Shown here one piece after another: positions 1-47,053 of a DNA stretch of 47,053 bases. A model generated the notes under the pieces. That model was not told the DNA's origin. It did no database searches and saw only the letters and a list, made by a program, of their open reading frames with translations. The DNA comes from a virus. The stretch lies in IMG/VR virus record IMGVR_UViG_3300032005_000008, positions 1 to 47,053 of that record; one strand, written 5' to 3'. How positions within the stretch are numbered: position 1 is the first letter of the stretch; the number at the start of each line of letters is the position of its first letter. The translations under genes were made by a program, and so were the position numbers.

Positions 1-127
1 CTGGGTTCCGTTGCTACGGAGAGCGTAGTACCTGTCGACAAAGGTGGGACTGGCGGAACAACCCAAGCTGCAGCTAGGTCAGGACTCGGCCTTGGCTCGG
101 CTGCCATAGTAGACGCGGTTGGGCTGG
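1..127. repeat. exact 127-nt terminal overlap with 46927..47053 (circular-assembly signature)
   Basis: Base-by-base comparison shows nt 1-127 equal nt 46927-47053. The overlap lies inside an ORF and keeps its frame. Confidence 0.95.
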
Positions 128-483
128 CCGCAAATGGCGCAATAGTTGAATCTGGAAGCACTGGTGCAGGGTCATGGACGAAGTTCGCAGATGGGACAAT
201 GATAACGCAGCACCGCGGCACCATTGCACTAAACATCACCACAGCCTACGGATCTCTTTTTTACGGCAGCTCAGTCGCTATAGCATTTCCACAGACTTTT
301 GTGGGGGATCTCCCAAAGCTCGCACTTGGCGTTAGTAACGGACCGGTCGCAGCTCTATGGGTTGGACGTCAAACAGCCGTCACAGCGTCTGGCACTGGCT
401 CATTTATTATTTTGGCCCCGTCGTCTCTATCTAATGCCGTGGTAACCATGGACATCATTGCCACTGGTCGTTGGAAGGTATAA
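1..483 (+). CDS. tail fibre protein, 3' portion (continues the ORF that starts at 46714)
   Basis: Frame 1 is open from nt 1 to TAA 481-483. It is in the same phase as the ORF that runs off the window end. The joined ORF is 231 aa by my count. Confidence 0.8.
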   Translation: MGSVATESVVPVDKGGTGGTTQAAARSGLGLGSAAIVDAVGLAANGAIVESGSTGAGSWTKFADGTMITQHRGTIALNITTAYGSLFYGSSVAIAFPQTFVGDLPKLALGVSNGPVAALWVGRQTAVTASGTGSFIILAPSSLSNAVVTMDIIATGRWKV

Positions 484-505
484 TTTAATTGCTTGTGAGG
501 TTTTA

Positions 506-859
506 ATGAAGATTAATCTAATACCAGTTGGCCGCCCGGAAACTCTGGAAGTTATCCGCATCGGTGATGTCTTGAATATAAATGGGGAAGTATTCGATTT
601 TTCTCCGATTGGAGAGGGTGATACCTTGCCAGCTACAGCGATCGCCTCAGACTGGTTCATGAACATGGTAGAGCGATTGAATGGTGAGCTGGAATTAACA
701 CTAATACTTCCGCTCCCATCGAATTACAGCCAAGAGCAAGCATTCCCTGTGCCATTGGAAAATGTGCCGAATGGCCCGGTTTCCTTCCCACAGTCACTGC
801 CACCACCACTTCCTCCAGCACCTAACTTTGCTACCAACAGCGGGGAGACGGCAGTATGA
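506..859 (+). CDS. hypothetical protein, probable tail-fibre chaperone/assembly factor
   Basis: ATG 506 is preceded by GTGAGG. It sits directly downstream of the fibre, is AT-rich like the fibre 3' end, and has a Pro-rich C-terminus. Confidence 0.6.
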   Translation: MKINLIPVGRPETLEVIRIGDVLNINGEVFDFSPIGEGDTLPATAIASDWFMNMVERLNGELELTLILPLPSNYSQEQAFPVPLENVPNGPVSFPQSLPPPLPPAPNFATNSGETAV

Positions 860-1224
860 GTAATATCGATTGGTCCCAGCTCATCACCAAATCAATGAAG
901 ATAGCTGCCGAACAGGCCGCCCAACTGTCGGCAGCAAAATTGGACTTGGCTTCCAGGAATAACAAAGCAGCCGCACAGATCGTCCGCATTCAGGACCGAA
1001 TCGATACGATTGGATTCGGCATCGAAATAGGCGAGGCCACGCCGGAAGAAGAGGCGGAGCAGGCCGCGCTGCTGCTGAACCTGAAGGCGTGGAAAACCTA
1101 CAAATACGCCTTGGGCAAGGTCACTGTTCAGCCTACCTGGTACCAGGCGCCGGTCTGGCCGGTGGAGCCGCCAATCCCCGAGATCATCGCCGCGCCAATG
1201 ATGCGTTCCGCCGAATCCATCTGA
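856..1224 (+). CDS. tail fibre assembly protein (Tfa / Caudo_TAP-like)
   Basis: The start overlaps the upstream stop (ATGA). The C-terminal pattern AWKTYKYALGKV..QP.W...VWPVEPP resembles Tfa-family chaperones. Confidence 0.7.
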   Translation: MSNIDWSQLITKSMKIAAEQAAQLSAAKLDLASRNNKAAAQIVRIQDRIDTIGFGIEIGEATPEEEAEQAALLLNLKAWKTYKYALGKVTVQPTWYQAPVWPVEPPIPEIIAAPMMRSAESI

Positions 1225-1242
1225 TCTCAGCCTGCCACCGCA

Positions 1243-1268
1243 ACCCGCCATCGAGCGGGTATTTTTTT
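1243..1268 (+). terminator. intrinsic terminator
   Basis: ACCCGC-catcga-GCGGGT hairpin followed by ATTTTTTT. Confidence 0.75.
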
Positions 1269-1283
1269 GCCTGGAGAAAAGTT

Positions 1284-1709
1284 ATGACCGCAACCGAGAA
1301 GGATCGCGACATCCTGGTCCGCACGCTTCATGGAGAGGCCAGGGGTGAAGGGTTCGCCGGCCAGGTGGCCGTGGCCTGCGTGATCCGCAACCGCGTAAAC
1401 GATGGCAAAGACCGTTCATGGTGGGGCGAGGGCTACGCCGGTGTCTGCCTGAAGCCGTACCAGTTCAGTTGCTGGAACAAGAACGACCCGAACTATCCCT
1501 ACCTGAGCGGCGCCAAGGAGATTCCGCCGAAGCAGTTCGCCCAGGCGCAGCGGGCCGCGGATCTGGTTATCTCCGGCGCCGAGCCTGACATCACCAATGG
1601 CGCGACCCACTACTACGCGACGACGATGCCGAAACCGCCGGCGTGGGTTAAGGGCGCAACTGAGACGTTCCGCCTCGGGCACCACATCTTCTTCAAGGAC
1701 GTGCCATGA
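1284..1709 (+). CDS. endolysin, SleB-type cell wall hydrolase (Hydrolase_2-like)
   Basis: ATG 1284 follows a GGAG site. The motifs LHGEARGE..AVACVIRNR...YQFSCWN are typical of SleB/CwlJ-type hydrolases. Confidence 0.85.
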   Translation: MTATEKDRDILVRTLHGEARGEGFAGQVAVACVIRNRVNDGKDRSWWGEGYAGVCLKPYQFSCWNKNDPNYPYLSGAKEIPPKQFAQAQRAADLVISGAEPDITNGATHYYATTMPKPPAWVKGATETFRLGHHIFFKDVP

Positions 1710-2218
1710 GCCCGGGAAGTCTGAAGCTTTTGATCGCCAGCGTGGCAGTGGCGCTAATCCTGGCAATCGGCGCGACGTGGAAGGTGCAGGACTGGCGTTA
1801 TGCTGGGCAACTGGCAGAGCAGGCCAACGCCCATCTATCCGACCTCGCCAAGATCGGCACTGCGGCAGCGGACCAGGTCCAGGCAGAGCAGGGCAAGCGG
1901 CTGGCCCTGGAACAGCGGCTGACGGCGAATGACCAAACCCACCACAAGGAGTTGAGCGATGCTCAAACAAATCAGGCTCGCCTGCGCGATCGCCTTGCCA
2001 CTGCTGATTTGCGGCTGTCAGTCCTCCTTGCCGAGGAACCAGCCAGTTGCAACGCAGTGCCTTCCACCCCCGTCGCCAGCGGCGTGGTTCATGGAAGACC
2101 AAGAGCCCAACTTGACCCAGCGCATGCTCAAAGAATTATCGCCATCACCGATGCCGGCGACCGGGGATTGATCGCGCTGCGGGCGTGTCAAGCCTATGTC
2201 AGGTCATTGGGTCAGTAA
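1706..2218 (+). CDS. Rz: i-spanin (Rz-like)
   Basis: N-terminal TM segment, coiled coil, and the C-terminal pattern RL.V...C........AQLD......I.......D....L.ACQAY typical of the Rz family. Its start overlaps the endolysin stop. Confidence 0.85.
   Translation: MSPGSLKLLIASVAVALILAIGATWKVQDWRYAGQLAEQANAHLSDLAKIGTAAADQVQAEQGKRLALEQRLTANDQTHHKELSDAQTNQARLRDRLATADLRLSVLLAEEPASCNAVPSTPVASGVVHGRPRAQLDPAHAQRIIAITDAGDRGLIALRACQAYVRSLGQ
1959..2171 (+). CDS. Rz1: o-spanin lipoprotein (Rz1-like), embedded in the +1 frame of Rz
   Basis: AAGGAG RBS, a signal peptide plus lipobox (LLICGC), and a Pro-rich mature part. It lies wholly inside Rz. Confidence 0.8.
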   Translation: MLKQIRLACAIALPLLICGCQSSLPRNQPVATQCLPPPSPAAWFMEDQEPNLTQRMLKELSPSPMPATGD

Positions 2219-2306
2219 CGTTCGGCAAATAGCCGTTGATCGGCGCCAGTTGAACGCGGGCATTTCGGTTATCGATACTGTGCTTTTGTCCAGTATCGAG
2301 ACCAGC

Positions 2307-2600
2307 ATGAAATTCCTGATCATCCCGCGCCGGGTTCTCGGCGTAGCCATTCCCAAAGAACAGTTAAGAGACGTTCAGCCTGTGAGTGGCGATATCGTCA
2401 TCAGCGAGTGCCACAACGAAGACCTGGGCCGATCGTCTGTCAGCGCCCAGGTTTACAAGACCAACTCAGGTCCGGACATCCTTCCGCCACTGCTGGACGT
2501 ACGGATCACGGGCATGGCACAGAACGGTATGAGCCTGAGCGGGGTTGAGAAGGTCGGCGATGCGTTTTATGCGCAGTCTTGGTGGTGCAGGGCGGAATAG
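2307..2600 (+). CDS. hypothetical protein (att-proximal accessory ORF)
   Basis: Internal ATG of the 2196..2600 ORF. The upstream part overlaps the Rz 3' end. No recognisable family and a weak RBS. Confidence 0.45.
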   Translation: MKFLIIPRRVLGVAIPKEQLRDVQPVSGDIVISECHNEDLGRSSVSAQVYKTNSGPDILPPLLDVRITGMAQNGMSLSGVEKVGDAFYAQSWWCRAE

Positions 2601-2637
2601 GGGATTGTGTTCGTTCGGCAGAACGCCGGAGGAGGGG

Positions 2638-2706
2638 TGTGACAGGAATGTGTCGCACATCGTGGTACAGTGTGACACGAAGCGCAAAAACTGAACGGTT
2701 GTGACG
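2638..2706 (+). promoter_or_regulatory. attP P-arm: three direct TGTGAC(A/G) repeats (candidate integrase arm-type sites)
   Basis: TGTGACA at 2638 and 2671 and TGTGACG at 2700, with spacings of 33 and 29 nt, plus an inverted TGTCGCACA at 2651. Confidence 0.5.
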
Positions 2707-2760
2707 ATTGCGGGCGTCGTAACCTATTGATATTGCAAGTCTTTACCTAAGGGCGCATGA

Positions 2761-2813
2761 TTTAGGTTCCAGCGCCGCAAGGTGTGAGAGTTCGAGTCTC
2801 TCCGTCCGCACCA
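2761..2813 (+). other. attP core: 3' half of a class-II tRNA, read as tRNA-Leu(UAG), from anticodon loop to CCA
   Basis: The segment reads TTTAGGT loop, TCCAG stem, long variable arm CGCC-GCAA-GGTG, T-arm GAGAG-TTCGAGT-CTCTC, acceptor CGTCCGC, A73 and CCA. There is no matching 5' acceptor or D-arm upstream. Confidence 0.8.
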
Positions 2814-2822
2814 CCTTATAAA

Positions 2823-3914
2823 TCAAGGCTTTACCAGCCTTAGATACCCCTCCTGTAGCACCGCTGGATTCTCGCTGTAGCGAGATTGTGACAAGCCCAT
2901 ATCGAGAACACTGACGGCATTTCGTACCCTGGCCGGTGCAAGATGCGCGTACTTCTCGGTCATCTGGATTGTCGAATGTCCCAGCAAATCACGAATCTCA
3001 ATGAGCGGCACGCCGGCGGACACCAGCCATGCTGCACACGTATGACGCAAGTCATGGATCGTGAAGTCTGTTATTCCTGCCTTTATACAAGCGTTATCGA
3101 AACCCGTTGAAGGGTCGGCCACTCTTGCCCCGTTTTTCCTCGTAAATACCCATGGCGTTGTTGGGCAATATTCTGCCCGAACAGCCATCCTTCCTTTAAG
3201 TGCAGCCAAAGCCCCTTCATTAAGCGGGATACTTCTTCGCTTCGCGGCTTTGGTGTGCTCCCCGTCCAGATATATCAGCCGGTTGGCAAAATCGACCCGG
3301 CGCCATTCCAACCCCAGCATTTCCTCTTTCCGACAGCCAGTGTTCACGGCCAGCCGGATAAAGTCCTCGAGCATGTCACCGAATCGCTGCTTTCTCACAA
3401 TCCGACACAGGCCGTCGACCTCTGCCCGGGTGATCCAGCGGACCCGACCCTCTGGCTCCTTCAGCTTTCGACCCTTGACCGGGTTCGGCAGCTTCCATTC
3501 CAGTTCCGTCACGCACCAGTTGATAGCGGCGGACAGCGCCGCCAGTTCGCGGTTGATGGTGGCCGACGACTTGCCGGCCTCCGTCCTGGTCGCCGAGTAT
3601 TCCCGCACGTCCTTTCCCGAAAGCTCGTTCATCATCATCCCGGCGAAGTGCCGCTGCAGCGACTTGACCCTGAACTGAGTGGTCGCGAAGCTTTTCTGCG
3701 ATGAAGCGGCATTGCCCAGGTACTGGACCATGACTTCCTCGAACGTCCTCGGCGGATCCACGCCCAATTCCTTCTGGCGCCAGGCCGCGCCGCGATGCTC
3801 CTGCTCTATGGCCTTGGCTGCTGCGTAGTCCTCGGTGCCAGCAGAGCGTCTAACGTACGTGCCATCTGCTGCGGTGAAACTGATCCACCAAGTTTTACCT
3901 CTTTTATAGGGCAT
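2823..3914 (-). CDS. int: tyrosine recombinase / phage integrase
   Basis: The C-terminal catalytic region HDLRHTCAAWLVSAGVPLIEIRDLLGHSTIQMTEKYAHL is present. It lies adjacent to the tRNA-derived core. Confidence 0.95.
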   Translation of the reverse strand: MPYKRGKTWWISFTAADGTYVRRSAGTEDYAAAKAIEQEHRGAAWRQKELGVDPPRTFEEVMVQYLGNAASSQKSFATTQFRVKSLQRHFAGMMMNELSGKDVREYSATRTEAGKSSATINRELAALSAAINWCVTELEWKLPNPVKGRKLKEPEGRVRWITRAEVDGLCRIVRKQRFGDMLEDFIRLAVNTGCRKEEMLGLEWRRVDFANRLIYLDGEHTKAAKRRSIPLNEGALAALKGRMAVRAEYCPTTPWVFTRKNGARVADPSTGFDNACIKAGITDFTIHDLRHTCAAWLVSAGVPLIEIRDLLGHSTIQMTEKYAHLAPARVRNAVSVLDMGLSQSRYSENPAVLQEGYLRLVKP

Positions 3915-4117
3915 ACCTTCTCCTCGGGTACGCCGCCCGCGACCGGGAGGGTATCAGGGATACCGGCCTCGATCATCTGGACGAGCTTTTCGTAATGAAC
4001 GCGCAGCGGGCCGAAGCCGCGTACGCAGGGGATCTTCCCGGCTTTTGCCAGGGCGTAAGCCGTCGTGCGGCCGATGCTCAACATTTCGGCCGCCTTAGCG
4101 ATGGAGATCAACTTCAT
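3806..4117 (-). CDS. xis: excisionase / AlpA-type HTH DNA-binding protein
   Basis: The N-terminal segment ISIAKAAEMLSIGRTTAYALAKAGKIP is an HTH_17-like motif. It sits immediately upstream of int, and its 3' end overlaps the int start by 109 nt. Confidence 0.75.
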   Translation of the reverse strand: MKLISIAKAAEMLSIGRTTAYALAKAGKIPCVRGFGPLRVHYEKLVQMIEAGIPDTLPVAGGVPEEKVCPIKEVKLGGSVSPQQMARTLDALLAPRTTQQPRP

Positions 4118-4314
4118 GCCGTCCTCCCAGCTTCGCGCTGCGCCTTATTCCAGCCTTGAATCCACTGCTGCTTGGAGCATGGAGACGTGTCGTTTTCCGT
4201 TTCGAACGGGTTCTGCTTGATGCTCGCGCCCTTGAGAAAGGCCGCATACCCCTGCTCGAACGGGTTGATCTTCTGGCCGTGCAGTTCTGCAGTTGCCATG
4301 TGTGTGTGCTCCAT
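4114..4314 (-). CDS. Rmf/CrpP-family small protein
   Basis: The pattern EQGYAAFLKG......NPF..........W.QGWNKA matches the Rmf/CrpP fold signature. An alternative start lies at 4299. Confidence 0.6.
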   Translation of the reverse strand: MEHTHMATAELHGQKINPFEQGYAAFLKGASIKQNPFETENDTSPCSKQQWIQGWNKAQREAGRTA

Positions 4315-4338
4315 GCCGCGCGTGGCGGCAGAAGGTGG

Positions 4339-4611
4339 TTATAGGTCGGCGGAGTGTTTCGTGAGCATCGCCATCTTCTTGACGATGGTGTCAGCCCGCT
4401 TCTGCAACGTGCTCCACTGGTCATCAAGCTTTCGCCATCCGGCCTCAATGGCTTCGCGCTTGGAGGGGTAGAGCTCGGTTGTGAAGTAGGTCTTGCCCGT
4501 GGCGGTTTCGAAGTACCCGGGGTAATACCCAATCCTGACGAGTTCGATTTCTTTCGGCGCGTAGCCCGGCGTCAGCACCCAGGCTTTGCGGGGAAGGTCA
4601 TTTTCGGACAT
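4339..4611 (-). CDS. hypothetical protein
   Basis: ATG 4611 has a GAGG site 7-8 nt upstream. High-GC3 ORF in the early-left operon. Confidence 0.6.
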   Translation of the reverse strand: MSENDLPRKAWVLTPGYAPKEIELVRIGYYPGYFETATGKTYFTTELYPSKREAIEAGWRKLDDQWSTLQKRADTIVKKMAMLTKHSADL

Positions 4612-4659
4612 GGCTTTGCCTCGCCCGCCGTTCACCGGCAGGCCGTAGGTGGATTGGGG

Positions 4660-4887
4660 TTAGGTGCGTTCGAGGTCGGTAGAGATAGCTTCGACCTTGA
4701 TCCGGCCGACGATCTTGGTGCTGTCCAAGTGTTCCTTGAAAAGCCGATTAAGACGTCCAAGCGCGGCCTCGCTCGCTTGGTCATGGACCTGGCCGGTAGT
4801 GCAGTTGGGGCCCCAGCTACCGAGATTCGAAAGCTCGAGCGTGACCGTCACCTTGGCGCTTGTGGTTGTTCTTCCGCGTGGTTTCAT
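4660..4887 (-). CDS. hypothetical protein
   Basis: 75-aa ORF, co-oriented with the operon. Confidence 0.5.
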   Translation of the reverse strand: MKPRGRTTTSAKVTVTLELSNLGSWGPNCTTGQVHDQASEAALGRLNRLFKEHLDSTKIVGRIKVEAISTDLERT

Positions 4888-4936
4888 GGCCTCGGCCCCC
4901 TGTATATCAGGTGTGCCATGTAGAGCAGGGGGAGGA

Positions 4937-5158
4937 TCATGGCGTCACCTGTTCGCATCCGCACCGCGCCGGGTGGGCTTGGGGTTGTTGGCAGGCCTGC
5001 ACATTCGCCTGGCGGCTGATCGCCGACAACGCAGCGTCAAGGCGGGTTACTGCTTTGTGCCTGGTCAGGCAGGTAACGCTGACAATGGTGACGCTCGAAC
5101 CACCGCGGGCAGTCCATGACCCGTCCGGGTTTTGCTGAACTTCAATTACGTGGCTCAT
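4937..5158 (-). CDS. hypothetical protein
   Basis: Internal ATG that forms an ATGA overlap with the stop of the upstream gene (5155). Confidence 0.5.
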   Translation of the reverse strand: MSHVIEVQQNPDGSWTARGGSSVTIVSVTCLTRHKAVTRLDAALSAISRQANVQACQQPQAHPARCGCEQVTP

Positions 5159-5448
5159 GACATCACCTTCAAGCCCTGGGCCTCGATCATCTGCTTTGCC
5201 TCGGCTCGGCGTATCAGCCAGTGGCCGTCGGTGTCGGTGTGATAGGCCTCGGGCAGTTCCACCACCAGGGCGGCGCGGGAGGCCTCCCATGCTAAACAGG
5301 CCAGCCTAAGCATTGGATCTGCAAAGCTTCCATCCTCGCGCTTCCAGGCCAGATTCTTTTCTGCCTGATCCCGTACGCCCTCACCGTACGACTGAGTCAC
5401 CTCCGCCAAATACCATGCGGCGAATTTTTCGCGCATCTGTTCGCTCAT
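5155..5448 (-). CDS. hypothetical protein
   Basis: 97-aa ORF with ATGA coupling at both ends. Confidence 0.6.
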   Translation of the reverse strand: MSEQMREKFAAWYLAEVTQSYGEGVRDQAEKNLAWKREDGSFADPMLRLACLAWEASRAALVVELPEAYHTDTDGHWLIRRAEAKQMIEAQGLKVMS

Positions 5449-5522
5449 GACATCACCACTGCAACAGAGAAGAAGATAGCGCCCCAGAGGCAGGCGCTTA
5501 TGGCTGCGGCTTTGAGCATCAT
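5445..5522 (-). CDS. 25-aa hydrophobic micro-protein (MMLKAAAISACLWGAIFFSVAVVMS)
   Basis: ATGA overlaps with both neighbouring genes. One predicted TM helix. Confidence 0.35.
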   Translation of the reverse strand: MMLKAAAISACLWGAIFFSVAVVMS

Positions 5523-6046
5523 GGGGTCACCTGCTGATTTTTGATTTGAGTTCGAAGAGCTGCTGCTGCATTCGCAGCGCACTGGATGTCGGCGTGGTAT
5601 CCGCCGTAGTGGACTTTCTTTTTCGCCCTGACCTGGACGAACCATCGTTCTTTCCTGCCGTCCCAATACACGCCACGAACACCGCTAGCCCCTCTTCCCG
5701 GCCCACTTGAAGCGGAGGCGAGGCGATATGCTTGGTTCTCTGCGTATGTCGCAAGGCGCAAGTTCTGCCAACGGTTGTCATCGCGCACAGCGTTTCGGTG
5801 ATCGACGTGCATGTCTGCCGGTGGATAGCTGCCGGTCATGTACAGCCACGCCAGACGGTGGGCTTGATGCTTGGTTCCATCAATCGAGATCTTCACGTAG
5901 CCGTCTTTGTCGAACTGCCCGACCTTCGGTCGGCGCCGTCCTAGATGCTTGAATTGTCCGGTGTCCGGGTCATACACCACTTTTTCCAGCAGGCGTGCGT
6001 GCGTGAGTTGGCGCGTTTTCATGGGCGCACTCATCCTTGCCGCCAT
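5519..6046 (-). CDS. HNH homing endonuclease with C-terminal AP2-like DNA-binding domain
   Basis: HRLAWLYMTG...VDHRN....DNRWQNLRLAT..EN matches an HNH_3 pattern. GVRGVYWDGRKERWFVQVRAKKKVHYGGY is AP2-like. The start is uncertain (6046 or 6022). Confidence 0.85.
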   Translation of the reverse strand: MAARMSAPMKTRQLTHARLLEKVVYDPDTGQFKHLGRRRPKVGQFDKDGYVKISIDGTKHQAHRLAWLYMTGSYPPADMHVDHRNAVRDDNRWQNLRLATYAENQAYRLASASSGPGRGASGVRGVYWDGRKERWFVQVRAKKKVHYGGYHADIQCAANAAAALRTQIKNQQVTP

Positions 6047-6072
6047 AGCGGCTGACTTTGAAGGGGGAGGGG

Positions 6073-6525
6073 TTACTGGATCGCGGTGGCTTCGAGCGCT
6101 TCGTCGATCTCTGGATATTCAGGGCGAGCCGGCGGATAGGCGGGAGCCTTCATCGCCTGATCGATGGCGTCGCGAAGGTTCTCGCTGTAGTTCTCGCCGA
6201 TGACGCGCTCGCTTGGCTTGTCCATCCAGTGACCGACGATCTCGATGCTGACGCTGCTGTCGCCGGCATCGCCGTTTGGGCTGCTGTCGAAGCGCACGTC
6301 CCAGCAATTGGACTCCAGCGCATCCAGCCGGGCTTTGTCGCGCACCAGCTCATCAACCCGCTGATCCTGCACTGTGAGGCGCTGCTGTAGGGCTTGTTCG
6401 CGGCGTTCAGCAGCTAGGCAGCGCTCAGCTGCGTCGAGGAAGCACCGGGCGGCGTTGTCGAAGTCGCTGGCGTACACATATTCGCCGGCCGCACCTTTGA
6501 ATCTGTAACGCTTCACGCTTTCCAT
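6073..6525 (-). CDS. hypothetical protein
   Basis: 150-aa acidic ORF with a coiled-coil centre. Confidence 0.6.
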   Translation of the reverse strand: MESVKRYRFKGAAGEYVYASDFDNAARCFLDAAERCLAAERREQALQQRLTVQDQRVDELVRDKARLDALESNCWDVRFDSSPNGDAGDSSVSIEIVGHWMDKPSERVIGENYSENLRDAIDQAMKAPAYPPARPEYPEIDEALEATAIQ

Positions 6526-6614
6526 ACACCCTCCTGGGGCTTAACGCTGAATTTGTAGGCGACATAGGGAGCAGCTGCATTGAGAGCCAGAACGCCGATC
6601 AGAAGCCAGATCAT
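6513..6614 (-). CDS. 33-aa hydrophobic micro-protein (MIWLLIGVLALNAAAPYVAYKF...)
   Basis: ATGA overlap with the DUF4406 gene stop, and its 3' end overlaps the next start. Confidence 0.3.
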   Translation of the reverse strand: MIWLLIGVLALNAAAPYVAYKFSVKPQEGVWKA

Positions 6615-6943
6615 GCGACCTCCTGAGATACCAGGTCGTGGGCGTTAACAACCGCCATGCCGAGGCGTTCAGCGATGTGTGCTTCAAGGCGTGCGCCTTT
6701 CGAGGTGTGCCAGCCGGGTAGCAGGGCCACGGTGTCGCACTCCATGAGCGCTGCAATATCTCGCCGCATGCAGTCGTTCCAGCTACCGCCGTCAGGGTTC
6801 AGCTCGGCGGGATTGGTGACGGTGTGTCCCGCTGCGCGCAGTTGAGCGGTCATCGCGTGGAAGGTTGGGAAGTTCAGTTCGGGCATGTCGGTCATGGGAC
6901 CGCTGAGGTAAATTTTTTTCACAGAGAGACCTTGCCAGGGCAT
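6611..6943 (-). CDS. DUF4406 protein (nucleoside 2-deoxyribosyltransferase-like superfamily)
   Basis: KIYLSGPMT....NF..F......L...GH.V.NPAE.......W..CMR.DI..L..CD.V.LL.GW..S.GA..E matches the DUF4406 pattern. An alternative GTG start lies at 6922. Confidence 0.7.
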   Translation of the reverse strand: MPWQGLSVKKIYLSGPMTDMPELNFPTFHAMTAQLRAAGHTVTNPAELNPDGGSWNDCMRRDIAALMECDTVALLPGWHTSKGARLEAHIAERLGMAVVNAHDLVSQEVA

Positions 6944-6966
6944 GCCCGGGCGGTGGAGTGGGGGAG

Positions 6967-7692
6967 TTACAAGGCCATTTCGGCTTGAGTTTCTCGCTGC
7001 CAGATCGGGCTGCTGTTGTGGGCCTCGATGCGATCGGCTATGACGTTGGCGCGCTGGCCGGCGGTGGGCGGGGCATACATGCCGAACCGGCTGATGCTGC
7101 CGCCGTTGATTGCTGCGTTCGTGGAATCAGCCGAGGCTAATGGCAGGTGCTGGAATATGGCGGGATCGAGCATCCGCAACCCGTGTAGCCGGCACATCGG
7201 TCGGCCCTGGTCGTCACAGACAGCGTCCATCGCGGCGCCCATCCGCTTCCACCATGATCCAGTGCCCGGTGTAGCCCATTGCCCAGAACTGCCCAGGGCA
7301 ACCGTACGCCAGCACCTCGCCAGCCGCTGCAAGCGTTCAAGCGATTCGTGCAAGTGCCAAACAGGAACACCGCGAAGCTCCTCTGGCCACTGCCGGACAA
7401 GGTCATCGTTGGCCTCTTCGTCGCCGTCGATGATGTCGGGGATGAGCGCCCAGGTGAATCCAGGGTGTCGGTGCCAATCTTCAACCCAACGCGTGTATCC
7501 ATCGACGTCTACCTGGCCGCCCTTCTGCCACGCTGTGAAAGCCCCGTTGTCGAAAACAAACGATTTGCATACCTCGGCGACAATCCCGAGATCGTCCTTG
7601 CGCGGGAACGGCACCAGCGCGTGCCGGCCAGCCAGGAACTTCGCGGCATCTTCGCGCTTACCGCCGACAGGCGTGCCGTGGTAATGAATCAT
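6967..7692 (-). CDS. hypothetical protein, possibly a TGT/DpdA-like base-exchange enzyme
   Basis: Three ordered motifs resemble archaeal TGT/DpdA: FVFDNGAF (compare TDSGxxQ), CRLHGLRML (compare HLxGxG) and LASADSTNAAINGG (compare FDSAxY...G). This rests on motif recall only. Confidence 0.4.
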   Translation of the reverse strand: MIHYHGTPVGGKREDAAKFLAGRHALVPFPRKDDLGIVAEVCKSFVFDNGAFTAWQKGGQVDVDGYTRWVEDWHRHPGFTWALIPDIIDGDEEANDDLVRQWPEELRGVPVWHLHESLERLQRLARCWRTVALGSSGQWATPGTGSWWKRMGAAMDAVCDDQGRPMCRLHGLRMLDPAIFQHLPLASADSTNAAINGGSISRFGMYAPPTAGQRANVIADRIEAHNSSPIWQRETQAEMAL

Positions 7693-7934
7693 CCATTGAG
7701 CCTCACTGTTTCGATTTCGAACCCTTGGTGCGTGGCGATGATGGTTTGATCGCCGCCCAGGGTCTCAGATAGCTGATCAGCGATCTGCTCATGCCAGCCA
7801 GTCTTAATGAGAGCGGTAGCCGTTTTGATGTGCTCGACGTGGATCATCGCCGGGGAGCGAACCTCCAGCTGGTAGACGATGGTTTCGCCATCCGCAGGGC
7901 AGACCGCTGCGAAGGTGTGCCGGTAAATATTCAT
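7689..7934 (-). CDS. hypothetical protein, possibly a QueF-like T-fold protein
   Basis: FAAVCPADGE..VYQLEV.....I.VEHIK......WHEQIADQL parallels QueF FTSLCPKTGQPD..I.I.Y......VESKS....FHED. It has a GAGGA RBS and an ATGA overlap with the downstream gene. Confidence 0.35.
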   Translation of the reverse strand: MNIYRHTFAAVCPADGETIVYQLEVRSPAMIHVEHIKTATALIKTGWHEQIADQLSETLGGDQTIIATHQGFEIETVRLNG

Positions 7935-8004
7935 GCGGGATCCTCGCCGGTTGGCGTGATTCGAGTTTGTGGGCTATTGGTTGATGGCCCGGCATGAGGC
8001 CGGA

Positions 8005-8637
8005 TCAAGGCGTGTTGCTTGTTCCGCAGTTCCGGCAGTCTTCTCGATAGCGTTGCGCGTCACTGATGAACCGACCACAACCCTCGCAGTTGAACATCAT
8101 CATGCGTGGCGGCTTCGGCTTGACCAGCTTGATACCGGTACCTCGCAGAGCCTCCTTGATGTTCACGTCGTCGCGCTCAACCAGGCGGCGGGCGAACTTG
8201 TCAATGTAGGGCTTGGGCCAAACGACGGCGCCAGATTGGCCGAGCTTTCCGATCCATGTGACGGTGTGGGCTCGCGGCACTACGACAGATTTCGATAGGT
8301 CGCTTGTGAAAACGCCGTCCTCACAAAGCCAAATCAGGTTGTTGCCGTTCCAGCACTGCGGCTTCTGGATGTAGAACTCGGCTGCGTCAGGATGCTGGTC
8401 TAGCGCTTCGCTCAACGTCACATACTGGCAGTCGACACCAACACGCGCCCGGGCATCGACATAGGCCTTAGGCCACGGGATGTCGGTGTCGCGGTGATCG
8501 CAGGCGCCGTCCTTGGTGAAGACCTGCGCCTTATCCAGGTCGGTGACGTATCCGGAGCCGCTGAATCCCCAGAACGAAAGGCCGTCGCCCACGTACGCGT
8601 GACTGCGGCTGTCTTGAAGGTAGAACTGATCGTCCAT
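8005..8637 (-). CDS. hypothetical protein with internal duplication and C-terminal zinc ribbon
   Basis: GGAGA RBS. It contains two FY(L/I)Q...(V/F)T(D/S)L(D/S)K segments and CEGCGRF...CRNCG at the C-terminus. Confidence 0.7.
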   Translation of the reverse strand: MDDQFYLQDSRSHAYVGDGLSFWGFSGSGYVTDLDKAQVFTKDGACDHRDTDIPWPKAYVDARARVGVDCQYVTLSEALDQHPDAAEFYIQKPQCWNGNNLIWLCEDGVFTSDLSKSVVVPRAHTVTWIGKLGQSGAVVWPKPYIDKFARRLVERDDVNIKEALRGTGIKLVKPKPPRMMMFNCEGCGRFISDAQRYREDCRNCGTSNTP

Positions 8638-8695
8638 GGATTATCTCCAGTCAGGCGCTCGCCTCCGTGCCCGGATGCGCAGCGTGGGGTAGGGG

Positions 8696-9007
8696 TTATT
8701 CGTCGTTGCAGATGCGCAGGGATTCGCGCTGGTACGCCATGGTCAATTTTGCCGACACGTTTTCGGATATCAGGTATTCGTGCCGCGGAGCAGAAAGGAA
8801 CTGAGCAGATCCTGCCGGGCCCAGGCCATGCAGATGGTGAATCATCAGCGTCATGGCCTCGCCCTGTTCCTCAATATCGTGCCAGGCCATCAGGTCGGCC
8901 AGGGCCTGGCGGGTGCCGGCCAGCGTGTGCATCCGCAACTCCTCTTCGCCGCGGCTCTTTCGCTTCGCCGCGGTCTTTGCTGACCGGTCTTTCTGAGCAG
9001 CAGCCAT
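8696..9007 (-). CDS. hypothetical protein
   Basis: 103-aa ORF with a basic N-terminus. Confidence 0.55.
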   Translation of the reverse strand: MAAAQKDRSAKTAAKRKSRGEEELRMHTLAGTRQALADLMAWHDIEEQGEAMTLMIHHLHGLGPAGSAQFLSAPRHEYLISENVSAKLTMAYQRESLRICNDE

Positions 9008-9010
9008 GGC

Positions 9011-9640
9011 TCACCCCTGATTTCTCTTGTCGAAGCAGGCCGGTTCAGGCCCTTTCCCGCTTTTCGGATAGTCGATACCGAACTTCTCCAGCAGCCTGTC
9101 GAAGTTCTTGTACGTGGCCTGGATGCTTTCCCGGGCCTGGTTCCGCGTAAAGCCGCGGGCCTTGAAGTCCCGGATAATTTCCGCCTGCCGAGCGTCCCGC
9201 GCCTCGTCGATCTTCCCGCCATTGCTGGGTCGGGTCTTGGCTGGCTGGAACTTGAACCCGCCCTTCGTCGCGAGTCTGTTGAGCTCCCGAAGTGGGAACC
9301 CGGTGCGAAGCACGGCCTGGGCATAGGTCATGGTCTTGGCGAGCTGACGGACGTATTCGAGCTTTTCGGCCCGCTCCTGCTCGCGCTTGATGACCCGCTC
9401 CTCCCGCTCAATGTCCCGCTGGGCCATTTTGTCGATCCACTTCTGTCTGGGCGGCACGGCCTTCTTCGGCTTGGCGACCTTCTTCCGTGGCGGCGGCTCA
9501 TGCCGTGGCGGTGGTGGCTTGAAGGACGGTCCTTCCAGCACCTCAATAGTCCCTCCTTGATTCAGAAAGGCAGCTTTCGCCGCCTCCAGGCCGGCCTGGC
9601 GGTCATATCCTTGTTGGATGAGTGCGTCCATATCAGGCAC
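9011..9640 (-). CDS. hypothetical protein (Lys/Pro-rich linker, basic)
   Basis: GTG 9640 overlaps the ssb 3' end. An alternative ATG lies at 9631. Confidence 0.6.
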
Positions 9641-10145
9641 CGTTTAAATGGTGATGAGGGGCGAAGGGGATGTCATCGTCGAAGCTGTCGAAGTCCGGCG
9701 GCGCTCCCTGCTGACTCTGTTGCGGCGCGGCTTGCTGCGGCCTGGGTTGCTGCTGGCGCTGGCCGGTGGGCCGCTGCTCGTTCGTGCCGGTCTGGCGGTG
9801 GGCCGGGGAGCCCAGCAGTTGCATTGTGCCGCGCATATCTACGTGCACTTCAGTGCTGTAGCGCTTGATGCCGTCCTTTTCCCATTCGCGGGTTTGCAGC
9901 TTGCCCTCGATGTAAACCTGGGTCCCTTTCGTGACGTACTGGCCGGCAATTTCGGCAACCTTCCCGAACAGGACTACACGGTGCCATTCGGTCTTCTCGA
10001 CCTTCTGGCCGGTCTGCTTGTCGGTCCATTGTTCGCTGGTCGCCAGGCTCAGGTTTGTGATCGCGTTTCCGTTGGGCAGGTAGCGAACCTCTGGGTCCTG
10101 GCCGCAAGCACCTACCAGGATGACTTTGTTTACTCCACGGGCCAT
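9633..10145 (-). CDS. ssb: single-stranded DNA-binding protein
   Basis: OB-fold N-terminus [39 protein letters not shown], a Gln/Pro-rich linker, and DDDIPF followed by 9 extra residues. Confidence 0.95.
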
Positions 10146-10153
10146 GGGGCCTC

Positions 10154-10771
10154 CTATGCGGCGATGCCGAGCACTTTGTTCATGCGCTCGTCGAGGATTT
10201 CGTAAAAGGTCTTCACCCGCTCAGTGAGCTTGCGAATCATTGCTTCGTCGCGGTGAGCGCGCTTGACGAATAGCGGCATGCCAGGCCAGTAGCAGATGAA
10301 GTCGATCCACTCTCGCTCCGATACCCACAGTCCGCCCTGGCACTGCGCTACGTGCTCTTTCGGTATCGTTCCACCCAGGATCACGTCGACCTGAAGTTTC
10401 GGCAGCTTGGTTTTGATCTCGGTCAAACCCTCTTCGCCGACCAGAGCGTCGGGCGAATAGCCAATGCCGTGATTGAGGATGATCCCGACCTCTGTCGTTT
10501 CCACTTCTTCGCTGTCGCAGTACAGGCGCCGGGCGACACCTTCTAACTCGTGCCCGCGCTCGGTATGGCGGTTGCCGGTGAACGGATCGGCCGCTTCCCC
10601 GGTAATACGCTCTCCAATCAGCGTATTCATGTAAGTGAAGGCGGCAACACCAAATCCAGCCTCGCCTTTGCCCTCGACCAGCAAGCAGTCCAACTCAGAG
10701 CAGGTAACTATGCCCAAGCGCAGCGCAAGCCATTCAGGAGTGCCCTGCGCTATATCGGTGATGACTTGCAT
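10154..10771 (-). CDS. YqaJ-type viral recombinase exonuclease
   Basis: The [20 protein letters not shown]-terminus and the PD-(D/E)xK-like region (SPDALV...EIKT) are present. Confidence 0.85.
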
Positions 10772-10774
10772 GGC

Positions 10775-11554
10775 TCACTCCTGGGGCCGGCTTGCGGCCT
10801 TGCTGATCCGCGCTGACACTGCGTCGAATTCGGATTTGAAGACGTTCGCTGCGCACCCATACTTTGCGGCGAAGTTATCTTGCAGCACCTGGCTGCACTT
10901 CTTGAGCATGGCGTCGAGTTGGGCGGCCTGGTTGGCGGTGATGACTGGCTCAGAGGGCGGCGGGGTGTTCCCGTCGTTATCTTCATTCACCGTGACCACG
11001 TTGAAGATATCCATGGTCAAGTACCGACGACCGTAGCTGTGGGTAGAGCCGTGGGCGTGAACGCCGGTTTTGTTTGCCTTACCAGCGATGCCGGCTGCGT
11101 CCAGCGGCAAATCCATCATGTAGCGCTTCGTGTGGCCCTGCTCGTGCATCACGTCACAGACGATTCGGACGTGACCAGCAAGAGGCGAATCATCGGTACC
11201 GAAGGAAAGCGAAAAACCTTCGTCGGTATACTCGGGGCTGATCTGCTGATCGATATCCTCGAGCTTTGCATAGTTGCTGCTGGTCTGGGCGTTGAATGCC
11301 CTCTTCGCAACTGGCTTGATCCGGCGCTGCGCGCGCACCATTGCCGCATTGAATGCCGCCGATGCTTGACGGTCCACGAACCGCTCATGCATCTGCATCA
11401 ACCGCTCCATCTTGTCCACGTCGACCGTCGGGTCAGCGGCGGCGCGCTGGATCATTTGGATCATCATCGCCGACTCGGTGGCCGGCGCCACACCCGATGG
11501 CGCCTCAACCCGCTGGACGTCGGTTTGCCTTTCGGCAGTGGCTGCTTGGCTCAT
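10775..11554 (-). CDS. erf: ERF-family single-strand annealing protein
   Basis: The pattern YAKLEDI......EGFSLSF......G.V.I.C.V.HEQGH......LP.D......N..HAHGST.SYGRRYL matches the ERF family. Confidence 0.8.
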   Translation of the reverse strand: MSQAATAERQTDVQRVEAPSGVAPATESAMMIQMIQRAAADPTVDVDKMERLMQMHERFVDRQASAAFNAAMVRAQRRIKPVAKRAFNAQTSSNYAKLEDIDQQISPEYTDEGFSLSFGTDDSPLAGHVRIVCDVMHEQGHTKRYMMDLPLDAAGIAGKANKTGVHAHGSTHSYGRRYLTMDIFNVVTVNEDNDGNTPPPSEPVITANQAAQLDAMLKKCSQVLQDNFAAKYGCAANVFKSEFDAVSARISKAASRPQE

Positions 11555-11561
11555 GGGAACC

Positions 11562-12722
11562 TCAGAAGTTTATGGTGATGTTTGGGACTTCGCGGCGGGC
11601 GATCTTCAGGACAATGGCCTTTGCCAGCTCTTCGGTGATGTTCAACGACATCAGCGCCTCTTTGGCGGCGCCCATGATTTTCACCTTGTGGGCCTGGTCG
11701 GCTTCGCGGATCTGCTGTTGGCGGATGATTTCGTCCGCTGCGGCTTTCTGGCGGGCGACTTCGGCTGCTCGGGCATCTTCTGCTGCCTTCGCCGCGCGCT
11801 GGTCGGCGGCGATGCGTTCCTGCTCGGCGCGTTGCTCTGCCGCAATACGGTTGGCTTCGGCCTGCTCAGCTGCTCGCTGGGCTTGCTCGGCCTGCAACTG
11901 GAGCTGGAGACGCTGGCGTTCGGATGCATCCTCGGCATCACGGGCGGCTTGCTCAGCGGCGAGTTGGACGGCTGCGGCTTGGTCACGCAGCTCCTGCTCG
12001 CGGCGTGCCGCTGCATCGCGCTCGGCCTGAGCCCGTTGCTCGGCTTGGAGCCTCGCCTGCTCAGCAGCTACCCGGGCAATCTCTGCATCCCGGTCGCGCT
12101 GGGCCTGGGCCTCTGCCTCGGCACGCAGGCGGACCAACTCGGCCTGCTCGGCTTCGTACTGCTCGCGCTTTTCCAGTGCCGCCCGAAGCGCGGCCAGCGT
12201 GCCCGCCTTCAATCGAAGCGCCTCGGCTTCGTACTCGCCCAACCACTCGCCATCGATCACGATACCCTCGAAGGCTCCGATGCTGATCTTCAAGTATTCG
12301 GAGTCAGCGGCGCTGATGATCTGCGGGTCCAGGCGCAATTCTGCAACCCAGGCTTCAATCTCCAGTTTCTTGGCGGCCTCTGCCTCTTCCCAATCAGTCA
12401 GCGGCTTGCGGATCTCATCACGCAGAGCATCCGCCTCGCGCACGAATTCCCGCAGTTCCGCCTCGATGATTTTGGGCAGCTCCTTGATGCTGCGCAGGTA
12501 CTCGCGGCCAGGCTTCTCGACAGCAACTTTCCGCTTGCTGACCGTGGCCGCCAAACTTGCGATGCGCTCACGACCCTTGCGGGTGGATAGATCCGGGACC
12601 TCTCCGCAAACCTCGTCCTTGATCATCTGAATGAATGGCTTGAGGCCGTTTTGAACGTAAATCGCTGGAGCGTTCTCGTCGCTGATGTGGTCAATGGTGA
12701 TGACTTGCTGTTGTGCGGACAC
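11562..12722 (-). CDS. coiled-coil protein (DUF1351-like position), Ala/Glu/Gln/Arg-rich centre
   Basis: GTG 12722 follows an AGGA site. About 150 aa form a low-complexity AEQ/RA coiled coil. It lies upstream of erf, as in other Erf modules. Confidence 0.7.
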   Translation of the reverse strand: MSAQQQVITIDHISDENAPAIYVQNGLKPFIQMIKDEVCGEVPDLSTRKGRERIASLAATVSKRKVAVEKPGREYLRSIKELPKIIEAELREFVREADALRDEIRKPLTDWEEAEAAKKLEIEAWVAELRLDPQIISAADSEYLKISIGAFEGIVIDGEWLGEYEAEALRLKAGTLAALRAALEKREQYEAEQAELVRLRAEAEAQAQRDRDAEIARVAAEQARLQAEQRAQAERDAAARREQELRDQAAAVQLAAEQAARDAEDASERQRLQLQLQAEQAQRAAEQAEANRIAAEQRAEQERIAADQRAAKAAEDARAAEVARQKAAADEIIRQQQIREADQAHKVKIMGAAKEALMSLNITEELAKAIVLKIARREVPNITINF

Positions 12723-12765
12723 GGGGATTCCTTGCCGCGACGTGCGCAGCGCTTGAAGGTGTGAG

Positions 12766-12882
12766 TTAGGAGGTGATGCGATCGGCGAGGGCGCCAAGCA
12801 ACATCAGGAAAGTGCAGAAGGTGATGGCCGAGAACGACCCGCGCCAGATAAGGAAGCGCCTGGCTCGCTGACGGGCAGTCAC
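12766..12882 (-). CDS. 38-aa micro-protein with TM segment (..RQRARRFLIWRGSFSAITFCTFLMLLGAL..)
   Basis: The GTG start overlaps the stop of the preceding micro-ORF. Confidence 0.3.
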   Translation of the reverse strand: MTARQRARRFLIWRGSFSAITFCTFLMLLGALADRITS

Positions 12883-12998
12883 CGAAGCACCTGCGAAAGC
12901 TGAGGCGGCTGGCATACCCCGCGCCACTCTTGCTGGGTCATGTGGTCGAGCATCATCAGGAGAACGGCGGTGCCGAGGATCCAGTACATGGCTTTCAT
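12879..12998 (-). CDS. 39-aa micro-protein with TM segment (MKAMYWILGTAVLLMMLDH...)
   Basis: ATGA overlap with the stop of gene 12995..13189. Confidence 0.3.
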   Translation of the reverse strand: MKAMYWILGTAVLLMMLDHMTQQEWRGVCQPPQLSQVLR

Positions 12999-13189
12999 TG
13001 TCTGGCCCTCACCGCGATGCGTCCGCCCTTCATCGTCACCGACAGAGGCACGTTCAGATCCTTCACCAGATCCTCGCGCTTGCGGCCAATTACCTCATTG
13101 AACGGCAGGCCGAAGCCGAGGATGGCGATGCGGCGTTCCAGGTCGTCCATCTGTTCGTCGATCAGGGATTTCACGATTGGGGTGGACAT
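12995..13189 (-). CDS. hypothetical protein
   Basis: 64-aa ORF in the operon. Confidence 0.5.
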   Translation of the reverse strand: MSTPIVKSLIDEQMDDLERRIAILGFGLPFNEVIGRKREDLVKDLNVPLSVTMKGGRIAVRARQ

Positions 13190-13383
13190 GACGACTCCTT
13201 GCGCCGGTCAACGATCTTGTTGAGGCGCCCGCAGTAGTGGTTGAATTCTTCGATGGTGATGCGGTTGTCGAGCATCATTTCGTTGATTGTTTTCTGGATC
13301 ATCACCGACCAACAGGCCGGCGTTTCTGGATCCTCAAGGGTTTCCAGTTCCTCGCCGATGAGGACGTGCGCGCTCATGGTCAC
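13171..13383 (-). CDS. hypothetical protein
   Basis: The GTG start overlaps the upstream stop (GTGA). An ATG lies 6 nt downstream. Confidence 0.5.
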   Translation of the reverse strand: MTMSAHVLIGEELETLEDPETPACWSVMIQKTINEMMLDNRITIEEFNHYCGRLNKIVDRRKESSCPPQS

Positions 13384-13799
13384 AATGAATCGTCCTCTGC
13401 CTGGGCGATCAGGGCGTCATCAGCAAGAGGGCTGAGTAAGCGCCTGGCAATGACTCGCAGCCGTTCCTTTGGGTCTGGCACGGCCATCAGGTCAAACGCC
13501 CCACCTCGAGCCACAGAGCTGCCCACGATAACGCCAATGATCATTTCGCCAATGGCGCTTGGGTTTCGGCAGGTGCTGCTAATCGCGAACTGCTCGACCT
13601 CTTCGGCGAACCGCTTGAAGGTTACGCCCTGCTGCGAATGGCCCTGACGCTTGAACTTCACGTCGCTGCAAAAATCAACGAGCTGCTCGACGGCGTTTTC
13701 AATCCACTCAGCCCGAGCTACCTCCCGAGGGCTCTCGCTCACCATCGGAGGCAACTGCGCGTCGTGCATGGCCTGACAAATCTTCAATGCAAGGTTCAT
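13380..13799 (-). CDS. hypothetical protein
   Basis: GGAGG RBS, 139 aa. Confidence 0.65.
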   Translation of the reverse strand: MNLALKICQAMHDAQLPPMVSESPREVARAEWIENAVEQLVDFCSDVKFKRQGHSQQGVTFKRFAEEVEQFAISSTCRNPSAIGEMIIGVIVGSSVARGGAFDLMAVPDPKERLRVIARRLLSPLADDALIAQAEDDSL

Positions 13800-13820
13800 A
13801 GTTGCCTCCAGGGTGGCGGG

Positions 13821-14006
13821 TCAGTCGTGGTAGCTGATAACGCGATCGATGCTGTGAAGCTCCATCACATCGATGTGCTCAATTTCCTCAATGGTTTCTA
13901 CGAACTCACTGAGGTTGCCGTTTCTGTCGAGATCGACAATTGCCCACTCAACAACGGTTCGAGTGATCTTCGCTTTGACGCGGCGCGGCTTTATGGAATC
14001 GCTCAT
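13821..14006 (-). CDS. hypothetical protein
   Basis: The CTGGAGGTCGCC-ATG start context is identical to that of the next gene upstream. Confidence 0.55.
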   Translation of the reverse strand: MSDSIKPRRVKAKITRTVVEWAIVDLDRNGNLSEFVETIEEIEHIDVMELHSIDRVISYHD

Positions 14007-14024
14007 GGCGACCTCCAGTTGGCG

Positions 14025-14186
14025 TTATTCGGGTTTGCGTTCAGGCTTGATGATGTCGTCACCACCAAGCGCCCAGCCCAGTGACCAGCATCGCTCGCAG
14101 GGTTCCTCACGGACGTAGCAGCCACACTGGGAAGCCTCTTCCTCAGTCCAGCCAACCTCCTTTTCAACTTCTTCGACGGTCCGCAT
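14025..14186 (-). CDS. 53-aa Cys-rich small protein (..CGCYVREEPCERCW..)
   Basis: Strong RBS CTGGAGGTCGCC-ATG. It falls below the ORF-track size cutoff. I prefer it over the 128-aa ORF at 14003..14389. Confidence 0.5.
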   Translation of the reverse strand: MRTVEEVEKEVGWTEEEASQCGCYVREEPCERCWSLGWALGGDDIIKPERKPE

Positions 14187-14207
14187 GGCGACCTCCAGTG
14201 TTTGGGG

Positions 14208-14414
14208 TTAGGCGTCGATCTCGACTTCAGTGATTTGGAACTCGGCGTCAGGTTCGTCATACGCAAAGGTTTCACGGAACGCGTCTGCCAGAGTCGAGAC
14301 GCCCACCGAAGTGCTGCAATCAATTCCCGTGGCGGCATACTCGGCATCTTCTCGATCATCGAAGCCAACACACTCGCTGCCTGGCACATTCCAAACCAAG
14401 TAAATCGTCTTCAT
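14208..14414 (-). CDS. hypothetical acidic protein
   Basis: ATG 14414 follows GGAGAG. Confidence 0.55.
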   Translation of the reverse strand: MKTIYLVWNVPGSECVGFDDREDAEYAATGIDCSTSVGVSTLADAFRETFAYDEPDAEFQITEVEIDA

Positions 14415-14520
14415 GACTCTCTCCATCTGGTTGATCCAACAAATTCCGGCTGCACACGATCCTTCCGCTGGTTGCCGTTGGGCGCGGTGTCATGTGCATG
14501 CGGGATTGGTCGGGGAAGTG

Positions 14521-14550
14521 AAAAGGCCCAACTGGACAGAAAGGCCTTTT
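14521..14550 (-). terminator. intrinsic terminator (symmetrical, A-tract/T-tract on both sides); tL1-like
   Basis: AAAAGGCC, a 14-nt loop, then GGCCTTTT. It lies immediately downstream of the 54-aa ORF on the minus strand. Confidence 0.65.
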
Positions 14551-14564
14551 CGATGCAGTGGCTT

Positions 14565-14729
14565 TCAATATTTGGAGCGGGACAGCGCGCGCCAGAACGA
14601 ACGCCGACCCTCAGTACATCGCCAGCGCTCACGAGTGAGGCGCAGTGGATCGGTTGGCAGGCCGTCATCAGGTGGCGGTTCTGGCCGCGCATGGCTGAGC
14701 GCTGCGCCGATCAGGAACAGTAGGAGCAT
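14565..14729 (-). CDS. 54-aa protein with N-terminal signal-like segment (MLLLFLIGAALSHA/RPEPPPDD...)
   Basis: GGAGACCACC-ATG start context, and the ORF is followed by a terminator. Confidence 0.4.
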   Translation of the reverse strand: MLLLFLIGAALSHARPEPPPDDGLPTDPLRLTRERWRCTEGRRSFWRALSRSKY

Positions 14730-15137
14730 GGTGGTCTCCGGTTGGGATGAGTGCCGGTCTTTCCCGGCTGTCACGGCGCTTGTGCCAGATCAAGGTAGCT
14801 CGCCAATACCAGGTTGGCGCTGACCCTGCGCAATGCGGGTTGAGCTATTCGCCGGTTGATGCAGATGCCCGGTGCTGATCTCCGGGTTGGGTGTGAAGTG
14901 TCAGGTTCAACCGAGCCGATCAACCGAAGTCCGTCGGCGCCCCACTTGCGAGCCTGCGTCGTTGCCCATCAGCCTGGGCGTGCATCCGCATCGGTGAAGT
15001 GATTCGCGAGGAGCTACCTCTGGCATTGCCTGCGCCGCGTTCTGTACGGCGTTCTCAGTGGCTGGCCCCATTACGAGTGGAGTGCCTTGCTTTGCTGAAT
15101 CACTTCCCGATGCGCTCTCATAGAGAGGATCGGGCAG

Positions 15138-15392
15138 TTATGCTGCGAACAGCTCCTGCTGCTCTGGCTGTGGGGCGCAGCGCTGGAGCCCGGCACGAAT
15201 GGCTGACTCCAGAAGCTCGGCGTCTTGCTCAAGCTCAGGGAAGACCCCGGCGAACTCGCGCACCGCACTGCGAATTGCAGTCGCTTCACGCTGAAGTGTT
15301 GGGATCACGATGCTGCGCATGTTGCCGATGGTGCTGATGTCGTGACTGCACTCCCGGCAAAGCCGGATGTAGTCGAGGATGTATTTGGGCAT
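15138..15392 (-). CDS. hypothetical 84-aa protein, first ORF of the PL transcript
   Basis: GGAGG lies 7 nt upstream of ATG 15392. GC3 is high in the first half. Confidence 0.55.
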   Translation of the reverse strand: MPKYILDYIRLCRECSHDISTIGNMRSIVIPTLQREATAIRSAVREFAGVFPELEQDAELLESAIRAGLQRCAPQPEQQELFAA

Positions 15393-16004
15393 GTCGCGTC
15401 CTCCAGGTTGCTTGGCTTTCAAATACCTCCCGGGGTGTGAGAGGCATTTGTAAAGCCAGATGGCCGACCTGAAACAGCAGGGAGCCATCTGTACCCGGTC
15501 CCGCTACTGGCGACAGACCGGGCTTGCTGCATCAGCGATGTTGGCCAGTTACCCGCCACTGATTGCAGGGCTGGCCGGTCGTCTTCGTGGTTTGGGCGTT
15601 GCGCTTCCTCCCCCCCGCCTCAATCAGCATCTATAGGCGTCGGATCAAAGGTCCTTACAACATGCACGCTGCAGCGCGTTGTGCCCGACTTAGTGGGGCA
15701 GGGTGCATGAGGTCCGGCGTTCCCAGCCGAGGCTATCGGGATCGCTAATTCTTAAATCAGGTAAATCTTGCTGGCCTACGGATCTATCCAGCACCCCACA
15801 TTGCCTAGGGTTTAAGTCGCTCTCATCGCCCGGAGGCGGCGACCGATGCCCAGCTATTTGCCTCAAGCTGGCTCGGGATTCTTTCTCTCCGACCGCGAAC
15901 CCTGTCCGCCGGAAAACTGTATTTGGTGCTTTACGCTGCACACCCGGGTCAGTTGCCAACCCTCTGAACCGTTAAGGCCGGTTCATCGCTGCCTTTGAAT
16001 CTGG

Positions 16005-16042
16005 GCCGGTGGTGATCCGGCAAGGGGTATCGCTAAAGAGCG
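16005..16042 (-). promoter_or_regulatory. nutL-like element: boxA consensus CGCTCTTTA plus GCCGG-ATCACCA-CCGGC hairpin
   Basis: On the minus strand CGCTCTTTA is at 16042..16034. After 12 nt, a 5-bp stem with a 7-nt loop spans 16021..16005. The element lies about 45 nt downstream of the predicted PL start. Confidence 0.4.
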
Positions 16043-16091
16043 GCGGGTCTGTTGAGGCCCTGGCGCCTCGGTGTTCTGTGGCGTTGAACAG

Positions 16092-16120
16092 AATTTAGCT
16101 TGCTGCTAAACATCCGTCAA
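16092..16120 (-). promoter_or_regulatory. PL-like early-left promoter with overlapping operator
   Basis: The minus strand reads TTGACG-GATG-TTTAGC-AGCAA-GC-TAAATT, a -35 / 17 nt / -10 layout. The palindrome TTTAGC-N5-GCTAAA is at 16094..16110. Confidence 0.7.
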
Positions 16121-16138
16121 CAGCTTCCTGCTAAATAG

Positions 16139-16167
16139 TTGCGAAAAATTTAGCAGGGGGATAAAAA
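16139..16167 (+). promoter_or_regulatory. third operator-bearing promoter (P3), divergent from PL and directed toward cI
   Basis: TTGCGA-AAAA-TTTAGC-AGGGG-GA-TAAAAA has the same 29-nt architecture as PR and PL. It forms part of the 10-bp inverted repeat CCTGCTAAAT/ATTTAGCAGG (16127-16136 and 16148-16157). Confidence 0.55.
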
Positions 16168-16236
16168 GAAGACGTGACTGGTCCTAGCCAGTAAGTGAAA
16201 AAATTCCGGCTAAACGGAAAACGACGGAGGTTTGCG

Positions 16237-16464
16237 ATGGCTGGTGTGAAGGTTCGGGCGGCTGTAGAGGCCAGATGGGGTGATGATCAGGTAAAGGCGA
16301 GCGCTGCCAGCGCAAAGGAACTTGCCGCTCTGGCTGTCAGGCTTCTGGTGGAGGATGTCGGTACGGAGGAGGCGAGAACGCTCATTCGTGATGAGCTTGG
16401 AGCTTACAAAGCGGACTATGGCGGCGCCGGGGTAGACCAGCGACCCGCCAAGAAGGAGGGGTAG
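16237..16464 (+). CDS. hypothetical 75-aa protein, convergent with and abutting cI
   Basis: GGAGG lies 7 nt upstream of ATG 16237. The TAG stop at 16462-16464 is directly followed by the cI stop complement at 16465-16467. Confidence 0.55.
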   Translation: MAGVKVRAAVEARWGDDQVKASAASAKELAALAVRLLVEDVGTEEARTLIRDELGAYKADYGGAGVDQRPAKKEG

Positions 16465-17238
16465 TTAAAGCGTTCGGCCGCGACCGCGAGTTGGGCGAAT
16501 GGTCGACCACCAGAAAACGAACCCGATGATGCGAATCGACTCCGCCACTTCCTCAGCTGAGTAGATCTCGTCGGGATGCTCGTCCGAGTTCTCAGATCGA
16601 AGACGAAGGCCGCCGCCCGGCTGCCGGTAAAGGTACTTCACCCGCAGCATGCCACCATGCTCGATGGCATAGATCTCGCCGTCGATGATGTTCGTAGTTC
16701 CCCTGTCGATCCCCACCGTCGAGCCGTCCAGGATCAGCCGTGACATGCTGTTTCCGGCCACTGTAGCTGCCATGGCATTGGCCGGCTCGACGCCAGCGTC
16801 TCGAAGGGTTGACCTTGAAAGTCGGATGCAGCGCCCAGGTACGGGCTGAACGGATGTCGCCCCGCCTCCCGCTGAAATCTCGACTTCCTTATAAAGAGGC
16901 ACTTCCACTTCCTCACTTTCCAGTGGCGTCTCGCTATCCCAAGGGGAGATATCCCCTATCAGGTTCAAGTCGCTTTCCCTTGGTATCGGCAGGCGCACGA
17001 CGTTGTTTAGCGCTGAGTTATCGGCCTCGTCATGCACCTGGTCAAGCCAGCCATGAGGCAGCAACTCTGCCGCCTCAATCCGGCGAGCCATGACGTCGCC
17101 CAGGCTGCGCGTCGGATTGTCCGACAGCATCTGGCTCAGATAGGAAGGAGACGTACCCCAGAGCTCGGCGCACACAGCCTTCGATCTCCCCTTCAAGAGC
17201 TTGATCACGTTTGTTCGGCGAATCGATTTTATATCCAT
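16465..17238 (-). CDS. cI: CI-like repressor (XRE HTH N-domain plus S24 LexA-like autopeptidase C-domain)
   Basis: The HTH is ELWGTSPSYLSQMLS. An Ala-Gly site lies in EISAGGG, with Ser in AGNSMS and Lys in LRVKYLY. ATG 17238 is preferred over TTG 17280. Confidence 0.9.
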   Translation of the reverse strand: MDIKSIRRTNVIKLLKGRSKAVCAELWGTSPSYLSQMLSDNPTRSLGDVMARRIEAAELLPHGWLDQVHDEADNSALNNVVRLPIPRESDLNLIGDISPWDSETPLESEEVEVPLYKEVEISAGGGATSVQPVPGRCIRLSRSTLRDAGVEPANAMAATVAGNSMSRLILDGSTVGIDRGTTNIIDGEIYAIEHGGMLRVKYLYRQPGGGLRLRSENSDEHPDEIYSAEEVAESIRIIGFVFWWSTIRPTRGRGRTL

Positions 17239-17295
17239 GCCGACAGGATTACAGCCCGGCGCTAACTTTGAAATATACAAGTGGCTAAACTCCTG

Positions 17296-17325
17296 CTTGC
17301 CATAACTTTAGCAGTGCGCTAAATT
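17296..17325 (+). promoter_or_regulatory. PR-like early-right promoter with overlapping operator
   Basis: TTGCCA-TAAC-TTTAGC-AGTGC-GC-TAAATT, with the palindrome at 17307..17323. Extra half-sites are GCTAAA at 17284 and GCTAAC at 17261. Confidence 0.7.
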
Positions 17326-17351
17326 CTCCTCGTATCCAAAGGAGAATCCTC

Positions 17352-17594
17352 ATGTCCACCCAAGTTCGAGACTGGCTTAACAGCCACACAGACGAGGAGC
17401 GAACCGCTCTGGCGGACTCCGCCTGCACGTCTGTTGGCTACCTCTGGCAGCTTGCCGGTGGCCATAGAAAGGCATCCGTAGAGCTCGCCGCACGCCTCAA
17501 CAAGAGCAGCAAAGGCGTACTGACCCTTGAAGGTATGCGCCCGGATCTACACGAACTCATTTCCCAGCCTAAGCGTCGGCGCACTGCCGCCTAA
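17352..17594 (+). CDS. cro: Cro-like HTH regulator (YdaS/Cro family)
   Basis: GGAGAA RBS. The HTH is SVGYLWQLAGGHRKASVELAARL. It is divergent from cI. Confidence 0.8.
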   Translation: MSTQVRDWLNSHTDEERTALADSACTSVGYLWQLAGGHRKASVELAARLNKSSKGVLTLEGMRPDLHELISQPKRRRTAA

Positions 17595-17624
17595 ACAACT
17601 CCTCATCACGAAAGGAAACCACCG

Positions 17625-17825
17625 ATGTACGCAGACCAATCCCACAAACGTGACATGCCACGGAAGGTTCGATTCAACAAAACGCTCGACCGAATTCTCG
17701 TCAGGGCCGCTGAGCGCGCTGAGATGCAGCACGCCACCTACCTCTACGAAATGATCGAGTGGGCCGTCGAGAACGGCGCAATCGAAGCCTTGAGCAAGGA
17801 CGACCAGAAGTCTAGCGCGGCCTAG
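17625..17825 (+). CDS. small regulator, ribbon-helix-helix-like (cII position)
   Basis: KVRFNKTLDRILVRAAERAEMQHATYLYEMIEWAV looks like a beta-strand followed by two helices. The position suggests an early regulator. Confidence 0.45.
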   Translation: MYADQSHKRDMPRKVRFNKTLDRILVRAAERAEMQHATYLYEMIEWAVENGAIEALSKDDQKSSAA

Positions 17826-17843
17826 GGGCCCTATGGAGGTCTT

Positions 17844-18074
17844 GTGCCTGAAATTGATTACGAGAGCCTGGCCAGCAGCACAAAGGTCAGGATCGCTGCT
17901 TTCGCCCTGAAGAAAGGGCTGAGCATTGAGGAAGCACTCGAGGCGATTGCCATCGAGTTTTTGGCAATGGGAGGTCCGGCAATGATCGGAAAGCCGAAAG
18001 GGCAAGTGCACCAATTGTTCCCTAAAGAGGGCCTGAAGCTCGTCCCTAAAGAGGGGCTCAAAAGTGACAGCTGA
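17844..18074 (+). CDS. hypothetical 76-aa protein containing a 24-nt tandem repeat
   Basis: GGAGG lies 5 nt upstream of GTG 17844. PKEGLK occurs twice. The ORF also carries three CCCU/AGGG hairpins (see findings). Confidence 0.45.
   Translation: MPEIDYESLASSTKVRIAAFALKKGLSIEEALEAIAIEFLAMGGPAMIGKPKGQVHQLFPKEGLKLVPKEGLKSDS
17892..17916 (+). promoter_or_regulatory. boxA-like CGCTGCTTT plus boxB look-alike GCCCTGAAGAAAGGGC
   Basis: The hairpin stem GCCCT/AGGGC is identical to lambda boxB, with the loop GAAGAA. It is located between PR and the first terminator. Confidence 0.3.
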
Positions 18075-18087
18075 CAAACAGCAGGCG

Positions 18088-18116
18088 AAAAAAAACCACC
18101 TGGCCGGGTGGTTTTC
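18088..18116 (+). terminator. intrinsic terminator (tR1-like)
   Basis: AAACCACC-tggccg-GGTGGTTT followed by T/C, preceded by an A8 tract. Confidence 0.7.
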
Positions 18117-18151
18117 CGCTGCATACATCAAAAGCATCTGTGAGGCTGATT

Positions 18152-18913
18152 ATGCACAGTTCAACTAATGCAGGCAATACCCCGACCAATGTCGCGACAC
18201 GATTCGCCGGATCTGAAAACGTGTCGCGGATAGTTTCTACCATCGATCTGCGCGACATGATCAACGAAGCTCGCCAGCAGGCCGGAGAGCCAAAGGTTCG
18301 CAACGACCACTTCCTTTCTCGGGTCGAGGACGAGCTGGGTGAGGATATGGAAGGGGTGCAAAAATATTTCACCCCCCTGCACGGCAACCAGGTCGCCACT
18401 TACGGCCTGACCCTTGATCAATGCATGCTGGTTGGTATGCGCGAGTCCAAGGCGGTGCGCCGCTCCGTGCTGAGGAAGCTCAAGGAGCTGGAAGGCCCCA
18501 AGGTACTTGCGACCCTGCCGGACTTCTCAAACCCAGCCGCTGCCGCCCGTGCCTGGGCCGAGCAATTCGAACTCCAGCAGGCAGCCAGTCAGGCCCTTGT
18601 TGAGGCCGCTCCGAAGATTGCCTTCGTTGAGCGCTACGTCGAATCGACCGGCCTCAAAGGATTCCGCCAGGTCGCCAAGCTGCTCAAGGCCAACGAATCG
18701 CGCTTCCGCGAATTCCTGCTCGACAAAAAAATCATGTACCGCATGGGTGGCGAGTGGCAGGCCTACCAGCCTCACATCGACGCAGGGCGCTTTGAAGTTC
18801 GCGCCGGTACCAGTGACAGCGGTCACGCCTACAACCAATCCAAATTCACCCCCAAGGGCGTCAACTGGGTTGCTGGTCTGTGGGCCCAACACAATCTCAA
18901 GGGGGCCCAATGA
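18152..18913 (+). CDS. antirepressor-type protein with KilAC (ANT) C-terminal domain
   Basis: APKIAFVERYVESTGLKGFRQVAKLLKANESRFREFLLDKKIMYRMGGEWQAYQPHIDAGRFEVR matches the KilAC pattern. ATG 18152 follows GAGG. Confidence 0.75.
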   Translation: MHSSTNAGNTPTNVATRFAGSENVSRIVSTIDLRDMINEARQQAGEPKVRNDHFLSRVEDELGEDMEGVQKYFTPLHGNQVATYGLTLDQCMLVGMRESKAVRRSVLRKLKELEGPKVLATLPDFSNPAAAARAWAEQFELQQAASQALVEAAPKIAFVERYVESTGLKGFRQVAKLLKANESRFREFLLDKKIMYRMGGEWQAYQPHIDAGRFEVRAGTSDSGHAYNQSKFTPKGVNWVAGLWAQHNLKGAQ

Positions 18914-19845
18914 TGGCCAGATCCAGAAACATCAAGCCGGGGTTCTTCTCGAATGAACACCTGGCCGAACTCGACTTCGCCACTCGACTCCTTTTCATCG
19001 GCATGTGGACCGAGGCTGACCGTGAGGGGCGCCTGGAAGATCGTCCGCGCAGGCTGAAAATGGCTCTGTTCCCGGCTGACAACGTGGACATCGAGTTCAT
19101 GCTGAGCGGCCTGGAGTCTTACGGCTTCATCCGTCGCTATGTCACTGACGGATGCCGAGCCATCCAGATTGTGAGCTGGGCAAAGCACCAGAACCCTCAC
19201 GTCAAAGAGGCTCAAAGCACTATCCCTGCTGAGGTTTTCGAGCCAGCACCAGACTGGTACGAGGAAAGCACCGGGCAAGCACCATGCGAGCACAGTTCTT
19301 TCCCGGCTGATTCCCTCTCTCTTGATTCCCTCTCTTCTGATTCTGGATTCCCGATTCCCGCTCTTCCGATCGAAGATCAAAATCTCTTGCCGGTCGCTTC
19401 CGCTCGGGCGGCGTCGAACGTGAAGGTCCTGAAGCCCAAAGCGGCACGGCAGAAGACTGATGCCCAGATCGCCAACACCAACACCTGGGATGCTTACACG
19501 ATTGCCTATCTCGAGCGCTACGGGGTAGAGCCCGTACGAAATGCGAAGGTAAACGCGCAGATTGCCCAGCTGGTACAGCGGCTGGGGGCCGAAGAGGCGC
19601 CGCAGGTCGCGATGTTCTACGTGACCATCAACGACTCCTTCTTCATCCGCAGCTCCCACGAACTGGGCTTGCTGGTCGCTAGGGCCGAAGGAATTCGAAC
19701 CCAGTGGCTCACGGGACGCCAGGTGAACGCCGTCACCGCGCGCCAGATGGAGAACACCCAGGCGAACCTCAACGCCGCCCAGGAAGCCAGCCGCAGCATT
19801 TTGGAAGGAGGACAGGCCAATGCTTTCCTACGCCGAAACCGCTGA
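18910..19845 (+). CDS. replication initiation protein (lambda O analogue)
   Basis: The conserved N-terminus is MARSRNIKPGFF.NE.LAEL....RLLF.G.W..ADREGRLEDRP. An iteron cluster lies inside the gene. Confidence 0.65.
   Translation: MMARSRNIKPGFFSNEHLAELDFATRLLFIGMWTEADREGRLEDRPRRLKMALFPADNVDIEFMLSGLESYGFIRRYVTDGCRAIQIVSWAKHQNPHVKEAQSTIPAEVFEPAPDWYEESTGQAPCEHSSFPADSLSLDSLSSDSGFPIPALPIEDQNLLPVASARAASNVKVLKPKAARQKTDAQIANTNTWDAYTIAYLERYGVEPVRNAKVNAQIAQLVQRLGAEEAPQVAMFYVTINDSFFIRSSHELGLLVARAEGIRTQWLTGRQVNAVTARQMENTQANLNAAQEASRSILEGGQANAFLRRNR
19307..19359 (+). repeat. iteron-like direct repeats (candidate ori)
   Basis: TGATTCCCTCTCT occurs twice (19308 and 19323). Further GATTC units lie at 19339, 19346 and 19353. 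Confidence 0.6.
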
Positions 19846-20596
19846 GCTGAGCATGGCCATCTGCGCCACGGCTGAAACCCTTGGGCAAACGCTCAGCGCT
19901 CCGGCCGCCAAACTGATGGCCGAGGATCTGGCCGAGCACCCAATGGACGCCATCGCCAACGCGCTGTGGGCCTGCCGCCGTGAAGTCACGGGAAAGCTGA
20001 CCCTGGCCGCCATCCTGCAGCGTGTCCAGGCCGCCGACGGGCGCCCGGGCAAGGATGAGGCCTGGGCCATCGCCATGACCACCAATGACGAATACGAAAC
20101 CGTGGTGCTGACCGATGAAATCCAGTTGGCCCTGGCCGCTGCCAAGCCTGTGCTCGACGCTGGCGACAAAATCGGCGCAAGGATGGCCTTCATCAGCGCG
20201 TACGAGCGTTTCGTGGGCCAGTCCAGGGAAGACGCCAGACCTGTCAACTGGCACGTCTCAGTGGGCTTTGACGCCAACCGCCGCATCCAGGCCGTCAACA
20301 AGGCCATGGAGCTCAAGCGCATTCCCCGCGAGCACGGCCAGAAGTACCTGGCTGACCTGAGCGTCGAGCCGATCACCGAAGACGGCCGCGCTATCGCCGG
20401 GCTGCTAACCGGAACCGTTACCCGGCCGGCACCAGCTCTGCGCGAAAAGCTGCATCTGGTGAAGTCCTCGATGCTGGAAATGCGAGCGGCCAGCGCTGAG
20501 AAGAAGGACGAAATGCGGATTGAAGCGGCAAACGAGTTGGCAGATCGCCGGGCTCTGCTGCTCAAGCAGGCGCAGGAATTGGAGTCACGACCATGA
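19820..20596 (+). CDS. hypothetical protein, replication-module partner (lambda P position)
   Basis: It overlaps the O-like gene 3' end. No NTPase motif is seen. Confidence 0.5.
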   Translation: MLSYAETAELSMAICATAETLGQTLSAPAAKLMAEDLAEHPMDAIANALWACRREVTGKLTLAAILQRVQAADGRPGKDEAWAIAMTTNDEYETVVLTDEIQLALAAAKPVLDAGDKIGARMAFISAYERFVGQSREDARPVNWHVSVGFDANRRIQAVNKAMELKRIPREHGQKYLADLSVEPITEDGRAIAGLLTGTVTRPAPALREKLHLVKSSMLEMRAASAEKKDEMRIEAANELADRRALLLKQAQELESRP

Positions 20597-21042
20597 AACG
20601 AGCAAACCCAGCACAGCTACGCCAATCTCTTGAGATAGCGCCAAAGACAGTCATGGTCGAGCGTCACCGGTACGTTTCCGACTGGTTCGAGTGCGACAAG
20701 ATCGAAATGGACATGGAGCACACCACATACGAGTTCCAGTATCGCTTCGGTCCTGATTGGTATCTCGAAGCCAAGCGTTACGACCCAAGCACCGAGATCT
20801 GGGCAGCCGTCGAATGGTCGCGTGGAAACTCGTTCAACCTTGCTGACCCTGCCAGCGCTTTGGCAGCTCTGGGCGGTCGAGTGACGAAATTCACTTGCAT
20901 CAGCGCCGGAATGCAATTCCACAAGGCTCTCGCCGAGCTTTTCGCTCGGGCAGAACAAGTCAAATCCCGGGAAGCGAGTCAGGCCGCTGAGCGCCTGGAG
21001 CGTATGGCGTTGATCGCGGAAGCGCAGGAGAAGCGGATATGA
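20593..21042 (+). CDS. hypothetical protein
   Basis: ATGA coupling, 149 aa. Confidence 0.6.
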   Translation: MKRANPAQLRQSLEIAPKTVMVERHRYVSDWFECDKIEMDMEHTTYEFQYRFGPDWYLEAKRYDPSTEIWAAVEWSRGNSFNLADPASALAALGGRVTKFTCISAGMQFHKALAELFARAEQVKSREASQAAERLERMALIAEAQEKRI

Positions 21043-21644
21043 GCGTGAACACCGAACTGAAGTGTGCCGCCGAGGCGGTTATCGCCATGAACTACCCATG
21101 GGAACACACCGTGCGTGATGGTCGATTGGGCAAGACCAGCACGGAATATGCCCGCTTGGCGCACCCAGCAAACATCCTGACCCTGATCGCCGATAACGAG
21201 CGGCTGGACAGGTTGATCATCTTGAACAAGGTAATCAGCGATTCCTTCCGGGCCGAGCGCGACCAACTCCGCGCCGAAGTCGCCGGACTCAAAACCGGCT
21301 ACCAAGCCTACGAGCAGGTGAATGCTGAGCTGAAGGCTGAGAACGAACGCCTTTCCGCATCGCCGGAGCGCCAGATCATTCGGGCAGTCGTTACCGAAGC
21401 TGTGAAGGGAATTGCCGAAGCGGCAACAGCAGACGCCAAGGCCGGGACGCTCAAGGAAATTGAGCAGCTCAAGGCTGAGTGCGGAGCGCTGCGCAAGGAT
21501 GCCGAGCGCTATCGGTGGCTTCAGCACGGACACAGCGGGCACGTCGAAGTAGTGGAATGGATCGGGCCGCATGCCGCGGGAATGATCGGTGATGATCTGG
21601 ACGCGCTTGTCGACGCCGCCATGGGCAAGGGAGAGCAGTCATGA
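21039..21644 (+). CDS. Ead/Ea22-like coiled-coil protein
   Basis: HPANILTLIADNERL followed by a long coiled coil, a pattern seen in Ea22-like proteins. Confidence 0.55.
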   Translation: MSVNTELKCAAEAVIAMNYPWEHTVRDGRLGKTSTEYARLAHPANILTLIADNERLDRLIILNKVISDSFRAERDQLRAEVAGLKTGYQAYEQVNAELKAENERLSASPERQIIRAVVTEAVKGIAEAATADAKAGTLKEIEQLKAECGALRKDAERYRWLQHGHSGHVEVVEWIGPHAAGMIGDDLDALVDAAMGKGEQS

Positions 21645-21799
21645 GCCATTACAGATTTTTATGCTGGCTCTACGGTGCGGGATTTGCTCTGGTCTTCCTG
21701 ATGCTGCAGGTGGCGATCAGTCAGCGCGACGAGGCTCGATCTGTCCGCGCTCGGCTCGGCACTGATGAGCTGGTGTGCAAGGTGGTCCGCCATGACTGA
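21641..21799 (+). CDS. 52-aa membrane micro-protein (MSHYRFLCWLYGAGFALVFLMLQV...)
   Basis: ATGA overlap upstream, and its 3' end overlaps the ninB start. Confidence 0.35.
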   Translation: MSHYRFLCWLYGAGFALVFLMLQVAISQRDEARSVRARLGTDELVCKVVRHD

Positions 21800-22262
21800 C
21801 AAAATCTCCGTCAACTGCCAGGCCAAGCTGTCCGAGGCCATCACCCGGCTCAGCGCTATGTTCCGCGACAAGAAGTTCGTGGTGGTCTCCCTGCGCCCAG
21901 GCAAGGACCGAACCTTGGACCAGAACGCCTTGTGGTTCGCGATGTACAAGCGGATATCCGAAATGACTTCAATTGGTGATCCGGCCGACGCCCGCCGGTA
22001 CTGCAAGCTGCACTTCGGTGTGCAGATACTGCTGAACGAGGATTCAGGATTCCAGGCTGCTTGGTACCGGGTCATGCGCCATCTGCCCTACGAGGAGAAG
22101 CTGGCCTTGATGGGCGAGCACAAGTTGTTTGGCCCGGATGGCTTCCCGGTCACCAGTCTGCTCAATCGCGCCCAGGGCATTCAGTACACCGACCGCATGG
22201 CCGCGTACTTCACCGGCCAGGGCGTGGTGTTCTCCGATCTGCTGAGCGAGGTGGCGGCATGA
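21792..22262 (+). CDS. ninB: NinB/Orf-family recombination mediator
   Basis: RPGKDRTLDQNALWFAMYKRISE matches the NinB pattern. Confidence 0.8.
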   Translation: MTDKISVNCQAKLSEAITRLSAMFRDKKFVVVSLRPGKDRTLDQNALWFAMYKRISEMTSIGDPADARRYCKLHFGVQILLNEDSGFQAAWYRVMRHLPYEEKLALMGEHKLFGPDGFPVTSLLNRAQGIQYTDRMAAYFTGQGVVFSDLLSEVAA

Positions 22263-22435
22263 GTATCGTCAAGCACGCATGGTGGGCAATCCGCTATGGC
22301 GAATGGAGTGTTGGTTGGGATTCGAGCTGGGGCAGCAAGCCAGGCGAGTCTTTCCTGTACTGCAAGCCGATGTACTACGACGGGTACCACTGCTATCTGC
22401 GGGTTGGAAAGTTTTGGTGCGGGGTGAGCTACTGA
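22259..22435 (+). CDS. hypothetical 58-aa Trp/Tyr-rich protein
   Basis: ATGA coupling on both sides. Confidence 0.45.
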   Translation: MSIVKHAWWAIRYGEWSVGWDSSWGSKPGESFLYCKPMYYDGYHCYLRVGKFWCGVSY

Positions 22436-23031
22436 TGGCAATTCAATCGAAGCCACCCCGCGCCAAGAAGTGCCGCGTCGCTGAGTGCGGGGCCTCATTC
22501 GTCCCGGCTCAGCCATTTCAAACCTGGTGTTCGCCTGACTGTGCAGTAACGATCATCCGCCAGCGACAGGAGAAGCAGCGCAAGTCGTTCGCCCAGCGCG
22601 AGCGCCGAGACATCAAGCTCCGCAAGGAAAAGCTCAAACCCCGTGGTGACCATCTGCGCGAAGCCCAGCAGGCTTTCAACGCATACATACGAGCTCGGGA
22701 CCAGGCCGCCGGCCACCTCTGCATATCCAGCGGCAAGCCATTGGACTGGAGCGGCAACGCGGTGGATGCAGGCCACTACCGAAGCGTTGGCTCCGCGCCG
22801 CACCTCCGCTTCGACGAGCGCAACTGCCACGCCCAAAGCAAACAGGACAACCGATTCCTCTCGGGTAACGCCGTGGATTACCGGATCGGTCTGATCGCGC
22901 GCATCGGCCAGGAGGCGGTAGACGCCCTGGAATCCGACCAGGGCGTGCGCAAGTACACCATCGACGACCTGAAGGCCATCAAGGCCGAATACCGGGCCAA
23001 GACCCGCGAACTGAAGAGGGCTGCAGCATGA
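22435..23031 (+). CDS. ninG: NinG/Rap-family structure-specific endonuclease
   Basis: An N-terminal Cys cluster (C.V..CG...........WCS..C) and HYRSVG....RFDERNCHAQS..DN match the NinG pattern. Confidence 0.8.
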   Translation: MAIQSKPPRAKKCRVAECGASFVPAQPFQTWCSPDCAVTIIRQRQEKQRKSFAQRERRDIKLRKEKLKPRGDHLREAQQAFNAYIRARDQAAGHLCISSGKPLDWSGNAVDAGHYRSVGSAPHLRFDERNCHAQSKQDNRFLSGNAVDYRIGLIARIGQEAVDALESDQGVRKYTIDDLKAIKAEYRAKTRELKRAAA

Positions 23032-23723
23032 TCTACCCAAGCATACTGAACGCAGTTGTCTCGGCCCTCGCGGCTGAGGCCATCGACAACACCAGCAAGC
23101 AGGCGTGGCAGAAGCTGTACAACTCTGCCGACGAGGAGGCGAGTGGTGATATGGCAACACTGGTTCGCTCCCGCGGCGCCGACACCATCGACCGTACTCA
23201 GGTGGACTGCTGGGTGTCCGCCCGCCTGCATAGCGCCCTGGAACAGAAGCATTGGGATGCGCTGGTGGCGAAGTACAGCACCCACAAGGGGCGCAAGGTG
23301 CAAGCCATCGCGGCGTTACAGGCCCTGATCAGCACCCCGGCACCGAAGTTGTTCCTGTTCAAGGCCACCACCGCCTGGGCTATTCCGCAGCTGAAGGGGG
23401 CACGGCAGAAGGTGGTCACGTCGGTATCGGTCGAGATTCCGCTGGACGCGCCGGCGTGGCGTCGCGAGTCGATGGTGAGGGCGGCGGTGGCTGCCGGCCA
23501 GGCCAAGGCGAAGAAGGACGGGACCCGATCCGCCGACATGATCGTGCTGAAGGATAGCTTCTACGACATGAACACATGGGACAACGACGGGACCCCGGAG
23601 TCGACCCGGCGCCGGTGGAGGCAGGATATTGGCAAGGATGCTGACGCCCTGGTTAACCAAGCGCTGGCCCATGCGGAAGAGATATTGGACGCGGAGGGGT
23701 TGTTGATTGGCAGGGCTGCGTGA
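23028..23723 (+). CDS. hypothetical protein in the late-antiterminator (Q) position
   Basis: It is the last gene before a consensus -35 promoter and a short terminated leader. The assignment rests on position only. Confidence 0.4.
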   Translation: MIYPSILNAVVSALAAEAIDNTSKQAWQKLYNSADEEASGDMATLVRSRGADTIDRTQVDCWVSARLHSALEQKHWDALVAKYSTHKGRKVQAIAALQALISTPAPKLFLFKATTAWAIPQLKGARQKVVTSVSVEIPLDAPAWRRESMVRAAVAAGQAKAKKDGTRSADMIVLKDSFYDMNTWDNDGTPESTRRRWRQDIGKDADALVNQALAHAEEILDAEGLLIGRAA

Positions 23724-23731
23724 TTGCCTGT

Positions 23732-23760
23732 TGACATCAGTGAGCGAATGAGCGAAATTA
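23732..23760 (+). promoter_or_regulatory. PR'-like late promoter
   Basis: TTGACA, 17 nt, then GAAATT, located 9 nt after the Q-position gene. Confidence 0.45.
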
Positions 23761-23805
23761 TCTCCATCCTGTCATTCCTGCGTGTGTAGGACTGACTAAA
23801 AATAA

Positions 23806-23830
23806 CCCGGCCACTGCGCCGGGTTTTTTA
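23806..23830 (+). terminator. intrinsic terminator (tR'-like)
   Basis: ACCCGGC-cactgc-GCCGGGT followed by T6. Confidence 0.8.
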
Positions 23831-23897
23831 TTGGACGGCTTTCTGGGCTATCCTCTAAGCCCTGAGAGTTTTTATATGGGCTGGGGGAGCAAGCTAA

Positions 23898-24437
23898 TTG
23901 ACCAGGTACATTTTTGTTGATAGCTGCGCCTTCGATGAACTCTTCAGGCACGGTATCGAGCCAAAGGAAATTGACTCCTCAGAGTTTCAGTTCTTTGTCA
24001 CGGGTGAGGTTTTGAAAGAGCTCAGTAATATTCCTGAGCGACCAGAAGAGCCTGGTAAGAAGGCGTTTATTGATCGGATATCCAAGAGCGGAGAAATACC
24101 CGAGAGAGGTTATTTCGGTTTTGGGCCGTCATCCTATGGCTTTGGCAGGGGATTTCTGGCAGATCTTTCGCAAACGGATTATCTGGAATCTACCAAAGAC
24201 CAGCTTGGGGAACCGAGACGATCCGGGGCTCCAAAAAACTCTACCGACAGACAGCTTCTTTCGCATGCCATTGTGTTTGCAGTTCTTACCAATGAGCCAA
24301 CCCTCGGCAACAGGGTCCTAATGGATAAAGCTATCGAGCGTGGAGCAACGGTTATTCGAATGCGGGACTTCGATCCCAAGGCTGAAGGGTTCATTCAATT
24401 TTTGAGGCGGCACTTTCCCAATGAAAGTGTTGCTTGA
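23898..24437 (+). CDS. PIN-like domain protein (orphan, AT-rich moron)
   Basis: TTG is the first codon after an in-frame TAA, with GGGGGAG 8 nt upstream. Acidic and PIN-like motifs are IFVDS, GEVLKEL, TDRQLLSHAI and AVLTNE. Confidence 0.55.
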   Translation: MTRYIFVDSCAFDELFRHGIEPKEIDSSEFQFFVTGEVLKELSNIPERPEEPGKKAFIDRISKSGEIPERGYFGFGPSSYGFGRGFLADLSQTDYLESTKDQLGEPRRSGAPKNSTDRQLLSHAIVFAVLTNEPTLGNRVLMDKAIERGATVIRMRDFDPKAEGFIQFLRRHFPNESVA

Positions 24438-24440
24438 TAT

Positions 24441-24476
24441 GGCATAACCCGGCAATAGATCCGGGTTTTTTATGCC
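24441..24476 (+). terminator. intrinsic terminator
   Basis: GGCATAACCCGG-caatagat-CCGGGTTTTTTATGCC. Confidence 0.8.
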
Positions 24477-24691
24477 TCGAATTCACCTGTAGCCAGGACA
24501 GCCCTCGGGACGACCTGGACGCCGATTAGCCGGACAGTACGGCGTACGGAAATAACACCGGCAGCCCGCGCACCTTGACCTCACATGCTTTCCGGGTGGC
24601 GCGAGACTTGAGCGGCGAGATCGATGCAATAGGGCGTCGACGCTGTGATGGTCTGCGGCAGACAGCGGGAAAGACTGCGCACCTATTCAGG

Positions 24692-24720
24692 GCCTCTGCA
24701 CTCGCAGGGGCTTTTTCTTT
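24692..24720 (+). terminator. intrinsic terminator
   Basis: GCCTCTGC-actc-GCAGGGGC followed by TTTTTCTTTT. Confidence 0.7.
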
Positions 24721-24732
24721 TGGGCAATGCCC

Positions 24733-24756
24733 AGGCCGACGCAGGCCTCTTTTCTT
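24733..24756 (+). terminator. weak intrinsic terminator
   Basis: AGGCC-gacgca-GGCCT followed by CTTTTCTT. Confidence 0.4.
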
Positions 24757-24770
24757 CCACGGTACCGCCC

Positions 24771-25088
24771 ATGACTGAAGTCTCGCGTATTGCAGACAGC
24801 ACGACATTCAAGGTCGTCGTCCCGGTCCTGCAAACGATCCTGTCAGCCGGTGCCATTGGTGCCTTCGTCTACGTGGTCGGTTCGCTCGGATCACTCCAGA
24901 TGCAGCTCGCCGCCTACCAGACCAACCAGGCCCTAATCGGGCAAAGGGTGGATTCTTTGGAGCGGTCCAGGGAGTCGACGGACAAGTTGGTCGATTCCCT
25001 TCGCGTGAACACCCAGCGCCAGGAGTTCAAGATCGACCAGGTAGGGGAGAGCCTGAAGGCCCTCGTCCAAACAGGTAGACCGAAGTGA
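24771..25088 (+). CDS. membrane-anchored coiled-coil protein (i-spanin-like topology)
   Basis: Internal ATG 24771. A TM segment VVVPVLQTILSAGAIGAFVYVVG is followed by a heptad-rich region. Confidence 0.6.
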   Translation: MTEVSRIADSTTFKVVVPVLQTILSAGAIGAFVYVVGSLGSLQMQLAAYQTNQALIGQRVDSLERSRESTDKLVDSLRVNTQRQEFKIDQVGESLKALVQTGRPK

Positions 25089-25321
25089 ATCGCCTGCTGA
25101 TCGTCCTCATTCTGCTCACAGGCTGTGCGCACAAGGAAGCGATCCAGGAACCACCGAAGGTTCAACGCGTCACCGTACACCGATATGTCAGCGAACAATG
25201 CCAGCCAGGCCAAGAAGAGCGCCTACGCGAGGCCCTGAAAAGTGCCCGAGAGTGGAAGCGCTATGCCGAAAGCCTGGAAAAACTGCCAGCAGCGAAGACG
25301 ACCCATGAAATTGATCCCTGA
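25085..25321 (+). CDS. small lipoprotein (o-spanin-like topology)
   Basis: GTGA overlap with the upstream gene (GTG start at 25085). Canonical lipobox LLTGC at residues 10-14. Confidence 0.65.
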   Translation: MNRLLIVLILLTGCAHKEAIQEPPKVQRVTVHRYVSEQCQPGQEERLREALKSAREWKRYAESLEKLPAAKTTHEIDP

Positions 25322-25529
25322 ATGGCGGAAGGCCTGGCGCATGACGAGCGTGCAATTGGCGATTGTCGGCGTAGTGCTCAATGCTGCCGCAACGGGCTGG
25401 TCATCGTTTCAGGGGCACGTCGACCCAATGGTCTACGCCATCGTGAACATGGTGCTCGGCATCGCGGTAGCAGTGTCCAGAGTGGTCAAGCAGCCAAAGC
25501 TCGCCGATCAGCCGGAACAGCCCGAGTAA
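25305..25529 (+). CDS. holin-like two-TM protein
   Basis: MKLIPEWRKAWRMTSVQLAIVGVVLNAAATGW... carries two hydrophobic helices and a charged C-terminus. Confidence 0.5.
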   Translation: MKLIPEWRKAWRMTSVQLAIVGVVLNAAATGWSSFQGHVDPMVYAIVNMVLGIAVAVSRVVKQPKLADQPEQPE

Positions 25530-25582
25530 AGCGCGACACGTTTCGCGCATCAGCAAATTGTGTCGCGACACTGGAGAAAAGC

Positions 25583-25804
25583 ATGGGCGATAAATCAGGC
25601 GAGCACGTCCACTGGGGCGACGATGGCCGAGGGCAGCGCGAAGTATTTCTGGACGGTGAGCGTATTGACTGCGTGACCTACTGCGACACGAAGGCCGGGG
25701 TCGCTGTGGTTGCCGATATGCCTCTGCGGTGCACTGACGGCAAGCACATCGACTACCGCCCTGTGTGGGGTGAGATCAACGTGATTTCCCTGGAGGGCGC
25801 ATGA
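25583..25804 (+). CDS. hypothetical protein
   Basis: CTGGAGAAAAGC-ATG start context. Confidence 0.55.
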   Translation: MGDKSGEHVHWGDDGRGQREVFLDGERIDCVTYCDTKAGVAVVADMPLRCTDGKHIDYRPVWGEINVISLEGA

Positions 25805-25992
25805 CCAACGTAACCCGCCTTCGCCACGCGCTCCCGCTGAGCCAGGACATCAACAAGGCCCTGACCGATCTGGATGCCGCGATTGCCAAAGCAGTAGACG
25901 CCGCCAAGTCTGCCGGACTGCCCCAGGGCCTGATCGTCGCTGAGCTCCATGGGCACGCCCACGCACAGACCCACCAGATGGTGACCGCATGA
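25801..25992 (+). CDS. hypothetical protein
   Basis: ATGA coupling. Confidence 0.5.
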   Translation: MTNVTRLRHALPLSQDINKALTDLDAAIAKAVDAAKSAGLPQGLIVAELHGHAHAQTHQMVTA

Positions 25993-26177
25993 CCGCAGAA
26001 ATCCATGACATCGCCGACCAGCGTCCGCATCTGACGGTAACGGCTGAAGACGGTGTCCACGTACTGCCGTGTGACCTGGTGCGCTCAGTGATCGCGGGCG
26101 ACAAGCCGTCCGCCACCCTGACCGAGCCGGTTCTGCGCCGAATCATTGAAGAATGGTTCCAGAGGGTAACGGCATGA
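25989..26177 (+). CDS. hypothetical protein
   Basis: ATGA coupling. Confidence 0.5.
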   Translation: MTAEIHDIADQRPHLTVTAEDGVHVLPCDLVRSVIAGDKPSATLTEPVLRRIIEEWFQRVTA

Positions 26178-26425
26178 CCGCAAAGCTGATTGACTTCAAG
26201 CGCGAGGGCTGGCGCGATGCCGCCAAGACCCTGCGCAAAATCGCTGATGACCTTGATGCTGGCGAGCACCCTGAATGCACGGTTGGAGCATTGACCCTGA
26301 TCGGCCCGAAAGGCGAGGTGACTGTATTTGGGCTGGGGCCAAAGTGTGACGACCTGCAATGCTTGGGTGCTATGCGCCTGGGTGAGCAGAAACTGATTGA
26401 TGTGCTGCTGGATATCGACGACTAA
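26174..26425 (+). CDS. hypothetical protein
   Basis: ATGA coupling at 26174. Confidence 0.5.
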   Translation: MTAKLIDFKREGWRDAAKTLRKIADDLDAGEHPECTVGALTLIGPKGEVTVFGLGPKCDDLQCLGAMRLGEQKLIDVLLDIDD

Positions 26426-26434
26426 GGAATTCCT

Positions 26435-27052
26435 ATGGCAACCAAGCAACCCGACTGGGAGCGCATCGAACAGCTCTTCCGGGCCGGACTGCTCTCCGTT
26501 CGCGAGATAGCGGCAGCCTGCGGCGTGTCTCACACCGCGATCAACAAAAGAGCAAAGGCTGAAGGGTGGGAGCGAGACCTCAAAGCCAAGATCAAGGCCA
26601 AGGCAGATTCACTGGTTTCCAAACGAGAGGTTTCCAGCAAGGTTTCCACGGAAGCGCTGGCAACCGAGCGTGGAATCGTAGAGGCCAATGCTGAGGTCAT
26701 TGCTGACATCCGCATGGCACATCGGACTGACATTGGCCGGTCTCGTCGCTTGGCAAACAAGCTGCTGGATGAGCTGGAGTCGCTGACCGATGAGCAGGGG
26801 ACCATCAAAGATCTGATTGCCCAGCTCAAGGAAGGCGACTCCGATGACGGCGATGCAATGTCCGACATGCTTGCCCTCGCCAACAAGATGGGCGCATTGC
26901 CTTCTCGCACCAAGACCATGAAGGAACTGGCTGAGACATTGAAGACGCTGGTCATCCTGGAGCGCCAGGCCTACGACCTTGACACCAAATCCGGCGGTAA
27001 CGATGCCGACGAGCTGTCCAAGATGATGGACGATCTATCGAAGGACGCCTGA
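26435..27052 (+). CDS. terS: terminase small subunit
   Basis: The N-terminal HTH is LSVREIAAACGVSHTAINKRAKAEGW. It lies directly upstream of the large subunit. Confidence 0.8.
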   Translation: MATKQPDWERIEQLFRAGLLSVREIAAACGVSHTAINKRAKAEGWERDLKAKIKAKADSLVSKREVSSKVSTEALATERGIVEANAEVIADIRMAHRTDIGRSRRLANKLLDELESLTDEQGTIKDLIAQLKEGDSDDGDAMSDMLALANKMGALPSRTKTMKELAETLKTLVILERQAYDLDTKSGGNDADELSKMMDDLSKDA

Positions 27053-27053
27053 C

Positions 27054-28541
27054 ATGAAGCCCGAGCACATGAAGCTGCTCCGGGATAAGCGTTGGCGTTT
27101 GAACAACCTCTACTTCATCACGGACAAAGCGGGCAAGAAGGTCCGCTTCCGGATGACGGACGAGCAGATCGAATACTTCGACGGGATGCATACCCGCAAC
27201 ATCATCCTGAAGGCTCGGCAGCTCGGCTTCACGACCGAGTGCTGCATCATCCAACTGGACGCGGCTCTATTCGAGTCGGCCAAGTGCGCCTTGATCGCTC
27301 ACACCCTGAACGACGCCAAGCGCCTGTTCCGGGAGAAGGTGAAATACGCCTACGACAACCTGCCGAAAGAGATCCGCGCCGCCAACCCGGCGAGCAACGA
27401 CGCCGCCGGCGAGCTGGTGTTCAGCAAGGGCGGTTCGATCTACGTTTCGACCTCGTTCCGGGGCGGCACGCTGCGCTATCTGCACGTCTCCGAGTTCGGG
27501 AAGATATGCGCCAAGTTTCCGCACAAGGCCCGGGAGATTGTCACCGGCGCCTTCGAGGCCGTGGCCACCGACTGCTTTGTCACGATTGAGTCCACGGCTG
27601 AGGGCCGGGCCGGCTACTTCTTCGACTACTCGCAGAGCGCAGAGAAGCAACTGCTGTCGGGTACGCCGCTCGGCAAGCTGGACTGGAAGTTCTTCTTCTT
27701 CAGCTGGTGGAAGAACAAGGCCTACTGGCTCGATCCGGCCGAGGCGATCATCCCGCAGCGCCTGACCGACTACTTCAACGAGTTGTTCGCCAAACATGGC
27801 ATCGACACGAACCCCGGTCAGCGCGCCTGGTACGCCGCCAAGGAGAAGACCCTCGGCGACGACATGAAGCGGGAATACCCGTCGATCCCGGCCGAAGCCT
27901 TCCAGCAGTCGATCGAGGGCGCCTACTACGCCCAGCAGTTCACCAAGCTGTACGCCGCTCAGCGCATCGGCACGCTGCCAGACAACAGCCACCTGCCGGT
28001 GATGACCTTCTGGGACATCGGCGTCGGCGACTCCACGGCCATCTGGTTCGTGCGTCAGGTCGGTAACGAGTACCACGTCATCGACTTCTACCAGAACAGC
28101 GGGGAAGGCCTGCGGCACTACATGAAGGTGCTCAAGGACAAGGGGTACACCTACTCCGAGCACTGGGGCCCGCACGACATCGACAACCGCGAGTTCGGCA
28201 GCGATGCCAAGACCCGCCGGGAAATGGCGCGCGAAGGCTACGAGATCGACGGCCAGCACTACCGCATGACGTTCCAAGTCGTGCCGAAGATCGGCGTCGA
28301 CGACGGCATCGATCAGGCGCGCGAGATTCTCGCTCACTGTGCCTTTGACGAGGCGAAGTGCGAAGAGGGCATCACCGCGCTGGAGAACTACCGCAAAGAG
28401 TGGGACGACAAGAAGGGCTGCTGGAAAGACCGGCCGCTGCATGACTGGGCGTCTCACCCGTCCGATGCATTCCGGTACTTCGCTGTCGCCAAGACCAAGC
28501 GCGTCACCATGACCCACATTCCTGTCACCTTCACTTTCTGA
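27054..28541 (+). CDS. terL: terminase large subunit
   Basis: 495 aa. The ATPase N-domain contains ILKARQLGFTT, and the nuclease C-domain contains FWDIGVGDSTAIWF and HWGPHD. Confidence 0.95.
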   Translation: MKPEHMKLLRDKRWRLNNLYFITDKAGKKVRFRMTDEQIEYFDGMHTRNIILKARQLGFTTECCIIQLDAALFESAKCALIAHTLNDAKRLFREKVKYAYDNLPKEIRAANPASNDAAGELVFSKGGSIYVSTSFRGGTLRYLHVSEFGKICAKFPHKAREIVTGAFEAVATDCFVTIESTAEGRAGYFFDYSQSAEKQLLSGTPLGKLDWKFFFFSWWKNKAYWLDPAEAIIPQRLTDYFNELFAKHGIDTNPGQRAWYAAKEKTLGDDMKREYPSIPAEAFQQSIEGAYYAQQFTKLYAAQRIGTLPDNSHLPVMTFWDIGVGDSTAIWFVRQVGNEYHVIDFYQNSGEGLRHYMKVLKDKGYTYSEHWGPHDIDNREFGSDAKTRREMAREGYEIDGQHYRMTFQVVPKIGVDDGIDQAREILAHCAFDEAKCEEGITALENYRKEWDDKKGCWKDRPLHDWASHPSDAFRYFAVAKTKRVTMTHIPVTFTF

Positions 28542-28548
28542 GGCTCAT

Positions 28549-30009
28549 ATGCCCAACTACAGCGCCATCAGGCAGGAGTACAGCGATGCCTTGCCCGGTT
28601 GGCAGCTGGTCAAGCGTTGCGTAGCCGGGCCGCGAGAGGTTCGCAAGTACAACGAATACTTGCCCATGCCGGATCCGCTGAATCAGTCGCCCGAGAATAT
28701 CGCCCGATACGAGCAGTTGAAGAAGCGCGCCATGTTCCTGAACGTGGTGGGCCGTACGCGTATCGGTCTGCTGGGCGCGGTGTTTCGCAAGACCGCTGAG
28801 ATCGAACTACCCGCCGCTATCGACTACTTGCTCGAGAATGCCAGTGGTGACGGGTCAAGCCTGGAGCAGCTGAGCAAGGAGTCCACCGGCGAATGCCTCG
28901 ACACTGGGCGCGGCGGCCTGCTGGTGGACTTCCCTAAGGTCCAGTTGCCTGAGGGCCAGACAGCGCTCACCGTCGCCCAGGCAGCCAATGCGCGAGCCTA
29001 CGTCCACTTCTATTGCGCCGAGAGCATCATCAACTGGCGTGAGGATGTGATTGATGGCGTGCGCCGGCTGGTGCTGGTGGTGCTGCACGAAAAGATCAAT
29101 GAGCCAACGGCTGATGGGTTCGAGTTCACCGCCAAGGATCAATACCGGGCCCTGATGATGCGCGATGGCCGCTACGTGCAGAGCGTGCATAGCTCGGAAA
29201 ATCCTGAAGGGGAAGAGACAGAGCCCAAGGACAAGACCGGCAAGCCTTTCGACCATATCCCGTTCCACTTCTTTGGCTCCGAGAACAACGACGCCAGCAT
29301 TGATAAATCACCGCTGGAAGACCTGGCCGAGGTGAATATCCTTCACTACGGCAACAGCGCTACGGTGGAGGAGTCTGGTTTCATCAGCTCCCAGCCGAGC
29401 CTCTTCATCACCACGGATATCGACCCAAGCGAGTTCGTGAAGCTGAACCCAAACGGTATGCACATCGGCTCGCGCCGCGGGCACAACCTGGGGAAAAACG
29501 GCACAGCAATCATGCTGCAGGCCAACGAGACGCAACTGGCTCGCGAGCTGATGAAGGACAAGGAAGAGCAGATGCTCATGATCGGCGCCCGCATCGTCCA
29601 GCAGGGCGGAGGCGCCGAGACGGCAGAGGCTGTCCGAATCCGGTACAGCTCTGACAACTCAGTATTGGGCACTATCGCTGGAAACGTGAGCGAGGCGGTG
29701 CGCCTGGCCCTGTTCGATGCCCAGCGCTTCATGGTGGGCACAGTGGACGAGAAAGGCACGGTGTTCTGGCTGAATCAGGAATTCTTTGATCAGGCCATGG
29801 ACGCCCAGGCCATCACGGCTCAAGTCCAGCTGTGGCAGCAAGGCATCATCGCCAAGCGTGATTTGCGCGTGAACCTGCGCAAGGGTGCGGTGCTTGAGGC
29901 CGATCGCACTGACGAAGATATCGATGCGGACCGGGAGGCTGACGCGCCTGTCCTGGGTAGCGAGGACGACCCGACCACCAATCAGCCGCCCGGGGTGAAG
30001 GATGAGTAG
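28549..30009 (+). CDS. portal protein (DUF4055-like)
   Basis: 486 aa, follows terL, with an acidic C-terminus. Confidence 0.9.
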   Translation: MPNYSAIRQEYSDALPGWQLVKRCVAGPREVRKYNEYLPMPDPLNQSPENIARYEQLKKRAMFLNVVGRTRIGLLGAVFRKTAEIELPAAIDYLLENASGDGSSLEQLSKESTGECLDTGRGGLLVDFPKVQLPEGQTALTVAQAANARAYVHFYCAESIINWREDVIDGVRRLVLVVLHEKINEPTADGFEFTAKDQYRALMMRDGRYVQSVHSSENPEGEETEPKDKTGKPFDHIPFHFFGSENNDASIDKSPLEDLAEVNILHYGNSATVEESGFISSQPSLFITTDIDPSEFVKLNPNGMHIGSRRGHNLGKNGTAIMLQANETQLARELMKDKEEQMLMIGARIVQQGGGAETAEAVRIRYSSDNSVLGTIAGNVSEAVRLALFDAQRFMVGTVDEKGTVFWLNQEFFDQAMDAQAITAQVQLWQQGIIAKRDLRVNLRKGAVLEADRTDEDIDADREADAPVLGSEDDPTTNQPPGVKDE

Positions 30010-31045
30010 CGAAGGCTATCTGACGGACGCCACCACCAGGCACCAGGTCTATGTCCAGCGTTATGCAGGCGGAAGCCTGAAGCGGGTGGCGGTCTTCATC
30101 AGCAAGGCCATCAAGGCGGCAAAGAATCGCGTATCGGCAGGGCTGAGCGATTACGGCACCAGACGCTACACCTCGCAGATAGAAACGCTCCAGGGCGATT
30201 TGCGGGGCATCTATGATGACATGAAGGGCAGGGCGCAGCTGGATCTTGGCGAGTTCGCGGTCTATGAGGCTGAGTTCAACGGCAAGATGCTGGGTAAGGT
30301 CATCAAGGCCGTTGTTCAGTTCAACGTGCCATCGGCTGAGATGGTGAGCGCGGCGGCACTGGCTGACCCGATGTTGCTGGAGGCTCGCAAGGGTGTGCAG
30401 CGGATCAGTATCAGCGGTGCGCTGGACCAGTTCGGCACGAAGAAGGCGGCCGAGATCATCGGCGAGATTCAAATCGGCTCCAGCTTGGGTGAGACCAGCC
30501 AACAGATCGGCCGGCGACTCACCAGCATCCACCAGTTGCATCAGGATCAGGCCTCGTCGCTCGTCCGCACCATGACCAACCATGTCGCCAGCACGGCGCG
30601 CATGGAAACGCTCAAGGCCAACGACGACATCCTGCAGGGCTGGCGCTGGATCTCCACGCTCGACAGCAAGACCAGCGCCATGTGTCAGGCGAGGGACCAG
30701 CACATCTACGGATGGGACGACCCCAAGCCGCCCGGCCACTGGAATTGCCGATCGAGCGCGCTGCCGGTGCTGAAAGATCAGTTTGCCCGAGAGATTCCCG
30801 GATCTACCCGGCCCTCAATCGGCCCTGACGGCGTCACGCTGGTGTCCAGCAAGACGAGCTATCAGGAGTGGCTTTCGCGCCAGCCCGCTGCCTTCCAGCG
30901 AGAAATCCTCGGCCCGAACCGCTACGCGCTCTTCACCAAGGGCGAGCTGACGCTGGAGAAGTTCGTGGATGACAACGGCAAGACGCTGACCCTTCAACAA
31001 CTGAAAGACCTTGAGCCGCTGGCATTCGAGCGAGCAGGGCTCTGA
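30002..31045 (+). CDS. head morphogenesis / minor capsid protein (SPP1 gp7 / Mu F family)
   Basis: The motif WRWISTLDSKTSAMCQARDQHIY...PPGHWNCRS is present. Confidence 0.85.
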   Translation: MSSEGYLTDATTRHQVYVQRYAGGSLKRVAVFISKAIKAAKNRVSAGLSDYGTRRYTSQIETLQGDLRGIYDDMKGRAQLDLGEFAVYEAEFNGKMLGKVIKAVVQFNVPSAEMVSAAALADPMLLEARKGVQRISISGALDQFGTKKAAEIIGEIQIGSSLGETSQQIGRRLTSIHQLHQDQASSLVRTMTNHVASTARMETLKANDDILQGWRWISTLDSKTSAMCQARDQHIYGWDDPKPPGHWNCRSSALPVLKDQFAREIPGSTRPSIGPDGVTLVSSKTSYQEWLSRQPAAFQREILGPNRYALFTKGELTLEKFVDDNGKTLTLQQLKDLEPLAFERAGL

Positions 31046-31063
31046 CAACGAACCACACAAACG

Positions 31064-31087
31064 ACCGGCCTTGAGCCGGTTTTTTTA
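31064..31087 (+). terminator. intrinsic terminator
   Basis: ACCGGC-cttga-GCCGGT followed by T7. Confidence 0.75.
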
Positions 31088-31128
31088 TGCCTGAGGCTGA
31101 GCCAACGGCAAATCATCCGGGGGATGAC

Positions 31129-31824
31129 ATGAAGTATCTGATCGACAAGGCAGCATTCGACGCACTCGAACCATCCCTGCAAGCCTTCTACAAGGCGCAG
31201 GGCGATAACTACGTCCTGGCAGTTGAAGGGCTGCCCACTGGTGGCGAGGATCTGGAAGGCCTGAAGCGCCAGAACCAGACGCTGCTGGATGAGGCGAAGG
31301 AAGCCAAGCGCCTGAAGCGTGAGGCGGACGAGAAGCTCGAGCGCGAAAAGCTCGACGCCGCCAAGGCGAAAGGCGACTTCGAGCAGCTGTACGCAAGCAG
31401 CGAGCAAGCCCTTGCGGCTGAGCGCACGCGCCTGGCTGAGCTGACCGCCAGCATCGAACGTCGAGACCTGACGGCGGCAGCGTCGAAGGTATCCACCAGC
31501 ATCGCCGACGGCGAGAACGCTGAGATCCTGGCTGAGTTCGTCCAGCGCCGCCTGAAGATCGTAGAAGGCCAAGTCAAGGTCACGGACGCCTCCGGAAACC
31601 TGACCATCGCAACACTCGATGACCTGGCAAAAGAATTCCAGCAAGCGCCGCGCTACGCAGCATTGGTGCGCGGCACGCAAGCGAACGGCGGCGGGGCTGC
31701 CGGGGGTAAGGGTGGCGGGGCCACCAAAACGTGGGACCAAATGACCGGTATGGAGCGTGTTGAGCTTCGCCGAACCAACCCCGCCGAGCACGCGCGCATG
31801 AAAGCCGCTGCTGAGGCCAAGTAA
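31129..31824 (+). CDS. scaffolding protein
   Basis: ATG 31129 follows GGGGGA. It has a coiled coil rich in charged residues, a Gly-rich tract, and a position upstream of the capsid gene. Confidence 0.75.
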   Translation: MKYLIDKAAFDALEPSLQAFYKAQGDNYVLAVEGLPTGGEDLEGLKRQNQTLLDEAKEAKRLKREADEKLEREKLDAAKAKGDFEQLYASSEQALAAERTRLAELTASIERRDLTAAASKVSTSIADGENAEILAEFVQRRLKIVEGQVKVTDASGNLTIATLDDLAKEFQQAPRYAALVRGTQANGGGAAGGKGGGATKTWDQMTGMERVELRRTNPAEHARMKAAAEAK

Positions 31825-31838
31825 AAGGAACTGCCGCA

Positions 31839-32855
31839 ATGCCAACCATTCTCTCGGACGTCGTGTTCCGCGACGAACTGCGCGACTACATCACCGTCAA
31901 CAGCGTGGAGCGCACCGCGTTCTTCGAGTCGGGCATCCTGACCAACAACTCGGACATGTCCACGCTGCTGGCCAGCCCGTCCAACACCTTCACCATTCCG
32001 TGGTGGGTTGACCTGGACGCGTCCATCGAGTCCAACTACTCGAACGACGTCTACACCGACATCGCGGTACCGCTGTCGGTCACCAGCTCCAGCATGCAGG
32101 CGCGCGCTGCGTACCTCAACGAAGGCTGGAACTGCATGAACCTGGTGAAGAACATCACCAAACAGGATCCCCTGGAGTTCGTTGCGGGCCGACTGCTCAG
32201 CTACTGGCGCCGTGTGGCCCAGCGCCGCGCCATCGCTACCGTCGTGGGCATCTACAACGACAACGTCGCATCCAATGGCGGCGACATGGTGGTGGACGCC
32301 GGCGGCCAGATCACTGCCGCAGCAATCATCCGCGCCAAAGCGACCATGGGCGACTACTCCGGCCAGCTGGGCGGCCTGAGCGTGATCGCAATGCACTCGG
32401 CCGTGCAGACCGAGTTGCAGATCCTCAACCTGATCGATTTCACCCCGATTGCCGACCAGACGCCTGAATTCGGTCGCTTCCAGGGTATGCGCGTTGTGGT
32501 GGATGACGGCATGCCGGTCATCACCGGTACGCCGAACAAGTACCTGTCGGTGATCTTCGGCCCGGGCGCCCTTGGCTTCGCCGAGGAAACCCCGCCTGGC
32601 GAAGACGGCCTGGAATACGAGCGTGCCCCAGATCGCGGCAACGGTGGTGGTGCGGAAACCCTGTGGAACCGTCGCAACTTCGTGATGCACCCACTGGGCT
32701 ACTCATTCCTGAGCGCGACCATCACCGGCACGCCGACCACCACCCGGCCGATCTCGGCCAACTGGGCTGACCTGGCGCTGGCAACCAACTGGGAGCGCAA
32801 GTTCGCTCGCAAGCAGGTGCCACTGGCGTTCATCACTTCCACCGTTGGCGCCTAA
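31839..32855 (+). CDS. major capsid protein
   Basis: 338 aa, called from its position after the scaffold and its composition. Confidence 0.85.
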   Translation: MPTILSDVVFRDELRDYITVNSVERTAFFESGILTNNSDMSTLLASPSNTFTIPWWVDLDASIESNYSNDVYTDIAVPLSVTSSSMQARAAYLNEGWNCMNLVKNITKQDPLEFVAGRLLSYWRRVAQRRAIATVVGIYNDNVASNGGDMVVDAGGQITAAAIIRAKATMGDYSGQLGGLSVIAMHSAVQTELQILNLIDFTPIADQTPEFGRFQGMRVVVDDGMPVITGTPNKYLSVIFGPGALGFAEETPPGEDGLEYERAPDRGNGGGAETLWNRRNFVMHPLGYSFLSATITGTPTTTRPISANWADLALATNWERKFARKQVPLAFITSTVGA

Positions 32856-32903
32856 GCGCTTTCCGGCCTCTTCGGGGGCCGGAATCCTTGAAGGAGAAGA
32901 ATC

Positions 32904-33113
32904 ATGACAGTCGCAAAAGACAAGCACATTGATCCGAACGTGAAAGCCCGCTGGGGGTTCGGTGGTACGGAGGGGGCCATCACTGTTGGGCCTGAGACCG
33001 TTGGCGAGACTGGTGGCGTTGACTCCGCCAGGACCGAGCCGGACGAAAAGGCAGCACGCAACAATGGCGGCGGCGAAAACACCGAAGCCGCGAAAGCGGG
33101 CAAGACCAAGTAA
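32904..33113 (+). CDS. small Gly-rich head-associated protein
   Basis: GGAGAAG RBS, 69 aa. Confidence 0.5.
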   Translation: MTVAKDKHIDPNVKARWGFGGTEGAITVGPETVGETGGVDSARTEPDEKAARNNGGGENTEAAKAGKTK

Positions 33114-33152
33114 CACCGGGGCCTCGGCCCCACTCATTCGAACGGAGGCCAG

Positions 33153-33545
33153 ATGGCAACCTACATCACTGTGGCGGACGTAGACGCCATCCTCGGATCC
33201 AGCTGGACCACCGAGGACAAGAAGGCGCGCGCAGTATTGCAGGCCAACGCCTATCTGACCTCGCTCAACCTGGTAGGCATCGACATGGATGCCATCCCTG
33301 GCGACGTGAAGCAGGCCGGCGCCGAGCTGGCGGCTGTAGCTGCTGAAGGGAAGTTGTACCAGCAACACACCGAGGGATCGCTGGAGGCCAAGACGGTCAA
33401 AGCCGGATCGGTAACGACCAGCAAGACTTTCGCCTCGATCGACTCGAGCAAAACCACTTCGTTGCCCGACGGCGTTCAGTTCGCCCTGAGCCTGTTGCAG
33501 CCGTGGCGCAGCAATACATTCTCGTTCCGCGTCGACAGGGGTTGA
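33153..33545 (+). CDS. head-tail connector/adaptor protein
   Basis: Called from position and its N-terminus MATYITVADVDAILG, typical of gp6-like adaptors. Confidence 0.65.
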   Translation: MATYITVADVDAILGSSWTTEDKKARAVLQANAYLTSLNLVGIDMDAIPGDVKQAGAELAAVAAEGKLYQQHTEGSLEAKTVKAGSVTTSKTFASIDSSKTTSLPDGVQFALSLLQPWRSNTFSFRVDRG

Positions 33546-33548
33546 GCC

Positions 33549-33908
33549 ATGGGCCTGCGTGAAGAGATCCAGGCCGACCTGGCCGAGGCCTTCGACACTG
33601 ACTTGGCAGACGCTGTGCAGCCATTCAGCGGCGGCGTGACGCTGCCAGGAACGTGGGATCCGGTCAGTGAGGTGGCTGGTCCGCCCGTCGTGATTGCCTA
33701 CACCGGCCGCGGCGTGTTCGACGCCTTCAAAATCGCCCAGGTCGACGGCGTGAACATTCGCGCAACTGACCAGCTGCTGATCGCGCTGACCAACGAAACG
33801 ATCGGGGGAGTTCCGGACATCGGCCACAAGATCAACGATTTCGACGTGGTCAACGTCCAGGTTGACCCGGCCGGCGCGCACTACGAGATCCAGCTGAGGA
33901 AAGTCTGA
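33549..33908 (+). CDS. head closure / head-tail joining protein
   Basis: Called from its position in the connector module. Confidence 0.55.
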   Translation: MGLREEIQADLAEAFDTDLADAVQPFSGGVTLPGTWDPVSEVAGPPVVIAYTGRGVFDAFKIAQVDGVNIRATDQLLIALTNETIGGVPDIGHKINDFDVVNVQVDPAGAHYEIQLRKV

Positions 33909-34483
33909 TGACCACCAAAGCGGGCTGGAGCCATAGCCTCACGGAATTTGCAGACCAGGCTGGCGAGGACATCACCCAGATGGCGCGCGTCATCGCGACC
34001 GCCATGCTCACGGAAGTGGTGAACCGCTCCCCGGTCGGAAACCCAGACCTGTGGCAGGCCAACGTTGCGCTGCGCACGAAGAACGTGGCGCTGGCTGATG
34101 CCTATGACGCGAACGTCGACGCCCGCAACGCGGCGCGCACCGGTGGCAGGGCATTCAAGAAGCTGACCAAGCGCGAGCGCGAAGAGAACTACTTCGTAAA
34201 AGCGCAGGCAGCGGGGAAGGGCTACATCGGCGGCACGTTCCGAGGCAGTCACCTGGTATCGATCGGCGCGCCCGACATGACCGTGACCGACAACATCGAC
34301 CCGTCCGGCCGCGAAACGATCAGCAAGGGCAGTATGCTCATCAAGGCGTCAGGCCAGTTCCCCGTCATCTACATCCAAACGAACAGCCCCTACGGCGAGA
34401 TGCTGGAGCTGGGGCATTCCACGCAGGCGCCCGGCGGGGTTTATGACCTCGCGTTCATCGGCGTATCCGAGGCCTACAAATGA
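33908..34483 (+). CDS. tail completion protein (HK97 gp10-like)
   Basis: Called from position and the C-terminal pattern SPYGEMLELGHS. Confidence 0.6.
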   Translation: MTTKAGWSHSLTEFADQAGEDITQMARVIATAMLTEVVNRSPVGNPDLWQANVALRTKNVALADAYDANVDARNAARTGGRAFKKLTKREREENYFVKAQAAGKGYIGGTFRGSHLVSIGAPDMTVTDNIDPSGRETISKGSMLIKASGQFPVIYIQTNSPYGEMLELGHSTQAPGGVYDLAFIGVSEAYK

Positions 34484-34875
34484 CCTTCGAGCAGATCAGA
34501 GCGCTCATCACCGGCCGCATGGTCGCTTTCGCTGGCATTGACCAGGCGCGGATCGATTACCCCAACCAACCTACTGTGTTCACCCCACCGGAAACCGGTC
34601 TCTGGTGCCGCCTGAATATCCAGTACGCCTCGGCCTTCATGGCCGGCATGGCCGACCGTCCCCACACCCGCAAGCCCGGTCAGATCAGCATCCAGTGCTT
34701 CGCCCGCGAGCGCACCGGCACCAAAGCCGTCACCGAACTTGCCGACGCGCTTGAGGCGCACTTCGCCTACTGGATGTCCGGCGACCTTGAGTGCATGGAA
34801 GCCAGCCAAGTGGTCGCCGGCGAGTTCGAGGGCTTCTACCAAATCAACGTCAACATCCGGTTTCGCGCCGGCTGA
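34480..34875 (+). CDS. tail terminator protein (DUF4128-like)
   Basis: Called from position and the N-terminal pattern FEQIRALI. Confidence 0.6.
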   Translation: MTFEQIRALITGRMVAFAGIDQARIDYPNQPTVFTPPETGLWCRLNIQYASAFMAGMADRPHTRKPGQISIQCFARERTGTKAVTELADALEAHFAYWMSGDLECMEASQVVAGEFEGFYQINVNIRFRAG

Positions 34876-34894
34876 CAGCAAAGCAACCGCCACG

Positions 34895-34915
34895 CCCGCG
34901 CCTGCGGGTTTTTTA
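34895..34915 (+). terminator. intrinsic terminator
   Basis: CCCGC-gcct-GCGGG followed by T6. Confidence 0.6.
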
Positions 34916-34937
34916 TGCCCGCGAATAGGAGGCTCCA

Positions 34938-36098
34938 ATGAGCTCTGGCGCAAAAGTTGTAAGCCACATCATCGCCGAGGTTACGCCCGGCGTTACCCCG
35001 GCCGGCACATGGGACACGCTGCGCCTCACTGGCAACGCGCTGACCCCGACCGTCAACACCCAAGTCAGTGACGAGATCACCGACACCCGCCTGAGCCAGG
35101 GTTCTGTGGCCACCAGCATCGATATCGGCGGCGACCTGACGGCGGAGTTCTCGTTTGGCTCGTTCGACCAGCTGCTGGAGGCCGCATTTTACGGCAACTG
35201 GTCAGGCAACGTGCTGAGTGTCGGCGATACCCGGCACACCTTCAGCATCGCCAAGGGTTACGACGATGTCGGCGTCTATGGCGTGTTCAAGGGGGCTCAC
35301 GTCTCCACCTTCGCGCTGGACATCCCGTCCGACGGCAAGATTACCGCCACTTTCAACATGGCCTGCCTGGACTACGAGGACAGCGAGACGCCGATCGTTG
35401 TTTCGCCGAACGCGCCAACCACTTCACCATTCCTGTCGAACAACAACGTCGGCACGATCCTGGTGAACGGGCAATCACTGGAAGGTGTGGCCTGCGTCTC
35501 TGCCATGACGGTGAATCTGGACAACAGCTTGCAGACTCAGCGCTGCCTCGGTTCCGATAGCCTGGGCCCTGGTGCGCATATCGCCACCGAGGCGGCAATC
35601 ACCGGAAGCATCACGCTGGCCTGGTCCAAGCGTGCATGGGAAATCTGGAAGAACACCTTCACCCGTGCGCCGATCGCGGTGGTGTTCCCGATCACCGACT
35701 CCCTGGGCAACCGGTACACCTTTACTTTCCCTGCGGTGGAGGTGGACGGCGAACTGCCGAACGGCGGCAAGCGCGACCTGATCGAGGTAACGCTGAACTA
35801 CACCGTCGCCAAGGTCAGCCCCACCATCACCCGCGTCCCATTCGTGCCGGTGGTTAGCGTTGCCGTGGCTCCGACAACTGCATCGATCGAGGTGGCAGCA
35901 ACTCAGCAACTCACCGCGTCAGCTCTGCCGGCCGAAGCCGCGCAGAACGTCACCTGGTCGAGTTCGGCGCCGAGTGTGGCAACCGTCAGCTCGTCTGGCC
36001 TGGTCACCGGTGTGTCTGTCGGATCGGCGACCATCACGGCTACCAGCGTCTCGGACGTCACCAAGACCAGCACCTCCGCAATCACCGTCACCGCGTAA
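34938..36098 (+). CDS. major tail protein with C-terminal Big_2 Ig-like domain
   Basis: AGGAGG RBS. The C-terminus VTWSSSAPSVATVSSSGLVTGVSVGSATITATS matches the Big_2 pattern. Confidence 0.85.
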   Translation: MSSGAKVVSHIIAEVTPGVTPAGTWDTLRLTGNALTPTVNTQVSDEITDTRLSQGSVATSIDIGGDLTAEFSFGSFDQLLEAAFYGNWSGNVLSVGDTRHTFSIAKGYDDVGVYGVFKGAHVSTFALDIPSDGKITATFNMACLDYEDSETPIVVSPNAPTTSPFLSNNNVGTILVNGQSLEGVACVSAMTVNLDNSLQTQRCLGSDSLGPGAHIATEAAITGSITLAWSKRAWEIWKNTFTRAPIAVVFPITDSLGNRYTFTFPAVEVDGELPNGGKRDLIEVTLNYTVAKVSPTITRVPFVPVVSVAVAPTTASIEVAATQQLTASALPAEAAQNVTWSSSAPSVATVSSSGLVTGVSVGSATITATSVSDVTKTSTSAITVTA

Positions 36099-36112
36099 CC
36101 GCGTCACCTTGG

Positions 36113-36152
36113 CCGCCCCGGCATTCACGCCGGCCGGGGCGGTCCTTTTATT
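36113..36152 (+). terminator. intrinsic terminator
   Basis: CCGCCCCGG, a loop, then CCGGGGCGG, followed by TCCTTTTATT. Confidence 0.6.
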
Positions 36153-36174
36153 GGCGAGGCGTTGAGGAATTACC

Positions 36175-36660
36175 ATGGCTCTGCAAATGGGCAAAAAGAA
36201 GACTGCGGTCACCGGCGAGCGCTGGGCGAAGTTCGACGAAGACACCAAGGTTCTGCTGGCTGGCATCGACAACCCTGAATACCAGGTCGCCCTTGAGCGC
36301 ATGCGGCGCCGTATCCAGCGCAACGACGCGCGCTTCGAGGAGGGCCAGGTCGGCGTGGTCGCCGGCGAGAAGACCGAGCACCAGAACCACTCGATGCTGC
36401 TCAGCCACTTCATTGTGAAGGATTGGGAGGGCGTCCTGGATGCCGAGGGAAACCCGGTCAAATACAGCCCAGCGGTTGCCGCTGAGTTGCTGGAGAACAA
36501 CATCGAGTTCTTCATCTTCGTCCTGCGCGAAGGCGCGGCAGCCGCCAATGATGCCGCCGAAGAGCGAGCCGAGTCGGTGGGAAAGCCGTCGCCCGCTTCG
36601 AATGGGAGCAAGAGTGGGGCGGGGAAAGTGAAAAGCGCCGCGCGGTCTACGCGCGCCTGA
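36175..36660 (+). CDS. tail assembly chaperone (lambda G analogue)
   Basis: It lies between the major tail and tape measure genes and has an acidic C-terminal half. Confidence 0.75.
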   Translation: MALQMGKKKTAVTGERWAKFDEDTKVLLAGIDNPEYQVALERMRRRIQRNDARFEEGQVGVVAGEKTEHQNHSMLLSHFIVKDWEGVLDAEGNPVKYSPAVAAELLENNIEFFIFVLREGAAAANDAAEERAESVGKPSPASNGSKSGAGKVKSAARSTRA

Positions 36661-36662
36661 GG

Positions 36663-36902
36663 TTGAGCGTTCCGGACGAACCGGAGAACGATCCGCTCAC
36701 TGCGTACCTGCTCAACCTCTATCGCAACGTCTGCCGCGGCCGCCGGTACATCGCCGGCATGGCCGGGGCCTTCCCATTACCTCTGTCAGGGCGGGATATC
36801 TCCGACTGGCTGGAGGCGCATCCATCGCCATTGCCGCGCGACGAGGTTGACGAGGTGATGTTTACGCTGGATGCGCTGTGCTTGGCTTTGGATGAGGCAT
36901 AG
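36663..36902 (+). CDS. tail assembly chaperone -1 frame extension (lambda T analogue; probably made as a G-T fusion)
   Basis: The ORF is in the -1 frame relative to G, and that frame is open from at least 36600. GGGGAAAG lies at 36621-36628. Confidence 0.6.
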   Translation: MSVPDEPENDPLTAYLLNLYRNVCRGRRYIAGMAGAFPLPLSGRDISDWLEAHPSPLPRDEVDEVMFTLDALCLALDEA

Positions 36903-36903
36903 A

Positions 36904-37290
36904 ATGAATGCTCATAGCCATGGAGCGCGAAGCATGCAAAGAAACTGGGATCTGATCAGGATGATCTTGCTGGACCTGGAACAGGCCGATGGACAGCATA
37001 TAAAAGCAAAGGAAATGCCTCCGTTTCCAGCTGATTGGGTTGCCCTTCACATGAAGATGATGGAGGAAGGTGGCCTGATTGAAGGGAATGACCCTGGGTT
37101 TTTGAGTGGCCCTCCGCAATTCTTCGCGCTTGGATTGACGTGGAAGGGGCGCGAGCTCCTCGACAGCATCAGAACCGATTCGGTGTGGGGAAAGACGAAA
37201 GGGCTGCTCAAGGAAAAAGGGGTTGGCCTGACTCTTGATACCATAAAAGCGGCAGTTACTGCCGTGGTGACCCAGCTGATGAAATCCTGA
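36904..37290 (+). CDS. DUF2513-like protein (winged-helix-like)
   Basis: MQRNWDLIRMILLDLEQ matches the DUF2513 N-terminal pattern. Alternative start at 36934. AT-richer than its flanks. Confidence 0.65.
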   Translation: MNAHSHGARSMQRNWDLIRMILLDLEQADGQHIKAKEMPPFPADWVALHMKMMEEGGLIEGNDPGFLSGPPQFFALGLTWKGRELLDSIRTDSVWGKTKGLLKEKGVGLTLDTIKAAVTAVVTQLMKS

Positions 37291-37348
37291 TTTTGTGGCT
37301 GCAATGTGGATGGTGGTAGATTGATGCCACTTTCAGGGAGGGTGGGAT

Positions 37349-37789
37349 TTGAGACGATTATTGCTGATTGGTTTTGGCTGCATTGCTATAGCAGGATGCG
37401 AGACGACCAGGGTTTCGCCGGAACAGGCCCGTCCGGTGTCTTCGGAGGACGTGTATGCATTCAGTCGACCCTCTAGCCCCAGCGACGCCAGGATCGTGTT
37501 CACCCAGGATTCTGGTGCCTTGAGCTGCTTTGGTGCGGGCATGCAGATCTTCCTTGATGAAAAATTGGCTGCCGAGACTAGCAACGGAGAATCGGTGAAG
37601 CTCTATCACAAGCCGGGCCCAACGCAGCTGAGCATCAAAAACAAGGCCGGATGTGCTGGTGGTGATTTGCGCGGCCTGTTGCTGGATCTGAAGCCAGGCT
37701 ACTCATATTCCGTTCGTGGATACCGCGGCGCATGGGATAAAGCAGAGCCATTGCTGACATCGCCCGAGCCATTCCAATACAGGAAGTGA
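37349..37789 (+). CDS. lipoprotein
   Basis: The TTG start follows GGAGG at 8 nt. The signal peptide and lipobox read LLLIGFGCIAIAGC. Confidence 0.65.
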   Translation: MRRLLLIGFGCIAIAGCETTRVSPEQARPVSSEDVYAFSRPSSPSDARIVFTQDSGALSCFGAGMQIFLDEKLAAETSNGESVKLYHKPGPTQLSIKNKAGCAGGDLRGLLLDLKPGYSYSVRGYRGAWDKAEPLLTSPEPFQYRK

Positions 37790-37790
37790 A

Positions 37791-38090
37791 ATGAAGCCGA
37801 CCTTCGCGATTCTTCTCGCCGTCCTTTCCTTTTGCTCAGCGGAGGCATTTGCCGCCGGGGATTCCTGCAAGAAAATCTCGGCGCTGGCTGGGCAGGCCAT
37901 GACGGCGCGCCAGAACGGTCAGCTGCTTGAGGATTCGCTCGACAAGATCGGCGACGGCAGCAAATTCGCCCAGGGAGTGATCCTGAAGGCCTACGACCAG
38001 CCACTGATGCCGAACAAACACGCCAAGGAAGAGGCAGTGAAAGAATTCCAAAACTCCGCATTTCGCGAATGTCTCGACGCAAATAGCTGA
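37791..38090 (+). CDS. secreted small protein
   Basis: AGGAAG RBS. The signal peptide is MKPTFAILLAVLSFCSAEAFA. Confidence 0.65.
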   Translation: MKPTFAILLAVLSFCSAEAFAAGDSCKKISALAGQAMTARQNGQLLEDSLDKIGDGSKFAQGVILKAYDQPLMPNKHAKEEAVKEFQNSAFRECLDANS

Positions 38091-38108
38091 CAGAAGTTAG
38101 ACCAAACG

Positions 38109-38130
38109 ACCCGCTCCGGCGGGTTTTTTT
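38109..38130 (+). terminator. intrinsic terminator
   Basis: ACCCGC-tccg-GCGGGT followed by T7. Confidence 0.8.
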
Positions 38131-38147
38131 ACGCCTGGAGAAAAACA

Positions 38148-41063
38148 ATGGCTCAGACATCCCGCCTGGTTCTTGAAATTGACAGTCGGGACGCCGAGCA
38201 AAAAGCGGCCGACACCCGCAAGGCACTTGAGGCACTGGAGGGTGCAGGCCTCCGCGCCAAGCCTGTGCTGGATAAGCTGGCTGACGGCATCGACAGTGTC
38301 GGTGAGTCCTCAGAGTCCACTGGCAAAAAAGTCAAAACTCAGAAAGAACAGCTGGAAGAGCTGCTGGGCAGCATTGACCCTGTAACCCGAAAGCTTGGCG
38401 AACTTGATAAGCAAGAAAAGGAGCTGGCGAAAAATCGCAAGCTCGGCCTGATTGATGCGGACACCTTCGCTGAATACCAATCGAAGATAAACACCACTCG
38501 TACGGATCTCGGTCGATTCAATACCGACCTCAACAAAGCAGGGATGACGGCTAAGGCTACTTCCGCCGCTCTTCGCGGTGTACCCGCTCAATTCACCGAT
38601 ATCGCCGTATCCCTGCAAGGGGGCCAGGCGCCTTTGACCGTGTTCTTGCAGCAGGGCGGGCAGCTGAAGGATATGTTCGGCGGGGTCGGGCCGGCTGCCA
38701 AGGCGCTGGGTGGCTACGTTCTCGGCCTGGTGAATCCTTTTACAGTGGCCGCCGCGGCAGTGGGCGCGCTAACGCTGGCTTATTACCAAGGATCAAAGGA
38801 GCAAGACGCGTATCGACTGGCGATCGTTACCACGGGGAACGCCGCGGGAACGTCAACCATTGCGTTGGCAGAGATGGCGAAGCGCATAAGTTCAACGGTG
38901 GGCACTACTGCGGAGGCGGCTACCGCCCTGGCACAGCTGGCTGCGACCGGGAAAATCACCAGTTCCAGCTTCGAGCAGATCGCTACCTCGGCAATCGCCT
39001 TTGAGAAGTCGACCGGGAAAGCCGTGTCTGAAACGATCGCGGAATTCGTCAGATTGGCAGACGACCCAGTGAAGGCCGTAGCCGACCTGAACGATAAATA
39101 CAACTTCCTTACCGCGTCTGTTTATGAGCAGGTTCGAGCCGCCCAGGAGATGGGTGAGAAGGAAGCGGCGGCAGCTATTGCCCAGGAAGCCTATGCCAAA
39201 GCACTAGGCGAGCGAGCCGCTACTATGAAGGCGAATCTCGGTACGCTTGAGCGCGCCTGGAGCGATCTAGCCGGCGCAGCCAAGGAGGGTTGGGATGCAA
39301 TTCTCGGCGTCGGGCGTGAGTCCAGGGACGGCCCGGACGTTAAGGCAATCCAACAAAAAATCAATTATTTGAAGTCAACGCTGGACACTGGCTACGAGGA
39401 CGATAACGCGCGGGAGCGAATCGCATCGCTTCAGGCCGAACTGGACGCCTACACCAAAAAAGCGAAAGCCGAACAGGATGCAGCCGATGCGGCGGCGCGG
39501 AATGCCCAGGTCCAGCGCGATGGTCAGGTTGCGTACGAATCGTTCCAAAAGAGCATCGAGGATAACTTCACAAAACGCCAGAAGATGAACAAGGCGTTGG
39601 AGGACGAAGAGAAACGCATTAGTGCTGCGCGAGCGGCAGGCTATACGATTACTGCCGAGCAGGAGAAGGCAGCGCTCAAGGCAATCCGCGAAAATTCAAT
39701 CTACAAGGAGGCAGCCGAGAAAAAGCCCAAGGCATACCGGGAAGACGCCGGCATGAAGGCGCTCGACCAGGCCCGCCAGCAATACTCGGTGCTGCAGCAG
39801 CAGAACGCCCTGATCGGCGTGCAGAAGGGCGAAGTAGACAAACTTGGCACGGCCGGGCAGGCCCTGGTGAAGTGGGAGCAGGAACTCGCCGATATCAAGG
39901 GAAAGCAGACCCTGACTGCGGACCAGAAGGCGCTTATCGCCAACCAGGAACTGATCACTGCCCAACTGAAAAAAAATGCGGCGCTTGAGAGAGAAAACCA
40001 GCTCAAGAAAATCTCCAGCGATGAAACACAGAAGCTCGCGGCTTTCCAGACCAACCTGGCGAGCCAACTGGCGAAGGCACAGACCGGCCTGGACAACAAT
40101 CTCGCCGGGATGGGGATGGGCGATCAGCAGCGGCAGCGCCTACAGGAGCAGCTGAGCATTCAGCAGCAGTATCAAACGCAATTGGATGCGCTGGAGCAGC
40201 AGCACAACGAAGGGCGCATCAGCGACAGCCTCTACAACAAGGAGACTGAGTCGCTTCGAACCGCTCTGCAAAGCCGCCTGACGATGCAGCAGCAGTACTA
40301 CACCGACGTGGACAAGGCCCAATCTGACTGGTCGCTCGGTGCCTCATCGGCGTTCCAGACTTATTCGGAGCAGGCCGCCAACGTGGCAGGGCAGACCCGG
40401 GAGCTATTCACCCGAGCCTTCACCAACATGGAAGACGCTGTCGTCAAGTTCGTCCGGACGGGGAAACTGTCCTTCAAGGACTTCGCCAATGGCGTGATCG
40501 AGGATCTGATCCGCATCCAGGTTCGGCAAGCTGCTGCTGGATTCCTTAGCTCTGCATTCGGGATGCTCACCGGCGGCGGTGCGGCAGCAGGCAATGGCCT
40601 GGCCGCCGGATCTGCTGGCGCTACGTCTTCGAGTCTCGGTGCGTCCTCCGCTGGATATGGCTCGAAGTTCGGCTTCTCCGACGGCGGCTACACCGGCGAC
40701 GGCGGCAAGTACGAGCCGAAGGGCGTGGTGCATGGTGGCGAGTTCGTGGTTCGCAAGGAGGCGGTGAGCCAGCCGGGCGTGCGTGAGTTCCTCGAGCGAA
40801 TGAACGCCAACGCGAAAGGGTATGCGGACGGCGGCTATGTGGGGTCCACGCCAGCGGCCACTTCAAACGTGGTTCCGATCTCGTCCGCGCCGGGTGCTGG
40901 GCCGGTGATCCAGCAGACCTTCAGCTTCCAAGGCACTCCGGACGACGCCACCATCAACATGGTCAGGGAAGCAGCCATGCAAGGGGCGAAGGGCGGCTAC
41001 GAGCTGGTCGTTCGCGACCTGAAAATGAACGGAACAATCCGCCAGCTGATCGCGCGGCGCTAA
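38148..41063 (+). CDS. tail tape measure protein
   Basis: 971 aa with long coiled coils, a hydrophobic Gly/Ala segment, and a C-terminal GGYTGDGGKYEPKGVVHGGEFV motif. Confidence 0.95.
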   Translation: MAQTSRLVLEIDSRDAEQKAADTRKALEALEGAGLRAKPVLDKLADGIDSVGESSESTGKKVKTQKEQLEELLGSIDPVTRKLGELDKQEKELAKNRKLGLIDADTFAEYQSKINTTRTDLGRFNTDLNKAGMTAKATSAALRGVPAQFTDIAVSLQGGQAPLTVFLQQGGQLKDMFGGVGPAAKALGGYVLGLVNPFTVAAAAVGALTLAYYQGSKEQDAYRLAIVTTGNAAGTSTIALAEMAKRISSTVGTTAEAATALAQLAATGKITSSSFEQIATSAIAFEKSTGKAVSETIAEFVRLADDPVKAVADLNDKYNFLTASVYEQVRAAQEMGEKEAAAAIAQEAYAKALGERAATMKANLGTLERAWSDLAGAAKEGWDAILGVGRESRDGPDVKAIQQKINYLKSTLDTGYEDDNARERIASLQAELDAYTKKAKAEQDAADAAARNAQVQRDGQVAYESFQKSIEDNFTKRQKMNKALEDEEKRISAARAAGYTITAEQEKAALKAIRENSIYKEAAEKKPKAYREDAGMKALDQARQQYSVLQQQNALIGVQKGEVDKLGTAGQALVKWEQELADIKGKQTLTADQKALIANQELITAQLKKNAALERENQLKKISSDETQKLAAFQTNLASQLAKAQTGLDNNLAGMGMGDQQRQRLQEQLSIQQQYQTQLDALEQQHNEGRISDSLYNKETESLRTALQSRLTMQQQYYTDVDKAQSDWSLGASSAFQTYSEQAANVAGQTRELFTRAFTNMEDAVVKFVRTGKLSFKDFANGVIEDLIRIQVRQAAAGFLSSAFGMLTGGGAAAGNGLAAGSAGATSSSLGASSAGYGSKFGFSDGGYTGDGGKYEPKGVVHGGEFVVRKEAVSQPGVREFLERMNANAKGYADGGYVGSTPAATSNVVPISSAPGAGPVIQQTFSFQGTPDDATINMVREAAMQGAKGGYELVVRDLKMNGTIRQLIARR

Positions 41064-41081
41064 GCCTTTAAGGAGTACTGC

Positions 41082-41666
41082 ATGGCTCTCACGTGGCCGG
41101 CTTCGCTGCGCCCGTCAGAAATGACGTGGGGCATCGTCAACAACAGTCGGGCGTTCACTTCGACGCTATCGAATGCGCAGCAGATCGTCGGCTACGCGGG
41201 CGCCTACTGGCAGTGCACGCTGACCTTTGGGTTGCTCACCAGGGCGCAGGAGCGCGAGCTGTCCTCGTTTCTCGGGAAGCTGGACGGGATGTTCGGAACA
41301 TTCAACCTGCCAGCGTTCACCCGGCGACGAACCAACAGCGTCGGCGCGCTCACCGTGGTCACCGGCAACGCCCAGGCGAGAACGATGGCGCTGGCTGGGG
41401 CAACTCCCAGCACCGCGATTTTCGCCGCCGGCGACTACATCACTATCGCGGGCGAGATGTTTGAGGTCACCGACGCTGTTTCATCGAATGCCCAGGGCGG
41501 CCTGACCGTTGCGCTCAACAAGCGGATCCGCAAGGCGCTCACGCCTGGCGCGGCAGTTGAGTACCTGAACCCATATTCGGAGATGCGCATGACGTCGGAC
41601 ACTTGGTCCATGTCGGTTCGTCCAGTCATCGCCAATGGCAGCTATCAATTCAGGGAGGCTTTCTGA
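41082..41666 (+). CDS. minor tail protein (distal tail region)
   Basis: Called from its position after the tape measure. Confidence 0.65.
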   Translation: MALTWPASLRPSEMTWGIVNNSRAFTSTLSNAQQIVGYAGAYWQCTLTFGLLTRAQERELSSFLGKLDGMFGTFNLPAFTRRRTNSVGALTVVTGNAQARTMALAGATPSTAIFAAGDYITIAGEMFEVTDAVSSNAQGGLTVALNKRIRKALTPGAAVEYLNPYSEMRMTSDTWSMSVRPVIANGSYQFREAF

Positions 41667-42268
41667 TGCCATCAGCATTTCCTTTCAGCCAGGGCGTGGT
41701 GGATATCATCGCTACTGGGAAGTTCATGCCGGTCTACGCGGTTCAGTTGGACTTCCCTGACGGGATGGTCTTCGCGCACACCGGCACCGGTGAGTTGGTG
41801 ATCGACGGGATCACCTACCTGGGCGTCGGCAATTTCGGCCAGGTCAGTCAGTCGCAGGAAAGCGACAACTCAGGATCGCCCATGTCGGTCGAGCTGACGC
41901 TCAGCGGCCTGGACGCTTACATCCTGTCCGAGACCAATGTGCGCGGGTGCCGCGGGCGGTCGGCCAAGGTCATGTTCGCTGTGTTCGACGAGGCTGGAAA
42001 TTACGCGGCGGACATCCTCTTTTCCGGCCGGATGGACGCGGCAAAGTTCTCGTTCGCCGGCAACGGGGAGGAGGGGAACAACATCACCGTCCCAGTCATC
42101 GACCGAATGGCCGAGTGGAGCCGCACCGGCACCGAACGCTTCACCGACGAAAACCACCGTGCTCGCCACCAGGGCGATCGTTTCTTCTACGCAATCGCCC
42201 AAATGTCCGAATGGCCCATCTACTGGGGCTCGAAGAAGGACGCGCCGACATTCACCTATGGAAGCTAG
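41666..42268 (+). CDS. minor tail protein
   Basis: ATG 41666 overlaps the upstream stop by 1 nt. Called from position. Confidence 0.65.
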   Translation: MPSAFPFSQGVVDIIATGKFMPVYAVQLDFPDGMVFAHTGTGELVIDGITYLGVGNFGQVSQSQESDNSGSPMSVELTLSGLDAYILSETNVRGCRGRSAKVMFAVFDEAGNYAADILFSGRMDAAKFSFAGNGEEGNNITVPVIDRMAEWSRTGTERFTDENHRARHQGDRFFYAIAQMSEWPIYWGSKKDAPTFTYGS

Positions 42269-42270
42269 CC

Positions 42271-42669
42271 ATGCGCTACCGAGATTGGACAACCCGTCTG
42301 AACGAAACCATCAAGGCCGCCCAAGAGCGGCCTTTTTCATGGGGTGAATTTGACTGCTGCCTGTTCGCTGCTGATTGCACGGCAGCGGTTTGCGGTGTGG
42401 ACCCGGCCGAGAACTACCGCGGTAAGTACACGACCGAGGCTGGCGCCAAGCGGCAGCTGAAGAAACAGCACGGCAGCCTGGAGGCGGCCTGGGACGCCCA
42501 TTTTGTTCGGGTGCCGTTGGCCTTCATCCAACGGGGAGACGTCGTGATGTACGACGCGCCAGGCGGCCGGAGCATGGCTGTGTATTGGGCTGGTGAGTAT
42601 TGGGCGGCGACCGAAGACGGCGCAGCCAGGGTCGTGTGCGAGCCTCTGGCCGCGTGGAGAATTGAATGA
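42271..42669 (+). CDS. tail-tip protein, NlpC/P60-like (lambda K-like position)
   Basis: PFSWGEFDCCLFAADC resembles the catalytic Cys region of C40 peptidases. Confidence 0.55.
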   Translation: MRYRDWTTRLNETIKAAQERPFSWGEFDCCLFAADCTAAVCGVDPAENYRGKYTTEAGAKRQLKKQHGSLEAAWDAHFVRVPLAFIQRGDVVMYDAPGGRSMAVYWAGEYWAATEDGAARVVCEPLAAWRIE

Positions 42670-45620
42670 GCAGCGGCATCAAGAAACTTGCTCAGGTCGT
42701 AGTGGGTGCCGTCATTGGCTTTGCGCAAGGCGGCCCGTGGGGAGCGGTAGCAGGCGCCGCGCTGGCCTTCTATGCCGCAGAGCAACAGGAGAAGCTCAAC
42801 ACCAAGTCTCCTCTGCGCGATAACGAGCCTTCGGCGCAGACCGTCCGGTCGTCCAAAGCGCCGGTTAGGTTCATCCTGGGCCGGGTATCGACGGGCGGCG
42901 TCCTGGTGTGGGCTCAGGAGCAAACAGGCGCGCTGAATAATGGTGAATGGCTGCACCTAGTCTATGTCCTGTCCGAAGGCTCAATAAGCGCGTTGGAGAC
43001 CATCTACCTCGGCGAAGAGGATATTGGTACGTTCGGAGAGTTCGCCAGTTATGAACTGGTCGTAAACCCGACCCAGGTGAACGCGTTCCTCAAAGCGAAC
43101 TGCCCGGACTGGAAGGACAGCCAGATCGGCAGAGGGCTTTCCTATGTCCGCGTGTCCCTGAAATACAGCGCGGAGAAATTCCCGGCAGGCATTCCGGACA
43201 CTCGGTTCGTCGTGCGTGGACGGAACGACATTTTCGACCCGCGGACCAACGCCGCCGGGTACAGCGCCAATACCGCGCTTCACCTGCTTTGGTTCCTCCG
43301 CAACCGCTGCAATGTTCCTGACGACGAGATCGTCTTCGAGACCTTCGCCAGTGCTGCGAACGTGTGTGACGAAGCTGTCACCAACGCCGATGGATCGACC
43401 AGTCAGCGCTACAGAACCGGCTGCGTGATCGGCGCCGACGAACAGCGCACCGGAGTCCTGCAGAAGCTCGAAGCAGCTTCCGGCGGTCACCTGATCCGTG
43501 TGGGCGGTCGCTGGATGTTCCAGGCGGGCGCGTATTACGGTCCGTATGACTTCGAAATCACCGAAGATATGGTCATCGGCACCGTCACCGGCAGCACCGA
43601 GCCTACCAACGACTCGGCAATCAATACCGTTCGTGGCACGTTCATTGACCCGGATCAGTCATGGACGGAGACGGACTATCCTGAGGTCAGCGTTGCTGAG
43701 TGGATCGTTGAAGACGGAGGCGAGGCGGCGGAAACGCTGACCTACTCCTATGTCACCGACCCATACCAGGCGCAACGCCTGGCGAACATGGAGCTCCGCC
43801 GTCGCCGTGCTGGCGGCGCAATTAGCATCCCGATGAACTTCGCCGGCTACAACTGCCGGCCTGGCCGCGTGGTACGCGTCAACCTGCCTTCGCTAAATAT
43901 CCTGGGAGAGTTCATCGTTTCGGATTGGTCTATGGGCGACCGGGAAGGCTGCACCGTCCAGGTCAAACAGTACGAGGCTGCGATCTTCGATGACGCCGTG
44001 GGCCAGCCCTACAACCCGATCGGCTTTATCAATCTACCGTCCGGCGGGCTGGGCAGTCCAAGTTCGCTCACCTGGACGCAGGATTCCACGGCCGAGGTAA
44101 TTCAAGGTGTCCTCTCCTGGATGCCGCCCACCGGGATCGTTAAGGAATACATCGTCGTGGTCCGTCAAGGAACGACCGCGATTCAATCGCACAACGTGCC
44201 GTCAACTTCCACAGAGTGCGCTATCAACAGCCTGCCGTCCGGCAATTACACCATGAGCGTGTCGGCTGTTGGCCCTATGGCGCGGTCTGGCGAAGTAACC
44301 ATCACGGTCAGCATCAACGGCCCGCCCATTCCGGAAAGCTGCGTGGTTCAGTCGTCGATCGACAACATCGTGCTGATTCCGGCCAATGCTCAAAATGGGC
44401 TGAACGGCGGCACTTACGAGTACTTCTTCAGCACCTCTCCGACCGCGACGTCGGCGGACGCTGAGTACTTGGGCCAAGGGCTCTCGTTTACCCACACCGG
44501 CCTGGGGTTCTGGACGAATTACTACTACTTCATCCGGTCCTCCAACGCCTACGGGAAAAGCTCGTTCCTCTACGTTCCAGCCCAGACCTCGAACGATGTT
44601 TCTGCTTATCTGGCTGCGCTGGCCGGACAAATCGGTCGCACTGAGCTCGGGCAGGACATCATCGACGAAATCGACAAGATCCCAGGCCTTCAGGACCAGA
44701 TCGATGACCTGTCGAACCCGATGCTTTACGAGCCGACGATTGCATATCTAAGTGGCGCCGTCGTGTATCAAGGGGATCGCCTGTACCGCGCGAAGCAGGA
44801 CGTTCCTGCCGAGCCAGGCGGAGCAAACGCCCCTCCGAACGCGACCTACTGGGAGGACATCGGCCAGATCCTGCAAGAGGCGAACGCGCTTGCCGCACAA
44901 GTCTCCGAAAACACGCTGAAGATTGACCAGCAGGGCGACGAGCTCACCGTGCAGGCATCCAAGCTTGACGGAGTCTATGTCCAAGTGAACCCGGCCCTGG
45001 CCGGCGACACAGAGGGCTTCGCTGGTTCAGATGATGTCTACATCGGTGTTTGGTCGGAACAGTCCGCTCGCCTTGAGGATGGCATTGCCACCGCCCGGCG
45101 CGTCGACACCGTGCAGGCCGAGGTCAACGAAAACACCGCGACTGTTCAAACGGTCAGCGAGGCGATGGTTGATCTGGACGGCAAGGCTTCGGCGATGTGG
45201 TCGGTCAAGATGCAGCTAACAGCCGACGGCAAGTACGTCGCGGCCGGTATCGGGCTTGGCATCGAGAACACCGCAGCGGGCCTGCAAAGCCAGTTCCTGG
45301 TTAGCGCCGACCGGTTCGCCATCGTCAACACCATTGCCGGCGGCGCAATCTCGGTTCCGTTCGCGGTGCAAGGCGGCCAGGTGTTCATGAACTCGGCTTT
45401 CATCCAAGACGGCAGCATCACGATGCTGAAGATCGGACAGTACCTGCAATCCGACAACTATGTTGCTGGTTCGCAGGGCTGGCGCCTGGATAAGGCCGGA
45501 AATCTTGAGTTCAACGGGCCAGCCCCTGGTGGTGGTCGCCTGACGATGACCAATCGCGCCGTCAAGGTCTACGACCAGAACAACGTGAAGCGCGTTCAAC
45601 TTGGGGATCTCGACGCATGA
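42666..45620 (+). CDS. host specificity / central tail fibre protein (lambda J analogue)
   Basis: 984 aa, called from position, an FN3-like segment and a conserved C-terminal region. Confidence 0.85.
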   Translation: MSSGIKKLAQVVVGAVIGFAQGGPWGAVAGAALAFYAAEQQEKLNTKSPLRDNEPSAQTVRSSKAPVRFILGRVSTGGVLVWAQEQTGALNNGEWLHLVYVLSEGSISALETIYLGEEDIGTFGEFASYELVVNPTQVNAFLKANCPDWKDSQIGRGLSYVRVSLKYSAEKFPAGIPDTRFVVRGRNDIFDPRTNAAGYSANTALHLLWFLRNRCNVPDDEIVFETFASAANVCDEAVTNADGSTSQRYRTGCVIGADEQRTGVLQKLEAASGGHLIRVGGRWMFQAGAYYGPYDFEITEDMVIGTVTGSTEPTNDSAINTVRGTFIDPDQSWTETDYPEVSVAEWIVEDGGEAAETLTYSYVTDPYQAQRLANMELRRRRAGGAISIPMNFAGYNCRPGRVVRVNLPSLNILGEFIVSDWSMGDREGCTVQVKQYEAAIFDDAVGQPYNPIGFINLPSGGLGSPSSLTWTQDSTAEVIQGVLSWMPPTGIVKEYIVVVRQGTTAIQSHNVPSTSTECAINSLPSGNYTMSVSAVGPMARSGEVTITVSINGPPIPESCVVQSSIDNIVLIPANAQNGLNGGTYEYFFSTSPTATSADAEYLGQGLSFTHTGLGFWTNYYYFIRSSNAYGKSSFLYVPAQTSNDVSAYLAALAGQIGRTELGQDIIDEIDKIPGLQDQIDDLSNPMLYEPTIAYLSGAVVYQGDRLYRAKQDVPAEPGGANAPPNATYWEDIGQILQEANALAAQVSENTLKIDQQGDELTVQASKLDGVYVQVNPALAGDTEGFAGSDDVYIGVWSEQSARLEDGIATARRVDTVQAEVNENTATVQTVSEAMVDLDGKASAMWSVKMQLTADGKYVAAGIGLGIENTAAGLQSQFLVSADRFAIVNTIAGGAISVPFAVQGGQVFMNSAFIQDGSITMLKIGQYLQSDNYVAGSQGWRLDKAGNLEFNGPAPGGGRLTMTNRAVKVYDQNNVKRVQLGDLDA

Positions 45621-45970
45621 GTTATGGCGCAAGGGTATGGGACGAGAACGGCAGTCTCGCCATGGACACGACGTCCTTCACTTATCAGGTGATCTGGCAG
45701 GGAGTAATTGATTTCAGCGGAAACGTTCCCAGCTACACGCTGGGAATTCCAGGATTCAATCCTGCGAACTGCGTCTTCATGATCATCCCGACGAGAGCTC
45801 AAGATGTTCAACAGGCCGAGGCGGACACTTTAGGAAACACCAGATCCTACCCCTACGTCACCGTTTCGGCGGGCCAGGTAGTAATCCTACCCAAGAACCC
45901 GTCGGCTGGTCCCGCTGTGGGGCAGACACGAATCATCGCCAAGGGATTCGCAATAAGGTACGCGGCATGA
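45617..45970 (+). CDS. hypothetical tail-associated protein
   Basis: ATGA coupling. Its N-terminus is paralogous to that of the next gene. Confidence 0.55.
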   Translation: MSYGARVWDENGSLAMDTTSFTYQVIWQGVIDFSGNVPSYTLGIPGFNPANCVFMIIPTRAQDVQQAEADTLGNTRSYPYVTVSAGQVVILPKNPSAGPAVGQTRIIAKGFAIRYAA

Positions 45971-46629
45971 CTTACGGCTTCCAGAGCATCAACGACAATT
46001 CGGTCGTGCAGATCGATTCAGAAGCCCCCAGGCTTTGCATGCTGACCAAAGGAACCTACTCAGGAACAGGCACGGCCTCGGGTGTTTTTGCCAGGCCGAT
46101 AACAAGCCAAGATCCTCCCATGGTTTTTATTCGACCGGATCAAACAGCACAGATACAAGTTCCATACGCTGTTTGGTTTACAGGAGGGCCAGGAAACTGG
46201 ACTGGTTTTTCTATGAGCGCCTCTGTCGTTTATAACGTGCTCAGTGGTCTTTATTTCGTCGCGTCCTGGGCTTCTATGGGAACATCGCAGTTTGGCATGC
46301 GCCTGTGGGACCCAGCCGCAACGCTTATCTATGATAGCGGGGCGCCGGCTGTAGTTGTTACTTATGCTTCAGGTAGCTGGACATACTTGGGCTCAGAGCA
46401 ACTTAGCAATGCCAAGCGTTACAAGTGGGGCATTAACAAAATGCTTGGTGCTGGTGAGTACGTATCGCTAAACCCCTTTACCATGAACTGCCATACATCA
46501 GGCTCTGGTGGTGGATGTTCACTTGGTGTGGATTACGCCGCCGGTCGTATCATGATGTACAGCGTTTCATTCGAGGCATGGACCGACCAAGGCCATCGTC
46601 CATTTCTCTGCGCCAAACTACTTGCTTAG
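45967..46629 (+). CDS. hypothetical tail-associated protein
   Basis: ATGA coupling. AT-richer than the core tail genes. Confidence 0.55.
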   Translation: MTYGFQSINDNSVVQIDSEAPRLCMLTKGTYSGTGTASGVFARPITSQDPPMVFIRPDQTAQIQVPYAVWFTGGPGNWTGFSMSASVVYNVLSGLYFVASWASMGTSQFGMRLWDPAATLIYDSGAPAVVVTYASGSWTYLGSEQLSNAKRYKWGINKMLGAGEYVSLNPFTMNCHTSGSGGGCSLGVDYAAGRIMMYSVSFEAWTDQGHRPFLCAKLLA

Positions 46630-46713
46630 TCTTTTGAGTATTTCAGCTTTCTAGAGAAGTCCAAACTTTGGCTTCAACAAAACCAGAATCATTGATTAAG
46701 AAGGTTTGAAAAT

Positions 46714-47053
46714 ATGTCCAAACAGGTCATTAACCTTGGCACTGCCCCTACAGGCGTGGGCGGCGATACGCCTCGTAGTGCTTTCACCAAGGCTCAGGCA
46801 AACTTTGATGAGCTTTATGTCGCCCTGGGCGGGAGCGGATCACCAGTTGCGCTTCCGCCCGCTCTTCCGGTTGCAAATGGTGGTACTGGCGGGACAACAC
46901 AGGCGGCTGCTCGCACAGGGCTTGGCCTGGGTTCCGTTGCTACGGAGAGCGTAGTACCTGTCGACAAAGGTGGGACTGGCGGAACAACCCAAGCTGCAGC
47001 TAGGTCAGGACTCGGCCTTGGCTCGGCTGCCATAGTAGACGCGGTTGGGCTGG
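46714..47053 (+). CDS. tail fibre protein, 5' portion (runs off the window end and continues at nt 128 after the overlap is removed)
   Basis: AAGAAGG RBS. The sequence is MSKQVINLGTAPTGVGGDTPRSAFTKAQANFDELY followed by two GGTGGTTQAAAR(T/S)GLGLGS repeats. Confidence 0.8.
   Translation, partial: MSKQVINLGTAPTGVGGDTPRSAFTKAQANFDELYVALGGSGSPVALPPALPVANGGTGGTTQAAARTGLGLGSVATESVVPVDKGGTGGTTQAAARSGLGLGSAAIVDAVGL

Follow-up and report, generated by a model that had tools for sequence, protein, structure and literature searches.

A temperate Pseudomonas phage encodes a DpdA-family transglycosylase homolog coupled to a minimal QueF-like T-fold protein

In its early-left operon a temperate Pseudomonas phage (prophage) carries a conserved two-gene module encoding a 241-aa homolog of DpdA-family DNA-guanine transglycosylases and an 81-aa protein that resembles a QueF-type T-fold. 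The pair was analysed in a 47,053-nucleotide stretch of viral DNA, hereafter the window, for which a near-identity DNA search found no close relative among phages. Our preferred reading, to which we give a probability of about 55%, is that of a 7-deazaguanine DNA-modification module in which a minimal zinc-less DpdA and a stripped-down QueF-type T-fold (mini-QueF) tailor host preQ0. The features concerned are as follows.

6611..6943 (read 6943..6611), minus strand: 110-aa DUF4406 protein of the nucleoside 2-deoxyribosyltransferase / N-glycosidase superfamily
6967..7692 (read 7692..6967), minus strand: 241-aa DpdA-family (TGT-like) DNA guanine transglycosylase homolog
7689..7692, minus strand: ATGA stop/start overlap of the mini-QueF and DpdA genes, read from the sequence
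7689..7934 (read 7934..7689), minus strand: 81-aa mini QueF-like T-fold protein

A preliminary description had placed three minus-strand ORFs of 81, 241 and 110 aa here, all of which are present, and had treated them as translationally linked members of one module. For the first two genes the linkage holds, as the stop of the 81-aa ORF and the start of the 241-aa ORF share the ATGA at 7692-7689, and the pair is thus translationally coupled. The DUF4406 gene starts 23 nt beyond the DpdA stop (44 nt if its true start is the GTG at 6922), and it is therefore only closely spaced, with no translational coupling in the window. Overlapping genes are packed throughout the early operon, among them DUF4406 and ORFs of 33 and 150 aa. 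The three-gene module itself did not survive comparison: two genes are conserved, while DUF4406 directly adjoins the pair only in the window and in none of the comparison loci, and its homologs occur in 6 of 101 related loci. A 210-aa zinc-ribbon protein, the 150-aa ORF and an HNH endonuclease were also rejected as module members, being present in 0 to 2 of the 101 loci. The reported absence of queC, queD and queE was borne out by a tblastn search of the window, which likewise detected no folE, yhhQ or queF (best E = 0.07).

Sequence comparison places the 241-aa protein among the homologs of DpdA-family DNA-guanine transglycosylases, in line with the TGT/DpdA likeness first suggested for it. 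It matches PHROG 887 (E = 2e-66), and BLASTP links it to the DpdA of Salmonella phage 7-11 (7e-33, 36% identity) and to the experimentally validated DpdA of Seuratvirus (CAjan-type; 1e-13). With HMMER the protein matched neither TGT or DpdA entries of the PDB nor Pfam, and the DpdA-like subfamily profile and the Seuratvirus DpdA also retrieved no TGT or DpdA from the PDB. The AF2 model is a TIM (β/α)8 barrel of alternating β and α elements (pLDDT 86.8). Foldseek, which had been recommended for models of this kind, returned TIM barrels including Z. mobilis TGT (E = 8.6e-4), with TrpA an equally good match. Fold search was accordingly rejected as a discriminator for DpdA, as TrpA and other TIM barrels score like TGT. 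Current database entries label the DpdA-like gene "hypothetical protein" or "queuine tRNA-ribosyltransferase".

The motifs and residue counts originally quoted for this protein (FDNGAF with Asp48, HGLRML, and ADSTN with Asp189) are correct, and both Asp residues, singled out beforehand for a conservation check, are invariant in 53 homologs. The whole D48-N-G-A-F52 stretch (DxGAF) is invariant in these homologs and stays so when the DpdAs of 7-11 and Seuratvirus are aligned with them, and D189, which lies in the invariant S-A-D-S, aligns with C-D-S-S of Seuratvirus DpdA. Within the DpdA-like subfamily D86 never varies, but in Seuratvirus DpdA the aligned Asp lies three residues further on. The functional residues of S. 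Montevideo DpdA are D95/F99, D130 and the nucleophile D256 (PMC10164549). We infer an equivalence of D48/F52 with D95/F99 by motif rather than by structural superposition, and propose Asp48 (with Phe52) as the putative acid/base, Asp189 as the putative nucleophile and Asp86 as a possible counterpart of D130, the base-recognition Asp. The structural zinc site CxCx2Cx22H does not occur in the 241 residues. The validated Seuratvirus DpdA1 likewise has no zinc motif, and the zinc site therefore marks TGT and bacterial DpdA, not phage DpdA.

The 81-aa protein belongs to a family of 354 clusters at 50% identity and matches PHROG 37496, for which the function is unknown. Neither the protein nor an 83-member profile gave a meaningful match in Pfam, NCBIfam or the PDB, none of the 83 members matched a Pfam family, and HMMER drew no link from the family to QueF in Pfam or the PDB. 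The label "DUF3509", which UniRef gives to one homolog, was discarded since Pfam does not reproduce it. The AF2 model is a ββααββ T-fold of moderate confidence (pLDDT 71), with DSSP strands at 2-11, 18-27, 62-69 and 72-80 and helices at 33-45 and 48-59. The top Foldseek matches of this model are QueF-L, PTPS and GTP cyclohydrolase I; against the PDB the first 13 are all archaeosine synthase QueF-Like (QueF-L; 5JYX/5K0P), with weak E-values (2.5e-3 at best), and the BFVD matches include a phage "archaeosine synthase".

Profile-profile comparison with hhalign scored the family against the QueF catalytic core at 26.8 (P = 1.9e-4, probability 47%). Shuffled controls gave 11.8±2.8, with the real score about 5 sd above them and reached by 0 of 300, so that the QueF-like pattern is not due to chance. 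QueD/PTPS (8.3) and FolE (14.5) scored lower than QueF and were rejected as the nearest T-fold relative. The relationship shows up in profile-profile and fold comparison alone, and together these two methods support the earlier proposal of a QueF-type T-fold that lacks an NADPH site and most resembles archaeal QueF-Like. The 81-aa protein is the smallest known QueF-type T-fold.

In the hhalign register C12-P13 falls on Cys55-Pro56 (B. subtilis QueF numbering), E34 on Glu78, and (F/Y/W)47-H48-E49 on Phe95-His96-Glu97, of which His96 and Glu97 presumably bind preQ0. Residue conservation, measured over 139 divergent representatives, reaches 0.99 for C12 and 1.00 for both E49 and H69, while H48 stands at 0.83, with Gln in the remainder. 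From this alignment we propose Cys12-Pro13 as the candidate thioimide site and Trp47-His48-Glu49 as the candidate preQ0-binding site. Tyr4, Glu34, His69 and Arg78 are invariant in the family, as are the polar residues Asn2, Tyr21, Asp53 and Thr76. One metagenomic homolog (P0114) has Tyr at the Cys12 position; the notion that Cys12 is dispensable was discounted in view of its conservation among the representatives.

The general-acid Asp of QueF and QueF-L (Asp62, Cys+7) is not conserved in mini-QueF, where Ile19 occupies the aligned position and N/D15 is the closest acidic or amide residue that is conserved. Also absent is the NADPH motif E(S/L)K(S/A)hK(L/Y)(Y/F/W), of which the Glu (E34) alone is kept and the two Lys positions are occupied by Ile (0.91) and Ala (0.57). 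Replacement of these lysines argues that mini-QueF is not a QueF reductase and fits a QueF-L-like enzyme. The roles assigned to QueF-L residues beyond Cys21 follow in part the 2017 Biomolecules paper.

Adjacency of the pair is obligate for mini-QueF, the gene of which directly adjoins a DpdA-like gene in 23 of 23 sampled loci, in either gene order. Of 101 DpdA-like loci, 52 carry the mini-QueF gene, in every case on the strand of the DpdA-like gene, and almost every Pseudomonas locus keeps the ATGA-type overlap. The partner is missing from about half of the DpdA-like subfamily, including all enteric, Vibrio and 7-11 homologs, an absence which indicates that mini-QueF is not required for DpdA function; BTP1 and SfI carry DpdA homologs in the same genomic slot and no mini-QueF gene. 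The module slot is rich in DNA methyltransferases. QueD, QueE and YhhQ/DUF165 genes are neighbours in some related loci, and QueD-like::mini-QueF fusions exist among the relatives, although no relatives of these fusions were found in the viral collection.

The configuration had been described as unusual. This does not apply to a DpdA without que genes in a temperate lambdoid phage, given BTP1, SfI and the 76 DpdA-only phages listed by Hutinet 2019 (PMC6884629), but a mini QueF-like partner of DpdA appears to be undescribed so far. The sole DpdA-only gamma-proteobacterial phage analysed in that work contained ~0.02% dADG. In its similar size and its D-x-G-A-F and S-A-D-S motifs the 241-aa protein resembles the singleton DpdA of Salmonella phage 7-11, and as in that DpdA-only phage there are no preQ0 synthesis genes, so that the host pool is needed. 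In contrast to phage 7-11, BTP1, SfI and the Vibrio phages, the DpdA of the window is translationally coupled to a QueF-like gene.

Archaeal QueF-L reacts with preQ0 to give a thioimide, but for turnover with NH4+ it needs the preQ0 to be nucleic-acid-bound (PMC5485725). Mini-QueF shares with it (5JYX/5K0P) the T-fold, the thioimide Cys (Cys21 in QueF-L) and the lack of an NADPH motif. QueF-Like works after a TGT-family enzyme has inserted preQ0, and mini-QueF is likewise paired with a TGT-like gene. The two proteins are not directly linked by sequence search, and they differ in length (81 aa compared with ~110 aa), in the Cys+7 Asp, in the family-specific invariant His69 and in their partner, which is a DNA transglycosylase homolog for mini-QueF and a tRNA transglycosylase for QueF-Like. 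With QueF reductase (4F8B, 3BP1) mini-QueF shares a catalytic core in which Cys-Pro, Glu78 and Phe-His-Glu are in register, but it has half the size of unimodular QueF, goes unrecognised by Pfam QueF and has lost the NADPH motif. In a 2023 survey every phage QueF was a true reductase and none aligned with QueF-L. In the bacterial Dpd system the transglycosylase inserts preQ0, which DpdC then converts to dADG (PMC10164549). A similar logic of base insertion followed by tailoring by a second enzyme may link the phage pair to bacterial DpdA/DpdB/DpdC, with a T-fold as the tailoring candidate in place of DpdC; unlike the bacterial system, the phage has no DpdB ATPase, no zinc site and no DpdA insertions.

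Under the preferred reading, the 241-aa DpdA would replace guanine in DNA by a 7-deazaguanine base, Asp189 serving as nucleophile and Asp48 as acid/base. Host-made preQ0 would be the precursor, since the phage has no synthesis genes, and translational coupling would yield mini-QueF in fixed proportion to DpdA. The Cys of mini-QueF would attack the preQ0 nitrile to form a covalent thioimide while His-Glu holds the base, and loss of the NADPH-binding motif should leave the protein unable to reduce preQ0 to preQ1. Its likeliest role would be that of archaeal QueF-Like, with the thioimide resolved by ammonia or water, and the final DNA base would hence be dG+ (archaeosine) or dADG, not plain dPreQ0. 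The data show homology and fold, conserved motifs and an obligate adjacency; substrate, product and phage DNA as the target are what we infer, and mini-QueF could make dG+ or dADG or could capture preQ0. Acting on preQ0 in double-stranded DNA would demand base flipping by an 81-aa protein.

Capture is the basis of the best-surviving alternative, which is possible but which we consider unlikely: mini-QueF would be a preQ0 hand-off protein rather than a tailoring enzyme, and the DNA product would be plain dPreQ0. Cys12 would bind free host preQ0 covalently and reversibly, shield it from host TGT and from reduction to preQ1 by host QueF, and deliver it to the co-translated DpdA. Such a role would suit a phage dependent on a scarce host preQ0 pool and the fixed stoichiometry that translational coupling provides, and the thioimide of QueF-L with free preQ0 is indeed stable, without turnover (PMC5485725). 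Supply-side genes (YhhQ transporter, QueD, QueE) also accompany the pair, whereas other tailoring enzymes do not, and flipping a base out of duplex DNA is unlikely for a protein of 81 aa. However, the invariant Asn2, Tyr4, Tyr21, Asp53, His69, Thr76 and Arg78 exceed what base binding needs and so point to catalysis or to contact with nucleic acid. No T-fold is known to serve as a substrate carrier, and those phage DpdAs that have been tested insert preQ0 unaided.

It is improbable that DUF4406 completes a three-gene module as an integral N-glycosidase or deoxyribosyltransferase which frees or exchanges (7-deaza)guanine bases to feed DpdA. The DUF4406 membership proposed for the 110-aa protein is clear (Pfam PF14359, E = 7.6e-29, 100.4 bits against a gathering cut-off of 22); the protein also matches PHROG 355, and in a weak match to the CMP N-glycosidase 4JEN the Glu is in alignment. 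NDT-superfamily genes of two families lie within or next to the pair, both in the window and in loci L048, L049, L098 and L101. NDT-like genes accompany 9 of 52 loci with mini-QueF and 1 of 49 without it (Fisher p = 0.016, with kinship among loci ignored), and E. coli queF adjoins ppnN, a nucleotide nucleosidase. Against this, an NDT-superfamily gene of either family lies within 4 kb in just 10 of the 101 comparison loci, DUF4406 homologs are rarer than SSB, an unrelated synteny neighbour (10 loci), and the DUF4406 gene lacks translational coupling in the window. It is moreover a generic phage gene, found in 674 phage records, many of them from hosts without a queuosine pathway; it is common in actinophages, while Mycobacterium has no Q pathway (Hutinet 2019, PMC6884629). 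DUF4406 is a facultative neighbour outside the conserved two-gene module.

Least probable of all is that the pair targets host nucleic acid or metabolism (tRNA queuosine status, a preQ0 drain) or that the 81-aa protein is merely a structural or regulatory subunit, for although DpdA-only phages show little or no modification (Hutinet 2019) and the 241-aa protein lacks the zinc subdomain and DNA-binding insertions of bacterial DpdA, its closest characterised homologs are DNA transglycosylases, the validated phage DpdA1 is zinc-less as well, the near-invariance of Cys-Pro and His-Glu speaks for true preQ0 chemistry, and the module slot is rich in DNA methyltransferases.

Phages with DpdA alone form the largest DpdA-encoding group, and their modification chemistry is not understood. 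7-Deazaguanine DNA modifications shield phages from restriction enzymes and, in vitro, from CRISPR-Cas9 cleavage. The present analysis identifies a widespread, unannotated partner of these "orphan" DpdAs, with 354 clusters, an obligate link to DpdA and no NADPH site, which gives a testable route by which temperate phages might reach dG+/dADG or scavenge preQ0 efficiently, and three cultured phages are available in which the mini-QueF/DpdA pair can be tested: Pseudomonas phage Epa33, Rhizobium phage RHph_X2_30 and Microcystis phage Mae-JY30. With its assignment to the DpdA family, the present database annotation of the DpdA-like gene is corrected as well. Tentatively, the 81-aa protein may found a family of minimal NADPH-independent QueF-type enzymes that act on or for DNA and, paired with a zinc-less DpdA, form a two-gene cassette turning host preQ0 into genomic dG+/dADG; otherwise it may be a covalent preQ0 "sponge" that diverts the queuosine precursor of the host. 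If so, the cassette would serve temperate phages that infect Pseudomonas, Rhizobium, cyanobacteria and other hosts, the activity would be the first of QueF-L type outside Crenarchaeota, and either role would account for part of the enigmatic "DpdA-only" phage group.

The window (59% G+C) is laid out like a temperate Pseudomonas phage of the lambdoid type, and the three ORFs that a preliminary description had joined into a translationally linked 7-deazaguanine DNA-modification module are real:

2823-3914, integrase
minus strand, early operon with ERF, YqaJ exonuclease and SSB
7934..7689, minus strand, mini-QueF ORF (81 aa)
7692..6967, minus strand, DpdA-like ORF (241 aa)
6943..6611, minus strand, DUF4406 ORF (110 aa)
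from ~27 kb, late genes

The linkage holds for the mini-QueF and DpdA-like ORFs, which share an ATGA overlap, and not for the DUF4406 ORF, which starts after a gap of 23 nt past the DpdA-like end. Overlaps also occur between neighbouring genes of the early operon, and tight packing by itself is therefore of little functional information. No promoter-like sites were seen in this operon, and its terminator-like sites are no more numerous than by chance. The start of a 33-aa hydrophobic ORF (MIWLLIGVLALNAAAPYVAYKF...; 6512-6613, minus strand) overlaps the DUF4406 stop; its own stop overlaps the start of a 150-aa ORF at 6073-6525, and it is annotated as a gene in a 47-kb ENA metagenome contig matching the window. 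Just downstream of the module, inside the early operon, lies an HNH_3 endonuclease (5519-6046, minus strand), probably homing-type, whose match to an AP2 DNA-binding domain is weak (E=4.6e-4) and under Pfam's cut-off. Directly upstream of the mini-QueF gene, a 210-aa protein of PHROG 2457, unknown function (8005-8637, minus strand), carries a C-terminal CxxC...CxxC zinc-ribbon-like tail; its homologs are absent from all 101 related loci.

The mini-QueF is hypothetical in every database and falls into PHROG 37496, a group of unknown function. A word-indexed search gave 232 relatives; among the 120 matches listed, all are at least 78% identical and every organism-named one is from Pseudomonas. 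Exhaustive HMMER searching gave 354 clusters at 50% identity, and none of 83 diverse family members matched Pfam. The AF2 model (pLDDT 71) shows the T-fold order ββααββ, and its top 13 PDB matches are all the archaeal archaeosine synthase QueF-Like (QueF-L; 5JYX/5K0P; probability ~1, TM 0.54-0.59), followed by PTPS and GTP cyclohydrolase I. Among viral models, it matched other members of the family and a phage protein that carries the annotation "archaeosine synthase".

The family was aligned by hhalign with a QueF catalytic core comprising 63 phage QueFs together with QueF of E. coli and V. cholerae. The score was 26.8 (P=1.9e-4), or 24.9 with three sequences only (76 aligned columns), against 11.8 ± 2.8 (maximum 22.9) for 300 column-shuffled QueF alignments, 10.7 for the reversed alignment, 8.3 for QueD, and 14.5 for FolE. 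Phe8, Cys12-Pro13, and Gly16 fall on Phe51, Cys55-Pro56, and Gly59 of B. subtilis QueF, Glu34 on Glu78, and (F/Y/W)47-His48-Glu49 on Phe95-His96-Glu97. Among 139 divergent representatives, Tyr4 (1.00), Cys12 (0.99), Pro13 (0.99), Glu34 (0.98), Glu49 (1.00), and His69 (1.00) are essentially invariant. The NADPH-motif lysines are replaced by other residues, so the protein is not a reductase. Unlike in QueF, the general-acid Asp (Cys+7) is also absent at the aligned position. A 2023 NAR survey reported alignment with QueF-L for none of the phage QueFs and retention of the NADPH motif in all, which places the mini-QueF family outside what was catalogued. In a highly divergent branch (L091:2641-2895, L096, and L097; HMM E about 1e-4 to 5e-6), Cys-Pro is retained but Ser-Gln-Glu replaces Phe-His-Glu; even so, the gene sits 29 nt upstream of one for a DpdA-like protein.

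Sequence searches of Pfam, NCBIfam, and PDB gave no match for the 241-aa protein. It matches PHROG 887 ("queuine tRNA-ribosyltransferase"; E=2e-66), belongs to a family of >6,000 members, and is 36% identical to Salmonella phage 7-11 DpdA (E=7e-33) and 25% identical (E=1e-13) to the DpdA of Seuratvirus (CAjan-type), whose family is experimentally validated. AF2 models it with confidence as a TIM barrel (pLDDT 86.8). Foldseek retrieved Z. mobilis TGT at E ~1e-3, yet the scores of TrpA and other barrels are as good, and the fold is thus no discriminator. In S. Montevideo DpdA, the catalytic features are D95 with F99, D130, and D256 (PMC10164549); judged by motif, the putative counterparts here are D48-x-G-A-F52 and S-A-D189-S, both invariant, with D86, which does not vary within the subfamily, as a candidate for D130. 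Neither this protein nor Seuratvirus DpdA1 has the CxCx2Cx22H zinc site. The structural guesses made earlier, DpdA-family homology and a QueF-type T-fold without an NADPH site, were largely right.

We place the 241-aa protein in the DpdA family, among the "singleton DpdA" proteins that were reported in 2019 from 76 phages, with about 0.02% dADG in phage 7-11 (PMC6884629). As BTP1 and SfI also carry homologs in the same ea-region slot, temperate phages that have DpdA but no que genes were already known, and the configuration is not unusual as had been supposed. The early-operon slot resembles a DNA-modification/anti-restriction hot spot. In several related phages, Epa33 among them, the DpdA-like gene has a C5-cytosine DNA methyltransferase gene directly beside it (L001:4240-6330, L021:2095-3072, L051:2190-4004, L055:4743-6653, and L102:4231-5313).

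From the mini-QueF side, a DpdA-like gene directly adjoins in every sampled locus, usually overlapping (15/15 genomic loci, 5/5 divergent viral loci, and 3/3 isolated phages, namely Epa33, RHph_X2_30, and Mae-JY30), and both gene orders are found. From the other side, 52 of the 101 DpdA-like loci have a mini-QueF gene, in every case on the strand of the DpdA-like gene; it is missing beside the enteric, Vibrio, 7-11, and Seuratvirus homologs. Pathway genes interleave or flank the pair in relatives, with QueE in L058 (E=5e-24 to Seuratvirus QueE), YhhQ/DUF165 preQ0 transporters in L060, L188, RHph_X2_30, and others, and QueD in L069/L079, and some family members are apparent QueD-like::mini-QueF fusions. 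Together, these neighbours and fusions link the pair to 7-deazaguanine chemistry by strong guilt-by-association; across the 101 loci, none of the window's other neighbouring genes travels with the pair. Three family proteins from outside the window (P0458, P0465, and P0502; 180-186 aa) join a truncated QueD/PTPS-like N-terminal domain with an HGH zinc motif (hhalign against QueD, P=2.3e-4) to a mini-QueF domain at the C-terminus; each is either a genuine fusion of two T-folds or the product of calling two adjacent genes as one. In the Pseudomonas loci L012-L015, the mini-QueF is ~80% identical to the window copy and the adjacent DpdA-like protein ~53%, suggesting recombination between the two genes or very unequal evolutionary rates.

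DUF4406 membership of the 110-aa protein is clear in Pfam, and its catalytic Glu has a weakly aligned counterpart in the CMP N-glycosidase MilB. Comparison did not support a three-gene module, as DUF4406 directly adjoins the pair only in the window. NDT-superfamily genes (two families) occur within 4 kb in 10/101 loci, abutting the module in four (L048, L049, L098, and L101); nine of the ten have mini-QueF (Fisher p=0.016, relatedness of loci ignored). DUF4406 is present in 674 phage records, for the most part from actinophages, and Mycobacterium is without a Q pathway (Hutinet 2019, PMC6884629). We see DUF4406 as a facultative neighbour, tied to the pair in function loosely at most. In E. coli K-12, the gene that directly follows queF is ppnN (queF-ppnN, L103:10349-12673), which encodes a nucleotide 5'-monophosphate nucleosidase. 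This arrangement echoes the occasional NDT-like/DUF4406 genes beside the pair, although it may be coincidence.

None of folE, queC, queD, queE, yhhQ, and queF lies within the window, as had been noted for queC, queD, and queE. Pseudomonas generally has the full Q pathway. Homology, fold, conserved residues, and the obligate adjacency of the pair are observed; to them we add a putative route, in which the DpdA-like protein would exchange DNA guanine for host-derived preQ0 and Cys12 of mini-QueF would form a thioimide with the preQ0 nitrile. Because mini-QueF has no NADPH site, the thioimide would be resolved with ammonia or water, giving dG+ or dADG; QueF-L resolves its thioimide on preQ0-tRNA (PMC5485725). 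The main rival is that mini-QueF captures preQ0 covalently and hands it off, which both its small size and the supply-side gene neighbours of the pair fit. No description of the mini-QueF family was found in the literature searched, and the new element here is the mini QueF-like partner of DpdA.

What the first reader, a model, noticed from the sequence alone, without database searches (positions are those of the whole stretch)
23831..24476. AT-rich orphan PIN-like gene bracketed by two strong terminators between the late promoter and the late genes
The 179-aa ORF starts at TTG, the first codon after an in-frame TAA, with GGGGGAG 8 nt upstream. I count about 45% GC in its first 100 nt, against roughly 60% in neighbouring genes. 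It sits exactly between terminators 23806-23830 and 24441-24476, the classic moron layout. Its motifs IFVDS, GEVLKEL, TDRQLLSHAI and LTNE fall in the order of the four acidic positions of PIN nucleases. There is no adjacent antitoxin-sized ORF; the only upstream ORF is 14 codons. An unpartnered PIN-like nuclease that can only be reached by antiterminated late transcription, or by an unrecognised own promoter, is a candidate for a new host-takeover, exclusion or abortive-infection function.
Basis: partly seen in the sequence, partly recalled or inferred. Interest (0 to 1): 0.7.

Follow-up and report, generated by a model that had tools for sequence, protein, structure and literature searches.

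The report
Stand-alone PIN-like nuclease phage moron
A small AT-rich accessory gene, sitting between the late-gene switch and the late genes of a Pseudomonas prophage, encodes an unannotated PIN-type nuclease with no antidote partner; it may be a weapon against rival phages or host RNA, but this is untested.

Summary
ORF 23898-24437 (+, 179 aa, TTG start) is a real gene: dN/dS is about 0.04 against two homologues. Its GC is 48%, against 59% for the window. Strong hairpin terminators lie on both sides.

The protein has no Pfam, NCBIfam or PADLOC match. Two AlphaFold models (pLDDT 86 and 93) hit almost only PIN domains (VapC, HARP, Nmd4, SMG6). The PIN acidic tetrad is conserved across a 73-sequence family: D8 and D117 are invariant, E41 is 72/73, and D/E133 is 69/73.

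In 12 independent Pseudomonas phage or prophage loci the gene keeps the same position and strand. It lies just after a Q-position gene (three unrelated types) and before the holin or late genes, with a terminator on each side and low GC. Related phages carry other cargo in this slot. No conserved second ORF, so no protein antitoxin, lies in the cassette.

Distant relatives sit in toxin-antitoxin, restriction-modification or Abi islands.

Best reading: a mobile moron encoding a new, stand-alone PIN-like (probably RNA) nuclease. It is read through by antiterminated late transcription and possibly also by a weak promoter of its own. A role in phage competition or defence is inferred, not shown.

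The parts
23028..23723 (+). Q-position gene, a putative late antiterminator (context, not part of the cassette)
   Evidence: It follows NinB and NinG. It matches phrog_3412, function unknown. It is 89% identical to the PseuP_222 protein annotated 'transcription regulator, anti-termination'. No match to Pfam Q families or to PDB sequences. The role is inferred from position.
23731..23759 (+). Candidate late promoter: -35 TTGACA at 23731-23736, a 17-nt spacer holding a TGAGCGAA x2 tandem (23741-23756, possible Q-binding element), and a -10-like GAAATT at 23754-23759
   Evidence: Conserved in PseuP_222, phiAH14a, L001 and L028, whatever cargo follows. The strict sigma-70 scan did not call it. Inferred.
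23804..23830 (+). Terminator T1, the tR'-like terminator of the short late leader
   Evidence: 8-bp stem with 6 G-C pairs plus a T-run. dG -15.3, z -3.3. It is shared with phiAH14a and PseuP_222, and similarity to those phages ends at its T-run.
23831..23897 (+). Cassette 5' region: -10-like TATCCT at 23849-23854 (candidate own promoter) and Shine-Dalgarno GGGGGAG at 23883-23889
   Evidence: A TATNNT-like hexamer follows the upstream T-run in all aligned cassettes; some have an extended TG. No consensus sigma-70 promoter was found. Inconclusive.
23898..24437 (+). 179-aa stand-alone PIN-like nuclease gene (TTG start)
   Evidence: dN/dS 0.04. AlphaFold2 models with pLDDT 85.7 and 93.2. Foldseek top hits are PIN domains. 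D8, E41, D117 and D/E133 are conserved.
24441..24476 (+). Terminator T2, an 83%-identical direct repeat of T1 lying 642 nt downstream of it
   Evidence: family D1; dG -16.1, z -3.7. A terminator follows the gene in all 12 loci.
24487..24566 (+). Proteo-phage-1 RNA motif (Rfam RF03044), part of the late leader and not of the cassette
   Evidence: 77.4 bits against a gathering score of 42. It is also found after the gene in L004, L011, L012 and L014. It occurs without the gene in phiAH14a.
24689..24757 (+). Two further terminator-like hairpins (24689-24714 strong, 24733-24748 weak) before the first late ORF at 24771
   Evidence: One search gives dG -17.1, z -3.4 for the first and dG -9.1, z -1.7 for the second.

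Best explanation
ORF 23898-24437 is a functional gene for a divergent, stand-alone PIN-like metal-dependent nuclease, most likely an RNase.

It travels as a compact AT-rich moron cassette: a 5' region of about 65 nt with a Shine-Dalgarno sequence, the ORF, and its own terminator. The cassette occupies the variable slot between the Q-controlled late promoter with its tR'-like terminator and the first late genes of lambdoid Pseudomonas phages.

Expression (inferred):
- After induction or infection, antitermination-modified RNA polymerase starting at the late promoter reads through T1, the gene and T2, giving strong late expression.
- A weak cassette promoter between T1 and the start codon may also give low expression in the lysogen. 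T2 would then shield the downstream late genes from that transcription.

Action (inferred): the conserved D8/E41/D117/E133 site cleaves nucleic acid without any protein antitoxin.

Role (inferred from context only): it benefits the phage as a competition or defence effector, through exclusion or abortive infection against other phages, or through late destruction of host or competitor RNA.

Shown here: the gene is real, the fold is PIN-like, the acidic residues are conserved, the cassette layout holds, the position is conserved and the cassette is mobile. Inferred: nuclease activity, substrate, timing of expression and biological role.
For: - Real gene. dN/dS is 0.04 against L011 and L012, and dS is saturated against the other loci. 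There are 21 close clusters and 154 clusters at 50% identity, nearly all 170-210 aa.
- PIN-like fold. AlphaFold2 gives pLDDT 85.7 / pTM 0.83 and pLDDT 93.2 / pTM 0.88. Foldseek against PDB returns VapC, Nmd4, HARP, SMG6, AF0591 and Utp24 as top hits, probability about 1.0, target-normalised TM 0.5-0.59.
- Catalytic residues. D8 is 73/73, E41 72/73, D117 73/73, T/S131 73/73 and D/E133 69/73.
- Conserved position. In 12 distinct loci the gene lies downstream of, and on the same strand as, a Q-position gene of three unrelated types. These are relatives of the window's 231-aa Q-position protein (phrog_3412; 35-59% identical, 231 aa in L028), PF06530 and PF06323. It lies upstream of holin or late genes.
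- Cassette layout. Every locus has a terminator upstream and downstream, and gene GC of 46-51% against flanks of 55-65%.
- Variable slot. PseuP_222 has a 305-aa unknown gene there and phiAH14a a 54-aa ORF, behind the same promoter and terminator.
- No partner. No conserved second ORF lies in the cassette.
- Context of distant relatives. L016 is a toxin-antitoxin-rich array. L010 lies beside Abi_alpha/PDC-S47 and YhcG/PDC-S02. L025 lies beside an Eco47II restriction-modification pair and HEPN_Apea. L021 lies at a prophage end beside the integrase.
Against: - No sequence-profile link to any PIN family. Pfam returned nothing at E<=10. Across family members there were only single marginal hits to PIN, PIN_9 and DUF4411. 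hhalign against one VapC family gave E 0.085.
- Foldseek E-values are only about 1e-3, and query-normalised TM is about 0.45.
- No match in PADLOC.
- No consensus sigma-70 promoter lies in the cassette, so lysogenic expression is unsupported.
- No homologue was found in about 50,000 GenBank phage records by tblastn. The family is rare.
- A constitutively made solo RNase would need some unexplained control.
- The context association rests on about six distant loci and has no statistics behind it.
Confidence: 0.55

Rival explanations
1. It is purely a lytic-cycle enzyme. The gene has no promoter of its own and is made only by Q-antiterminated late transcription. It acts as a late RNase that turns over host or early phage RNA, or processes the late leader (for example around the adjacent Proteo-phage-1 RNA). 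It plays no part in lysogen immunity.
For: - The gene is on the same strand as the late operon in 12/12 loci, directly behind the late promoter and terminator.
- The scan found no sigma-70 consensus promoter.
- The lack of an antitoxin is unproblematic if the cell is already doomed.
- Proteo-phage-1 RNA follows the gene in the window and in 4 of the other 8 PIN-carrying loci scanned with Rfam.
Against: - A terminator directly after the gene in every cassette serves no purpose for a gene read only by terminator-resistant polymerase. It is the hallmark of an independently transcribed moron.
- -10-like hexamers, some with an extended TG, lie upstream in all cassettes.
- The gene is dispensable, since close phage relatives lack it.
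- Proteo-phage-1 occurs without the gene, and the gene occurs without Proteo-phage-1.
Confidence: 0.25
2. It is the toxin of a toxin-antitoxin or addiction module whose antitoxin was not recognised. The antitoxin could be an RNA (antisense or leader-derived) or a protein encoded elsewhere in the phage.
For: - Structural neighbours include VapC toxins.
- One distant relative has a 74-aa ORF 62 nt upstream (L021). Another follows a DUF4160-DUF2442 pair.
- L016 is a toxin-antitoxin-rich array.
Against: - No conserved second ORF lies in or next to the cassette in the 10 close loci examined.
- There is no tandem-repeat antitoxin RNA as in type III systems.
- The upstream neighbour differs from context to context.
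- No Rfam family falls inside the cassette.
Confidence: 0.12
3. It is a PIN-fold protein that is not a nuclease (a binding or scaffold protein), or the fold assignment is wrong.
For: - Fold matches have moderate TM (0.44-0.59) and there is no sequence-level link.
- Catalytically inactive PIN domains exist among the structural neighbours, such as Nmd4 and SMG5 (from my own knowledge).
Against: All four acidic positions and the Thr/Ser are essentially invariant across a family with only about 25% pairwise identity. That pattern is what a catalytic site would show.
Confidence: 0.08

Closest known systems
VapC toxins (PIN domain, PF01850) of type II VapBC toxin-antitoxin systems
   Same: - Predicted alpha/beta/alpha PIN fold.
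- Acidic tetrad in the same order: a 'D-S/N' after strand 1, a Glu at the start of helix 2, 'xD-xxL', and 'LT-x-D/E'.
- Small single-domain protein on mobile elements.
   Different: - No Pfam PF01850 match, and hhalign against one VapC alignment is not significant.
- About 45 residues longer, with a family-specific insert (residues about 65-112) carrying conserved FGF and G-F-G-x-G motifs.
- No upstream antitoxin gene.
HARP (minimal protein-only RNase P) and eukaryotic Nmd4/SMG6 PIN domains
   Same: They are the best Foldseek matches, of similar size (about 160-190 aa), with an insertion inside the PIN core.
   Different: - No sequence similarity.
- No tRNA genes in the window that would need processing.
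- Oligomeric state and substrate are unknown.
Morons in the Q-to-lysis slot of lambdoid phages (for example stx in Stx phages)
   Same: - An accessory gene of deviant composition lies between the late promoter with its terminator and the lysis or late genes.
- It is present or absent among related phages.
- It carries its own terminator.
- It could be transcribed by Q-modified polymerase. The stx comparison is from my own knowledge of the literature.
   Different: - The cargo is a PIN-like nuclease, not a secreted toxin.
- The host is Pseudomonas.
- A promoter of its own is not demonstrated.
Single-gene nuclease defence or abortive-infection effectors in defence islands and prophage hotspots
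   Same: - Solo nuclease gene, AT-rich and mobile.
- Distant relatives sit beside restriction-modification, Abi_alpha, HEPN and toxin-antitoxin genes.
   Different: - No PADLOC model matches.
- No phenotype is known.

Membership tests
PIN-like superfamily | Three-layer alpha/beta/alpha fold with a central parallel sheet, similar to solved PIN domains | tested here: met
   Two AlphaFold2 models (pLDDT 85.7 and 93.2). The top 20 or so Foldseek PDB hits are almost all PIN domains, probability 0.85-1.0, target-normalised TM 0.45-0.59.
PIN-like superfamily | Conserved acidic residues in the order D...E...D...D/E, plus a conserved Thr/Ser | tested here: met
   D8 73/73, E41 72/73, D117 73/73, T/S131 73/73 and D/E133 69/73 in alignment A2. 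Spatial clustering in the model could not be inspected.
PIN-like superfamily | Significant sequence-profile match to a curated PIN family | tested here: not met
   Pfam, NCBIfam: no hit for the query at E<=10. Among 73 relatives there were single marginal hits to PIN (0.018), DUF4411 (0.039) and PIN_9 (0.072). hhalign against one VapC alignment gave E 0.085, although the D117 and LTxD motifs were in register.
PIN-like superfamily | Mg2+/Mn2+-dependent nuclease activity | not testable with these tools
   Needs biochemistry.
VapBC type II toxin-antitoxin system | Adjacent, co-transcribed antitoxin gene | tested here: not met
   No ORF is conserved in position across the 10 cassettes examined, on either strand. 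The upstream element is a terminator in 12/12 loci.
VapBC type II toxin-antitoxin system | Growth arrest by the toxin, neutralised by the antitoxin | not testable with these tools
   Needs expression experiments.
Type III toxin-antitoxin system (ToxIN-like) | Tandem repeats of antitoxin RNA, then a terminator, then the toxin gene | tested here: not met
   The only tandem repeat is 2 x 8 nt inside the late-promoter spacer. The toxin fold is PIN, not ToxN/AbiQ.
Moron (phage accessory transcription unit) | Present in some closely related phages and absent in others, at the same site | tested here: met
   PseuP_222 and phiAH14a share the promoter and terminator but carry different cargo.
Moron (phage accessory transcription unit) | Nucleotide composition different from the surrounding genome | tested here: met
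   48% GC against 59% here. The range is 46-51% against 55-65% in all 12 loci.
Moron (phage accessory transcription unit) | Own terminator | tested here: met
   T2 at 24441-24476. A terminator follows the gene in 12/12 loci.
Moron (phage accessory transcription unit) | Own promoter, with expression from the repressed prophage | tested here: inconclusive
   -10-like hexamers are present in all cassettes (TATCCT here; TATGAT, TATCAT, TGATATGCT or TGGTAATAT elsewhere). There is no good -35, and the consensus scan made no call.
Known anti-phage defence systems (PADLOC-DB v2) | Match to a defence-protein HMM | tested here: not met
   No family at E<=10.

The most novel reading that the evidence does not exclude
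This is an antitoxin-free PIN toxin kept harmless by transcriptional insulation alone: two terminators, opened only by the phage's late antiterminator. It would fire only once the prophage commits to lysis, or when a superinfecting relative supplies a compatible antiterminator. It would then act as an induction-coupled or infection-coupled RNase for exclusion, abortive infection or host shut-off. That would be a new single-gene effector class with a new control logic for a PIN nuclease.
Probability: 0.18. Interest if true: 0.7.

Novelty: new variant of a known kind. Interest (0 to 1): 0.45.

Why it matters
- PIN nucleases in bacteria are mostly known as VapC toxins held in check by antitoxins. 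Here a conserved family has an intact catalytic site and never has a partner.
- It is always placed directly behind the late antitermination switch, in phages with three different genes at the Q position.
- If it is an active RNase, it would show that a toxic nuclease can be controlled by transcription architecture alone.
- It would also add a new candidate to phage-borne competition and defence genes in Pseudomonas.
- The family is invisible to Pfam, NCBIfam and PADLOC and is annotated 'hypothetical' in GenBank, so a family definition is useful in itself.
- The Q-to-late slot, with repeated terminator copies flanking unrelated cargo, looks like a defined hotspot that could be mined for more accessory genes.

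Tried and rejected
- Pfam, NCBIfam, PADLOC and PDB sequence searches of the protein gave nothing. PHROGs gave only phrog_26388, function unknown.
- A profile of the 73-member family against PDB sequences gave no significant hit.
- hhalign against a single VapC and against a 35-sequence VapC alignment was not significant.
- tblastn against GenBank phages gave no match.
- The GTDB representative-genome scan found one distant locus. Alignment A2 was too divergent for the pattern scan.
- A search for a hidden antitoxin ORF on either strand found none conserved. A same-strand +2-frame ORF at about nt 190-391 recurs, but it is broken in L001, L005 and L015.
- A type III-style repeat antitoxin was looked for and not found.
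- Rfam has no family inside the cassette. The weak anti-hemB hit at 23767-23832 is just the terminator.
- The Q-position protein has no detectable similarity to Pfam Q families, to PDB or to the PF06323 Q of L005.
- Literature searches for PIN morons, single-gene PIN defence and Proteo-phage-1 found nothing specific.
- An RNase P-like (HARP) role was considered and set aside. There are no tRNA genes in the window and no sequence match.

Full report
**1. What is in the sequence**

The ORF is at 23898..24437 on the + strand. It is 179 aa and starts at TTG. TAA lies in frame at 23895-23897, and GGGGGAG at 23883-23889 sits 8 nt upstream of the start.

GC is 45.0% in the first 100 nt and 48.1% over the ORF. 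The gene before it is 63.2% and the whole window is 59.4%. Only one other island of comparably low GC exists, at about 40-1100.

Both terminators are real hairpins:
- T1: AACCCGGCCACTGCGCCGGGTT plus a T-run, 23804-23830, dG -15.3, z -3.3.
- T2: 24446-24467, extendable to 24441-24476, dG -16.1, z -3.7.

The count of terminator-like sites in the 4-kb surroundings (5) is not above shuffles (3.4 +/- 1.6). The argument therefore rests on hairpin strength and conservation, not on counts.

T1 and T2 are an 83%-identical 30-nt direct repeat lying 642 nt apart.

The 14-codon ORF at 23876 is out of frame and overlaps the start.

**2. Surroundings**

The window is a lambdoid Pseudomonas phage or prophage:
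- integrase, 2823-3914, minus strand
- NinB, 21765
- NinG, 22279
- a 231-aa gene at the Q position, 23028-23723
- small membrane, lipoprotein and holin-like genes from 24771
- terminase small subunit at 26435 and large subunit at 27054

The 231-aa protein is 89% identical to the PseuP_222 protein annotated as an antiterminator. It has no detectable similarity to Pfam Q families or to solved structures. Its role is inferred from position.

Eight nucleotides after its stop codon lies a candidate promoter: TTGACA (23731-23736), a 17-nt spacer, then GAAATT. The spacer contains a TGAGCGAA x2 tandem.

This promoter, a leader of about 65 nt and T1 are conserved in PseuP_222, phiAH14a, L001 and L028. 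Similarity to PseuP_222 and phiAH14a stops exactly at the T-run of T1.

Downstream of T2 lie:
- an Rfam Proteo-phage-1 RNA, 24487-24566, 77 bits
- two more terminator-like hairpins at 24689 and 24733
- the first late ORF at 24771

**3. The gene is real and belongs to a family**

There are 21 clusters of close homologues at 55-93% identity, all 173-184 aa apart from one longer gene call and one fragment. An exhaustive profile search found 154 clusters at 50% identity, nearly all 170-210 aa.

dN/dS against L011 and L012 is 0.04, and dS is saturated against the other loci.

All homologues begin at the same residue. The start is TTG in four loci and ATG in the rest.

GenBank calls the members 'hypothetical protein'.

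**4. Fold and active site**

Nothing matched in Pfam, NCBIfam, PADLOC or PDB sequences. PHROGs gave only an unknown-function family.

AlphaFold2 with the 22-sequence alignment gave pLDDT 85.7 and pTM 0.83. With the 73-sequence alignment it gave pLDDT 93.2 and pTM 0.88. Both show alternating strand and helix elements.

Foldseek against PDB with both models returns PIN domains almost exclusively at the top. These include VapC (3tnd, 9h6a, 3h87), Nmd4 (8rdd), HARP RNase P (7og5, 8kda), SMG6, AF0591 and Utp24. Probabilities are about 0.85-1.0, E-values about 1e-3 to 1e-2, and target-normalised TM 0.45-0.59. The best named viral match is also a PIN protein.

Conservation across the 73-sequence family, which has about 25% pairwise identity to the query:

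| Position | Conservation |
|---|---|
| D8 | 73/73 |
| E41 | 72/73 |
| D117 | 73/73 |
| T/S131 | 73/73 |
| D/E133 | 69/73 |

This is the PIN tetrad in canonical order, with the familiar local contexts 'xxD-S/N' and 'LT-x-D/E'.

A family-specific insert at about residues 65-112 carries near-invariant F73-G74-F75 and G81-F82-G83-x-G85.

Sequence-profile links to PIN families are absent or marginal. I file the protein as PIN-like by fold and active-site pattern, not as a member of any curated PIN family.

**5. Position and mobility**

I examined twelve distinct loci with close homologues:
- the window
- L001 (with L002 and L003)
- L004
- L005
- L006 (with L007)
- L011 to L015
- L028
- L029 (with L030)

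In all twelve the gene lies on the same strand as, and a few hundred bases downstream of, the gene at the Q position.

That Q-position gene belongs to three unrelated types:
- relatives of the window protein
- PF06530
- PF06323

The gene lies upstream of the holin or late genes.

All twelve loci have a terminator 60-90 nt before the start and another within about 10-45 nt after the stop. Gene GC is 46-51% against flanks of 55-65%.

Phages with the same promoter and terminator carry other cargo in the slot:
- PseuP_222 has a 305-aa unknown gene. The terminator that follows it is 97% identical to the window's T1.
- phiAH14a has a 54-aa ORF that runs straight into Proteo-phage-1.

This is therefore a cargo hotspot with repeated terminator copies at the cassette borders.

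**6. Partner gene**

No ORF on either strand is conserved in position across the 10 cassettes examined. There is no tandem-repeat RNA and no Rfam family inside the cassette.

**7. Contexts of distant relatives**

| Locus | Neighbourhood |
|---|---|
| L016 | One-directional array with Phd-PIN, MazEF, RES, PLDc_2 and DUF2971 genes |
| L010 | Between an unknown gene and Abi_alpha/PDC-S47, beside YhcG/PDC-S02 and tRNA genes |
| L025 | Beside an Eco47II restriction-modification pair, HEPN_Apea and a recombinase |
| L021 | At a prophage end beside the integrase, with a 74-aa ORF upstream |
| L018-L020 | After a DUF4160-DUF2442 pair |
| L023 | Overlapping a downstream 307-aa gene of unknown function |

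The neighbours differ each time. The setting is repeatedly a mobile toxin-antitoxin or defence island. This is qualitative guilt by association with no statistics behind it.

**8. How it most likely works**

Shown:
- a conserved gene
- a PIN-like fold
- an intact acidic tetrad
- a composition-deviant, terminator-bounded cassette
- a fixed position behind the late switch

Inferred:
- The protein is a metal-dependent nuclease, probably acting on RNA as most PIN domains do.
- It is transcribed by antitermination-modified polymerase from the late promoter.
- It probably also has a weak promoter of its own. Two observations support this:
  - A terminator immediately after the gene has no use for terminator-resistant transcription, but it is exactly what insulates late genes from a moron promoter.
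  - Every cassette carries a -10-like hexamer after the upstream T-run: TATCCT at 23849-23854 here, and TATGAT, TATCAT, TGATATGCT or TGGTAATAT elsewhere.
- No consensus promoter was called, so this step remains open.
- The biological role (phage competition or defence, or late RNA destruction) is the least secure step.

**9. Rivals**

- A purely late lytic RNase, confidence 0.25.
- A toxin with an unrecognised antitoxin, confidence 0.12.
- A non-catalytic PIN-fold protein or a wrong fold assignment, confidence 0.08.

Evidence for and against each, and what would refute each, is given in the rival entries.

**10. Novelty and score**

PIN nucleases, morons and the slot between Q and the lysis genes are all known. 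Three things are new:
- an unannotated PIN-like family with its own insert
- consistently solo organisation
- a fixed position behind three different kinds of Q-position gene

I rate it a new variant of a known kind, with interest 0.45. It is a good, concrete candidate for experiment, but not a surprise to a specialist until a phenotype or activity is shown.

Noticed in passing
window 24487-24566 (+); also L004 6609-6687, L009 2805-2882, L011 6591-6669, L012 6592-6669, L014 6643-6722: Rfam Proteo-phage-1 RNA motif (RF03044, 64-82 bits) lies in the late leader just after the tR'-type terminator or after the PIN cassette. It occurs both with and without the PIN gene. I know of no assigned function. 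Its fixed place behind the late promoter suggests a cis role in late transcription or RNA processing.
   Followed up: partly
window 23741-23756: A tandem TGAGCGAA x2 lies inside the spacer of the candidate late promoter, between TTGACA and GAAATT. A GTGAG repeat is conserved at this place in PseuP_222, phiAH14a, L001 and L028. It is a candidate binding element for the antiterminator, by analogy with the lambda Q-binding element.
   Followed up: partly
window 23802-23831 and 24444-24473; L008 4888-4918: The terminators on either side of the cargo are direct repeats of each other (83% identity). The terminator after the unrelated 305-aa cargo of PseuP_222 is 97% identical to the window's T1. Terminator copies may act as the recombination anchors for cassette exchange in this slot.
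   Followed up: partly
L009 (phage phiAH14a) 2569-3099: The annotated minus-strand 'hypothetical protein' AH14a_p55 overlaps the plus-strand Proteo-phage-1 RNA. It also overlaps a plus-strand 54-aa ORF (2634-2798) that has a GGAGG ribosome site. The annotated gene is probably spurious.
   Followed up: no
window about 40-1100: This is the second low-GC island (47-50%) in the window. It holds three unannotated ORFs (199-483, 458-859, 856-1224) with no Pfam match, just before the cell-wall hydrolase (1089-1709) and the Rz-like gene (1706-2218). It may be another accessory region.
   Followed up: partly
window 36871-37290: A DUF2513 protein is encoded in a mildly low-GC patch (about 51%) among the tail genes. 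It may be another moron.
   Followed up: no
window 24645-25088: The mechanical ORF starts at GTG 24645, but the PHROG match (phrog_34293) starts at residue 43. The real start is therefore probably ATG 24771, after the third and fourth terminator-like hairpins. The next ORF (25085-25321) begins MNRLLIVLILLTGC, a lipoprotein signal.
   Followed up: partly
L029 6996-7226: In another phage carrying the PIN-like gene, a protein with an Acb2/Tad1 hairpin domain (an anti-defence sponge family) is encoded 1.5 kb downstream. It lies in the same region between the Q-position gene and the terminase.
   Followed up: no
all 12 homologous loci: The low GC of the gene (46-51%) persists although synonymous sites are saturated between homologues. 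It is therefore not a sign of recent import. It may be maintained, for example, by selection for binding of MvaT/MvaU-type silencers or by constant exchange.
   Followed up: no

What the first reader, a model, noticed from the sequence alone, without database searches (positions are those of the whole stretch)
36904..38130. Three-gene AT-rich cargo island (DUF2513-like, lipoprotein, secreted protein) inserted between the tail chaperones and the tape measure
In lambda-like tails the G/T chaperone gene is followed directly by the tape measure. Here there are 1.2 kb of lower-GC DNA; I count about 48% over 37001-37100. The island carries a DUF2513-like winged-helix protein, a 146-aa lipoprotein (TTG start, lipobox IAIAGC) and a 99-aa signal-peptide protein. 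It ends with a strong terminator at 38109-38130. Envelope-targeted proteins encoded inside tail or receptor modules, such as T5 Llp and phi80/N15 Cor, block the phage's own receptor. This trio may be an exclusion or defence cassette with its own regulator.
Basis: partly seen in the sequence, partly recalled or inferred. Interest (0 to 1): 0.65.

Follow-up and report, generated by a model that had tools for sequence, protein, structure and literature searches.

The report
Moron cassette before the tape measure gene
Three small accessory genes sit between the tail chaperone genes and the tape measure gene of a temperate Pseudomonas phage, in the same swappable slot as the classic HK97 "moron", and probably change the lysogen's cell envelope, though what they do is untested.

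Summary
Between the G/T-type tail chaperones (36175-36902) and the tape measure gene (38148) lie 1.2 kb of lower-GC DNA (54% against 62%). It carries a DUF2513 gene (A, 36934-37290), a TTG-started lipoprotein gene (B, 37349-37789), a signal-peptide gene (C, 37791-38090) and an intrinsic terminator (38108-38132).

In 46 related Pseudomonas phage loci this slot ranges from 36 bp (empty) to 5 kb and holds more than 50 cargo families. It has two constant features. One is a promoter-like element, TGnTAGATT plus a Shine-Dalgarno site, present in 41 of 46 slots and absent from 486 kb of flanks. The other is a hairpin-plus-T-run terminator just before the tape measure gene, absent only from the empty slot.

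This is the anatomy of the original HK97 gene 15 moron, at the same position. A, B and C are not an obligate trio. A lies outside the promoter-terminator unit and is absent from most B-C loci. B and C each occur alone and in other phage modules. Neither resembles Llp, Cor or gp15. Superinfection exclusion is plausible: the commonest cargo in sister slots has the T4 Imm domain. It is untested.

Verdict: a new member of a known kind.

The parts
36175..36660 (+). Tail assembly chaperone, G-like (left flank, conserved backbone)
   Evidence: phrog_313 'tail assembly chaperone' 6.4e-38. It is 85-93% identical in 43 IMG/VR relatives.
36579..36585 (+). Slippery heptamer G GGA AAG for a -1 frameshift giving a G-T fusion
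   Evidence: It is in the X XXY YYZ register of TAC1, and the -1 frame is open from here to the TAC2 stop at 36902. HK97 gp13/14 is annotated the same way.
36663..36902 (+). T-like part of the chaperone (TAC2); left boundary of the variable slot
   Evidence: phrog_1189 2.8e-26 and a weak Phage_TAC_18 match. It is 79-87% identical in relatives, whatever cargo follows.
36900..36905 (+). TAGAAT, a -10-like hexamer that overlaps the TAC2 stop codon; possible weak promoter for A (speculative)
   Evidence: It is conserved in all four loci that start with A and in the two that start with C. Other loci end TAC2 with TGA followed by TTTTGTCGAGG. There is no good -35, and it was not reported by the promoter scan.
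36934..37290 (+). Gene A: DUF2513 protein, 118 aa, cytoplasmic, probably winged-helix; an independent cargo module
   Evidence: Pfam DUF2513 3.9e-21 and phrog_585. The only PDB profile hits are weak ones to wHTH regulators (E 0.08-0.9). It is present in 4 of 46 related slots and in other modules of other phages.
37293..37322 (+). Promoter-like element: TTGTGG, 18 nt, then TGG TAGATT (extended -10)
   Evidence: TGnTAGATT occurs once, on the + strand, in 41 of 46 slots. It occurs 0 times in 485.6 kb of flanking DNA. It lies 20-27 nt before a cargo start codon. It occurs once in the whole window, where 0.13 is expected. It also precedes B in four Pseudomonas genomes and in a second phage lineage.
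37336..37342 (+). Shine-Dalgarno site GGGAGGG for B
   Evidence: Read from the sequence. GGGAG(G) is conserved after the element in relatives.
37349..37789 (+). Gene B: lipoprotein precursor, 146 aa, TTG start, lipobox IAGC (Cys17); mature beta-sandwich with conserved Cys60 and Cys102
   Evidence: phrog_890. 42 homologue clusters, all from Pseudomonas, with the invariant residues listed. AF2 model has pLDDT 79 and is an all-beta sandwich. Remote relatives match DUF2846.
37791..38090 (+). Gene C: secreted 99-aa precursor (signal peptide 1-21, AFA|AG); mature four-helix protein with conserved Cys26 and Cys94
   Evidence: phrog_2315 5e-21. Alignment. AF2 model has pLDDT 78 and four helices. Its start lies 1 nt after the B stop.
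38108..38132 (+). Intrinsic terminator (stem GACCCGC/GCGGGT, loop TCCG, T7); right end of the cassette
   Evidence: Found by the terminator scan. A hairpin plus T5-8 lies at the same place in all 42 filled slots and the window. There are 30 distinct hairpin sequences, including wholly different stems. It is absent from the empty slot L050.
38148..41063 (+). Tape measure protein (right flank)
   Evidence: Pfam TMP_2 2e-77, Tape_meas_lam_C 2e-29, and phrog_24.

Best explanation
The island is a composite moron: accessory DNA in a recombination-prone cargo slot between the frameshifted G/T tail chaperone gene and the tape measure gene of a temperate lambdoid Pseudomonas siphophage.

The core unit runs from 37293 to 38132. 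It consists of an extended -10 sigma-70-type promoter (TGGTAGATT), a short leader with a strong SD, the closely spaced genes B and C, and an intrinsic terminator 15 nt before the tape measure ribosome-binding site.

In a lysogen this unit would be transcribed on its own, and the terminator would keep transcription out of the tail genes. During lytic growth the antiterminated late transcript reads through it.

B is lipidated at Cys17 and anchored in the envelope, by default the outer membrane. C is cleaved after Ala21 and released into the periplasm. My preferred reading is that there they mask or alter an envelope component that incoming phages need. That would be superinfection exclusion at adsorption or DNA entry.

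Gene A (DUF2513) is a separate cargo module upstream of that promoter, not the cassette's dedicated regulator.

Shown: the anatomy, the cargo status, the conservation, and purifying selection on the genes.
Inferred: promoter activity, expression in the lysogen, cellular localisation, and the exclusion function.

Confidence is about 0.9 that this is a moron-type accessory cassette. It is about 0.4 that the function is phage exclusion. The figure given is a blend of the two.
For: (1) Presence and absence. 46 related slots range from 36 bp (L050, empty) to 5 kb. All have low GC (49-57% against 58-63% in flanks) and together hold more than 50 cargo clusters. The combinations seen are A+B+C, B+C, C alone, and A with other cargo.

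(2) A portable promoter-like element with fixed orientation and fixed distance to cargo start codons. It gives 41 hits inside slots and 0 outside. The exact 18-mer is found in phages whose tube protein is only 36% identical. In L084 it sits in a different tail slot, ahead of two lipoproteins.

(3) The terminator has varied stems in every filled slot and is absent from the empty one.

(4) The type moron, HK97 gene 15, has the same order: frameshifted chaperone, moron, terminator, tape measure gene. It is a prophage-expressed exclusion protein.

(5) Cargo theme. The commonest cargo in sister slots carries Pfam Imm_superinfect (7.8e-15) plus SHOCT. Other cargo includes lipoproteins and secreted proteins.

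(6) B and C move between modules. B sits between Phage_tail_T and the tape measure gene in a second siphophage lineage, and upstream of a tape measure gene in four Pseudomonas genomes. A B-like lipoprotein lies between tail genes K and I in phiAH14a. C homologues lie beside cI-type repressor genes in Bordetella PHB09 and Pseudoalteromonas H105/1.

(7) Purifying selection: dN 0.07-0.29 with saturated dS.

(8) A weak hint from RNA. A rhizosphere metatranscriptome holds an exact 195-nt contig inside B (37589-37783). No other full-length contig lies in the 20 kb laid around it (20001-40000). A contig also lies at the 5' end of the repressor gene.
Against: There is no direct evidence of promoter activity. 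The strict sigma-70 scan reports no promoter, because the -35 matches only 3 of 6 positions.

The RNA evidence is one metagenomic contig with no strand information. It could come from another phage, and a lysis-region contig is also present.

No match to any defence model (PADLOC), NCBIfam or solved structure. No similarity to Cor or gp15. Llp and Cor are absent from the fold hits.

The function therefore rests on context only. Morons also encode traits unrelated to phage exclusion, such as lambda bor and lom.

The gene in the Q position (23028-23723) has no annotated function, so read-through by antitermination is argued by analogy.
Confidence: 0.6

Rival explanations
1. The cassette is a lysogenic-conversion cassette unrelated to phage exclusion. 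B and C alter the envelope for host fitness. Examples would be protection from tailocins or bacteriocins, stress tolerance, or plant or host interaction, as lambda Bor and Lom do.
For: It has the same moron anatomy. There is no homology to any known exclusion or defence protein. B belongs to a broad DUF2846-like lipoprotein superfamily with 278 representatives, whose genomic context (phage or chromosomal) was not examined. PMC3594210 lists morons with functions unrelated to phages.
Against: Close B homologues are confined to phage tail modules, directly before a tape measure gene. Sister slots are dominated by Imm_superinfect proteins. C homologues sit in immunity regions.
Confidence: 0.22
2. 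B and C act during the lytic cycle rather than in lysogeny. They could block the receptor on the infected cell and its debris so that progeny are not wasted (the role proposed for T5 Llp). They could also modulate lysis or DNA entry. In this reading they are expressed mainly by read-through of the late operon.
For: The genes lie inside the late operon on the same strand, so they must be transcribed late. Lysogen expression is unproven.
Against: A dedicated promoter-like element and a terminator would not be needed for purely late expression. C homologues beside cI genes point to lysogenic expression. There is also the metatranscriptome hint.
Confidence: 0.1
3. One reading: A, B and C form one three-gene defence unit, in which the DUF2513 protein A regulates B and C.
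For: The three are adjacent and on the same strand, and they co-occur in L017 and L033. A is plausibly a winged-helix DNA binder, on weak PadR/ArsR-like hits.
Against: 8 of the 10 related B-C loci lack A. A occurs with unrelated cargo in L030 and Aurca01. A lies upstream of the element that precedes B and has a different left junction. DUF2513 genes occur alone in other phage modules.
Confidence: 0.07
4. B and C are tail structural or assembly proteins, or a spanin pair.
For: They are located in the tail operon. C has a weak phrog_2975 'Rz-like spanin' hit (E 0.054).
Against: They are absent from most close relatives that have 85-93% identical chaperones, and one relative has an empty slot. 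Export signals do not fit cytoplasmic tail assembly. The phage has its own endolysin and a strong Rz-like spanin at 1089-2218. B has no C-terminal transmembrane segment, and C has a cleavable signal peptide.
Confidence: 0.03

Closest known systems
HK97 gene 15 moron (Juhala et al. 2000; Cumby et al. 2012; reviewed in PMC3594210)
   Same: The genomic position and order are identical: -1 frameshifted tail chaperone, inserted gene, intrinsic terminator, then the tape measure gene about 12-15 nt later. It also shares deviant composition, absence from relatives, and an envelope-located product.
   Different: gp15 is a single 62-aa inner-membrane protein of the YebO family. Here there are three unrelated genes: a DUF2513 protein, a 146-aa lipoprotein and a 99-aa secreted protein. 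There is no sequence similarity. The host is Pseudomonas. The exclusion phenotype is shown for gp15 and not here.
T5 Llp and phi80/N15 Cor receptor-blocking lipoproteins
   Same: B is a small phage-encoded lipoprotein encoded within a tail gene region.
   Different: There is no sequence similarity to N15 Cor (E 3.4 for B, 0.28 for C). Llp and Cor are not among the structural matches in BFVD or PDB. Cor and Llp lie beside the receptor-binding gene (N15 gene 24 follows genes 21-23). B lies 4.9 kb upstream of the J-like gene.
T4 Imm family (Pfam PF14373, Imm_superinfect)
   Same: Proteins with this domain occupy the same slot, behind the same promoter-like element, in many sister phages.
   Different: None of A, B or C carries the domain. 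They are alternative cargo, not homologues.
Lambda bor/lom and P. aeruginosa JBD26 Tab (morons in late operons)
   Same: They are independently transcribed accessory genes embedded in late operons and expressed from the prophage.
   Different: They sit at different positions (Tab lies between the terminase genes), the proteins are unrelated, and Tab is cytoplasmic.
DUF2846-like lipoproteins and DUF2513 proteins (families of unknown function)
   Same: A is a bona fide DUF2513 member. 21 of 74 remote relatives of B match DUF2846.
   Different: B itself does not reach any Pfam threshold. Neither family has a known function.

Membership tests
Moron (Hendrix/Juhala definition) | Extra DNA between genes that are adjacent in related phages | tested here: met
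   L050 has a 36-bp junction between TAC2 and the tape measure gene. The other 45 slots hold inserts of 0.4-5 kb with different content.
Moron (Hendrix/Juhala definition) | Nucleotide composition differs from the neighbouring genes | tested here: met
   54.1% GC against 62.3%, and GC3 of 60-71% against 80%. The same drop is seen in the filled related slots.
Moron (Hendrix/Juhala definition) | Own promoter | tested here: inconclusive
   A conserved TGnTAGATT extended -10-like element occurs in 41 of 46 slots and 0 times in 486 kb of flanks, 20-27 nt before the start codons. The -35 is weak, the strict scan found nothing, and no transcription start has been mapped.
Moron (Hendrix/Juhala definition) | Own terminator | tested here: met
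   Hairpin plus T7 at 38108-38132. Equivalent terminators with different stems occur in every filled slot, and none in the empty one.
Moron (Hendrix/Juhala definition) | Expressed from the repressed prophage | tested here: inconclusive
   One exact 195-nt contig within B in a rhizosphere metatranscriptome, with no neighbouring late genes. Other RNA runs were uninformative.
Cor/Llp receptor-blocking lipoproteins | Lipoprotein signal peptide with lipobox | tested here: met
   IAGC with an invariant G16-C17 in 26 homologues.
Cor/Llp receptor-blocking lipoproteins | Sequence or fold homology to Cor or Llp | tested here: not met
   BLASTP against N15 Cor gives E 3.4 for B and 0.28 for C. Neither Cor nor Llp is among the top PDB or BFVD fold matches. 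The Llp sequence was not compared directly.
Cor/Llp receptor-blocking lipoproteins | Blocks the phage's own outer-membrane receptor | not testable with these tools
   This needs adsorption and plating assays.
HK97 gp15 / YebO family | Sequence homology; small single-pass inner-membrane protein | tested here: not met
   gp15 has no hit with E<3 against A, B, C or any slot cargo. B is a lipoprotein and C is secreted.
Pfam DUF2513 (gene A) | Score above the Pfam gathering threshold over the full domain | tested here: met
   75.7 bits against 29.6, covering profile positions 2-99 of 100.
Pfam DUF2846 (gene B) | Score above the Pfam gathering threshold | tested here: inconclusive
   B has no hit. 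21 of 74 remote relatives found with the B profile match DUF2846 at E<=0.01, the best at 1.3e-7.
Spanins (Rz/Rz1) | Inner-membrane component with an N-terminal transmembrane anchor plus an outer-membrane lipoprotein, encoded in the lysis cassette | tested here: not met
   There is only a weak hit (E 0.054). The lysis cassette, with an Rz-like gene (5e-53), lies at 1089-2218. C has a cleavable AxA signal peptide.
Known anti-phage defence systems (PADLOC-DB) | Match to any defence protein model | tested here: not met
   No family at E<=0.1 for A, B or C.

The most novel reading that the evidence does not exclude
B and C could be a previously undescribed two-protein envelope exclusion system: an outer-membrane beta-sandwich lipoprotein plus a periplasmic disulfide-bonded four-helix partner. 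The chaperone-to-tape-measure slot of Pseudomonas siphophages could work as an integron-like exchange site. Its invariant TGnTAGATTGC element would be both a portable promoter and a recombination anchor, and its cargo would be matched to the adjacent N-terminal tape measure allele, so that exclusion targets the tape-measure-dependent DNA-entry step.
Probability: 0.15. Interest if true: 0.65.

Novelty: new member of a known kind. Interest (0 to 1): 0.4.

Why it matters
The position and the architecture are textbook moron biology, so the finding is not surprising in itself. Its value is practical. The comparison defines a sharply bounded cargo slot in Pseudomonas siphophages, with a recognisable promoter-like tag and terminator. 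The slot holds more than 50 mostly uncharacterised families of envelope and regulatory proteins. These include Imm-domain proteins, several lipoproteins and secreted proteins, Bro-N proteins and Arc-type regulators. That gives a compact, testable list of candidate prophage-encoded exclusion or conversion factors for plant- and soil-associated Pseudomonas. It also gives a simple sequence tag (TGnTAGATT, then an SD, an ORF, a terminator and the tape measure gene) for finding more of them.

Tried and rejected
Searches that found nothing:
- Megablast of the region against GenBank phages found nothing. Only the chaperone and tape measure flanks match in 'distant' mode.
- PADLOC, NCBIfam and Rfam gave nothing meaningful.
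- PDB sequence searches for A and B found nothing.
- Fold searches gave only generic beta-sandwich matches for B. The best were the PepT1 extracellular domain (E 2e-3, TM 0.51) and a DUF4352 protein in BFVD (3.5e-4). Nothing matched C.

Readings of the conserved element that I rejected:
- A sigma-54 reading (TGGTGG-N4-TTGC) fails because the spacing is one base short of the strict TGGCAC-N5-TTGC. This is my reading of the sequences, set against the established consensus.
- An RNA-hairpin reading (GGTAG/CTGCC) fails because the variants break the pairing instead of compensating.

Other rejected ideas:
- The spanin reading is rejected.
- A structural role is rejected.

RNA evidence that led nowhere:
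- Wastewater 'RNA-Seq' runs cover structural genes too and probably contain DNA, so they are uninformative.
- The synthetic-community metatranscriptomes that share words with L033 match only about 20-nt hairpin-like pieces.

Literature searches for DUF2513 and DUF2846 gave no functional information.

The link between cargo type and the N-terminal half of the tape measure protein may be simple physical linkage. B also occurs ahead of tape measure proteins whose N-terminal halves show no detectable similarity to the window's.
Full report
**What is there.** The window is a complete temperate lambdoid siphophage genome of about 47 kb and 59% GC.
- It carries an integrase (2823-3914, minus strand) and a CI-type repressor (16465-17280, minus strand).
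- It carries NinB and NinG (21765-23031) and a small terminase subunit (26435-27052).
- The lysis genes, including a strong Rz-like spanin, lie at 1089-2218.
- In the tail operon, the major tail protein (34938-36098) is followed by a G-like chaperone (36175-36660) and a T-like ORF in the -1 frame (36663-36902).
- A canonical slippery heptamer G GGA AAG sits at 36579-36585 and opens that frame.
- The tape measure gene starts at 38148.

**Check of the observation.**
- Gene A is a DUF2513 protein (Pfam 3.9e-21; phrog_585). Homologues and the Pfam match place its start at ATG 36934 rather than 36904.
- Gene B (37349-37789) uses a TTG start that is conserved in relatives. It has the lipobox IAGC, and Gly16-Cys17 are invariant in 26 homologues.
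- Gene C (37791-38090) has a signal peptide ending in an AxA site whose -1 Ala is invariant.
- The terminator is GACCCGC-TCCG-GCGGGT followed by T7, at 38108-38132.
- GC is 54.1% over the island against 62.3% to the left. Only 2.8% of equal-sized windows are as low. GC3 is 60/60/71% against 80% in the neighbouring tail genes.
- All three are real genes. Against relatives, dN is 0.07-0.29 while synonymous sites are saturated. The adjacent chaperone gene has dS of only 0.4-0.8, so the cargo alleles are older than the backbone they sit in.

**Comparative genomics.** The chaperone protein retrieved 51 IMG/VR loci, and DNA search added two P. syringae phages. In 46 of these loci both flanks can be placed.
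- The distance from the TAC2 stop to the tape measure start ranges from 36 bp (L050, an empty site) to 5.0 kb (L044).
- Every filled slot has lower GC than its flank.
- The slot ORFs fall into more than 50 clusters.
- A+B+C occurs in L017 and L033.
- B+C without A occurs in eight loci.
- C alone occurs in L010 and L026, and a distant homologue occurs alone in phage PSA-2T.
- A occurs with an unrelated secreted protein in L030, and a distant A occurs with a membrane protein in Aurca01.
- The commonest last gene before the tape measure gene belongs to cluster C0, small membrane proteins found in 22 loci. Many carry Pfam Imm_superinfect (7.8e-15) plus SHOCT, and others carry a zinc ribbon.
- Other cargo includes Bro-N proteins, Arc-type and FtsK-gamma-domain DNA-binding proteins on the opposite strand, further lipoproteins, and secreted proteins.

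So this is a cargo slot, and A, B and C are not an obligate trio.

**Constant features of the slot.** The first is a conserved element of about 55 nt. Its consensus is tTTTGGtGCTTCCTGCGGATGGTGGTAGATTGCTGCCA, followed by an SD and a start codon.
- Its core, TGnTAGATT, occurs once on the plus strand in 41 of 46 slots. That is 41 hits in 70.7 kb.
- It never occurs in the 485.6 kb of flanking DNA in the same loci.
- It always lies 20-27 nt before a cargo start codon.
- In the window it is TTGTGG, 18 nt, then TGG TAGATT (37293-37322). GGGAGGG and the TTG start of B follow.
- It is the only TGNTAGATTG in the 47 kb window, where 0.13 is expected by chance.
- It reads as an extended -10 sigma-70 promoter. 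The -35 is weak, which is why the strict scan missed it.
- Variants do not preserve a hairpin, and the spacing excludes sigma-54.
- The exact 18-mer recurs in phages whose tube protein is only 36% identical.
- In L084 it lies in another tail slot, after the K-like gene, ahead of two lipoproteins. One of these is 28% identical to B.
- It also precedes B in a second phage lineage and in four Pseudomonas genomes, where only TGnTAGATTGCC and the SD are conserved.

The second constant feature is a hairpin plus T5-8 about 15 nt before the tape measure ribosome-binding site.
- It is present in every filled slot, with 30 distinct hairpin sequences including wholly different stems.
- It is absent only from the empty slot.

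A promoter-like element, ORFs and a terminator, embedded in a late operon, are the definition of a moron.

[quoted passage not shown] It also states that gp15 is expressed from the prophage and excludes superinfecting phages. The HK97 record shows the same order: frameshifted gp13/14, Gp15 'moron product', a putative terminator, then the tape measure gene 12 nt later. The insertion is a known phenomenon at exactly this site.

**The proteins.**
- B. It has 42 close homologue clusters, all from Pseudomonas and none with a Pfam domain. Among 185,579 species genomes only four carry it. All four are Pseudomonas, and in all four B lies just upstream of a tape measure gene. B also lies between Phage_tail_T and a TMP_3-type tape measure gene in a different siphophage lineage, without C. 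A profile search finds 278 remote relatives, all small lipoproteins, and 21 of 74 scanned match DUF2846, a family of unknown function. The AF2 model (pLDDT 79) is a beta-sandwich. It has only generic matches, and neither Llp nor Cor is among them.
- C. The model is a four-helix protein (pLDDT 78) with no structural match. Homologues at 31-35% identity lie next to cI-type repressor genes in Bordetella phage PHB09 and Pseudoalteromonas phage H105/1. Others lie among the early genes of Stenotrophomonas phage C121.
- A. Its homologues lie just upstream of the tape measure gene in Pasteurella phage Pmp14, and in the early regions of Lactococcus and Burkholderia phages. A profile of A gives only weak hits to winged-helix regulators.
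- None of A, B or C matches PADLOC or NCBIfam. Neither N15 Cor nor HK97 gp15 resembles any cargo protein of the slot.

**Mechanism.** The best-supported model has these steps.
- B and C form a transcription unit driven by the extended -10 element and closed by the terminator.
- In a lysogen the unit is expressed alone. During lytic growth the late transcript reads through it. Read-through is inferred by analogy with lambdoid Q antitermination, because the ORF in the Q position (23028-23723) has no annotation.
- B is lipidated and anchored in the envelope.
- C is released into the periplasm, probably with a Cys26-Cys94 disulfide.

Three lines favour superinfection exclusion: the sister cargo is dominated by Imm-domain proteins, C homologues sit in immunity regions, and HK97 provides the precedent. 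This is inference from context only.

Direct expression evidence is thin. One rhizosphere metatranscriptome contains an exact 195-nt contig within B and no other full-length contig across the 20 kb laid around it (20001-40000). It also has a contig at the 5' end of the repressor gene. Contigs carry no strand, the sample is a community, and a lysis-region contig is also present.

The N-terminal half of the tape measure protein co-varies with cargo type. This could reflect functional matching or mere linkage. The occurrence of B ahead of unrelated tape measure N-termini argues for linkage.

**Verdict.** The region is a composite moron in a hypervariable cargo slot. It is a new member of a known kind, with uncharacterised envelope proteins whose exclusion role is plausible but unproven. 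The reusable result is the definition of the slot and its sequence tags.

Noticed in passing
window 36579-36585 (with 36175-36902): A lambda-type slippery heptamer G GGA AAG lies in the correct register near the end of the G-like chaperone gene. The -1 frame stays open through the T-like ORF, which predicts a G-T fusion.
   Followed up: yes
L001-L053 slots; L084:5785; L061:~4960; L091-L094:~3960: The TGnTAGATTGC promoter-like element is conserved almost to the base across phages whose structural proteins have diverged to about 35% identity. It also occurs in a second tail slot (K-I). Why the spacer and the bases after the -10 (GCTGCCA) are so invariant is unexplained. They could be a regulator site or a recombination anchor.
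   Followed up: partly
window 38148-39600 and the tape measure genes of L003-L053: The N-terminal half of the tape measure protein comes in distinct alleles that co-vary with cargo type. Secreted or lipoprotein cargo goes with the window-type allele, and Imm or zinc-ribbon membrane cargo goes with another. The C-terminal half is mosaic.
   Followed up: partly
window 45617-46629: Two genes follow the J-like tail tip gene (117 aa, phrog_4047; 220 aa, phrog_3370). The second is weakly related to phrog_425 'membrane associated protein, moron'. They occupy the position of N15 genes 22 and 23, which precede cor. The lowest-GC stretch of the window (51%) starts at 45576.
   Followed up: no
window 1-500, 1900-2300, 16800-17300, 23150-23700: These are further stretches with GC at or below 55%, which may mark other acquired genes. 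One overlaps the repressor gene. Another overlaps the unannotated 231-aa ORF in the Q position (23028-23723, phrog_3412).
   Followed up: no
window 35835-36098 (major tail protein residues 300-386): The C-terminal Big_2 Ig-like domain of the major tail protein is present in only some relatives. Many loci match residues 1-299 only.
   Followed up: no
L097:2089-2150 (HK97) against window 38091-38150: The HK97 terminator after gene 15 (GACCCGCTATCAAGCGGGTTTTTTTT, then the RBS and ATGGCT) closely resembles the Pseudomonas slot terminator and tape measure start (GACCCGCTCCGGCGGGTTTTTTT ... ATGGCT). This could be chance or a shared junction.
   Followed up: no
L060:2775-4223 (Pasteurella phage Pmp14): A DUF2513 gene 40% identical to A lies just upstream of the tape measure gene in an unrelated Pasteurella phage. 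This suggests that DUF2513 genes recur as cargo at this junction across genera.
   Followed up: partly
whole window: The window appears to be a circularly permuted complete phage contig: the lysis genes are at the start and the integrase follows. The exact C protein is recorded on a contig of 47,067 nt. DNA runs holding the region are rhizosphere, food and wastewater metagenomes.
   Followed up: no
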